From positions 64,477 through 128,476 of the forward strand of contig NIVC01002960.1 in NCBI GenBank assembly GCA_002269645.1: 64,000 bases of DNA, in the 5' to 3' direction. The stretch comes from Macrostomum lignano (lineage: Eukaryota). Both the position numbers and the translations under genes were made by a program. How positions within the stretch are numbered: position 1 is the stretch's first letter; each line of letters starts with the position of its first letter. Shown piece by piece: positions 1 through 64,000 of the stretch. The notes below the pieces were generated by a model, which saw nothing but the letters and a program-made list of their open reading frames with translations, was not told the origin of the DNA and did not search any database.

Positions 1-707
1 CAAAAGCCAGATTGCAGCCCCGGCTTGGAAAACGGCTTGGGCTTGGGACCTCGGCCTGGTTGACTCACTCTGCAGAGCCCGCGCAGACAGAGGGCCAGAG
101 AGCGACCCCAAATTTAGACTTTGCCGTCTCAGCCACTCCGCCCTGGGAGAGCTGCCTGCAATTTGGCATTTTTTCATGTTAATTCTAAAAGAATTTCTTT
201 CAAAAGAAGGCTGTAACAATGCCAGTGCGGCGCGTGCAGGGTAGAGCGCAGATGTAGCGAACGACAAAGAGACGGCGAGACCAGAGAGTCAGGAAAGAAG
301 CCGAGGGCACATCTTTTTTCCGCCAAAGCAGAGAGCCGAAAGCAGCCTTTTTATTTGCAAATGCAGTGCGAATTCAAGTCAGATATACTCATTTTTAAGC
401 CTCGTTTGGCGACACAAGACAGCGCAGCTCTGTGGACCCCGTCAGAATCACTCGGTGTTGCGTTGCCATCTTCTATGACACAAAATATTGGACTGTCTGC
501 TGATCTAAGCCAGCCAGTCCGTCTTTGGAAATAACATGTGAATATCAGGTATTCAGCGTAGGTCAGAAGTAAGTAAATACGAGAAAGAATATGCGACCTG
601 CAAAATTTTCTGCTCGAAAAATCTGCAGCCTTCAAACCAAAATTATCCGAACCAACGATTCTCCAACCCACAACTGTCTCAACCCACAACAATACAGCTG
701 AGTCCCC

Positions 708-1003
708 AGCTGTCAACAAAGCTGAGTAGCTGTCAACAAAGCTTAGCAGCTGTCAATAAAGCTGAATAGATGTCAATAAAGCTGAGTAGCTGTCAACAAA
801 GCTTAGCAGCTGTCAACAAAGCTGAGTAGCTGTCAACAAAGCTTAGCAGCTGTCAATAAAGCTGAATAGATGTCAATAAAGCTGAGTAGCTGTCAACAAA
901 GCTTAGCAGCTGTCAACAAAGCTGAGTAGCTGTCAATAAAGCTGAGTAGCTGTCAATAAAGCTGAGTAGCTGTCAATAAAGCTGAGCAGCTGTCAATAAA
1001 GCT
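708..1003. repeat. 19-20 bp minisatellite (AGCTGTCAA[C/T]AAAGCT[GAGT/TAGC])
   Basis: About 15 tandem imperfect units, read directly. Confidence 0.95.
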
Positions 1004-1149
1004 TGTATTCCACGATTTCATTTCCACAAAATTAATCGAAATAAAAAGGCAGTCAAAAGAGGCTCAAAATCGCAGACGCAAAAATCTCTGGACTAAAAAA
1101 GCAGCACGTTAACTGCGCCATCGAGTGGCAGCATTCAACGCACTGTGGA

Positions 1150-1334
1150 TGTCATGACTTATGGGGTGGGGCCGCGTGGTAGGGGTGGAGCTTGTTTAGT
1201 AAGCCTAGCTAGCAGTACGTACGGTAATGTACATGCGCGGGCCACCGTGCCCCTTGGCCTATAAAATATACAGAGCGTGGAGGGTTTTGCCTCAACTGAG
1301 TTTACTCCAGAATAAGCGAATTGACTTCATTACA
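1150..1334 (+). repeat. 5' LTR
   Basis: Direct repeat of 5257-5441; contains TATAAAA. Confidence 0.97.
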
Positions 1335-1347
1335 ATTGGCGACGAGA

Positions 1348-4300
1348 ATGGCTTCAGTTGGACAACTAGAGCCTTACGAGGAAGGCAAAGATTGGGACGC
1401 CTATCAAGAGCGAATGGACTCTTACATGCTTGCAAACGGCATAGAAGGCGACGAAAAGAAGAAGGCAGTGTTTCTGACATTGATTGGCGAACGATGCTAC
1501 GCAGTCCTGCGGGATCTCTGCAGTCCGACCAAGCCAACAGATCTACAATACAGCGCCCTCACCGAGCACCTTCAAAAGCACTTCAAACCGAAGAAGCCAG
1601 TAATCGCTGAACGGTTCAAGTTCTACAAGCGGGCACAAAAGGACGGAGAGACGGCTGCTCAATTTCTGGCTGCGCTGCGGAATCTGGCCGATTCGTGCGA
1701 GTTCGGGGGTTTCGAGAAGAAGCTCTCCGAGACTGTTTCGTCTGCGGTCTTCGGGACCAGCGGACCCAGCAGCGACTCCTGATGGAGGAGAAGCTCACGC
1801 TGGATGCGGCCAAGAAAATTGCCCTCGCGGCGGAGATTGCTAAGTCGGAAACGGAGCAGTGGAAATCGAGCTCAGACGTCAGCTCAGTCCAGCAGGTAGC
1901 GCCAGACTCGAAGGCGTGCTACAGGTGCGGATTGAAAGGCCACCTGTCGGCAGCCTGCCACTTCAGGACCGCAAAGTGCCACAACTGCGGGAAAGTTGGA
2001 CACCTGCAGAAAGTTTGCCGCTCAGCCAAGAAAGCCTCCAGAACAACGAAAGCCGGACGGCCAGAGAACGGACCAGCGCACGCAATGCAAACGGAAGAGG
2101 AGGAGGAAGCAGCAACTGGCTGGATTTCGCAAGTCACTGCATCGGCCAAGAAGATCAGCGTAAGCCTGCTGGTGAATGACCAGCCCCTCACCATGCAGCT
2201 GGACACCGGTGCCTGCGTCAGCCTCGTACCGGAGTCGGTGTGGAAGCAGCTCGGCCGACCTCCGCTGACACCAACACGCCTGCGACTCCGGACCTGGACG
2301 GGCGAGCCAATACAAGTCAAGGGAACAGCCGAGGTCAGGGTCAACTACGACGGAAGACAGCATGATAAGCTGCCGCTGGTGGTCACCAGTCAGACCGGAG
2401 CCTGCCCATTGCTAGGACGCAATTGGCTGGAAAAAGTGCGACTCAACTGGACTCAGTTGTTTGCCAACCAGATCAGCCAGGCGCCGGCGCAGAACAGCGG
2501 GCCTCTCGACCAGATGCTGGAGGAGTTCGCTGATGTTTTCGACGAGAGCCTGGGGCAGTTGAAGGATCAGACAGTCGCACTGAGACTTAAAAGTGACGCA
2601 CAGCCTCGATTCTGCAAGGCCAGACCCGTGCCATTCGCAGTGCGGGACAAGCTTGAGCTCGAGCTCCAGGACATGCTCAACAAAGGGATCATCCGCCCGG
2701 TGTCCTACAGTGAGTGGGCTACGCCAGTGGTTCCGGTACTCAAGGCGGACGGCTCAGTCCGACTGTGCGGCGACTATAAACTGACGTTGAACCCTCAGCT
2801 CCACATCGACCAGTACCCGCTGCCTACGCCTGAAGAGCTTTACGAGCAGATGGGACGGGGTCAGCTGTTCTCAAAACTCGATCTGTCACAATGTTATCTT
2901 CAGTTTCCACTCGACGAAGAGAGCTGCAAGCTGACGACCATCAACACGCATAAAGGGCTTTTCGAGTACCTCCGGTTGCCATTTGGCGTCAGTTCGGCTC
3001 CTGCGATTTGCCAGAGGCTGATGGAAACACTTTTGAAGGGCGTGCCGGGAGTCTGTTGTCGCATTGATGACATCCTGGTCTCCGGTCCGTCAATGAGTGA
3101 GCACCTAGCAGCGCTTCGAGAGGTACTGACCAGGCTGAGAGCGGCGGGCTTGCGGCTGAAGCGAATCAAGTGCAAATTTCTGCAAGAAGAAGTCGAATAC
3201 CTGGGCTCGTTGCTGAGCAAGGACGGAGTCAAGAAGCTGCCTCAGAAGGTGGAAGCAATAGTCAACAGCCCGAAGCCAGCGACAGTATCAGAGCTGCGAT
3301 CATTCTTGGGCCTCGCAAACTACTATGCTCGACATGTCAAGGACTTCTCCACGATCGCTGCTCCTCTGTATCAACTGTTGAGGAAGGAGACGGACTGGCG
3401 GTGGGCTGAGACGGAGGACCGAGCCTGGGACCATCTTAAGAAAGAACTGAGTTCGGACAGCGTGCTGACGCATTTCAACGAGCAGCTTCCAGTGGTGGTG
3501 GCCGCGGATGCTTCATCGGTCGGCATCGGCGCGGTGCTGTCCCACACGATGGAGGACGGCTCGGAACGGCCGGTGACTTTTGCTTCAAGGACGCTGTCAG
3601 CAGCGGAGCGAAATTACTCGCAAATTGAGAAAGAAGCCCTCGCCATCGTGTTCGCCATCAAGCGGTTCCACCAGTACCTGTTCGGCCGGAGCTTCACGAT
3701 AATTACGGATCATCAGCCGTTGACGACGATTTTCGGACCGAAGGTTGGCATCTCGCCGACTGCAGCAGGGCGACTTCAGAGATGGGCACTGCTGCTGTCA
3801 GGGTACAGCTACAGCATCCGGTTCCGCAAGACTGCTCAGCACAGCAACGCAGACGGCCTGTCTCGCTTGCCCCTGCAGATGAAGGACGACAACCCAGACG
3901 ACGACGATCGGGTCTGTCAGCTGACGGGCGAGTTTCCATTGACGGCGGCGGATGTAGCGGCAGCAACGAAGCGGGATGACGAGCTCCGAGATGTTCTCCG
4001 GATGATAATGACTGGCTGGCCAGAGTCGGTTCCGCCGCGGCTCGAGCCCTACTTTCGTCGTCGACTAGAACTAAGCGTGGAAGACGGCTGCGTGATCTGG
4101 GGAACTCGCGTGCTGGTTCCGGAAGCGTTGCGACCTGGAGTTCTGCGCGAGTTACACGTGGAACATTTCGGCATGGCCCGGATGAAAAGTGTCGCCAGAA
4201 CCTTCGTCTGGTGGCCAGGAATGGATTCTGACATCGAGTCGGTTGCCAGCAGCTGCCAAGCCTGCCAATCCGTTAAGCTGCATCCGGTGCTGGCTCCACT

Positions 4301-5224
4301 GCACCCCTGGGTGTGGCCAGACCAGCCCTGGGACCGCATCCACGTTGACTTTGCCGGGCCGGTTCGAGGCCGCCAGTTTCTCCTCGTAGTCGACGCGCAC
4401 TCAAAGTGGCCGCATGTGGAGGCCGTGTCAACACTCGAATCGGCCGAGCTGGTTCGCAAGCTGCGAGTGTTGTTTGCACAATGGGGCCGCCGAGAGAACT
4501 GGTATCGGACAACGGTCCAGCATTCATCAGTCAAGGATTTAGCGATTTATGCAAAGCAAATGGAATTCGCCACACAAGAAGCAGTCCATATCACGCCAAG
4601 ACCAACGGACTGGTGGAACGGCTGGTGAAGTCGTTCAAGATGGCCATGGAGGCGTCACGGAGCAGTCAGCCGGACCTCGACATCCGCCTGTGCAACTGGC
4701 TGCTGGGCTACCGAGCTAGCCCGCACCCAACGACCGGTCGGACACCAGCGGAGCTCTTCCTGAAGCGGCAGCTCCGGACTCGAATGGACCTGCTGCGGCC
4801 GTCAGCCCGGGATCGAGTACTGCGGGAGCAATCTGCCCAGAAACGACAGCACGACCGGCGGTCGCGGGAGCTGCCGGAGGAGCCGTGGTCGGAGGCCTGG
4901 GCCAGGGACTACCGGCCTAATGCGGCGGCCTGGCAACCAGCAAAAGTTCTCGAGCAGACTGGGCCGCTGAGCTTCCGAGTCGAAACGAGCGACGGCCTGA
5001 CCTGGCGCCGTCATGCCGACCAACTGCGGGGCCGGCGAGTTGAGAGCGACAAACCTGACGGTCCGGCAGCCGGGACCGAGCCAGCTGAAGCTGCGGACTC
5101 GACCGGGACCGGCGCGGAGCACCCGGAGCCGGAGCCGCCAGACGCGCCCTGCGGACTGCAGCCTGCACGCCGGCGACGGCCACCTGAGAAGCTGACCTAC
5201 TCGAAACTCGGGAGCTGTGATTGA
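1348..5224 (+). CDS. Gag-Pol polyprotein in three frames, joined by two -1 shifts (about 1705-1713 and 4483-4486)
   Basis: Gag N-terminus (LEPYEEGKDWDAYQERM), two CCHC knuckles (CYRCGLKGHLSAAC, CHNCGKVGHLQKVC), protease LDTGA, RT (LCGDYK, LPFG, RIDDILV), RNase H (DASSVGIGAVL, NYSQIEKEALAI), integrase HHCC and DDE (DFAGP, SDNGP, NGLVER). Confidence 0.93.
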
Positions 5225-5256
5225 TAGGAAGCGGACTTCTTCTGAGAGGGGAAAAG

Positions 5257-5441
5257 TGTCATGACTTATGGGGTGGGGCCGCGTGGTAGGGGTGGAGCTT
5301 GTTTAGTAAGCCTAGCTAGCAGTACGTACGGTAATGTACATGCGCGGGCCACCGTGCCCCTTGGCCTATAAAATATACAGAGCGTGGAGGGTTTTGCCTC
5401 AACTGAGTTTACTCCAGAATAAGCGAATTGACTTCATTACA
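5257..5441 (+). repeat. 3' LTR
   Basis: Direct repeat of 1150-1334; preceded by the polypurine tract and followed by the TSD. Confidence 0.97.
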
Positions 5442-5905
5442 GTGGATTGCTTCTTTTCCGTGTAATTCAGCCAGTTAGGATTTGGCAAAGCAGTTGCTGG
5501 TCGTCATCGCATCGCACCAGCTAATTGAACTCTTTCAAACTCTTCAGACAAAATTGACAGTTAGTTGCAAAATTGTGTTGGAAAAACGTATACTACTATT
5601 TTGTACTACTTAAAACAGTGCAGGCAGAATCACAATGACAATCGAATGGCAAACTGTATACATGATTTCGCTGCAGACATTTATCGCAGACGGAAATTAA
5701 CAAAGGTGGTTTAGCAGCAGAGAAGCAGCAAAGTACATGCTGAAACAGAACCGGAATGCCGGGGCTACTCGTTCCGTTCATCAGCTTCCAATGCTTATGA
5801 ATACAATGTAGAGCATGGCGAAGCGCTAGAAAGCAGAGCGACCGATTGCATAGAAGGTTTTTCTAAAGATTATACATGCAAATAAAGTAAGAGTAATCAG
5901 AATCA

Positions 5906-8900
5906 TCAGGTCAGGATGTCGGACAGAGACTGGAACTTTGGTCCCCAGGCGTCCAGCGTCGGTCTCAAGTCGATGGAGCTGTCCGTGTCGGCCGACACCA
6001 GGCTCACCTGATCCAGGTCGGCCGCGTCGTCGTCCCGCGTGTCCTCGTAGCCGTAGTTCAGCGTCTCGTCACCAGCGGCTGCGTCCGGGGCTCCTGGTTG
6101 ACGCTGTCTGGCGCCACAGGCTGGGTGGGCGGCACGCCAATCGGACGCTCCGGGTCGGCTGGAGCGCGGGCTGCAGCTTTTGGGGGTGTTTGTTGGTTGG
6201 TTGGTTGATTGGTTGGTTGGTTGGTTGGTTGGATGGTTGGTTGGTTGGATGGTTGGTTGGTTGGATGGTTGGTTGGTTGGTTGGTTGGTTGGTTGATTGG
6301 TTGGTTGGTTGGTTGGTTGATTGGTTGGTTGGTTGGTTGTTTGGTTGGTTGGTTGGTTGGTTGGTTGGTTGGTTGGTTGATTGGTTGGTTGGTTGGTTGG
6401 TTGGATGGTTGGTTGGTTGGATGGTTGGTTGGTTGGTTGGTTGGTTGGTTGATTGGTTGGTTGGTTGGTTGGTTGGTTGGTTGGTTGGTTGATTGGTTGG
6501 TTGGTTGGTTGTTTGGTTGGTTGGTTGGTTGGTTGGTTGGTTGGTTGGTTGGTTGGTTGGTTGGTTGGTTGGTTGGTTGGTTGGTTAAATGGTTGGTTGT
6601 TTGGTTGGTTGGTTGGTTGGTTCGTTCGTTCGTTCGTTCGTTTGTTGGTTGGTTGTTTGGTTGGTTGGTTGGTTGATTGGTTAATTGGTTGGTTGGTTGG
6701 TTGGTTGGTTGGTTGGTTGGTTGGTTGGTTGGTTGGTTGGTTAAATGGTTGGTTGGTTGGTTGGTTGGTTAAATGGTTGGTTGTTTGGTTGGTTGGTTGG
6801 TTGGTTCGTTCGTTCGTTCGTTCGTTTGTTGGTTGGTTGTTTGGTTGGTTGGTTGGTTGATTGGTTGATTGGTTGGTTGGTTGGTTGGTTGGTTGGTTGG
6901 TTGGTTGGTTGGTTGGTTGGTTGGTTGGTTGGTTGGTTGGTTGTTTGGTTGGTTGGTTGGTTGGTTCGTTCGTTTGTTGGTTGGTTGTTTGGTTGGTTGG
7001 TTGGTTGATTGGTTGATTGGTTGGTTGGTTGGTTGGTTGGTTGGTTTTTTTTTGGTTGGATAGTCTTTTGTCATTTTGCTTCCTGTCAGTGCGGCTTCCC
7101 AGTGCTGAAGCTCTTAGTTGAAGAATGGAACCAGTTTCATCTGGCAATAAAGCATGTTGGAAACTTACAAGGCGCCGATGAATGAACCGGTTGAAAGTTC
7201 GGCAGGCCTCCGTTGCTGTCCTTCTGAGCGGGTGGAAATTGCAGACTCAGCGGTCCTTTGTAGTCCTCGGGAGCTGAAGTAAAGTGAGTCTGATCAGTGA
7301 CTCTTGGCGCTTAGAGTGAAACAGCAATGGTTGGTGGGTCAGAAGATTTACTCACGGACGCCGTCATTTCCGGTGTCATCTCCCATGTCCTGGTTTATCT
7401 GCTCGATGTCGCTCTTAGGAGCCTCGGACCCCCTTTGCTTTCGTGACCGCTTTACAAATGCAAGGAGAATCAACAGGACGATGATGAAGAAAACCACGAT
7501 GGCAATGATGAGCCACACCCACCACTGCACCGCGGCAGTGGAAGGTGCTGGTGTGTTTTCGCCGCCAACTCGGCACATGCGGCTGGTGACCCCCGGCGGG
7601 CAGATGCACTCGAATCCCAGGTTGACGCCCGTCGCCCGGCACGACCCGCCGCTCGGGCAGCTGATGTTGAACTTGCTGCACGGGTTCACGGCAACGCAGC
7701 TCTTGCCCGCGTCTCTCTCCTGTCCTGCTGGACACTCGCAGGTCATCTTGCCCCAGAGTCTCCGACAGACTTCCATTGATGGACAGTCGCAGGGAGGCGT
7801 CAGGTCCACACCGTCGGGACCGACTCTGGCATCGCTGGCCAGCACTGGCGTGATGAAGCCACTTGTCGCCTCATTGATAGACCGATCTGCAGCATCCGTA
7901 GTTGTAGACATGTACGTGCCGGAGACGCGGATGTTCCGCAGCCAGCCTGAGCGAATTCAGTGGAGAGGTGCTAATTGGTTCAATCAAGGTAGGAAACTGA
8001 CACACTGGCACAGACATTGACTTACTGCTGGCGATCTGGGCCGTCAAGTCCAAATTCGAGAGGTCGGCCACGGTTCGGCCCAGGTCGTGCAGCCTGTCGA
8101 CCCCGTCAACTCTCAGCTTGAGCACGGCTTGCCTGGTGGCGGCAAACACGGAGTGCCACTCGCCATCGTCGACTCTGATTGGCGGAAACGCGAAGCAGCT
8201 GGACGAGTCGATGCAGAGCTGCAGCAAGCCGTCCGAAATCTGGAGTCAGGGGAGGAAAATATTTGTATAAATTGAAGTTATGAGCTTCTTGGCTTCAGTT
8301 TAAAAAATTTCAGCTCACATCCAAGCTCTGACTCAGAACGGTTGAACGTGCCGAATTCTTGATTACAGCATGCAGGACGCCAGTCGATGCACTGACTCGA
8401 GTTCGCAGCTCCAACTCGATGGATACGGAATTTTTATCGCTTAATGGTAGCGAATTGTTCGGGTTCTCGAACCAGATGCTCGTATTGTTTGATGCGGTGC
8501 TGATTATCAGCGGATCTGCAGTCGAAACGTTTTCAAAATTCAGGCTTTCTAAGAAAACCTTTCGTCTAATGTAGGAAATGTCTCACCTTTGGTGCACGCA
8601 TTCCAGGTTTCGTTTCTCTTGCATAATTCGCTGCCAATAATTGTCTCTACCATTTTTCTCTTCGACCCAAGGCATTCGCAGTTGCAGTCCATCGGAGCTG
8701 AGGGATCGTTCTTGATGACCCCGTAGCACACCGACTGCGCTCCACAGACGTACGGGCGGCTGGACCGCGCACCAGCCGAACCCGTGCATGTTTCGTTCTG
8801 TAGCCCACAGAAAGCTCCTATCGTGGCGCCTCCACCTTGCGTGACTTCCCTGCCAGCCGCCATGTCTATCAGGTAGCCGTTCACCCGAACTGACTGCACG

Positions 8901-10565
8901 CAGCCAGAGAGCGCTCTTCCGATATCGAGCCATAAATTAGGAAAGTCGCTAACTGGACTGCCTGCACTGATGTTTTGAGAAGAGCATTCAAGTGGTTGCA
9001 CACTGGCTGAAGTTGGCAGCTTTTTAGGGCAGACCACCATCCTGCTCTGAAAACGATTGGGTACCTATTCAGCTTCTGTCAAATATGAATATATCCCAGT
9101 ACATATTGTCCAATCAGAACGTCTCTTACCAGTTCAGATTTCACTGATACATGGACAGCGAACCAGCTGCCGCTGTTTTGCTGAGGTAGGTCAACGCTAA
9201 TAGAATCTCCTCCCAGTAAACTTCCAGCCACTCTGAGCTCTGTCTTCCTGTAGACAAACGTTGCGCTGAGCAATGAGTTATGGGGGTCGGCCGAGCTCTT
9301 CAAGACTACGGCGTCCTGGTTTTCTTGCTGGATAGTTCCGGAAAGTTCAAATGAGATTTCCAGAGACTGAACCGAGTGCGGCAGGCTGCCAATCCAGTGG
9401 CGAGTGAAGGCCAGACCGGATGACCCGTGGCTGTAGCTTCTGACCGGGTACTCGCATCGAGGACCCCACGGGATGTTCGCGACAGACGGGCAGATGCACC
9501 TGCAGAGGGTGAAAAGTTTTTGTAGGTCTGTTGATGACATCGCTGCTTTTAAATGATGTCATACTTTGCTTTGCCGTAGCTCAGATGGCCGAAATGGCAC
9601 AGATGGCACACAACTTGCCTGGATCCGACACCAGTAAAGTTGGCATCGCATACTCCGTCGTTCAGGCAAGTGGCCGGCCCGCACGGCTCTGCGCTCATCT
9701 GCTCGGCTGTCTGAGCCGTCCAGCTCAGCCCGAATCCCAGGAAGTTCGAGTCGCTGTTGAGCTGCACCACAGCCGGATGCACCGATGGAAGCGAGCTGCT
9801 CGAAAAGCGCAGGCGACTGCGGCACAGCTGAGCGGACTCAGCGGGACACCGATCCGGCATCACCTGGACTCCGCTACTCGCTTCAGTTTCGTTCTTCACC
9901 AGCTCGTACGCCTCCCAGAGGGCCAAGTAGGAGCTGGTGCTGGCCTTCGGTATGAGCAGGGACACCTCTGAGGTGTCGGCGGCCGGCTGCAGCTGAGAGA
10001 CGAGGCGAGCCGACAGCCGACTCTTGAGTCTGGCCACCAGACTGTTGATGTCGTTCGTTCGACCTGCGGGAATTGAGCGGGCAGTTCTTGTGTGTAGGGG
10101 AATCAACAGGTCATGCCAAGCTCCGACAATACTCACCTGAAATGAATATTGCATTGTCGAGCACGCTCAGGGGCAGCCGGGAGACTGTGACACTGAGCTG
10201 GTGAATGGCGGTGCCGATGGTCACCTGGACTAGGTGTGTGCCACCTGGCAGGTCGGCCTTGAACACAATCCTGTTTGGCACGGAGCTCCTGTCAACATCG
10301 AACTTGTCTGGCACCAGCCCGCTGCTCACGCTGTCGATAAGGTCCGAGCCGCTGATTGTCATGTAGGCGAAGCTGTACTTTGTGAAGTCCGCATCTGAGA
10401 AATGATTTAAACAGTTTGATCAGCAATCCATAGCCATGGCGTCTCACCCATGTCCCGCAAGTGCAACTCACCGTCCGGCAGCCGGACTTCAACGCTGGCC
10501 GAGTCGCAGAGGCCGCCAGTGGCCAAAGCCAGCAGAATGAGGGCTGCAGAGCTGCACCGAAGCAT
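5906..10565 (-). CDS. Classical-cadherin-like protein without canonical cadherin repeats (SP, degenerate EC-like/NC, EGF, LamG, EGF, LamG, 2 EGF, TM, cadherin cytoplasmic domain), about 990 aa
   Basis: Exons 10565-10472, 10394-10137, 10063-9619, 9499-9130, 9064-8587, 8515-8319, 8239-8026, 7946-7356, 7273-7169, and a last exon ending at 5906 (acceptor 6120 or 6170, uncertain). Phases are continuous. Signal peptide [20 protein letters not shown]; LamG end motif [11 protein letters not shown]; [26 protein letters not shown]; C-terminus YGYED...[16 protein letters not shown] resembles the catenin-binding WGPRFxxLAD motif. Confidence 0.85.
6190..7058. repeat. (TTGG)n microsatellite, most likely in the last cadherin intron
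   Basis: Direct reading; includes TTCG and TTGA variant units. Confidence 0.97.
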
Positions 10566-11332
10566 GACCGACCAGCACTGGCTCGGGCTGAAACTGAGGC
10601 GAGTCTCTGGCGCTGCGCTCGTGGCTGCTTTGTGTTTGTTTTGGTGCGCGGCCTCCACCAGTGCGGACTGGCTGGGGTCAGTGGGGGAGTCGGAGGTGGC
10701 GGCAGGCACTTTAATCAGCAGGGGGAGAGAGGGGGGCGCATGGAGGCCGGGCCCAGTCCTAATGCCGAGCTCTGTTGCTGATAAGCGCCGGCCTATGGCG
10801 GGTGAGTCAGGCCTTCCCGGGCCCCGCCCCGCCAGATCGAGCAGCCCGGCAGGCGCAGGACAGGTGCGCATAAAAAGGAATCATTTTTTCCTACTTTATT
10901 TCGCCTACTCGCTGCATAATTGCGGCCCAGCCACCCCCGCCGCCGCATTGCAGGCCCAGCGAGTTGTGGGCCGCAGCTTGGGGGGGGAGTCAGAAATATT
11001 CGAATTGCACACGCAGCTCGAGAGCATTTCTTGGAGCTGCAGGGCGAGACAGAGCAGTCACTGATAAAGTCACCGGGCAGAGCTGAGCCAAGGAGATAAG
11101 GCTGCACAGGGCGCGGCTTCGCTCTGCCGCAGTTGCTCACACTGCACCGCTGCCGCATCTATCTGGCAGGGTCCCGGTGTCTCTTGGATGATCATATTTG
11201 ACGCCTATTAATATCTATTATAGCTTTGAGGTTTGAGTATGACCACACTGCTGTCACAGTACACTGGTAATTCTTCAGTTCGAAACAGATTTTAAACAAG
11301 AACTTTGTGGTGGATTCAAGTCAACTAACCTG

Positions 11333-11872
11333 AGGAGAAGAGAGGAGATGAGAGAAGAGGAGAGGAGAGGAGAGTAGAGGAGAGGAGAGGAGAGGAGAGT
11401 AGAGGAGAGGAGAGGAGAGGAGAGGAGAGGAGAGGAGAGGAGAGTAGAGGAGAGGAGAGGAGAGGAGAGGAGAGGAGAGGAGAGGAGAGGAGAGGAGAGA
11501 GAGGAGAGGAGAGAAGAGAGGGAGAGGAGAGGAGAGAAGAGGAGAGGAGAGGAGAGGAGAGGAGAGGAGAGGAGAGGAGAGGAGAGGAGAGGAGAGGAGA
11601 GGAGAGGAGAGGAGAGGAGAGGAGAGGAGAGGAGAGAGGAGAGGAGAGGAGAGGAGAGGAGAGGAGAGGAGAGGAGAGGAGAGGAGAGGAGAGGAGAGGA
11701 GAGGAGAGGAGAGGAGAGGAGAGGAGAGGAGAGGAGAGGAGAGGAGAGGAGAGGAGAGGAGAGGAGAGGAGAGGAGAGGAGAGGAGAGGAGAGGAGAGGA
11801 GAGGAGAGGAGAGGAGAGGAGAGAGAGAGGAGAGGAGAGGAGAGGAGAGGAGAGGAGAGGAGAGGAGGGAGA
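11333..11872. repeat. (AGAGG)n microsatellite
   Basis: Direct reading. Confidence 0.97.
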
Positions 11873-11959
11873 AGATAGCTAAGAAGAGACATTAACAATA
11901 AGCGGACCGAATTGGTATTGTGAAGTTTCAAAGGACACGTAGAGAGGCTTTGCGGTCCG

Positions 11960-12210
11960 TATGTGGCCGCCCTGGGTCAGAGCGTCGGACTCGCGGCTTG
12001 AAGGTCAGGGGTTCGATTCCTGATCCCACTGGAACAATTTGTGTCCTTGAGCAAGACACTTGACTCTGCATTGCTTCAGTTCATCCAGCTGTAAATTGGG
12101 TGCCATCATTAGCTGAGGTAATTGAGGGCGTGTGTGGTGACCCCCAGTCCTTGGACTAAACAGCCGTACGCAGCCTTCAGATGTATTCAATTATTATTAT
12201 TATTATTACT
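11960..12210 (+). mobile_element. tRNA-derived SINE family A, copy 1 (CORE-like centre, (TTA)n tail)
   Basis: B-box GGTTCGATTCC at about 12010-12020; alignable with 14475-14662 and 19216-19524; ends in ATT repeats. Confidence 0.8.
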
Positions 12211-12829
12211 TGTATTATAATTTGATCAACCAAAATTTGCCAGTTATTTCACTGAAGCCCTCAGCACACCTGTGCAGCGATTCGCGTGACTGCGGCCGGC
12301 ATAAATAAACTGCAGAATTGCAAATCTCGAGCCGCATTGCTTTGCATAAAGCCGGGCCCGCCGAGCTTCCAACTGAGGGCAGTGGCGGTGGCAAATGCCC
12401 GCCTGTAACAAAACACCCCGCCATGCTAATTAACCTGCGCTGTGCTGGCGTATCAGCCTCTCCGCTGTGGGAACCAGAAACTCTGTAATTGAAGACTCTC
12501 AATCTTGCATTTTCGAGGTGCGAATGTAGCCATCAGGCTTCAAGAGCTGCTCCAATCAAGATTAATGACTCTAGAAATGGTGAAGTCTAGTGCAAAACTG
12601 CTGGCCCAACAGCCAACCAACTGGACTGCAACAAATTACAAGTATTTCTGCTGTTACAATAACTCGTAAAATTCGTAATTGTTAGTAAAATCTAGTAAAA
12701 TTTCTACATGCACTGGATTTCTGGTCAACTGCGCATTGAAACAGGCAGCTGGAAGAAGCTGGAATTTGGGCGACTTCATTATTTTTACTTCTTTACTTTC
12801 ATTGCTTTCTACTATGAGTAGTGCAGTGA

Positions 12830-12975
12830 GAATTGTTCTGCCGTATGGATAGCTTTATTAGGGACAGGGGCTGGGTGCACTCTGGCGCACATTGTTACAC
12901 AACCGGCGAGAGGCATTACTGCCCATTCCGCCGACTCCCCTGAGCAGGCACACAAGCGAGCGGATACGTACGCAG
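12830..12975 (-). mobile_element. 3' fragment of SINE family B
   Basis: Reverse complement aligns with about 38035-38160. Confidence 0.75.
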
Positions 12976-12981
12976 TCAAAG

Positions 12982-13191
<210 letters not shown>

Positions 13192-13843
13192 GCCTCCCAA
13201 AAGCCACTTCAATGTGATTGACAGAAATGAAAAATTTAAATGAGGTGTTGGAAACTAGAAGGGTGATCGATATGTGAGCTCAATAAGTGACCGATGGGAG
13301 ATCGGTTGATTCGAAGCCAGCAGAAGCCAGAAATCTAAGAAATGCTTTAACAAACTGGCAATTTTTGCACCCGGCAGCTCTGCACACTCGCCCGAGCGCC
13401 CCACCCAGATCGATCCGCTGCCAGCCCGAACGGGTGAACAGCCTGCAGATTATTTTCAGCCACTCCCCGGCCCTTCAGTGCCAGCTGGATCTGCGCCGCC
13501 TTGCCTTCCCAGAGACGCAAAGAATCGCGGCAAAGGTTGCGCCAGCCGTCCACTCCGCCAATTGCACTACGTCGTAGCAGCCAGACCAAATCTGGCGGGG
13601 GGGGGGGTTCTTCCCTCATCCCTCTCGGGTCCGCAGGCCCTTGATCCCTGTGTAAGCACGAACTGTTAGTAGGCGCTTTTGTTCGCGACCCCTAGCGGGG
13701 TTTTAGCAGGCGGGCAGAGCGGCTAAAAAGGGGATTTCTGCACGAATTTGAGAGTGCAGACACCTGGAAGCTCTCCGGGACCGCCGATCTTCGTCTGACT
13801 CACTGGGCAGCCACTCTACCAGTGTTTAAAGTTCTCGTGTGTC

Positions 13844-15078
13844 ATGCCGCTGGCGGCTCTCTGGAGTTGCCGTGGCTCCAAAAAGCGGCAGCGGAAAGAG
13901 CAGCAGCAGCAACATGGAGGCAAGGATCCCACTGCCACCTCCCGCGAGGCTGAGGTACCCGAGGATGTCGACTTGACCGAAGCTCTGGCCGACGAAGAGA
14001 TCGCCGAGTGCGTGCAGACTTTCAACACATTCGACTACGACAACGACGGACGCATAAGCATGAAGGAGCTTGGCAACATCCTGCGCTGCCTTGGATACGG
14101 CTGCTCTCGGGCAGAGCTCAAGGTGAACTATCTTGGTATATAGTTGACAATATTCCTAGAGCCGCAAGGAATACTATGGTAGTCTCTAGGTGAGACAAGT
14201 CTAAACTCTACAGAGCCTTACCTGCCGAGCGTTCCTCCAGACCACAGAATTGTCCAGACAGAATCCTCCAGACCACAGAATTGTCCAGACAGAATCCTCC
14301 AGACCACAGAATTGTCCAGACAGAATCCTCCAGATCACAGAATTGTCCAGACAGAATCCTCCAGACCACAGAATTGTCCAGACAGAATCCTCCAGACCAC
14401 AGAATTGTCCAGACAGAATCCTCCAGATCACAGAATTGTCCAGACAGAATCCTCCAGACCATATCCAGACCAGATTCCGGATTCCACTGGAACAATTTAT
14501 GTCCTTGATTAGCTGGGGTATTTGAGGCTGTGTGTGGGACCCCCCTGACCATGGACTGAACAGCCGTACGCAGCCTTCAGATGCGCCGCTTCAGCTGCGG
14601 CTGATCTGTCGGTTGCACATCTGGCCCAATCGGAGCTGGTGTAATCAGTTATTATTATATTACTGGGTTGCAGAATTCACTGCAGAGGTCTCTGGATGTT
14701 TTTGAGTGGTAAGAATTCCCGCAAAACTCGAAACTTGGGCCTCAGAGTGCAGCCCTGCTCCCGCAGGAGATGTTCGCCGGCATTGACAAGAACGGAAACG
14801 GCTTCATTGACCTGCAGGAGTTCCTCGGCCTCGTGGGCCTCGGGCAGCTTCGCCACCGGCAGCAGACGGACCGCCAGCTGGCGAAGGCCTTCCGAGTCTT
14901 CGACGCCGACCGAGACGGCTTCATTGGCCCGGCGGAGCTGCGGGCTGCCCTGCGCCGCCTGTTGAAGCCCGCTGAGGTCACCGACCGACTGGTGGACGAC
15001 ATGATTCGCGGCGCTGACCGTGACGGCGACGGACGCGTCTCCTTTGCCGAGTTCGTCGGCATCGTCAGCCCGCGGTAG
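13844..15078 (+). CDS. Calmodulin-like protein with 4 EF-hands and an N-terminal extension, 196 aa
   Basis: Exons 13844-14122 (AAG|GTGAAC) and 14767-15078 (CCGCAG|GAG). EF loops DYDNDGRISMKE, DKNGNGFIDLQE, DADRDGFIGPAE, DRDGDGRVSFAE. Confidence 0.92.
14233..14465. repeat. 31-bp minisatellite in the calmodulin-like intron
   Basis: About 7 units of CAGAATCCTCCAGACCACAGAATTGTCCAGA. Confidence 0.95.
14475..14662 (+). mobile_element. SINE family A, copy 2 (5'-truncated, internally deleted)
   Basis: Shares CCACTGGAACAATTT and GGACTGAACAGCCGTACGCAGCCTTCAGATGCGCCGC with the other copies; TTA tail. Confidence 0.75.
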
Positions 15079-15892
15079 CCGGAGCCATTGTGGATCGAGG
15101 CCAGCTGAGAGCTGGGGAATGCGGCCCAGTTTCTTGCCTTCCATCTGAAGAGCCCAATGACTCCACAAGCTGATATTGGTTGCACTCGTAGTTAAAATTT
15201 AGCGCTGTTTTTGCTGTACAGTACAGAATTCTTGGATCGCGTGCGTGCGGATGTCATTGCCCCAGGCTGCTGCGAGAAATTTGCTTAAAAACAAACACTT
15301 TTTGTTGTCTCGATGAACTGCTGAGTTTTTTGCTAAGTTTACTCACTTCTCGCTTGTTGGGACGCAGAAGAAGAAATCTATGCACTGTATCAGTGGGTAA
15401 ATTCGCCCACTGTGCATCAGCCCTAACCCAAGGCAGATACTCAAGCCTGCTTAGTTTCTCACCGATTGGACATGGAGACATTTTGGGCTCTGTGAAGTCC
15501 TCTACTGACTCTACTCAGATGTAGATATGACCTCAGTGTAAAATTCTGGTACTACTTAGGATGCTCCGTCAATCTTCGTCCCCCGCGAGCTCGCAGACAA
15601 CTCGGTGTACAATTGGCATATGTCTCGGGGCAGAGAAGTACAACTCAGGCTCAGGCGCAAACAATGAGAACTTCAAGGCGTCCATATTTCTTGCACTCAG
15701 AGCTTCTCAACAGCAGCGAAGGAAGAGGAGGCGAGGTTCGCTACCGAAACTTGAAAAACTTTGCCTACATAATTTCTATCAAGGGGACGAAAATAACGAA
15801 AATGAAACAGTCGGATGGTTGAAGCTGTGTTAGCTAACAACTGCTCAAAACGCTGAATTTCTCAAATCACTCCAAAACTCCAATCATCAAAA

Positions 15893-17374
15893 ATGCGAGC
15901 AAGTCAAGCAGTCACCGTCGCTCACATCGCGGTGCTGCTGACGATGCGCTGCTGCCTGAAGGTTATGGAGTACCAGTTCATCACACTGGCCGCAGCAAGC
16001 TCCAATGCCAGCACCGCCACCGAGGGAGTGGCGGAGTCGGCCTCGCCGATGTCCTGGATGTACACCTGCCGCTTTTTGCTAGGCGCTCTGGGCGGCCTGG
16101 TGGCCTGCTGGATCGGCCACGTGCGCACCCTGCAGCTGGGCGGCTGCGTCCTGCTGGCATCGGCTGGCGCCATGGCCGGCGCCGTGTACACCGACCAGTG
16201 GCGCCCGGACTCCGGCGCCGCGCTGACCGCCTGCGCCCTCATGCTGGTCTACAACGGCCTGGTGATCCCCAACGTGATGTACGCAGTGCTGAGCAAGCGG
16301 ACGAGGCCGCAGCGCCGCACGGTGCTCTGCGCGCTCGTCTACATGTCCTCCGCGGCCGGCCTGTTTGTGGGCATCCAGGTGCAGCACCTGCTGACCAACC
16401 CGAGCGTTGGCAAACACTGCAGCCTTGTCTGGCTGGCCTTCGCCCTCGCCTTTGCCGCGCTCGCCTTCCTAGCGCTGCCGCGGCTCGACGGAGCAGCCGC
16501 GATGGCACCGAGCTCCGGGCAGCTCGACACGGCTCCGCCGCCGCCGTTTTCGAAGCTGCTGTGCGACTGCGGGCACGTCCTGCTGCCGACTTGGAGCCGT
16601 CTGAAGCGCAGCTGCATTGTCTTCGGGACGCTGATCCCCTTCCTGGTGGGTCTGTGCGATGACCGGTCCTCGGCCTTCAACGCGCAGCGGGCGCTGCAGC
16701 CGCTCATCGCCAACTCCAGCGGAGGTAACTCCGGAAATGACCGATTGAGCGATTCGCTGGATAGTGCGCTGCTGGCAGTCAGCCTGGTGGCCGTCAACGG
16801 AGGTCTGATGGTCGCCGCCTGCTGCCTGCGCGGTCGCAGACGTCTCCCAGTGCAGCCGCGGCTCCTGGCGGGCATCGTCATGGAGGCGGCCCTGGAGCTG
16901 GCGCTGGCGGCAGTCAGTGGCGTTGGGCTGGCCGACCCTGTGGCCGTGTCCGCGCTGTACACCGCTTCTACAGTGGTGGACGCGACCGCCGCCGCGCTGA
17001 CGATGGTGGCCGCCTACGAGCTGATGGACAGCTTTGAGCGGGACGCCGCAATGCCACTGATTTTCGGCATCATGCTGACTGTGTGGGGTCTCGCGAACCT
17101 GGCCAGCCGCTGTATTGTCACGATCTGCCGCCGCCTGCCGCCCGACAACCCGATCCTGCAGCCGAGCGCCGGCAAGCCGCCTCTGCTGTTCGTCTACCAC
17201 TCGCTGCTGCTGGCGCTGCTGCTGCTGAGCCTCGCCTTCTGGCGGCTGTTCGCCCTGCGGCTTGCCCGCTCGCTGCAGGTTATATATGAGGACGAGGTGC
17301 CAGAAGCTTCCGCCGGCCCCGTCAACGATAGCGACGGGGAGAACCGGCCGCTGCTGGACCCCGCCATCAACTGA
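15893..17374 (+). CDS. Intronless multi-pass MFS-fold transporter, divergent SLC15/POT(PTR2)-like, 493 aa
   Basis: Long GC-biased ORF with 11-12 hydrophobic segments. Segments LGALGGLVACWIGHVRTL, IPFLVGLCDDRSSAFNAQ and MPLIFGIMLTVWGLANL resemble POT-family motifs as recalled. The family call is tentative. Confidence 0.75.
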   Translation: MRASQAVTVAHIAVLLTMRCCLKVMEYQFITLAAASSNASTATEGVAESASPMSWMYTCRFLLGALGGLVACWIGHVRTLQLGGCVLLASAGAMAGAVYTDQWRPDSGAALTACALMLVYNGLVIPNVMYAVLSKRTRPQRRTVLCALVYMSSAAGLFVGIQVQHLLTNPSVGKHCSLVWLAFALAFAALAFLALPRLDGAAAMAPSSGQLDTAPPPPFSKLLCDCGHVLLPTWSRLKRSCIVFGTLIPFLVGLCDDRSSAFNAQRALQPLIANSSGGNSGNDRLSDSLDSALLAVSLVAVNGGLMVAACCLRGRRRLPVQPRLLAGIVMEAALELALAAVSGVGLADPVAVSALYTASTVVDATAAALTMVAAYELMDSFERDAAMPLIFGIMLTVWGLANLASRCIVTICRRLPPDNPILQPSAGKPPLLFVYHSLLLALLLLSLAFWRLFALRLARSLQVIYEDEVPEASAGPVNDSDGENRPLLDPAIN

Positions 17375-17837
17375 TGGGTGTCGGCGATGGAATCATAACC
17401 GGCTACACATGTAATAATTGACCATTCGTAGGCTTTCTCAAGACCTACTTAGGACTTTACGAACTTTAAGAGATATCTTGCTCACATCGAAATCGCGCGC
17501 ACAGAATTTGCGCAACCTATTTTAACAATTTTTGAACTCTCTTCACCGGTTACCCCAGTAGCCACATGGAATCAGTCTGCAAAACTGAGGTCCAGATCGC
17601 TCAAAGTCTCAGGTCATGCATTATGCTGGGCCGCTACAGTTGATTGATATAATGAATAAGTAAACATATTTTTCGATAAAAAGCTCCACACAGCAATACT
17701 TTCGTTTTCATTTAACTTCTGTGAAGATTACCCTAGCCATTCTAACATAGCGAACTGTAAACACCTTCTGACAATGGTTTATTTAGTCATGAACAACTCC
17801 GAAATATGAACTAAATGTATTAATCAAGATGTAGAAC

Positions 17838-20800
17838 TCAGATGCGTTTCGCTGCATATCTCCGCGGCGTTGAGCGCTGAGCTCCTGACGATCGTCGAGA
17901 CTGCGTTCGACGCCGCAACAGAAACACAAGAGCCACCACGATGAGGATGAGCACCATGACTCCGATGCTTACGATCAGCCAGACCCACCAGTTGACTCCG
18001 GCAGAGGTGAAAACTGTTCTGGCTTCACTGCTACTCCTGCACATGGTGACCCCCGGCGGGCAGATGCACTCGAATCCCAGGTTGACGCCCGTCGCCCGGC
18101 ACGACCCGCCGCTCGGGCAGCTGATGTTGAACTTGCTGCACGGGTTCACGGCAACGCAGCTCTTGCCCGCGTCTCTCTCCTGTCCTGCTGGACACTCGCA
18201 GGTCATCTTGCCCCAGAGTCTGCGACAGACTTCCGTTGACGGACAGTCGCAGGGAGGCGTCAGGTCCACACCGTCGGAACCGACTCTGGCATCGCTGGCC
18301 AGCACTGGCGTGATGAAGCCCCCTGTGGCCTCATTGATAGACCGATCTGCAGCATCCGTAGTTGTAGACATGTACGTGCCGGAGACGCGGATGTTCCGCA
18401 GCCAGCCTGAGCGAATTCAGTGGAGAGGTGCTAATTGGTTAAACCAAGGTAGGAAACTGACACACTGGCACAGGCACTGACTTACTGTTGGCGATCTGAG
18501 CCGTCAAGTCCAAATTCGAGAGGTCGGCCACGGTTCGGCCCAGGTCGTGCAGCCTGTCGACCCCGTCAACTCTCAGCTTGAGCACGGCTTGCCTGGTGGC
18601 GGCAAACACGGAGTGCCACTCGCCATCGTCGACTCTGATTGGCGGAAACGCGAAGCAGCTGGACGAGTCGATGCAGAGCTGCAGCAAGCCGTCCGAAATC
18701 TGGAGTCAGGGGAGGAAAATATTTGTATAAATTGAAGTTATGAGCTTCTTGGCTTCAGTTTGATAAATTCAGCTCACATCCAAGCTCTGACTCAGAACGG
18801 TTGAACGTGCCGAATTCTTGATGGTGGCATGCAGGACGCCAGTCGATGCACTGACTCGAGTTCGCAGTTCCAACTCAATCGATACGGAGTTTTTATCGCT
18901 TAACTGTAGCGGATTCTTCGGGTTCTCGAACCAAGTGCTTGGATTGCTTGATGCGGTGCTGATTATCAGTGGATCTGCAATTTCAATCAGTTCACTGAAG
19001 TTCAAGTGGGGGTTGTAGCCAGTGGGGGTTGTAGCCAGTGGGGGTTGTAGCCAGTGGGGGTTGTAGCCAGTGGGGGTTGTAGCCAGTGGGGGTTGTGGCC
19101 AGTGGGGGTTGTAGCCAGTGGGGGTTGTAGCCAGTGGGGGTTGTAGCCAGTGGGGGTTGTAGCCAGTGGGGGTTGTAGCCAATGGGGGTTGTGGCCAGTG
19201 GGGGTTGTGGCCAGTGGGGGGTTGTAGCCTAGTACTTAGAGCGTCAGACTCACGACTTGAAGGTCGGGGGTTCGATCCCCGATCCCACTGGAACAATTTG
19301 TGTCCTTGAGCAAGACACTTAACTCTGCATTGCTTCAGTTCACCCAGCTGTAAAATGGGTGCCAGCAATAGCTGGGGTAATTGAAGGCGTGTGGTGACCC
19401 CCCAGTCCTTGGACTGAACAGCCGTACGCAGCCTTCAGATGCGCCGCGCAATAGCTGCTACTGAGCTGTCGGTTGCACATCTGGCCCAATTGGGGCAGGT
19501 GTAACCAATTATATTATTATTATTGTTTACTGAAGTTCAGCTTTGGGTTATCAAGCTATGTGTGAATTCCAAACTCGTCTTACCTTGTGTGCACTCGTTG
19601 GACTGCCGATCTTTCCTGCACTCGGCACTGGAGCCGACCGTCTCAAGCTTCTTTCGCTTCGATCCCAGGCACTGGCAGTTGCAGTCCATCGGATATCCTT
19701 TGCTTTTAGTCACGATCCCATAGCAGACCGACTGCGCTCCGCACACGAATGTGCCGGAGCCGCCGCAGCTGCCGCTTTGAAACTTGCAGTCGTCTTCCAC
19801 CTTGGAGTCCCCGGTTGTCACGGCCCTGCTGGCCTTCGCGTCCACCAAATAGCCGTTCACGGTGACTGATTGCACGCAGCCAGTGAGCGCCTGGCCGATC
19901 TCAAGCCAGAGGTTGGTAAAGTCCGAGACCGAACCACCAGAATTGACGCTCTTGGTCTGGCACTCAAGCGGAATTGGATTGCTTGAGACGCCTGCGAGCT
20001 TCTTTGGGCACAGAACTGCCCGAGTCTGCAATTGGTTGCCAAGTTGGTTCAGCTTTGGTTGATAAGCCGCAGCATGCGAGATTTATCCCAGAAACTCTCA
20101 CCAGCTTTGGAGTCATGAGAATGTGAAAAGTGAACCAGTTCCCTTGGTTAAGGCCTGCAGATGATACATCAAAGCTTTTTCCAAGAAGCAGACTTCCGGC
20201 CACTCTGAGTGTTGTAGTCCGGAAGATCAGCGATGCACTGAGCATTGAACTGCCTGGATTGTTGGGACTCTTCAGCGCCAGCGTCTCGAGGCCGGCTTTT
20301 TCGATTGATCCGGACAGCTCAAATGAGATTTCCAGAGACAGAGCCGAGTGCGGCAGGCCGCCAATCCAGTGGCGAGTGAAGGCCAGACCGGATGACCCGT
20401 GGCTGTAGCTTCTGACCGGGTACTCGCATCGAGGACCCCACGGGGTGTTCGGCGCTAACGGACAGATGCACCTGCAGATTGGCAGAACTTTTTAATCCGG
20501 CTTTGCCAACAGATGCAACTAGCAATCTAGTGCCCCCTTCGGGGCGTCCAATAGCAAGAAACGAAAAGTATTTATGAGAACCTTTTAAAACGAATGCATT
20601 TCTCTTAAAAGCATTCCTATTTCAGTTTAATAAATCACTTTGTTCGAGTAAATTTTTCCCAGTAAGCCTTGACATCTCAGCAATTCCCCAGTAAGCCTTG
20701 ACATCTCAGCAATTCCCCCAGTAAGCCTTGACATCTCAGCAATTCCCCAGTAAGCCTTGACATCTCAGCAATTCCCCAGTAAGCCTTGACATCTCAGCAA

Positions 20801-23207
20801 TTCCCCCAGTAAGCCTTGACATCTCAGCAATTCCCCCAGTAAGCCTTGACATCTCAGCAATTCCCCCAGTAAGCCTTGACATCTCAGCAATTCCCCCAGT
20901 AAGCCTTGACATCTCAGCAATTCCCCAGTAAGCCTTGACATCTCAGCAATTCCCCCAGTAAGCCTTGACATCTCAGCAATTCCCCCAGTAAGCCTTGACA
21001 TCTCAGCAATTCCCCCAGTAAGCCTTGACATCTCAGCAATTCCCCCAGTAAGCCTTGACATCTCAGCAATTCCCCCAGTAAGCCTTGACATCTCAGCAAT
21101 TCCCCCAGTAAGCCTTGACATCTCAGCAATTCCCCAGTAAGCCTTGACATCTCAGCAATTCCCCCCTACATATCAGAGACAGCAATGAGAAGGGATATAC
21201 GCTATCAACTTGGAAAGCTTATCGGCACCTGCGTCAATACTCCGGCATAATGTTTTCGAGACTTCTCTTTGAAAAGCTGAAAAATAACATTCGTGCAGAA
21301 AATCTAAGAAAGCGGGCAGAACAGTCTTTAGCCACGCCTGTGCTTGAGAGCCGCCTGAATTCACCTGAACCCGAAGCCAGTGAAGTTGGCATCGCAGACT
21401 CCGCCGTTCAGGCAAGTGGCCGGCCCGCACGGCTCTGCGCTCATCTGCTCCGCTGTCTGAGCCGTCCAGCTCAGCCCGAATCCCAGGAAGTTCGAGTCGC
21501 TGTTGAGCTGCACCACAGCCGGATGCACCGATGGAAGCGAGCTGCTCGAAAAGCGCAGGCGACTGCGGCACAGCTGAGCGGACTCAGCGGGACACCGGTC
21601 CGGCATCACCTGGACTCCGCTACTCGCTCCAGTTTCGGTCTTCACCAGCTCGTACGCCTCCCAGAGGGCCAAGTAGGAGCTGGTGCCGACCTTCGGTATG
21701 AGCAGGGACACCTCTGAGGTGTCGGCGGCCGGCTGCAGCTGAGAGACGAGGCGAGCCGACAGCCGACTCTTGAGTCTGGCCACCAGACTGCTGATGGGGT
21801 CTCGAGAACCTGTTTAATAATAGGCAAGCAGTGCGGGTGCCGATAATCGAGTTTGAAAATTAGCATTAGCTATTTATACTGGCAGCTCCATACCAGCAAT
21901 GAAGATGGCGCTGTCAATGACGCTCAGTGGCAGGCTGGAGACTCGCAAATTCAACTGATGAGATACAGTTCCAGCTTTCACCTGCACCACGTGTACGCCA
22001 TTCTTTAGGTCGGGAGGCCTGAGCACGAGTCTGTTGGGTGTGGAGCTCTTGTCAACGGTGAACTTGGTCGCAACGTCGCCTGCGCCGATCACTCTGTCCA
22101 TCCTGTCTACGCTCGATATTCTCAGGTAGGCGGCGCCGTACTTTCTGAAGTTGGCATCTGCGCGTTGACGGAGAGGGAGCGCAACGTTTTGATTTGTTTT
22201 AGCTGGTCGCACGGTTGCACAAAAAGTAATTAAGGGTGGGATGTGGGCACCCTGGATCAATGCTTCCGGTAAAATCGTCCCACAACCAGCGGTGGGGCGA
22301 TTCTTCCCATTGCACTGACCTCCTGAGCACGCGCTGTGCTGTCCCAAGTGGATCAGGCGAGGGGAGAGGGGGACATGTTCAGTAAAGGCTATGGGGGGAC
22401 ATGCCAATGCGTTGTCCCCCCACCCGACCTCCTGACCCGTTGTGTGCGGCGCTAAAAATAGTGCCTGCGGAGCTAAAGGGAATGCCTGCGGCGCTAAATG
22501 AGTGCCTGCGGCGCCAAAATGACTTCCTGCGGCGCCTAAATGAGTACCTGCAGCGCCAAAATGAGTGCCTGCGGCGCCTAAATGAGTGCCTGCGGCGCCT
22601 AAATGAGTGCCTGCGGCGCCTAAATGAGTGCCTTTGGCGCCAAAATGAGTACCTGCAGCGCCTAAATGAGTACCTGCGGCGCCTAAATGAGTACCTGCGG
22701 CGCCAAAATGAGTGCCTACGGCGCCAAAATGAGTGCCTGCGCAGCTAAAAGGAATGCCTGCGGCGCCAAAATGAGTGCCTGCGGCTCCAAAATGAGTGCC
22801 TGCGGAGCTAAAAGGAATGCCTGTGGCGCCAAAATGAGCGCTGACAACACCGATTCTCAAAATATGAGTAATGGACATTGTGGAATTTGGTCATGTATAT
22901 GTACATGTTGAATTCTTGGCTTCATCCCCCCACCTTAAAATCCATGGCGACGCCCCTGATGTGGATACTGCACGCAGGCGCGCTCTCATAGACACGCTTC
23001 CACAGGGTGTACAGCAGACCTCACTTCTTAATCGTCAGGCGTGTGCACTCTCTGCGCCCGAGGGATTGGCCCTCAAAGATGTGTACGTTCAACAGGAGGC
23101 TGGCACTCACCATCTGGCAGCAAGACTTCAACTTCAGCTTTGTCGCAGTAGGCACTGGCGAGCACCGCCAGCAGGATGGCTGCAACTGCAGGCCCGTACC
23201 GGAGCAT
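17838..23207 (-). CDS. Tandem paralog of the cadherin-repeat-less cadherin, with a short non-cadherin tail, 874 aa
   Basis: Exons 23207-23111, 22157-21894, 21809-21365, 20471-20102, 20052-19584, 18974-18778, 18699-18486, 18406-17838 sum to 2625 nt, in frame. Intron positions match copy 1. Signal peptide MLRYGPAVAAILLAVLASAYC; TM followed by RRRTQ...YAAKRI-stop; AATAAA on the minus strand at 17778-17783. Confidence 0.85.
19005..19215. repeat. 16-bp minisatellite AGTGGGGGTTGTAGCC derived from the SINE 5' end
   Basis: About 13 units running directly into the SINE head GGGGGTTGTAGCCTAG. Confidence 0.9.
19216..19524 (+). mobile_element. SINE family A, copy 3 (most complete), in intron 5 of cadherin paralog 2
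   Basis: tRNA-like head, B-box GGTTCGATCCC at 19269-19279, CORE-like block at 19297-19359, (TTA)n tail. TSD GTT[C/T]ACTGAAGTTCA at 18990-19004 and 19525-19539. Confidence 0.85.
20657..21168. repeat. 29-30 bp minisatellite in intron 3 of paralog 2
   Basis: About 17 units of CCCCCAGTAAGCCTTGACATCTCAGCAATT. Confidence 0.95.
22445..22840. repeat. 21-bp minisatellite in intron 1 of paralog 2
   Basis: Units like GCGGCGCCTAAATGAGTGCCT. Confidence 0.9.
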
Positions 23208-23759
23208 GGCTGAGTCAGACTGGGCTTCGACCTAGGATGCTCTGCTCTCAGCTTGAATCAGCAGAGCAGCTCTCGGTCGGCTGGGCAGTTCATTTTAAGG
23301 TTGCGACTCGCGCGGCCCGGCAGTGACAGGCGCGCAATTTTCCGCATAATTTGCTAGCAACGCCTGCGGCCCGGCTGAAGCTGGCAAGACCTCGGTAACC
23401 CGGTTAAGCTGTCTCTATTAATATTCAATTTGTTTGCAATTACGCAGCACATTAAGAAACGTAATTTTATCAGATATTTTCTCGAATTAGCATTTCCACA
23501 ATGCCTTACGCTTGTAACCGCACCTGCTCAGACCCCACAGGTAAATCATTGCGAAGTTCTTCTACGAGCGCATGTGCGTATTTTTAACAGAAAGGGATCG
23601 AAGTTTTATCCCCATTGCGTTGAAAAGTCGCATTGATTTTGTCTGTAGGACCGAGAGTTACGCGCGATTTCACGTCTGCAGTTGCTGGCGACGAGCTACG
23701 AGAGTAACTGCAACTGCCTGTCTGTACCAATTTAGTGAACCTAATTGGTCACACAATTC

Positions 23760-24190
23760 ACATGGGCCCTGAGCCCCTGGTCCCTATTCCTTCTACGTTC
23801 ATCAATCGTCAGATCGATGACTGGGCTGATTCCCTTCAGAGGGACAGATGGGCGGGCACCCAGGACTGCCGGCGATTCCGGTCCGCGGTTCCGAGCCCTT
23901 CCCGCAGGTTCAGAAACATCCTTCTCACTCAAAATCAGAAGGATATCCGCGCCCTTGTCATGACACTTACCGGTCACGGCTACCTCACCAGGCTCTGCTT
24001 CCTCCGAGAGTGAACTTTACCCTTTTTGCGAATTCCCTTTCTTCACCAAAGACCGGTACCAAAATCGTATCGTATCATACCTCGTACGATACCCGTCTTT
24101 TGACGAGGTCTGCCAGCCCAGCCCGAAAGCATCCCACGGCTCATCCAGTTCCTCTGGGAGACAAGACAAGCCATGCACTTTCTTCCCCAC
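23760..24190 (+). mobile_element. Degenerate 3' fragment of a non-LTR retrotransposon ORF2 (region after RNase H)
   Basis: Translation MGPEPLVPIP...IDDW...RALVMTLTGHGYL and a later RLIQFLWET resemble the GPEP / LTGH / FL motifs of RNase-H-bearing LINEs as recalled; contains a stop and frameshifts. Confidence 0.55.
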
Positions 24191-24256
24191 GGAAGATCAC
24201 GCTGCAGGACGGACCGGCGGACCAACCCTGACCGGCTCCACGCCTCTCCCTGCCTG

Positions 24257-24967
24257 CGGTCTGAAGGGCTGGCCGCATCCTGGGGAATTCCCATTTCCCA
24301 TCCAGCGGGTTTAAAGGGCTGGCCACATCCTGGGGAATTCCTACCCAGTGGGTCTGAAGGGCTGGCCGCATCCTGGGGAATTCCCATTTCCCACCCAGCG
24401 GTTCTGAAGGGCTGGCCGCATCCTGGGGAATTCCCACCCAGCGGGTCTGAATGGCTGGCCGCATCCTGGGGAATTCCCATTTCCCACCCAGCGGGTCTGA
24501 AGGGCTGGCCGCATCCTGGGGAATTCCCATTTCCCATCCAGCGGGTTTAAAGGGCTGGCCACATCCTGGGGAATTCCTACCCAGTGGGTCTGAAGGGCTG
24601 GCCGCATCCTGGGGAATTCCCATTTCCCACCCAGCGGTTCTGAAGGGCTGGCCGCATCCTGGGGAATTCCCACCCAGCCGGTCTGAATGGCTGGCCGCAT
24701 CCTGGGGAATTCCCATTTCCCACCCAGCGGTTCTGAAGGGCTGGCCGCATCCTGGGGAATTCCCATTTCCCACCCAGCGGGTCTGAAGGGCTGGCCGCAT
24801 CCTGGGGAATTCCCATTTCCCACCCAGCGGTTCTGAAGGGCTGGCCGCATCCTGGGGAATTCCCATTTCCCACCCAGCGGGTCTGAAGGGCTGGCCGCAT
24901 CCTGGGGAATTCCCATTTCCCACCCAGCGGGTCTGAAGGGCTGGCCGCATCCTGGGGAATTCCCATC
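24257..24967. repeat. About 50-bp minisatellite with length variants
   Basis: Unit GGGTCTGAAGGGCTGGCCGCATCCTGGGGAATTCCCATTTCCCACCCAGC. Confidence 0.95.
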
Positions 24968-26001
24968 CCTCTTGCAAGACACGATGTGAATTCGAGCATG
25001 CCTACTGGTTGTTGTCAGTTTGAGGGGCTGAGCAGGAACTGAAAGAGGCTTCATTTTTCAGTTAAAATGGCTCACTTGAGTCTAAACCTATGTCGGCTAT
25101 CTGGATAAGGGTCTGCTTCACACGTCACTATTGGTAGTAGTATCAACAGCAGTTTAAACGTTTTGGTTTCCCTTTTTCGTACCTAGTAGTGATTTTCGTT
25201 GCATACTACTGTGACATGATCATGAGTAAAGTGCAAGTTGATTTTTCTACACGTATTTATGTGTTACAACGCCGAGATGAATCTGACATTCGATCCGGCC
25301 AGTTCCAGTTCTCCTATGCTTGCCTTGGCAGAGCGAGTCTGTTGCTTGCATAGGCTGAGAAAGTCAACACAGACCGCTCCGTTTGTCCTCGACAAACTGT
25401 GATGCAGACAGCCCTCCGCTTGTCTAATATTCATGCTGAGCTGTCTATGACAGAAAAGCTCTCAAAACAAAAAAGACTGCTAGCAACCCGCAGTTAACTC
25501 AATCACCGAAGTGCGGGACTGTATTTTCCTGATGGCTCTTGGGGCTCGCATCTGTGGGGCGCAGGCGGGAGTCTTCCGAAATCACACGGCGTCATGCAAA
25601 TAACATGCGAAAATTAATTAAAAAGCAATTTAGGAAACTGGACCAAAAGTTTACTGGGCATGGAGAAACGAGAGCATCGATTCGATTGACAAAGTATGCG
25701 ACGTAAATCCGAGGGTGTTTCTCCTGTGGTTACTGCACAGACAACGATTAGATATCGAAAATTCGAAAGAGGCGCAGACACACTGGGCTCGAGGCCGATG
25801 TCGAGCTGAGTGAAGTTAAGCAAAGCGAGTTCCATGGGGATTCGATCAGGTTCTCAGGGAGAATTTGCGCAAATTCGAGCCAGTCAATCAATATTCGCTG
25901 ATTAAGAAAATTTACATTTAAGCCGCAGTCTTTCCACTACAAAGCAAATTAATTACAGAGTGCGCATCGGCCCGAGGAAAGGGGGAGTCGCGTTGGCAGC
26001 T

Positions 26002-26358
26002 TCAGGTGCGCACCTGCACGGTGACACCGCTGAGGGTGTTCCACAGCTGCAGCACTTTGCCCCTGGAGGCGCTGGCGCTCTTCGCCTGCCTGCGATCGTA
26101 CAGCGACGGCAGCGGCGGAGCCACGAAGTAGGTCGTCGGCCGGCTGCTGGTGTAGCTGAAGGGCGGCCGGTGCTGGCTGGGGTACGGCAGCAGCAGGTTC
26201 GGCGCCGTGCGGGCGCGCCGCAGCTGGGCCTCCTCGCGCTGCCGGTCCTGCTGCTCCAGTCGCTGCCGGCGCATCCGCATCTCCTCGCGCATGTAGAAGC
26301 CGTAGATCTGGTTGGAGGTGTGCGGCTTCTCGCTCAGCCAGTTGTTGTAGTAGTCCAT
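26002..26358 (-). CDS. Hypothetical small protein (118 aa), possibly with a further 3' exon
   Basis: Strong GC3 codon bias like neighbouring real exons; R/E/Q-rich helical stretch; no recognisable family. Confidence 0.45.
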   Translation of the reverse strand: MDYYNNWLSEKPHTSNQIYGFYMREEMRMRRQRLEQQDRQREEAQLRRARTAPNLLLPYPSQHRPPFSYTSSRPTTYFVAPPLPSLYDRRQAKSASASRGKVLQLWNTLSGVTVQVRT

Positions 26359-28232
26359 CCTGGTGCTGCTCTCTGTCTGCTGTCTCCGTGTTGCTTATCC
26401 GGTTATCTGCCTCAGGTTGGCTCTCTGCCTCGGCTTGCGCCTGCTTAAAATACCTGCCCCCCCTTGCCTTCCACCTTGCGTTACCCTTGGATACCGCGTT
26501 GTGGGTTGGGGGGCTGGGGTGGAAAACTGTGTGCGTGCATGAGCGTCTGTCTCTCTCTCTCGGCATTGAGGCGGAGTCAGAGGCTTGAAAGTGGAGGTTG
26601 GGGCGGCTGCTGGCGCAAGCAGAGCGCGTGCATTCGGGTGGCGGAGAGCCCAGCGCCAGTGCCTGAGAAAGGCTGCTGGGCTTTGTGGGCGACAGATGGG
26701 GCTGCAGGTCGGGCAATGGCAGACTCAGGATCGTGGTGGGGACGAGTTGGGATCGGAAGCGGGCTGGGATCGCGTTGCTATGGGTGAGGGACTGAGGACT
26801 GGGTGATTTCTTACTCTTGAAACGGTGTAAATTCTCTCTAATCATTGCATATAGTGGAGACCGTCAAAACTGAAACCAAGCAGAAGCTTTTATGCGAAGT
26901 AAATAATGAATCAGTTGTCAAGAATTACGGTAAATTGAAGATAAATATGTACAGTAAGATTTTATGAAAAACATTTTTATCGCTCTTTTGCTAAACGAGC
27001 GCAACTCCGGCTGCTTAAGCACGCATAAAGCTGTGTACAGGCGGCTCTCTCAGTCGCACTTCTAATCTCGCACAGAAGCGCAGGCCAAAGTTTACCCGAT
27101 GACAGATAGTGGGGGCTGAGGCCACTTCGCAGCGCGCCATATGAATTAGAAGTGGATGGAATTAGGCTCGAATGCAGGGAGGCCCTTCTAGTTTCTGGCC
27201 TTCATACACAAGCTTTGGTCCAAATATAGGCGAGTTTTTTTAAAAAAACACAGGACTCCAGCTATGTGAAAATTTGATAAGAGAACTCAATATAACTCTC
27301 CTGGGCCAGGTGCTCGTAAAATAAATTTATGAATACCAAAGCACTGCAGTTTCACTGTTTCAGCAATTAATTGCCTAAGGCACTTTCTCCATTCCTGTCT
27401 GACAGCTTCATAATATGTAAATAGTAATCTCATAAAAGACTGAATTAAGCTGCAGGCACGATTCCCAAATACTATAAAAATATAGAGTAGAATTTGGGAA
27501 GCCATCTGGTTCTATCTATATAATCTACAAGTTAACATGTGGATAAACTTGCAGTAAGGATCTAGAGTTAAAAGACCAGAAGTCATAAAGAGACATAAAG
27601 AGCAAACGTGCACCTGGGCTGTTCAAATAATGCAGCGCAAATTAGTACGCCAGGATCCATATACATATGATATGGTGTCGATGAAAAGTGCTTGCAATTG
27701 TCCAAGCTAACTAGTACTCATTGAATGATTCAATTTGACTTTAAATTCAACTAAAGATTCTAGTTTTCATTGAGGCGGTCAATTCTAAGTTGCTTGAATG
27801 CATCTAAAAAATTTCTGGCGCTACTGAATCCACCCCATACGCAACTCACCGTGGATGTTTACTCAGACAAGCAAAGCAATAGGCATAGAGATATTTAAAC
27901 TTTATAAATATACAAGTAATCAGAAAACACAAAGGTACATTTTTGTCATACTTTACTTTTAACTTGTTTTACTGAGGGTTATATGAACTAGTATTGTTTG
28001 GGCAAAAATCAAATACCGCCTTTTACCAGAATTTCAGTCGACGACAACCTGATTGATTGATCACCTGACTGACTTCCAAATTTGCTTCATGCAGCAAATC
28101 AAAGACGAAAAATAAATGATATGCTCTTTCTGAAAGATGTTTTACTTTCCATTCAAGATTCCCTCAAGGGACTGACCATTGAAAGAAGATAAATTGTTGT
28201 TAGACACTTGAAATTTACATTTACTTCATTCG

Positions 28233-29599
28233 TTCTTTTAATTGGGTGTAGTTATGTTATAGGAGACTTGTGCAAAATATTAAATTTAAAATGGTTTATT
28301 CAGATTACTTTTTTCTTGGTTTTTTTTCTGATCTGGTTAAGTTTTAAAAATAGTCTTTAAAAATTTTCAATTATACTAAAACTAATTGTCTTTGTAATTG
28401 CCATGCTATAATATATACTTTTTTAATAATAGAAGGAACTAAACTTGCCTTATTATAATCTTTCCTTTGTCTAAAGCTATTATGGCTATTAAGTATTTGA
28501 TTTTTTGTTCTAAAAGTAGCTTTGCTTTTGACCAGCTTTAGTACTTAGTTTATTCTAAAGTCATATAGTATTTTAATTTTAGAACATTGATTGATGTCAA
28601 TAAAAAATTTAAGATCATTATAAAATACATGCAATAGCTAAATGTAATATACTTTTTTGAAACTGTTATTGATTTATAAATTTATCTTTAAAGGGTAATA
28701 TTTAATGTATAAAAATAATAGAATCAGTTTTAAAAGTGTGAAAAAGTATAATAAGCATTTTATATAGATCAAACAAATTTCTAAGGTTTTATTTTTATAA
28801 ACTAAATTTTCAATTTTTTTAATATAATAGAATTTGATAAATAAAGCTTTCTAATAAAATGATAATAAAGTTTAATATAATATAATAACTAAGCTATATT
28901 ATCATATATAGTAAAAATGGTCTATTAGCAAATAGCTATATGTGATCAATTAGAGAAAAAATAAATATTCTAATATTTTGGAAGCAAGCTTTACTCTTGA
29001 ATCTTATATATAGAATTTTCTAGCATAAAATAGACATAAAAATTGGTTGGTATAAAATATCTAATATGCAGAAAATCCATTGGGAAATTGTGCCACAGAG
29101 CCAGCATATGGCATAGCTATTAGTGTACAAAAGACCAAAATATTATAATGCAAGAAAGGAAGGTCCTGTATTGTTGCAATGCAAAAAAGGTCCTTTATTA
29201 TTGCAATGCCTTTCTGATAATGTCTGGTGTATATATTATAAATAAATTTGTTTTTTTCTGGTATAAACTTGAATTTATGGTGTAGGGAGTCACTTTTTCT
29301 GGCATAACTGTGTAACAAATTTGAGAGTGTAGGGAGCAAGACAAGTGATTGCCACAATTTGACTATTAGCTATTTAGACAGCTGACATTTTATGTTAAAC
29401 TAGGGTGGTTTAGGTTAGGATTAGGTTTATTGTTAGCAATCAATCTATACCAAATTGTTGTAGACCTAATATTCCTATATATTTATATATATCTGCATAC
29501 TGAACATGTCTAGACCATGTTAAAACTTGCTAGACCTACAATGAAAAAGAAGTTCACTGCTCTCAAAGCTCTAACTGTAAGCCCCATTTGAGCTTCAGT
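28233..29599. other. AT-rich island with no CpG seen (probably an eroded mobile element)
   Basis: Line-by-line scan found no CG dinucleotide between 28232 and 29600. Confidence 0.7.
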
Positions 29600-29609
29600 C
29601 GCCCCCTTC

Positions 29610-40482
<10,873 letters not shown>

Positions 40483-40504
40483 CAGGCCGACTGACGCACC
40501 GTCT

Positions 40505-42435
40505 GACTCTCCTGACACACCTGCCTCCCCCTGACACACCTGCCTCTTCCTGACACACCTGCCTCCCCCTGACACACCTGCCTCCCCTGACACACCTGCC
40601 TCCCCTGACACACCTGCCTCCCCCTGACACACCTGCTTCCCCCTGACACACCTGACTCCCTGACACACTTTCTGACTCCCCTGACACACCTTTTGATTTC
40701 CCCTGACACCGTCTGACTCCCCTGACACACCTGCCTCCCCTGACACACCTGCCTCCCCCTGACACACCTGCCTCCCCCTGACACACCTGCCTCCCCCTGA
40801 CACACCTGCCTCCCCCTGACACACCTGCCTCCCCCTGACACACCTGCCTCCCGTGACACACCTGCCTCCCTCTTAAACACCTGACTCCCCCTTAAACACC
40901 TGACTCCCCCTGACACACCCTTTGACTCCCCCTGACACACCTGCTTCCCCCTGACACACCTTTTGATTTTTCCTGACACCGTCTGACTCCCCTGACACAC
41001 CTGCCTCCCCTGACACACCTGCCTCCCCCTGACACACCTGCCTCCCCCTGACACACCTGCCTCCCCCTGACACACCTTCTGACTCCCTGACACACCTTTT
41101 GACTTCCCCTGACACACCTTCTGTCTCCCCTGACACACCTGCCTCCCCTGACACACCTTCTGACTCCCTGACACACCTGCTTCCCCCTGACACACCTGCT
41201 TCCCCCTGACACACCTGCTTCCCCCTGACACACCTTTTGACTTCCCCTGACACACCTGCCTCCCCCTGACACACCTTTTGACTCCCTGACATACTTTCTG
41301 ACTCCCCTGACACACCTTTTTACTTACCCTGACACACTTTCTGTCTCCCCTGACACACCTGCCTCCCCTGACACACCTGCCTCCCCTGACACCTGCCTCC
41401 CCTGACACACCTGCCTCCCGTGACACACCTGCCTCCCCTGACACCTGCCTCCCCTGACACACCTGCCTCCCTCTTAAACACCTGACTCCCCCTTAAACAC
41501 CTGACTCCCCCTGACACACCCTTTGACTCCCCCTGACACACCCTTTGACTCCCCTTGACACACCTGCTTCCCCCTGACACACCTTTTGATTTCCCCTGAC
41601 ACCGTCTGACTCCCCTGACACACCTACCTCCCCTGACACACCTGCCTCCCCTGACACACCTGCCTCCCCCTGACACACCTGCCTCCCCCTGACACACCTT
41701 TTGACTCCCTGACACACTTTCTGACTCCCCTGACACACCTTTTTACTTACCCTGACACACTTTCTGTCTCCCCTGACACACCTGCCTCCCCTGACACACC
41801 TGCCTCCCCTGACACCTGCCTCCCCTGACACACCTGCCTCCCGTGACACACCTGCCTCCCCTGACACACCTGCCTCCCCCTGACACACCCTTTGACTCCC
41901 CCTGACACACCTGCTTCCCCCTGACACACCTTTTGACTTCCCCTGACACACCTTCTGTCCCCCCTGACACACGTGCCTCCCCCTGACACACCTTTTGACT
42001 CCCTGACACACTTTCTGACTCCCCTGACACACCTTTTGACTTACCCTGACACACTTTCTGTCTCCCCTGACACACCTGCCTCCCGTGACACACCACTGCC
42101 TCCCCTGACACACCTGCCTCCCTCTTAAACACCTGACTCCCCCTGACACACCTGCTTCCCCCTGACACACCTTTTGACTTCCCCTGACACACCTTCTGTC
42201 CCCCCTGACACACCTGCCTCCCCCTGACACACCTTTTGACTTCCCCTGACACACCTTCTGTCCCCCCTGACACACCTGCCTCCCCCTGACACACCTTTTG
42301 ACTCCCTGACACACTTTCTGACTCCCCTGACACACCTTTTGACTTACCCTGACACACTTTCTGTCTCCCCTGACACACCTTTTGACTTACCCTGACACAC
42401 TTTCTGTCTCCCCTTACACACCGACTAAACCTTGA
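40505..42435. repeat. About 19-20 bp complex minisatellite (CCTGACACACCTGCCTCCC family)
   Basis: Direct reading. Confidence 0.95.
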
Positions 42436-43204
42436 TACACCGTCTGACACTGTCTGACTCCTTACTGACACATTGTCTGATACCCCCTGACTCATCATCT
42501 GCAGCACCCTCTGAGCGACTTACCCTCGTGACGTTCCTTGACGCGGTCTCAAACCTCCTTGACCTTCATTTGCCCTTCGGCCCCAGAAATCCGCCATTTC
42601 CTCTTCCACTGCCGCAGCGGCTCACCCTCCGCAATCTTCCACAATCTGCTCGGCCCTGGCGCTGTAAATCTGCTTCTCCGCCCCTCATCTTTAAGCTGTG
42701 ATGATTCATTAGGCCGCTGATTTAGCTTATTGTGCTCCCCACTGTGCTCTGTACAGCCCCGCACAGCCCGGCAGTGCAACTTCTCTGCTTCATCATTTTT
42801 GTGTCATTGTGCTAACAGCCAGTGCAAAACCGTTTTTTATTATTGTCAAGATGAAGCGTTTCTTCAGCCTCCGGTAGGCAGTGGTTTTCGGAGATGACGC
42901 GGTTGGGAGGGGTCTGCCTTGTTTTGCTTCGCCTTTTTTACTGCAGCCCATTTTTACCTGCCCCGAGTTCGGCACACATTTTTACTAAAGGAAAAGCGTT
43001 AAATTTTATTCTCTCTGCGTGTTTCTCTCTTTGACCTTTTTTATCTTCAATAAAAATCTGCTAATAAAAATGCTAAGAACTTTACTGTTTATTATAATTT
43101 ATCTGCCGGTAATGCGATCAGCGAGTAGTTCAAAATATATACCTGCGTAATTTACATTTTTATTCTGATCCAATTGGCTTTTTTTACCTTGAGCTTGATC
43201 ACAT

Positions 43205-43905
43205 GAAGCTGAGCTTTGAGGCTTTATGCTGAGCGGAGGGGATTGGCAGCTGAGCTTTGAGGCTTTATGCTGAGCGGAGGGGATTGGCAGCTGAGCTTTG
43301 AGGCTTTATGCTGAGCGGAGGGGATTCCCAGCTGAGCGGAGGGGATTCCCAGCTGAGCGGAGGGGATTCCCAGCTGAGCGGAGGGGATTGCCAGCTGAGC
43401 GGATGGGATTGCCAGCTGAGCGGAGGCGATTGGCAGCTGAGCGGAGGGGATTGGCAGCTAAGCGGAGGGGATTGGCAGCTGAGAGGAGGGGATTGGCAGC
43501 TGAGCGGAGGGAATTGCCAGCTGAGCGGAGGGGATTGGCAGCTAAGCGGAGGGGATTGGCAGCTGAAAGGAGGGGATTGGCAGCTGAGCGGAGGGAATTG
43601 CCAGCTGAGCGGAGTGGATTGGCAGCTGAGCGGAGGGGATTGGCAGCTGAGCGGAGGGGATTGGCAGCTGAGCGGAGGGGATTGCAGCTGAGCGGAGTGG
43701 ATTGGCAGCTGAGCGGAGGGGATTGGCAGCTGAGCGGAGGGAATTGCCAGTTGAGCGGAGGGGATTGGCAGCTGAGCGGAGGGGATTGGCAGCTAAGCGG
43801 AGGGGATTGGCAGCTGAGCGGAGGGGATTGGCAGCTAAGCGGAGGGGATTGGCAGCTGAGCGGAGGGGATTGGCAGCTGAGCGGAGGGAGGGGATTGCAG
43901 CTGAG
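43205..43905. repeat. 21-bp minisatellite GCTGAGCGGAGGGGATTGGCA
   Basis: Direct reading. Confidence 0.95.
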
Positions 43906-44219
43906 CGGGATGGTTCGGCAGCAGTGTGCTGAATGCATTTTTGTCGAATTGGATCCAGGAGTCCAGTAGTATGAACAAAGTGTGCAATTTGGGAGAAGTG
44001 AAATATCCGAGTAGGTCAACACTTTATTGTGCAATTTCATGAGAGTATGATGGGAGATTCCGTACTTGAATGATATATGCTTACATTACAAGTAAGAAAG
44101 GAGCGGCCACAGCCCCTGCAAAAGCTGCAGACAGTGCCTCAAACGGTGCAACCTCACAGATACCACAGGCTCAGTTCGAGTTTGGAGCTGGAGCACGCGG
44201 TTCCGCACCCCGAGCGCCA

Positions 44220-47207
44220 TCACGGAGCCGAGGCCACGGGGCCCGTCCCCCGAACTAGCAGCTTCCGGTCGATGTGGTCCGGATCGCGGATCTCCAGGTC
44301 CACCGGCTCCCAGTGCTGCTGCGCCACCAGCGACTCAACGGACGGCTCCAGCCGGCCTGTCAGCAGCGCCCAGGCGATCAGGATGGCGCAGGCCGCCACC
44401 AGGAAGGTCGCAGCGGTCCCGGCCACCAGACCAACCCAGCTGTGGCTGCGGACAACTTCCGGCTTGGCCAGCTGCTGCAGCAGGAAGCGGTGGATGTCGG
44501 CTGGTAGGTCCGCGTCCATTGCGCTGCCGATCTGGCGATCACCGTTGGTGCACAGAGCTTGCTGCCGCGGAACTGCAGGTGGGGCTGCTGCTCTGTGACA
44601 CCGCCTATGTCTCCGTTCCCTGTCTCCCTCCCTCTGTCTCCTCCCTCTGTCTCCCTCCCTCTGTCTCCTCCCTCTGTCTCCCTCCCTCTGTCTCCCTCCC
44701 TCTGTCTCCCTCCTCTCTGTCTCCCTCCCTCTGTCTCCCTCCCTCTGTCTCCCTCCCTCTGTCTCCTCCCTCTGTCTCCCTCCCTCTGTCTCCTCCCTCT
44801 GTCTCCCTCCCTCTGTCTCCTCCCTCTGTCTCCTCCCTCTGTCTCCTCCCTCTGTCTCCCTCCCTCTGTCTCCTCCCTCTGTCTCCCTCCCTCTGTCTCC
44901 TCCCTCTGTCTCCCTCCCTCTGTCTCCCTCCCTCTGTCTCCCTCCCTCTGTCTCCCTCCCTCTGTCTCCCTCCCTCTGTCTCCCTCCCTCTGTCTCCCTC
45001 CCTCTGTCTCCCTCCCTCTGTCTCCCTCCCTCTGTCTCCTCCCTCTGTCTCCCTCCCTCTGTCTCCTCCCTCTGTCTCCCTCCCTCTGTCTCCTCCCTCT
45101 GTCTCCCTCCCTCTGTCTCCTCCCTCTGTCTCCCTCCCTCTGTCTCCTCCCTCTGTCTCCTCCCTCTGTCTCCTCCCTCTGTCTCCCTCCCTCTGTCTCC
45201 CTCCCTCTGTCTCCTCCCTCTGTCTCCCTCCCTCTGTCTCCTCCCTCTGTCTCCCTCCCTCTGTCTCCCTCCCTCTGTCTCCCTCCCTCTGTCTCCCTCC
45301 CTCTGTCTCCTCCCTCTGTCTCCCTCCCTCTGTCTCCCTACCTCTGTCTCCCTCCCTCTGTCTCCTCCCTCTGTCTCCCTCCCTCTGTCTCCCTCCCTCT
45401 GTCTCCTCCCTCTGTCTCCCTCCCTCTGTCTCCCTCCCTGTATCTCCTCCCTCTGTCTCCCTCCCTCTGTCTCCTCCCTCTGTCTCCCTCCCTCTGTCTC
45501 CTCCCTCTGTCTCCCTCCCTCTGTCTCCTCCCTCTGTCTCCCTCCCTCTGTCTCCTCCCTCTGTCTCCCTCCCTCTGTCTCCTCCCTCTGTCTCCCTCCC
45601 TCTGTCTCCTCCCTCTGTCTCCCTCCCTCTGTCTCCCTCCCTCTGTCTCCCTCCCTCTGTCTCCCTCCCTCTGTCTCCCTCCCTCTGTCTCCCTCCCTCT
45701 GTCTCCCTCCCTCTGTCTCCCTCCCTCTGTCTCCCTCCCTCTGTCTCCTCCCTCTGTCTCCCTCCCTCTGTCTCCTCCCTCTGTCTCCCTCCCTCTGTCT
45801 CCTCCCTCTGTCTCCCTCCCTCTGTCTCCTCCCTCTGTCTCCCTCCCTCTGTCTCCTCCCTCTGTCTCCCTCCCTCTGTCTCCTCCCTCTGTCTCCCTCC
45901 CTCTGTCTCCCTCCCTCTGTCTCCTCCCTCTGTCTCCCTCCCTCTGTCTCCTCCCTCTGTCTCCCTCCCTCTGTCTCCCTCCCTCTGTCTCCCTCCCTCT
46001 GTCTCCCTCCCTCTGTCTCCTCCCTCTGTCTCCCTCCCTCTGTCTCCCCCTCTGTCTCCCTCCCTCTGTCTCCCTCCCTCTGTCTCCCTCCCTCTGTCTC
46101 CCTCCCTCTGTCTCCCTCCCTCTGTCTCCTCCCTCTGTCTCCCTCCCTCTGTCTCCCTCCCTGTATCTCCTCCCTCTGTCTCCCTCCCTCTGTCTCCTCC
46201 CTCTGTCTCCCTCCCTCTGTCTCCTCCCTCTGTCTCCTCCCTCTGTCTCCTCCCTCTGTCTCCTCCCTCTGTCTCCTCCCTCTGTCTCCTCCCTCTGTCT
46301 CCTCCCTCTGTCTCCCTCCCTCTGTCTCCTCCCTCTGTCTCCTCCCTCTGTCTCCTCCCTCTGTCTCCCTCTCTCTGTCTCCCTCTTTGTTATTCGCCCT
46401 CTCCCTCTACCATCGCCTTCCATCTCCAATATCCCTCTACTTCTCTCCCAATCATTCCCGATCCTCCAGTTCGCTGACCAATCGTCTCCGCCAGTCTGAA
46501 TCATTCCCATCCCACCTGTTCTGGCGGAACTCACTCCGGATGTAGCCAGCAGATCTCCAGGCGCTTTCAGAGCAATTAAGAAGCGATTTCGTCCTGTAGA
46601 GCTCGGTGTTTGAGCTCGACGCTCCGAACTCCAGCTGTAATTAAAATGTTACTAAAGATTGAGAAGTGGTGATAGACGAATAGGGAGAGACGGGTAGAGT
46701 GACAAGTAGAGTGACGGGCAGAGTGACGAGTAGAGTGACGGGTAGAGTGACGGGTAGAGTGACGGGTAGAGTGACGGGCAGAGTGACGAGTAGAGTGACG
46801 GGTAGAGTGACGGGTAGAGTGACGGGTAGAGTGACGGGTAGAGTGACGGGTAGAGTGACGGGGAGAGTGACGGGTAGAGTGACGGCGAGAGTGACGGCGA
46901 GAGTGACGGCGAGATTGACGGGGAGAAGTTGGGAGATTTTTTATGTGATTAGTCATACGGCACCGACTCTAACAGAAGCCGCGCACTCACCAGGATGCGG
47001 TAGGCCCGGGAGCAGAACAAAAGCTTTGCACTGAGGCGCAGCAGGGCGTAGCGATATCTCTGCCCGTCGGGCATAAGCAGCTGCTTCTGCGGGGTTGGCG
47101 ACTGCTTTTGCTGAACAGCTGGCAAACAGACAGACGGACAGACAGACAGGCAGACAGACAGACAGACAGGCAGACAGACAGACAGACAGACAGACAGGCA
47201 GGCAGGC

Positions 47208-47248
<41 letters not shown>

Positions 47249-47251
47249 GGC

Positions 47252-47312
<61 letters not shown>

Positions 47313-47319
47313 GGCAGGC

Positions 47320-47364
<45 letters not shown>

Positions 47365-47391
47365 GGCAGACAGACAGATAGACAGACAGGC

Positions 47392-47456
<65 letters not shown>

Positions 47457-47484
47457 GGCAGACAGACAGACAGACAGACGGACC

Positions 47485-47532
<48 letters not shown>

Positions 47533-48870
47533 GGCAGACAGACAGATAGACAGACAGGCAGACAGACAGACAGGACTCACCATTTCTACAACTGTCCCGT
47601 TGCCATCCTGTTTTCTCCACATGTCCTCAAAGCAGATCTTGGCCACTTCGGGCTGCCCGCAGTCGCTGGAGTTGTCGCATTGCCAAAAAAGGTGCAGCAG
47701 CTGGTCGGAGCCGTTTTGCAGGACCTTAGCGTGCAGGGGCAGCGTCTGCTCAGCTGCGGGTTGAACCGCGATGTTTTTTGAAAACTTTGCTTAACTTTGC
47801 ATGCGGGAACTTGGTTAGCAACCCGTCTGTTTTCAGTCGCCTACTTGATTTTCCGTCTGCCTACCTGTCCTTCTGCTAGCCTACCTGTCCTTCTGCTAGC
47901 CTACCTGTCCTTCTGGTAGCCTACCTGACCTTCTGGTAGCCTACCTGTACTTCTGATAGCCTACCTGTCCTTCTGGTAGCCTACCTGTTCTTCTGGTAGC
48001 CTACCTGTCCTTCTGGTAGCCTTACCTGACCTTCTGGTAGCCTTCCTGTCCTTCTGGTAGCCTACCTGACCTTCTGGTAGCCTACCTGTCCTTCTGGTAG
48101 CCTTCCTGTCCTTCTGGCAGCCTACTTGTCCTTCTGATAGCCTACCTGTCCTTCTGGTAGCCTACCTGACCTTCTGGTAGCCTACCTGTCCTGCTAGCCT
48201 ACCTGTCCTTCTGGTAGCCTACCTGACCTTCTGGTAGCCTACCTGTACTTCTGATAGCCTACCTGTCCTTATGGTAGCCTACCTGTCCTTCTGGTACCCT
48301 TACCTGACCTTCTGGTAGCCTACCTGTCCTTCTGGTAGCCTACCTGTCCTTCTGGTAGCCTACCTGTCCTTCTGGTAGCCTACCTGACCTTCTGGTAGCC
48401 TACCTGTCCTTCTGCTAGCCTACCTGTCCTTCTGCTAGCCTACCTGTACTTCTGGTAGCCTACCTGTCCTTCTGGTAGCCTTCCTGTCCTTCTGGCAGCC
48501 TACTTGTCCTTCTGATAGCCTACCTGTCCTTCTGCTAGCCTACCTGTCCTTCTGGTAGCCTACCTGTCCTTCTGGTAGCCTTCCTGTCCTTCTGGCAGCC
48601 TACTTGTCCTTCTGATAGCCTACCTGTCCTTCTGGTAGCCTACCTGACCTTCTGGTAGCCTACCTGTCCTTCTGATAGCCTACCTGTCCTTCTGGTAGCC
48701 TACCTGTCTTTCTGGTAGCCTTCTTGTCCTTCTGGTAGCCTACCTTTTTGGATGCTTGTCAGATTTTCTGGTTGCGCGAGTCAGGCGAGTCTCTTACCTG
48801 GGCAGCAACATGGGAAGCTGCAAGCTGAGATGAAGGCAGCCAGCGCCACCAAACAACTGCGAAGGGTCAT
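44220..48870 (-). CDS. Orphan type I membrane glycoprotein, about 272 aa
   Basis: Exons 48870-48798, 47753-47581, 47110-46991, 46634-46535, 44572-44220 sum to 819 nt, in frame. Signal peptide MTLRSCLVALAAFISAC; sequons NGS, NSS, NGT, NCS; TM WVGLVAGTAATFLVAACAILIAWALL. The exon 3 acceptor is uncertain. Confidence 0.65.
44605..46385. repeat. Pyrimidine-rich (CTCCCTCTGTCT-type) 13-14 bp satellite
   Basis: Direct reading; intronic. Confidence 0.97.
46690..46925. repeat. 12-bp repeat GACGGGTAGAGT
   Basis: Direct reading. Confidence 0.95.
47125..47573. repeat. (CAGA)n microsatellite filling an intron
   Basis: Direct reading. Confidence 0.97.
47865..48745. repeat. 20-bp minisatellite TAGCCTACCTGTCCTTCTGG
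   Basis: Direct reading. Confidence 0.97.
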
Positions 48871-49519
48871 GGGAGGCGGAGATATTGCACTGCGAATTTC
48901 TGAGCACCTCTGCGGCCAGCTGCGGCACTTGCTAGCTGAGATTGTAGCCTGCAAGGTGTGTCTGAGCTGAGACAGCTATACTTAAGCTAGAGTAAGCCCT
49001 GTTACTGTGCCATTGTTCTCCATCTGTCTCTCTGCCTCTGTTTGTACACTCTGCTTTCACACTATCCTGTTTTCTTGTTTTCTTGTTTGGTTGATTCATC
49101 CACAGCGTCTCATTGCCGAAGTCCTGCATCTAAAGCTTTTTATTTATTTCCGGTACCTGTCGAGTGGTAACTGCGACTGGGCTTACCGGAAAAAATATTT
49201 TTAAGAATAATCTTAGCTTAATTTAATGAAGAAATGAGAGAAGCATCGATTCAAATGCTTGCGGAGCATCTACAATGAATACATTCCGGATGAAGAAAAT
49301 TTAAATGTAAAAGTATGTCTTAGAGCTTCATGTTCTGATATTTAAAAAGGTCCTTACATCCTTATTAATGCGGCTTGCTGCATACGAGTAGCTTACTTAA
49401 AGTAGCTATCCGTGATGTTGAAGTTTAAGCTTTTACCACAAAAATTGCCCTGATGAGGTTACGGTTTTTTCTCGTGGTTTCCCACCGAGACTTGAATGGA
49501 AAACAGCTGTAAATCTCAA

Positions 49520-49875
49520 GGGGGACTCCGAAACTCCAGGTGGGAAAACTCCCAAAACTCCAGGTGGTAAAATGCGGTGGGAAAACTCCGGTTGGGAAAA
49601 CTCCAGGTGGGAAAACTCCAGTGGAAAAACTCCGAAACTCCGGGTGGGAAAACTCCGAAACTCCAGGTGGGAAAGCTCCGAAAACTTCAGGTGGGAAAAC
49701 ACCGAAACTCCAGGTGGAAAAACTCCGAAACTCCAGGTGGGAAAACTCCGAAACTCCAGGTGGGAAAACTCCGAAAACTCCAGGTGGGAAAACTCCGAAA
49801 ACTCCAGGTGGGAAAACTCCGAAAACTCCAGGTGGGAAAACTCCGGTGGGAAAACTCCGAAAACTCCAGGTGGAG
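49520..49875. repeat. About 24-bp minisatellite GAAAACTCCAGGTGGGAAAACTCC
   Basis: Direct reading. Confidence 0.92.
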
Positions 49876-50605
49876 CCTGAAGCCATCCCAGCTTAGGGAT
49901 GAGAATGCACTCGCAATTGAAGCAAAACGAGCTATCCTCCTCATTTGAAAAAAAAATATTATTTTCCTGAGCCTGCCAGGCCATGCAAAAGCAATTACAT
50001 GTATAATGCAAGTCAATCTGCTACATTCTAGGGAGCTGTACATTCACTCCACAGTTGTTGGACTGCAACTGCGACAGGCCGTACGGCAGTGCAGAAATCC
50101 AGCAAGCTCTTGCTTGAGACGAAAGACCGCTTCTCTAACCTGCCCGCTCAGCTCAAGCCCGGCCGAGACACAGGGACAAGCCTGCGCCTTCTCTAAACAC
50201 TTCTCCTGACACATGCAATGTACATTGCAGGCGGTGAGTACGCAGGTGGTACGGGGGCTTGGAGTTTCAGGGGGGGAAGAGGGGCGGTCGCGAAGGTAAG
50301 GGCAGGGGGGTCCCTCGCTGCTTCATTATTGTTCACCCCCTCGCCTTGCGCACACGGGGTCAGGGAGAGAGGGGGAGAGAGAGGGAGAGGGGCGCGGAGC
50401 CCCACCTCACCTCCGCCGCCTTGTCCACAGCTATTCAAGAGCAACCCCCTGCCCCCGCAAGTCGCACAAGCGCGAGAGAAACCCCGGAAGTGACTCGGCG
50501 CAGCTCAGTGGATTTCATTAGGAGCAGCTAAAGAATTCTCAAGCCACCGACTTTGGGCAGAGCGAGGCCGGCAGCAGAGGCGACAAAGGCAGCTCCGGCA
50601 AAACA

Positions 50606-52635
50606 ATGGCCGACCCCGTGCGCGCGACCGTGTTCGGCCTGATTGTGATCGGCTTCATTCTCAGCTTCATCGGCCTGGTCACCCCGTTCTGGGGCATGGG
50701 CCTGCTCACCCGGCTGGACAAGCAGAAGGGCGTGCTGGAGAGCCTGGTTAACAACTGGGACAATCCCAACTTCATCAAGGCCAGCATCTGGAACTCCGAG
50801 GACTGGTGGCCTGAGATCAGCGCCACTGGTGAGTCTGGGTGATGGGGTGGCTGGGAAGGGGTTGATACCCTCCCAGATCCTCAGTTGCCGCCCTCCCAGA
50901 TCCTCAGTTGCTGGGCCAGCCTCCCAGATCCTCAGCTGCTTCCCTCCCAGATCCTCAGCTGCCGCCTTCCCAGATCCTCAGTTGCCGCCCTCCCAGATTC
51001 TCAGCTGCCGCCTTCCCAGATCCTCAGTTGCCGCCCTCCCAGATCCTCAGCTGATACCTTCCCAGATCCTCAGTTGCTGAGCCAGCCTCCAAGATCCTCA
51101 GTTGGTGGGCCAGCCTCCCAGATCGTCAGCTGCCAACCGCCCAGATCCTCAGTGGCTGCCCTATCAAATTCTCAGTTGCTGGGCCCCCTCCCCAGAAAAA
51201 TTAAGATAATAATCGGAATGCAATCAACCCAGGAAAGCAAAAATCAGTGGCAGTGAGGCAGATTAAAGGATTTCTTTGCTTGTTTCCCTATTGATTCCCA
51301 ATTCCCTGCTGTCTCCATCAGATCCCAGATTATCAAAGGAAATTTCCCATAAATGCAGCTGCCCCCGGGGGCATCTCGATTCGCGGAGGTTCGGGCAGCC
51401 AAGCCGAGTTTCTTTTGTGCTGATTTTCAATGCCTCGTGCCGCATCTCCTCAATCCTGGATCCCAGTCCATCCAGGCATCACACAGCTCATCCCCAACCC
51501 TCTCCGCTGGGCTTTCAGGCAAGGGCGTGAAGGGCAAGGGCGACCTGCTAGAGGCGAAAGTCTGCGCCATCTTTGCCATCCTGACGGGAGTCGCGGCTCT
51601 GATCAGCCAGGGAGTTCACGCCTTCTCGGCCAGGCACCGCCTGGACAAACTCTGCACCGTCATGGCCAGCGGCTTCCAGGTCACCGCTGGTGAGTTGAGG
51701 GATTGGGAGAGTAGAGGGTTGGGAGATTAGAGGGACTGAGAGAGTAGAGGGTTGGGAGAGTAGAGATGTTGGGAGAGTAGAGATGTTGGGAGAGTAGAGG
51801 GACTGAGAGAGTAGAGGGTTGGGAGAGTAGAGATGTTGGGAGAGTAGAGATGTTGGGAGAGTAGAGGGACTGAGAGAGTAGAGGGTTGGGAGAGTAGAGG
51901 GGTTGGGAGAGAGATTCTAGTCGTTAAAAGAGAGGTAGGGATATCAAGAAGGCAGTGCAGGGAGACTGAGAGACCAGCTGTCACATCAGAGTCAGGAAGG
52001 CAGTGCAGGGAGACTGAGAGACCAGCTGTCACATCAGAGTCAGGAAGGCAGTGCAGGGAGACTGAGAGACCAGCTGTCACATCAGAGTCAGGAAGGCAGT
52101 GCAGGGAGACTGAGAGACCAGCTGTCACATCAGAGTCAGGAAGGCAGTGCAGGGAGACTGAGAGACCAGCTGTCACATCAGAGTCAGGAAGGCAGTGCAG
52201 GGAGACTGAGAGACCAGCTGTCACATCAGAGTCAGGAAGGCAGTGCAGGGAGACTGAGAGACCAGCTGTCACATCAGAGTCAGGAAGGAAACCGGGTGCT
52301 CCGCAGGGGTGTTCGGCGGCGTGGTGAGCGGCATCATGGGCGGCTGCCTGACGAACAAGATGGCCTCGAACCCGCTGTTCCGCCTGGGCGACAGCTTCAT
52401 CCTCACGGTGCTGGGCAGCATCCTGTTCTCCGTCTGCGGCCTGTTCACAGTGTTCCACTTTGTGTACAGCTTCAAGGAGTCCGCGCTGGACAAGAAGATC
52501 CTGCTGCTGTACCCGGAGCTCAACAACCCGCAGTACGAGGGGACTCGGTACGCCGAGATGCCGCAGGACCCGTTCCCGACGTCCACCAGCATCGCGCCGC
52601 ACCTGCAGTCCAGCCAGGGCGAGTACACCGCCTGA
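50606..52635 (+). CDS. Claudin/PMP22-superfamily tetraspan protein, 240 aa
   Basis: Exons 50606-50828, 51519-51689, 52307-52635 sum to 723 nt. TM1 ends in TPFW; four hydrophobic segments; LGDSFILTVLG resembles the G[WY]SF motif before TM4. Confidence 0.8.
50865..51190. repeat. 23-bp minisatellite (CCTCCCAGATCCTCAGTTGCCGC) in claudin intron 1
   Basis: Direct reading. Confidence 0.88.
51710..52288. repeat. Purine-rich repeat (51710-51910) plus seven 48-bp units (51948-52288) in claudin intron 2
   Basis: Direct reading. Confidence 0.93.
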
Positions 52636-53317
52636 TGGTGTGCACTGGCCAGAGGGAACTTCCGCTAACTACTGACTGAGTCACGAGTAGTGCGATAGGG
52701 ACATTGCAGGAGAAATTAAGTAGCAAAAGTAAAGTAGGTCGGCTGTGTTGCCATGGTGATAATTTATAATTGTCATTAATAATCGTGTTTCTGCACCCAA
52801 GTTTTGTTTACCTGAACTGTGTCGCATGTCGCTACTTGATCAGTAGTTTATTTGCACGCTTATGTACCAGTTTTAATTACTTATTGTACATCAGTGTCAG
52901 TGAAGAAATTGTTTTTACGAAGCATTGTAGATACTGAATGAAGGCTGGCACCATCCGGAACCATTTTTATTGTTTATTGATTTTTCGAATATTCCATCTA
53001 TCGAGCAATTAAATATTTCGAAATGTACGCTTTTCACTTGTATTGATTTCACGTAACTAAAATTACATGTGTACGCTATAATACATTACTAACCATCAGT
53101 GCATAACAAGTGGATAACAACTATAGCCACCTAAAAATCCTATCTTTAACCTGATTGGTCAATGACAGTTCTTTTAAAAGTACATTCGCATCTGTTCTGT
53201 TGAACTTACCCTGCTAACCAGTAACACCGCAGCATTTTACTTTATTTGTTTGCGCTTGCAAATTCGTGTGCAAACTCGGGGTGCAAATTCGGGTGCAAAT
53301 TCGGGTGCACCAACATT

Positions 53318-53878
53318 CAGGGTGTGGGGTTTAGACAGGTATTGAGGGTGTGGGGTTTAGACAGGTATTGAGGGTGTGGGGTTTAGACAGGTATTGAGGG
53401 TGTGGGGTTTAGACAGGTATTGATGGTGTGGGATTTAGACAGGTATTGAGGGTGTGGGGTTTAGACAGGTATTGAGGGTGTGGGGTTTAGACAGGTATTG
53501 AGGGTGTGGGGTTTAGACAGGTATTGAGGGTGTGGGGTTTAGACAGGTATTGAGGGTGTGGGGTTTAGACAGGTATTGAGGGTGTGGGGTTTAGACAGGT
53601 ATTGAGGGTGTGGGGTTTAGACAGGTATTGAGGGTGTGGGGTTTAGACAGGTATTGAGGGTGTGGGGTTTAGACACAGGAATTCAGTGTGGGATTTAGAC
53701 ACAGGAATTCAGTGTGGGATTTAGACACAGGAATTCAGTGTGGGATTTAGACACAGGTATTCAGTGTGGGATTTAGACACAGGTATTCAGTGTGGGATTT
53801 AGACACAGGTATTCAGTGTGGGATTTAGACACAGGTATTCAGTGTGGGATTTAGACACAGGTATTCAGTGTGGGATTT
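53318..53878. repeat. Two related 25-27 bp minisatellites (GTGTGGGGTTTAGACAGGTATTGA / GTGTGGGATTTAGACACAGGTATTCA)
   Basis: Direct reading; the unit changes at about 53670. Confidence 0.95.
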
Positions 53879-54070
53879 GTATGCCACAGACAGCTCGCAA
53901 GAACCAGTGGCTATAAGTCAGGCTGAGCCTATCATAGAATTTTATTTGATACAGGACACCATCACAGCGGACACGCTTAGCAGTACTGCATGCTTCTCAA
54001 ATGAAAAATACACTACTCGTACTGTTAGTCTCTCGGGGATTCGATCCGCCTCGTGCTCAGCTAGAGGATC

Positions 54071-54613
54071 TCAACTGTAAACCTGCCTATAAACCTGAGT
54101 TGCAACTTCGTCCTCACCGCTGATGCGATGGGTTCGCTTCTTGTCCTGCTTTTTCTTCTTTTTCTTGGCCTTGTCTGCTTCCGGCTCTGCCGCTGCCTGC
54201 GGCGTTGTTTCTTGTGGAAGTGGCGGCGGAGGCGGCGCCTTCACCGGCAGCGGCTGCGGCTTCAAAAAGCGACGGCGGAGGCGGCAGACGGCGGCCACCT
54301 GGCGCAGCGACCGCCAGCGCGGCGAATCGGTGGCGGCGGCAGCGGCGGCGGTGGTGTCCCCGGTGACTTCAGAGAGCACCAGCGGCCGGCAGACGGGCTG
54401 CAGCCGCTCCAGCACCCAGCGCTCCGGCATTCGCAGGTGCACCGCTCCGCCAGCGCTGGCCGCGGCAGCCGAGCCGTCCTGGTTGACCAGGCTGACCGGA
54501 GCTGCCGATGGCGCGCTGGTCGGCTCCGGCTGGTCGAAGGCGGGCGTCAAGTTCAGCGAACGGAGCTCCGCGTCCGAGACTGCCGTGGAGACTTCGACCA
54601 GACAGTAGTCCAT
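54071..54613 (-). CDS. Hypothetical protein or exon (Ala/Pro-rich, poly-Lys stretch)
   Basis: GC-rich 180-aa ORF; possible donor G|GTGAGG near 54118; no family recognised. Confidence 0.4.
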   Translation of the reverse strand: MDYCLVEVSTAVSDAELRSLNLTPAFDQPEPTSAPSAAPVSLVNQDGSAAAASAGGAVHLRMPERWVLERLQPVCRPLVLSEVTGDTTAAAAAATDSPRWRSLRQVAAVCRLRRRFLKPQPLPVKAPPPPPLPQETTPQAAAEPEADKAKKKKKKQDKKRTHRISGEDEVATQVYRQVYS

Positions 54614-54639
54614 GTCCGCCAGGAATGGAAACCACGGGT

Positions 54640-55375
54640 AGGATCAGGGATAGAGAAACGGGAACTGAGGAGATCAGGGATGAGAAAGGGGAACTGAGGG
54701 AGATCAGGGATGGAGAAACGGGAACTGAGGAGATCAGGGATGGAGAAACGGGAACTGAGGAGATCAGGGATGAAGAAACGAGAACTGAGGAGATCAGGGA
54801 TGGAGAAACGGGAACTGAGGAGATCAGGGATGGAGAAACGGGAACTGAGGGAGATCAGGGATGGAGAAACGGGAACTGAGGGAGATCAGGGATGGGGAAT
54901 CGGGAACTGAGGAGATCAGGGATGGGGAATCGGGAACTGAGGGGATTAGGGATGGGGAATCGGGAACTGAGGGGATTAGGGATGGGGAATCGGGAACTGA
55001 GGGAAATCAGGGATGGGGAATCGGGAACTGGGGGGATTAGGGATGGGGAATCGGGAACTGGGGGATTAGGGATGGGGAATCGGGAACTGAGGGAAATCAG
55101 GGATGGGGAATCGGGAACTGAGGGGATTAGGGATGGGGAATCGGGAACTGAGAGGATTAGGGATGGGGAATCGGGAACTGAGGGAAATCAGGGATGGGGA
55201 ATCGGGAACTGAAGGGAGATCAGGGATGGGGAATCGGGAACTGAAGAGAGATCAAGGATAGGGAATCGGGAACTGAAGGGAGATCAGGGATGGGGAATCG
55301 GGAACTGAAGAGAGATCAAGGATGGGGAATCGGGAACTGAGGGAGATAAGGAATTAGGAACCAGGAACTGAGGGG
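54640..55375. repeat. 29-30 bp minisatellite (GGAGATCAGGGATGG[A/G]GAA[A/T]CGGGAACTGA)
   Basis: Direct reading. Confidence 0.95.
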
Positions 55376-56830
55376 ATCAATGATTCTTTTTTTCAAATAC
55401 AGTGTATGGTGTATGAAAAATTGTATATGCAAAATTTATTATGTTAAGTATATACAAAATTAACAACTTTGTTATCAAGAAATATAACAATTAGGCCCAT
55501 TTTTGCTCCAAAATGGCTTGAAGATACTAATATATCATAATTTACTAAATAATATATTGGAATGCATAAAAATCTTTGTACTTTTTCTTATCAATAGATA
55601 CACTTACATAAATAGTCAAAGATGGCTTGTGTAGTCAAGAGGTTGGTCTATAGCAAAAATAGAATTATAAACTACATTTTAGTTGCATGTACTTATATGC
55701 AAGAATAAATTTTTATACCTATTAAATGCTTATAATACCTGCAAAAAATAATACCATTTTTATAATCTGGTCTAGCCTTAAATCTGGTCTTAAATATTAA
55801 ATATTTAAACACTAAGCCTACTAGATCCCTATTTATATTTATAATCTCTAGGCTATGCATGACCACAAACTAATGGCCATCTTACATAATACAAGTGTAT
55901 TTATTTCTATAAAAGGCAGTGCTATTAACAAAACAAGAAATATCCTAGTTTCTTAATATTAAGCTATTTTGATACTAGATTTTTAACAAATGAAAACAAG
56001 TTTATTAATGCATACTTAAAGTCTTATAAGGCCTTATGTTTAAGGTTGAGATAAAAAAATATAGTGATTGACAAGCATGTAATTAGGAAGTGCATTGTAT
56101 GCTTACTAGCCATCTATCAGTCAAAATGTATATCTTAGGCAACACATATTAGCTAGGCCTATTGCTTTAATTTGCAATAGTGACTTAGCAGACCTTAAAT
56201 ATACTTTAATAAACTTGTTTTAGGCCTAGTTCATTTGTTAAAAAACTAATGTCAAAATAATTTAATGCTAGAAATTAGGACATTGCCTTAAAACCATATT
56301 TGCCAAAATTACCTTTGCAAAAAATCCAAAATGTCTTGGGCTAGGCCTATATTTCATTAAAATACCATAGGCCTACTATAAAAAAACTAACTTGTTAAAA
56401 ATTACAAATTTTGAGTAGGCTAAGATAATGGTATTTAAGAATAAGATATTTTTATTTTTGTAGGCCAATCTCAAATGACAAATACCTTAAATTGCCTTAT
56501 ATTTATAGTTATACTCTATAGCTATAGGCCCTAGCTAGGCCAAAACTAAACTCAAAATTTTAAATTTACTTGTTATAAACCCTAGTTCTACTTCTAGTCT
56601 AGATTAGATTGCAACATAACAAATAACTGAATATTAAATAACTTAGTTATATTATAATGCCTACTTGGCTTTTTTAGATCTATTATCACAGATAACTCAT
56701 TTTTAGTATATTGGACTCTAGCTTTGTGAAATAAATTAGGGCTAAAATTATCAAATAGGCCCTAAGACACAAAAGATAATCATAATGTTACAAGCATAAG
56801 GTGAGTAAGTGATTAAAATTAAAGGCATGG
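55333..56830. other. Second AT-rich island with no CpG seen
   Basis: Line-by-line scan found no CG between 55332 and 56831, while GC, CTAG and TAGGCC are frequent. Confidence 0.7.
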
Positions 56831-59800
56831 CGGCATGGCCCATTGCAATAGGTCTACCATAGGCGTCAACAAATAATGCCTATCACTCTTATCAGTATCA
56901 GTGACAGTAACAGTAACTCAGTTGTCAATGGCAATGTCAAATACAATTGATTTGAATCGGATGGATTCTTTATTGCCATATTGGATGAATTGATTGAATT
57001 CTAAGGAAACTTTCAGTTTATTATTTACTTCTGAGCCCAGTAACAACCAACAATGAGTTGTCTGGGATGTATCTGACCTATGATATTTTTCTATTCTTCA
57101 AGATCGTCAATCCTGGATGCCCACGTGCAGAGCATGGTTTCCTCGAAATTTCTAACAATTTAACGAGCTTTTCTACTCGTAGTTTAAAGCATGGGTGAAT
57201 AAAACCATGGTTTAAGGCCTGCCTCAGATATATGATACTTATTACATATCTCAGGCGATTTTGTCTGATTCACGATTCAAGATGATGTTGTCTGAGTTGA
57301 AGGCTGAGTTAAACAAAAAGGCAGGATTCAAATAACTTCGATGTTCTGCCTGAGCTCAGATAATTGGATTGCTCCTGATCAACCGCGCAGCTTTCAAGAA
57401 TTCATTACGTTTTATAATTTCACCTTATTATCATGCCAATCACCTGTTTAACCAGATATACTGGTATGGCCTGTCATTAATCTAGCTTCTGATCTCCCAG
57501 CTTGTAATTTGACAATTGTTGTGCCTGGGTGCACTTGCAAAACCTGGCACTCTCAGTCAAGTGTGCCCGGCGCCTGCACTTGTCCATTTTTCTCTCTCAG
57601 CCCCCCTAAGCTGCTAACTTGTTTGTGCCCCACCCATTTTTTTGCCCTCTAAGTTGTTTACGCGCCAGCCATGCGACCGCCCCCTAACTCTGCTGTGATT
57701 GGCTGACCCGCCCAAAGCTGTCTGCGTCCAGCTGCTTGTACCCTCCTTTGCCCTCTGATTGGCTATTGGTTTTTCGTGTAATTTTAGACTTGGCTTGAAC
57801 TGATCGTGGGTCGGAGACTCTATAGGGCTAAAAGTCAGTGGACCCACATAAGGAGATGTGTGGGGCGCAGCGGGCAGGTTGTTGACATTGCGGCGACCTC
57901 GCCCGTCAATTCGATCTACGCGATCGTACAAGTATAACAATAAGCGCCAACGGCCACACAGCCTGCTGCCTTACAACGTCGGTGCATTAGTGAGTAGCGC
58001 AAGAGCCGGGTAATATATTTACGATCGATTAAACGGCCATGCCACAACACAATATATATACATGTATACATGTATAGATGAAATGTATAGATGACAATGT
58101 GACCAAATAACCGTGTTAATTATTTTTAAGTTCCTCGCTGGCATTTCCTCATATTGTCAAATGCGAGTACTTAATTTTAAACGAGTATCCATGCAGACAC
58201 GGTAGCTGAACAGTGCAATTAGGTGCTTGTCCAACGGGGGTATTCGTTCAGTTTCACGCAGAAAGCAACACCAGGTTTCTGCAGTATCAGTGTACACACC
58301 CTCATTGATGGATGCCCCCAGAAGAGCTTCTGCAGCATGCGAAACCCATGCCTACACAACTGGGACTGTATCTTACCAATAGGGATTTGTTATACCATGC
58401 AGCATAGCCAATCTGTTTGCGCGAGGATGCGAGAAAGGCGCACTAGCTGCATGTGCGACAAACAATTCAGGCATTCCATTGTCGGCGAGGCAATTTTTAA
58501 AGCATTTTTTGTCTGCCGAACGTCTGCAGCTTTGACAGAAGCTCCGGGCATGATGAACGCGCAGGACCGACGCCCGCCGCTGGTGACCGCTTCTATTTAT
58601 ACGATCTTCCGAATCGGGACTGCAGCGCGGCGGGCAGGGTTGGGGGGCGAACCGAATCGCTTATCAAGCTGGGAGTTCAACCGCTGAAGTGCGCAGCAGC
58701 AAAGTTGGGAGGAGATGCATCGCTCACTGTTTTGACCAGTTCTCTTTGGACTTGAAAATATTTCGCGGACAGCGGCAGGGAGATTGCGTGCACGGGCGGG
58801 ATACACGGCATGCAGGCAGCAACCGGGGATAAATTCCCTTTTGGCCCGGCTGCAGCGGAAACAAAAATGCCTTTCTCGATCTATGCTGATCCCGAGAATC
58901 GAGAGAAAATCCTCTCGGAGACAATGCAGAGAGGCAGCAACACGCGCTCTCCTGTTGCGGCGTCAGATTTTGCAAACAAATTTTTAAGAGAGTGGCAAGA
59001 AGGTTTTGAGCAGCTCGCGGGCTGCGGGAGCGGCTGGCAATGCCGCATGCAATTTCACCGAAAGGTATTGGGGCGATCGCTCGGGATAGGGCAGCACACA
59101 AGGTGCCTAAGTGCCTTGATCGGCCCGAAGAATTCTTGACAAAAGCAATAGGAGAGGTTAGGGAGTCTTCTTGTTGCGCAGGAGCAGAATTTCTAAAGCC
59201 GTGATCCCCGGCCTCACGCTATAAGCCTTGGAAACACTTGGCAAGGCTGCCGATCCCGGGCAAGGGTTTAATTGAAGGTACTCATTCGCCCCGACTGGGT
59301 CGTCCCCGCCCTCTAGCCTCTGTCGACCAGCCGCTGCTGCACTTATGGTCACCGACTCAAGCGAGTCGTTGAAGCGGCTGGGACTCGGCGCGGAAGCATG
59401 TGTTCCCGTTCTCAATGCCGGACGGTCTGGAGATCAGTGGGGGGGGGGGGGGCTGGCGGACGCTTGGGTCTCGGAGCTTCGAGAGCTTTTTGCTGCTGTG
59501 GAGGCCGCAGGACAGATAGAAGGTTGAAGCAGAAAAACTGTGGGACAGCTCCCGACGGCAGAATAGAGGGCTGGCCAGGCGGTCATGGGAAGGGGGACCG
59601 AAGGAGACAGTTAGGGAGAAATTCCCAAGTTCTGCCTGGCTGGGATCAAACTTTTTTTCCACCGCGACCACGCATGCGTTGGTCTCTCTGAGCGAAGCCG
59701 CGTTTCAGTTAAATTTTTACTAATTAATAATTCTCCAGCCCAGGCCTGCGGCTCGCTTTATCCGATTAAAAGGTTCTGCTGGGGCCGGTTATTGCATTTG

Positions 59801-59868
59801 GCGGGCGCATCAACACGGGACAGACTGCAGTGCTGCCCAACAGGCAACAGGCAGTTGTGCCGCATTCT

Positions 59869-60183
59869 CAGTCAGTCAGTCAGTCAGTCAGTCAGTCAGT
59901 CAGTCAGTCAGTCAGTCAGTCAGTCAGTCAGTCAGTCAGTCAGTCAGTCAGTCAGTCAGTCAGTCAGTCAGTCAGTCAGTCAGTCAGTCAGTCAGTCAGT
60001 CAGTCAGTCAGTCAGTCAGTCAGTCAGTCAGTCAGTCAGTCAGTCAGTCAGTCAGTCAGTCAGTCAGTCAGTCAGTCAGTCAGTCAGTCAGTCAGTCAGT
60101 CAGTCAGTCAGTCAGTCAGTCAGTCAGTCAGTCAGTCAGTCAGTCAGTCAGTCAGTCAGTCAGTCAGTCAGTCAGTCAGTCAG
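59869..60183. repeat. Perfect (TCAG)n microsatellite
   Basis: Direct reading. Confidence 0.98.
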
Positions 60184-61719
60184 CTCAGCGGCCGGTCGCC
60201 AACCGAAGCTTGCTGCGAACTCGCAGCCGCAAGTGCGGCGGACACTGCGGAACAAAAAAGCAAGACACCACGGAGAGAGTTCGGGAAGAGAAACCTGATC
60301 CCCTAGGATGCGGGAGTGCCAGACCGGCCGGGAGGCGGCACGAGCTGCTGCTGGATTATGAATGCAGCTCCCCAGCCTGCAGCAGCTTTGCAGTTTCCAC
60401 AACTTGGCTTGCCAAGGCCTGGAAGTCAGCGCTGGGCCGCCTCATCAGGCTGGCGCCCTCCCACTACTAATCTCCTTCATTATCGCCCCGCTCTGTCCGA
60501 CGCGGGAGACTTAAGGCGCCTGGGATCAAAATATCCATCCATTTCTTCTTTTCCCTTACCCCATCCCAGTCCGGCTCCTCTGGCCTCTCTACCCCCTTCC
60601 TCAGATTGAAATCCGTGGAGTCGCGCCAGCCAGAGGCTGCCGTGGTGTCGTGAAATTAGTGTCAATTATGGCGGCGGGTATCGGGAGGCTCCGAGAGGGG
60701 TGGGTTGGGGAGGGGATTTTTCGCCCTCACGCTCTCTCACTCCCTCTGGGGGGGGGGCAAAAGTACCCGGCTGGTTGCTTGGCGCAGCTGAGACAGCTCG
60801 TCCATATTCGCTTAAGCCTCAGCCTAGGAAAAGTAATTTTGTTGTTTTTTGTTTGCTTTCTTTTCTGGAGCCCGAGAGAGCACACGTTGGTACTCAAGAA
60901 GTCGCGAATGGCTCTCCATTCGCGGTGGCAGAACCTGCTTCCCTTTCAGTCTCATTGCTGCAAGGCTCCAAAAGCAAACAGCGGCATTTTTCTTTTGGGT
61001 CAAGCAGCGAATCAGACAGATTCGTCCTCACGGCTCAGTGTCCTTTCTGGGTTATCTTGAATGCAACCAGCAAGAGAAAATGCAAAATGATGAAGCGTCA
61101 AGATAAGAACGGTATGGCAGGCCTCAGATAAATTTCAAGAATTAGGTAGGTAGGTCACACTACCAAAGCTCTACCAAAGTCAAACCGCATTGTCGTCACG
61201 CGTCTTCTGGCACTGTTCCAGGTCTCTGCATGCGCCAGGGCGACACGCATCGGCTGCTTTCTACAGTCAGGGGCTCAGCTTCCTCTGCGATGGAGCGCGA
61301 CTCGCTGTTCCAAAGCCCGCAACACCGAGGCAGCCCAGTGGAAGTGAAGCCCGGGATGAGCCTATCCTATCTGACAAGTCGCCAACACCGCCCTCAGACC
61401 TTCGCAGAGAACTTTGGGTGCGCGCGAATTCCCAATGAGCGCCAGGGACTTCCGTCATTGGCTGCTAGCGGCGATCCCCCAGCCAGTCTGCACTAAACTT
61501 CCTCTCCGTGTCTCTCGTATTCCATTTCCGAAAGTTCCCTCGCTGACAGCATAGAACTGAGACCAGGACCGAAAAGTCCGACATTACCAACTGTAAGCAG
61601 AAGCCCCAGCATTGCTCAGCCACAATTGAAACTGCGCTCACTGCAGAAGCAACGGTGCAGGAGCGACACACTCCGCTCAGCCTGGTGCTACACTGGCTTG
61701 GAACTCGAGCCGTGCCGAA

Positions 61720-63879
61720 ATGTCCAACCAGACACAGCAGCTGAAACAGGGTCGCAGCAGCGGTGGCGGCGATCACAGCAGCCCCTGTGTCCCCGGCTCG
61801 ACCTCCTTCAGCGATTGTCTGCAGCCTAGGTCACCCACCTCAGCTCAGCAGATCGGCCAGATGGTGCTCGCGTTCTCCAAGCGGTCGACCATCCACGGCC
61901 TCAATCACATCGCGCAGGCCAGAAGCGCCAGGCGGCGAATCTTCTGGATGCTGATTTTCAGCGCGGCGAGCTGCGGCTTCCTCACGAATCTGTATCACAT
62001 CGCCGTGAAGTACATTCAAGTACCGGTGCTCACTAACGTCAAGCACGACCACTTGTCGTTCAAGTTTCCGGACATAACAGTCTGCAACATAAACCCGATT
62101 TTCTTTCCACCGAAGAACTCGCAGCACTACGAAGACTTATTGAGAGTCATTAAGCAATACGACCAGGATAAAAAAATCTACAAGCAGCGAGCAGCAAAGC
62201 TGAAGAACTGGAAAAGGGGCGTCTTCACTAGCGTCATAAACGGCGTGTACATATCGGACTACCTGTACATGCAGAGAAACATCACCTTGTACAGCATCCC
62301 GCACGAGATATTTGTGCAAGACTGCAGGTACATGGGCACTCACAAGGACAGCTGCTCGAGCTCCTGGATCACGCACCGTCGCTGGCCGTACGGAGCCTGC
62401 TATCAGCTCAACATCACCAAGCTGGGCCGCGACGCCATCAGCCGATCCAACAAGAAGGCCTTCAGCAGCGGCTTCCGGCCCGACCTGTTCCTCCTGCTGT
62501 ACAAAGGAGTCGAGTACCCGGACGAGTTCAAGTACCTGGACGCACACGGTCTCATCGGAATGCCCAGTGGGGTGCTTCTGATGCTGCACGAACCCGGGAC
62601 TTATCCGCAAATTGGCGAGAGCTTCCTACTCGACAAGTACGCCCAGGTTGACCTTCACATGACCCGCAAGCAGCACCTGCGCAAGCTGAAGTTGTGCGAG
62701 TCGCACAGAGACATTTACGATTATGTGGATGTTGAAACTGGCGAGAGACGCTTCTACAAAGAGACGCGCACCGACTGCGTGGAGAACATCACGCAGACTG
62801 CCATCAAGCAGCAGTGCAAGTGCGTCGGCCACGAATACCCGCTAAAGTATGACGACGAAAAATATCCGTTCTGTCGGGATTTCAAGTGGTTCGACCAGCA
62901 CTTTAACGACAGCGATTGCGCCAATCGAATGCACCGTCAGGTAAAGGAGGCGAACCCGTTGAAGATGTGCTACAAAGACCTGTGCGAGCACACCACCTAC
63001 TCAACTGTGATCAGTCAGGCTAATTTTCCAGCCGTGATTGAGCGCAAAACGCACCGCGGTTGGCTGAGACTGCTGAGCATGATGGAACGCGATGAGCTAA
63101 AAAAGTACGGAACGACAGACCTGGCATCCAAGGCCCTGAAACTCGATAGCACGACAGAGCCGATGAACATCTCAGAGGTGCTGACGAACGGCCAGTTTGA
63201 GCTTCTCAACGTAGATTTCGTGGAAAGAAATTTCATGTACTGCGGATCGTTCCATCGTCTCTGTTTGCTGACGAGATGCTCGAGACGAGGAGTACCCGCT
63301 GAGCCGCTTCCTCACTGACGTCGGCGGCTGCGTCGGCCTGTGGGTTGGCGCTTCTCTCATCACCGTGTTCGAGTTCTGCGACCTGCTGCTCGACTTTCTG
63401 GGACTGGACGCCATCTTCCGGCGCAAGCGCTCGGTTCGCAGAATGGACACTACTATGGCCAGCTGCGGCGGGCGCTGTCCCCTCACGAGGAGGTCACTCG
63501 GCTGGTTGAGTACAACCGCAGGACGCCGCTACCGCCGCCGCCGTCGCCGCAGATGACGCGAAACTCGCCGGCTGACATAAATTCGGCTAAAGGAGGGCAG
63601 GACGACGAGGCGGGCAGCAACAGCGTGGCGACGGCAGCGGGCGGCGGCGACAGAGAACAGGCTGAACAGCGGCATCACAATGTCGGCCTCCACCCTGAGC
63701 TGCAGCTCGGCGGCGGCGACCCGGTGAAGCGGCCCGCGGGCGGTGCAGATCGGCATGGTGTCCAGTGTGTAGCGATCGCTGTATCAAATTTTAAGAATCG
63801 AAGTCTTTCGCGACTTTATTTCGCCCCGCCTCCCGCTTCCCTGCTTGCTTCCCGTTGCCCCAGCACCAAATACCTGTAA
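61720..63879 (+). CDS. DEG/ENaC-family ion channel subunit with three apparent -1 frameshifts (about 63240, 63286, 63433)
   Basis: STIHGL (HG motif), RIFW TM1, FPDITVCNINP, Cys-rich thumb, and after the shifts YPLSRFLTDVGGCVGLWVGASLITVFEFCDLL (TM2 with GAS filter). No intron seen. The C-terminal end is uncertain. Confidence 0.9.
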
Positions 63880-64000
63880 AATCTGCTTGCACCTCCTCAT
63901 TAATCATGCCCTGTGTGCCGTTCGCCCGAATCCCGTGCATTTCTTCAGCCTCTCACGCGCAGCAGCCGCTGTTCATTTGCACCGAGATTCTTCAGCGGAC

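Follow-up and report, generated by a model that had tools for sequence, protein, structure and literature searches.

The window, i.e. the whole 64 kb stretch of Macrostomum lignano (flatworm) DNA analysed here, is identical base for base to contig NIVC01002960.1 across the 25,370 bases compared (window 33207-7838). It contains two related genes on the minus strand, gene B and its tailed twin, gene A. The rebuilt model of gene B comprises eight exons at 23207-17838, all introns with canonical GT-AG splice sites, and a CDS of 2,598 nt coding for 865 amino acids. Its translation is identical to PAA54150.1 (BOX15_Mlig019320g1, Mlig019320.g1), an annotation built on TransDecoder ORFs of a transcriptome that was assembled with guidance from the genome (PMC5730564).

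Exon 1 of gene B (23111-23207) starts with the ATG at 23207, encodes the signal peptide MLRYGPAVAAILLAVLASAYC, ends in a phase-1 donor and is identical to PAA54150.1. The N-terminal beta-rich domain, of unassigned fold, is encoded in exon 2 (21894-22157; 54.5% amino acid identity to A), followed in exon 3 (21365-21809) by a region that aligns with the final part of the Ig-like (NC) domain of DE-cadherin and by the first EGF repeat. Exon 4 (20102-20471; 75% nucleotide and 61% amino acid identity to A) carries the end of this EGF and the first half of laminin-G 1, and exon 5 (19584-20025) its second half plus a Cys-rich segment; the latter is the most diverged exon (66% nucleotide and 52% amino acid identity). 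Laminin-G 2 starts in exon 6 (18778-18974) and has its core, with a Pfam PF02210 match and 99% nucleotide identity to A, in exon 7 (18486-18699). Exon 8 (17838-18406) contains the end of laminin-G 2, a linker, two EGF-like repeats, the transmembrane (TM) helix, a short basic tail and the stop codon TGA (17840-17838). Downstream of B, the nearest gene is a convergent plus-strand ORF of 177 aa (16841-17374), a predicted membrane protein without Pfam match that ends at 17374. An EF-hand gene, likewise on the plus strand (13844-15078), sits between this ORF and gene A.

Gene A (Mlig000582; 5906-10565) possesses the exon plan of B plus two tail exons encoding a cadherin-type C-terminus. Exons 1-5 are located at 10565-10472, 10394-10137, 10063-9619 (with a GC donor), 9499-9130 and 9046-8587, exons 6-10 at 8515-8319, 8239-8026, 7946-7356, 7273-7169 and 6176-5906. 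The sequence-only reading had claimed an identical exon architecture through the TM segment, and exon plan and intron phases are indeed common to both genes through exon 8. Lengths in B and A are 97/94, 264/258, 445/445, 370/370, 442/460, 197/197 and 214/214 nt for exons 1-7; exon 8 measures 569 nt up to the stop in B and 591 nt up to the donor in A. The tail of A includes a motif starting with LNYGYED (16 further residues not shown), scores 19.8 bits against PF01049, under the cut-off of 24, and belongs to a protein that aligns colinearly with a type III cadherin of Acanthaster planci (see below) up to the C-terminal WGPxF motif. Intact copies of gene A carry a candidate classical cadherin cytoplasmic domain. 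The copy in the window has a CCCC run at 6090-6087 (CCCCC elsewhere), and the resulting 1-nt frameshift leads to a stop at 6060-6058 and removes the catenin-binding motif of that copy.

Domain content and family membership

The defining features of classical cadherins are extracellular EC repeats and intracellular catenin binding, and amphioxus is the textbook exception in which the EC repeats have been lost. Pfam matches in B are restricted to LamG and EGF, and no EC repeat (PF00028) is matched by Pfam in B, A, P0001 or P0011. The positive control P0012, the neural-cadherin-like protein XP_022110110.1 of Acanthaster planci, returns 17 cadherin domain matches besides Ig_Shg, LamG, EGF and PF01049 (90.8 bits). 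In hhalign, a profile of A, B and P0011 aligns with P0012 at a probability of 99.3% (E=1e-20, 594 columns, B 172-857 vs 2113-2766). The colinear block reads NC-end / EGF / laminin-G / EGF / laminin-G / EGF, then a single TM, and B is laid out as signal peptide, N-terminal domain, a set of modules that aligns colinearly with the part of type III cadherins next to the membrane, TM and tail. Of the Ig_Shg/NC domain, the alignment with B covers just the C-terminal part; PF24811 itself is unmatched.

The exon-2 domains in isolation have no Pfam match at E<=10. An AF2 model of B residues 21-128 is all-beta and of low confidence (mean pLDDT 65.5), and with this model as query Foldseek returned no PDB match at E<=0.001 (best E=1.9). 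The full-length AF2 model (pLDDT 39.9) was left out of the analysis.

An exhaustive search among 1.84 billion representatives yielded 19 matches at E<=0.001. The nearest EC-bearing matches are type III cadherins of ambulacrarians (echinoderm, hemichordate) and trematode N-cadherin fragments, and none of the 19 is an amphioxus protein; the flatworm loss of EC repeats was therefore probably independent of the one in amphioxus.

The end of the transcript and its expression

The TM segment of B covers approximately residues 813-840 and is encoded in exon 8. The cytoplasmic tail, RRRTQSRRSSGAQRSTPRRYAAKRI (17841-17915, minus strand), consists of 25 residues with 10 R/K and no D/E, ends YAAKRI-stop, and gives no match to the catenin-binding domain (PF01049; WGPxF C-terminus). 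This tail also has a cluster of basic residues next to the membrane and sites resembling RRxS/T. Homology between A and B ends past RRRTQ / KRSRKQ in the tail, and the exon-8 donor of A (C|GTGAGT) is without counterpart in B. An AATAAA at 17783-17778 (minus strand), starting 55 nt past the stop, is the sole AATAAA/ATTAAA found downstream of it. Using the A cytoplasmic domain as query, tblastn (E<=100) detected nothing in the window besides A's own tail, and a six-frame search of the 64 kb for WG[PS]xF retrieved only the motif of A. The sequence-only reading had described B as a tailless twin of the EC-less cadherin with about 25 basic residues ending YAAKRI-stop, an AATAAA 55 nt downstream and no cadherin tail exons, and each of these points agrees with the present results. 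By its predicted domain content, B is an EC-less LamG/EGF ectodomain of the amphioxus Bb1/Bb2-cadherin type, but without a catenin-binding domain.

A longer tail of B, formed through unrecognised downstream exons or alternative splicing, would make this model incomplete. The 3' end of gene B is modelled from annotation and genomic sequence, and transcriptional units in M. lignano can be complex (PMC5730564). However, from the start of exon 8 to ~140 nt beyond the stop there is a single GTRAG donor-like site, which falls within the TM-coding stretch, the 64 kb contain no tail-like exon for B, stop and AATAAA are conserved in three copies, the transcript-derived public ORF terminates at the same stop, and two opposite-strand genes come directly after B. 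We regard a longer tail as very improbable and take the transcript to end as modelled, which follows the public annotation together with a stop and an AATAAA that are both conserved.

Gene B (Mlig019320.g1) is listed in the positional class 'Tail', and the probe RNA815_35951 is scored 'antrum' (female genital organ) (PMC7336406, Tables S6 and S11). The in-situ entry in Table S11 carries no literature reference, and its annotation was transferred by blastn. Gene A (Mlig000582.g7 and g11) is classified as 'Non-Specific' with high counts in the tables of PMC7336406. The primers of RNA815_35951 map to B alone, the forward primer to the 5'UTR (23286-23309, minus strand) and the reverse primer to exon 2 (21959-21982); the tabulated probe length is 446 vs 398 nt predicted by the exon 1-2 model. 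The tables place expression of B in tail region and antrum and that of A broadly along the whole body, so any pairing of A and B could operate only in the antrum/tail region.

Divergence, gene conversion and selection

Protein identity between A and B amounts to 89-99% in exons 3 and 6-8 and to 52-61% in the N-terminal domain and exons 4-5. The near-identity that the sequence-only reading claimed for the membrane-proximal ectodomain applies to the former exons and fails for the latter. In exons 2, 4 and 5, dS reaches 0.92, 0.72 and 1.97, and dN/dS, averaged over both lineages, is 0.41, 0.40 and 0.20. Judged by these dS values of 0.7-2.0, the duplication of A and B is old, and the dN/dS ratios of the unconverted parts indicate purifying selection on average. 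Besides the N-terminal domain and the tail, laminin-G 1 together with the Cys-rich segment and the TM helix have diverged between A and B.

The similar exons have dS values of 0.08 (exon 3) and 0.02 (exon 7). One conversion tract covers exon 3 (B 21364-21796, A 9618-10050, minus strand; 96.8% nucleotide identity). A second tract, at the 3' end, begins in exon 6 (B 17938-18979, A 7478-8520, minus strand; 92.4% over 1,053 nt) and includes both introns; introns 6 and 7 are 95-100% identical between A and B. Its high identity stops at the PPGVT codons, and a lower, older homology continues through the TM segment. Exon 7 groups by contig: the A copy A_731 matches the B copy B_731 at 99.1% and the A copy of the window at 97.7%. 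From these patterns, exon 3 and exons 6-8, introns too, are homogenised with A by recurrent gene conversion, and approximately half of the B CDS falls in such tracts. The open frames of exons 3 and 6-8 in B might be due to gene conversion from A alone.

If B were a decaying truncated duplicate, a pseudogene kept open only through conversion from A, the extent of the tracts would fit, as would the annotation of just one of the three B copies. This explanation has a probability close to negligible. All three genomic copies possess the intact 2,598-nt ORF, the splice sites, the stop and the AATAAA, and this includes the unconverted exons, which are as distant from A as given above. Comparison among B copies, i.e. 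genomic copies within M. lignano, reveals 20 synonymous and 18 non-synonymous changes (dN/dS 0.29, binomial p=2e-4); the ratio for unconverted codons only is likewise 0.29 (p=0.016). Exons are 98.5% and short introns 95.3% identical between copies. The B-specific probe, furthermore, has a defined expression pattern. The sequence-only reading had named relaxed selection and missing expression as signs of a pseudogene; the ratio of 0.29, the intact copies, the transcript-derived model and the recorded in-situ signal point the other way. As far as these comparisons reach, gene B is intact and selectively maintained and no pseudogene.

The shared exons bear on a possible role of B as decoy, raised by the sequence-only reading, or as dominant negative. 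B would show the membrane-proximal surface of A, enter complexes of A (lateral or trans) within the antrum and, lacking the catenin-binding motif, lower actin-coupled adhesion. A, expressed in the whole body, is probably present where B is, and over-expression of a tail-deleted cadherin can have a dominant-negative effect. However, the membrane-proximal near-identity extends to introns and synonymous sites, which argues for gene conversion and provides no evidence of selection for an identical surface or shared interface. The distal modules are little more than half identical to A, the recorded expression of B would confine any pairing to one organ, and interaction of A and B is hypothetical. 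We consider this role unlikely.

The outer modules, with 52-61% identity and dN/dS of 0.2-0.4, rather suggest a separate binding specificity for B. Their paralogue-specific divergence (N-terminal domain, laminin-G 1) and the restriction of expression to antrum and tail would also suit an organ-specific receptor unrelated to A, acting on the surface of the female tract (e.g. towards sperm, ejaculate or egg-shell components), whose basic tail signals or anchors via other partners; the RRxS/T-like sites and the juxtamembrane basic cluster, if significant, could serve this purpose. Such a ligand is hypothetical, and dN/dS stays well under 1, giving no sign of the fast evolution that reproductive interaction genes typically show. 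A receptor of this kind is doubtful, more so than the decoy.

Proposed role and comparison with known cadherins

Gene B is, with somewhat better than even probability, a functional, transcribed type I membrane protein that arose from an old duplicate of A and would serve the antrum epithelium in adhesion or recognition independently of catenins, a role proposed by homology. In this reading, the EC-less gene A, itself derived from a classical cadherin, was duplicated long ago; B retained the protein as far as the stop-transfer residues, is without any of the cytoplasmic domain and would possess its own binding specificity. The 25-residue, +10 tail is probably a membrane anchor, perhaps a docking or phosphorylation site, and would provide no catenin link to actin. 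By analogy, the relation of B to A may resemble that of cadherins with a short tail or a GPI anchor to the classical ones. A further-reaching scenario is as doubtful as the organ-specific receptor: flatworms independently evolved an EC-less classical cadherin and kept the tail-less duplicate B as a female-organ modulator, in register with A by gene conversion, which would join the lateral complexes of A and loosen or re-specify antrum junctions (e.g. for extreme distension at egg passage or for interaction with received sperm), i.e. a natural dominant negative or co-receptor for an adherens-junction cadherin.

A flatworm lineage here displays a reduction of the amphioxus kind, and in the long-lived paralogue B the inside half is lost too, yet the gene has been conserved and its expression is recorded in a single organ. 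Any binding by B would mean that laminin-G/EGF modules suffice for adhesion or recognition when both family hallmarks are absent, and the A/B pair would then be a system for studying what catenin coupling adds to adhesion, tractable because RNAi, in-situ hybridisation and transgenesis are available in M. lignano. The mosaic of converted and diverged exons is a ready map of the modules likely to carry specificity. Should B prove a minor organ-specific surface protein, a 'hypothetical protein' would still have gained a useful annotation.

Engineered tail-deleted cadherins, which serve as dominant negatives, have the same topology as B, i.e. ectodomain and TM without catenin coupling. Whereas these artificial constructs are over-expressed and have the same ectodomain as their target, B is a natural paralogue of old origin, differs from A in the distal modules and is expressed in a domain of its own. 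T-cadherin is GPI-anchored. The 7D-cadherins (LI-/Ksp-cadherin) have a short cytoplasmic domain, and LI-cadherin still mediates adhesion (PMC3478510). Like B, T-cadherin and the 7D-cadherins have lost the catenin-binding tail, and they stay functional surface molecules; the likeness is one of analogy, not orthology. They bind via EC repeats and Ca2+, whereas B has no EC repeat, so any binding by B must use the laminin-G/EGF modules or the N-terminal domain.

Type III classical cadherins (DN-cadherin type, e.g. P0012) have the order NC-end / EGF / LamG / EGF / LamG / EGF / TM in common with B. They differ in the features matched in P0012, as A and B are without EC repeats and B is also without cytoplasmic match. 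Bb1- and Bb2-cadherin of amphioxus (Oda et al. 2002, 2004; reviewed in PMC3216324) are a type I pair related to classical cadherins and devoid of EC repeats, with ectodomains that correspond to the laminin-G/EGF region common to type III cadherins and with distinct specificities (PMC3216324). Both retain a highly conserved catenin-binding cytoplasmic domain, B none, and adhesive activity has been shown for Bb1/Bb2 and would be a prediction for B. In its ectodomain, the A/B pair of M. lignano is nevertheless of the same kind as the amphioxus pair, likewise without EC repeats.

Structure and 3' end of gene B

The reverse complement of window positions 33207-7838 is identical to NIVC01002960.1:72314-97683 of GCA_002269645.1 (Mlig_3_7). 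With about 55% G+C, spliced genes and many minisatellites the window is eukaryotic, and protein searches assign it to the free-living flatworm Macrostomum lignano. Gene B, the tail-less twin, was rebuilt as eight minus-strand exons (23207-23111, 22157-21894, 21809-21365, 20471-20102, 20025-19584, 18974-18778, 18699-18486 and 18406-17838) with GT-AG at every intron and a CDS of 2598 nt. Its 865 aa product is identical to GenBank PAA54150.1 (BOX15_Mlig019320g1, annotated 'hypothetical protein'), has a signal peptide at its start and, near its C-terminus, a hydrophobic stretch (...VNWWVWLIVSIGVMVLILIVVALVFLL), after which come RRRTQSRRSSGAQRSTPRRYAAKRI and the stop codon. The tail comprises 25 residues, ten of them basic and none acidic. 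AATAAA, the sole poly(A) hexamer downstream, is located at 17783-17778, 55 nt past the stop. The first gene downstream is a convergent plus-strand ORF encoding 177 aa, hydrophobic and lacking a Pfam match (16841-17374); an EF-hand protein gene (13844-15078, plus strand) is situated between this ORF and gene A, the tailed twin. The sequence-only reading had described an eight-exon gene with a basic tail, this AATAAA and a convergent neighbour, and was correct in every element. A catenin-binding tail concealed in an overlooked exon of gene B is unlikely: tblastn with the cytoplasmic domain of gene A (E<=100) and a six-frame search for WG[PS]xF detected no second tail copy in the 64 kb besides that of gene A, in agreement with the earlier remark that no cadherin tail exons are visible.

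Introns 1, 3 and 5 of gene B (609-953 nt) possess one minisatellite each, with units of 21, 30 and 16 nt (22445-22838, 20658-21165 and 19005-19229, respectively) and array lengths that vary among the three genomic copies; the first seven introns of gene A measure 71-119 nt. Intron 5 furthermore contains a tRNA-like element (19218-19287, plus strand; Rfam RF00005, 33.5 bits, no ARAGORN call), which adjoins the 16-mer minisatellite, the repeat unit of which resembles a tRNA 5' end. A SINE of tRNA origin is one possible source of the element; another is a degenerate tRNA gene from which the repeat arose.

Gene A and the history of the pair

Gene A (10565-5906) is located on the same strand as gene B, 7.3 kb downstream. 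Up to and including exon 8 the two agree in exon plan and intron phases, as had been claimed for the architecture through the TM segment. Two public proteins from the other genomic copies of gene A (P0001, P0004) possess two exons beyond exon 8, encoding ...PPEDYKGP...HSSAP and a second C-terminal stretch. The C-terminus of gene A is colinear with that of a type III cadherin from a sea star (pairwise E=1e-13), the alignment spanning the second laminin-G, EGF, TM, juxtamembrane region and WGPxF; its PF01049 score of 19.8 lies below the curated cut-off of 24. The window copy of gene A has CCCC at 6090-6087 (minus-strand C-run) versus CCCCC in the two other genomic copies. The shorter run shifts the frame into a stop at 6060-6058; PAA54147.1, the protein annotated for this copy, terminates without the catenin-binding motif. 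The Mlig_3_7 assembly is PacBio-based with Pilon polishing (PMC5730564), and the frameshift may be either a homopolymer error left over from the PacBio reads or a genuine null allele.

Several features of the surroundings were recorded. Directly 3' of gene A (1300-5221, plus strand) lies a retrotransposon whose long gag-pol-like ORFs include an integrase-like portion and a CCHC zinc knuckle; an 859 nt (GTTG)n microsatellite (6188-7046) occupies most of the last intron of gene A. The paralogues do not form a simple head-to-tail tandem, as two plus-strand genes lie between them, and their distance is about 25 kb on NIVC01001867 versus 7 kb in the window. Positions 61630-63315 (plus strand) hold a long open frame resembling, as judged by eye, a DEG/ENaC-type channel.

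Nucleotide identity between gene A and gene B is a mosaic of near-identical and old parts. Near-identity covers exon 3 (96-97%) and the stretch from exon 6 to the ectodomain-coding portion of exon 8 (90-99%), introns 6 and 7 included (95-100%); the old parts comprise exon 2 (69%), intron 2 (62%), exon 4 (75%), exon 5 (66%) and, in exon 8, the TM region (73%). Synonymous divergence reaches 0.92 in exon 2, 0.72 in exon 4 and 1.97 in exon 5, and is 0.08 in exon 3 and 0.02 in exon 7. The near-identical parts delimit two conversion tracts, one over exon 3 (gene A 9618-10050, gene B 21364-21796) and one including introns 6 and 7 (gene A 7478-8520, gene B 17938-18979). On one contig, the exon 7 sequences of gene A and gene B are more alike than either is to its counterpart on another contig, which indicates that conversion recurred once the three genomic copies had separated. 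Taken together, mosaic identity and synonymous divergence indicate that the duplication is ancient and that recurrent gene conversion is still homogenising parts of both genes. The near-identical membrane-proximal ectodomain noted earlier is thus real (89-99% protein identity), yet it is explained by conversion and provides no evidence for a selected shared surface. In each of the three copies, the exon 3 donor of gene A (9619) belongs to a GC-AG intron (AG|GCAAGT), versus GT (AG|GTGAAT) in gene B, and the exon 3 tract ends at or before this donor boundary.

At the exon 8 ends, the DNA alignment retains low, old homology through the TM and the first basic residues and then none, the last homologous residues being KRSRKQ versus RRRTQ. 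The exon 8 donor of gene A (C|GTGAGT) has no counterpart in gene B. Truncation by a repeat or transposon forming the 3' flank was rejected, as this flank is present at gene B loci only. From these three observations gene B looks tail-less since the duplication itself, or through an early rearrangement just past the stop-transfer residues; any choice between the two routes would be an inference.

Conservation and expression of gene B

The gene B locus was located via a small neighbouring gene (P0008) in three genomic copies, on NIVC01002960, NIVC01001867 and NIVC01000731, all of which also carry gene A. The 2598-nt ORF is intact in every gene B copy, no splice site is lost, and stop and AATAAA are shared by all three. 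The window copy differs from the most divergent one by 20 synonymous and 18 non-synonymous changes (dN/dS 0.29, binomial p=2e-4); codons outside the conversion tracts give a ratio of 0.29 in the same comparison (p=0.016). Exons of the copies are 98.5% identical versus 95.3% for the short introns. GenBank models of this assembly derive from a genome-guided transcriptome (StringTie/TACO/TBONE) with TransDecoder ORFs, and are named by 95% clustering (PMC5730564), hence Mlig019320 (gene B) is a transcript cluster separate from Mlig000582 (gene A).

Supplementary tables of Brand et al. 2020 (PMC7336406) assign Mlig019320.g1 to the positional class 'Tail' and, via probe RNA815_35951, to the in-situ pattern 'antrum' (female genital organ), in an entry without literature reference whose annotation was transferred by blastn. 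The probe primers map to 23309-23286 in the 5'UTR and 21959-21982 in exon 2 of gene B, and the probe is gene B-specific, as the probed region is only about 69% identical to gene A. Its length is 446 nt in Table S11 (PMC7336406) versus 398 nt from the exon 1-2 model in all three genomic copies; the excess of 48 nt may stem from an alternative 5' structure or from the way the length was counted. Gene A (Mlig000582.g7, g11) is classed as 'Non-Specific', every body fragment yielding between hundreds and over a thousand reads (PMC7336406). A full-text literature search found Mlig019320, Mlig000582 and RNA815_35951 mentioned in no main text, and the supplements of two other M. lignano papers have no entry. 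That gene B is a pseudogene under relaxed selection or without expression, as the sequence-only reading had allowed, is unlikely given three intact copies, the dN/dS of 0.29, the transcript-derived model and the tail/antrum record.

Protein family, possible role and known systems

Pfam detects only laminin-G and EGF in gene B. Neither gene encodes cadherin (EC) repeats, the transcripts beginning just before the signal peptide, and isolated exon 2 and exon 3 segments have no cadherin or Ig_Shg match in Pfam. HMMER, run exhaustively against 1.84 billion representatives, returned only 19 matches: one transcript (P0011), 31% identical and likewise EC-less, the others being membrane-proximal parts of 'neural-cadherin-like' type III cadherins (Acanthaster, Ptychodera, Anneissia) and trematode N-cadherin fragments. 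Homologue searches found this type only in the M. lignano copies and P0011. A profile of gene A, gene B and P0011 matches the Acanthaster type III cadherin with 99.3% probability (E=1e-20, 594 columns), gene B 172-857 aligning to 2113-2766 across the end of the DE-cadherin Ig-like (NC) domain, EGF, laminin-G, EGF, laminin-G, two EGFs and TM; the target has 17 cadherin domain matches upstream. Gene B accordingly lacks both the EC repeats and the catenin-binding domain of a classical cadherin, and retains the membrane-proximal region. The exon 2 domain, 88 residues long and beta-rich, has no assigned fold and may be a vestigial EC repeat; the N-terminal domain model (pLDDT 65.5) has no significant Foldseek match in PDB, and a PDB sequence search gave weak EGF and LamG matches only. 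A full-length AF2 model from a four-sequence alignment (pLDDT 39.9) was discarded. A 31%-identical EC-less homologue from a GC-rich species, on a Logan contig (SRR30276812, 2698 nt, ORF 109-2502), ends its ORF inside the last EGF without a TM segment, and could represent a secreted form, intron retention or mis-assembly.

Gene B encodes a type I membrane protein that is conserved and expressed; its LamG/EGF ectodomain derives from a cadherin, and it has no region for catenin binding. At the antrum cell surface it would serve in adhesion or recognition independently of catenins, and its specificity would lie in the two modules that have diverged (N-terminal and LamG1). Protein identity with gene A is 52-61% in the N-terminal domain and the first laminin-G/Cys-rich module (dN/dS 0.20-0.41), a distal divergence that weakens the earlier proposal of gene B as a decoy or dominant-negative partner of gene A. 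Such a role is a less likely possibility, allowed by the probable co-expression of gene A in the antrum.

As a catenin-independent molecule, gene B would be comparable in function to cadherins that naturally have a short tail or, like T-cadherin, a GPI anchor. LI-cadherin is still adhesive despite its short cytoplasmic domain (PMC3478510). No description of a flatworm EC-less cadherin or of such a pair was found by full-text search of the searchable literature. The closest described system is the amphioxus Bb1-/Bb2-cadherin pair, EC-less and adhesive with distinct specificities, whose LamG/EGF ectodomain is common to type III cadherins (PMC3216324). Amphioxus proteins are absent from the significant matches of the exhaustive HMMER search, which favours an independent EC loss in the flatworm lineage, as judged from search matches. 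Both amphioxus proteins keep their catenin-binding tails, whereas gene B is without one.
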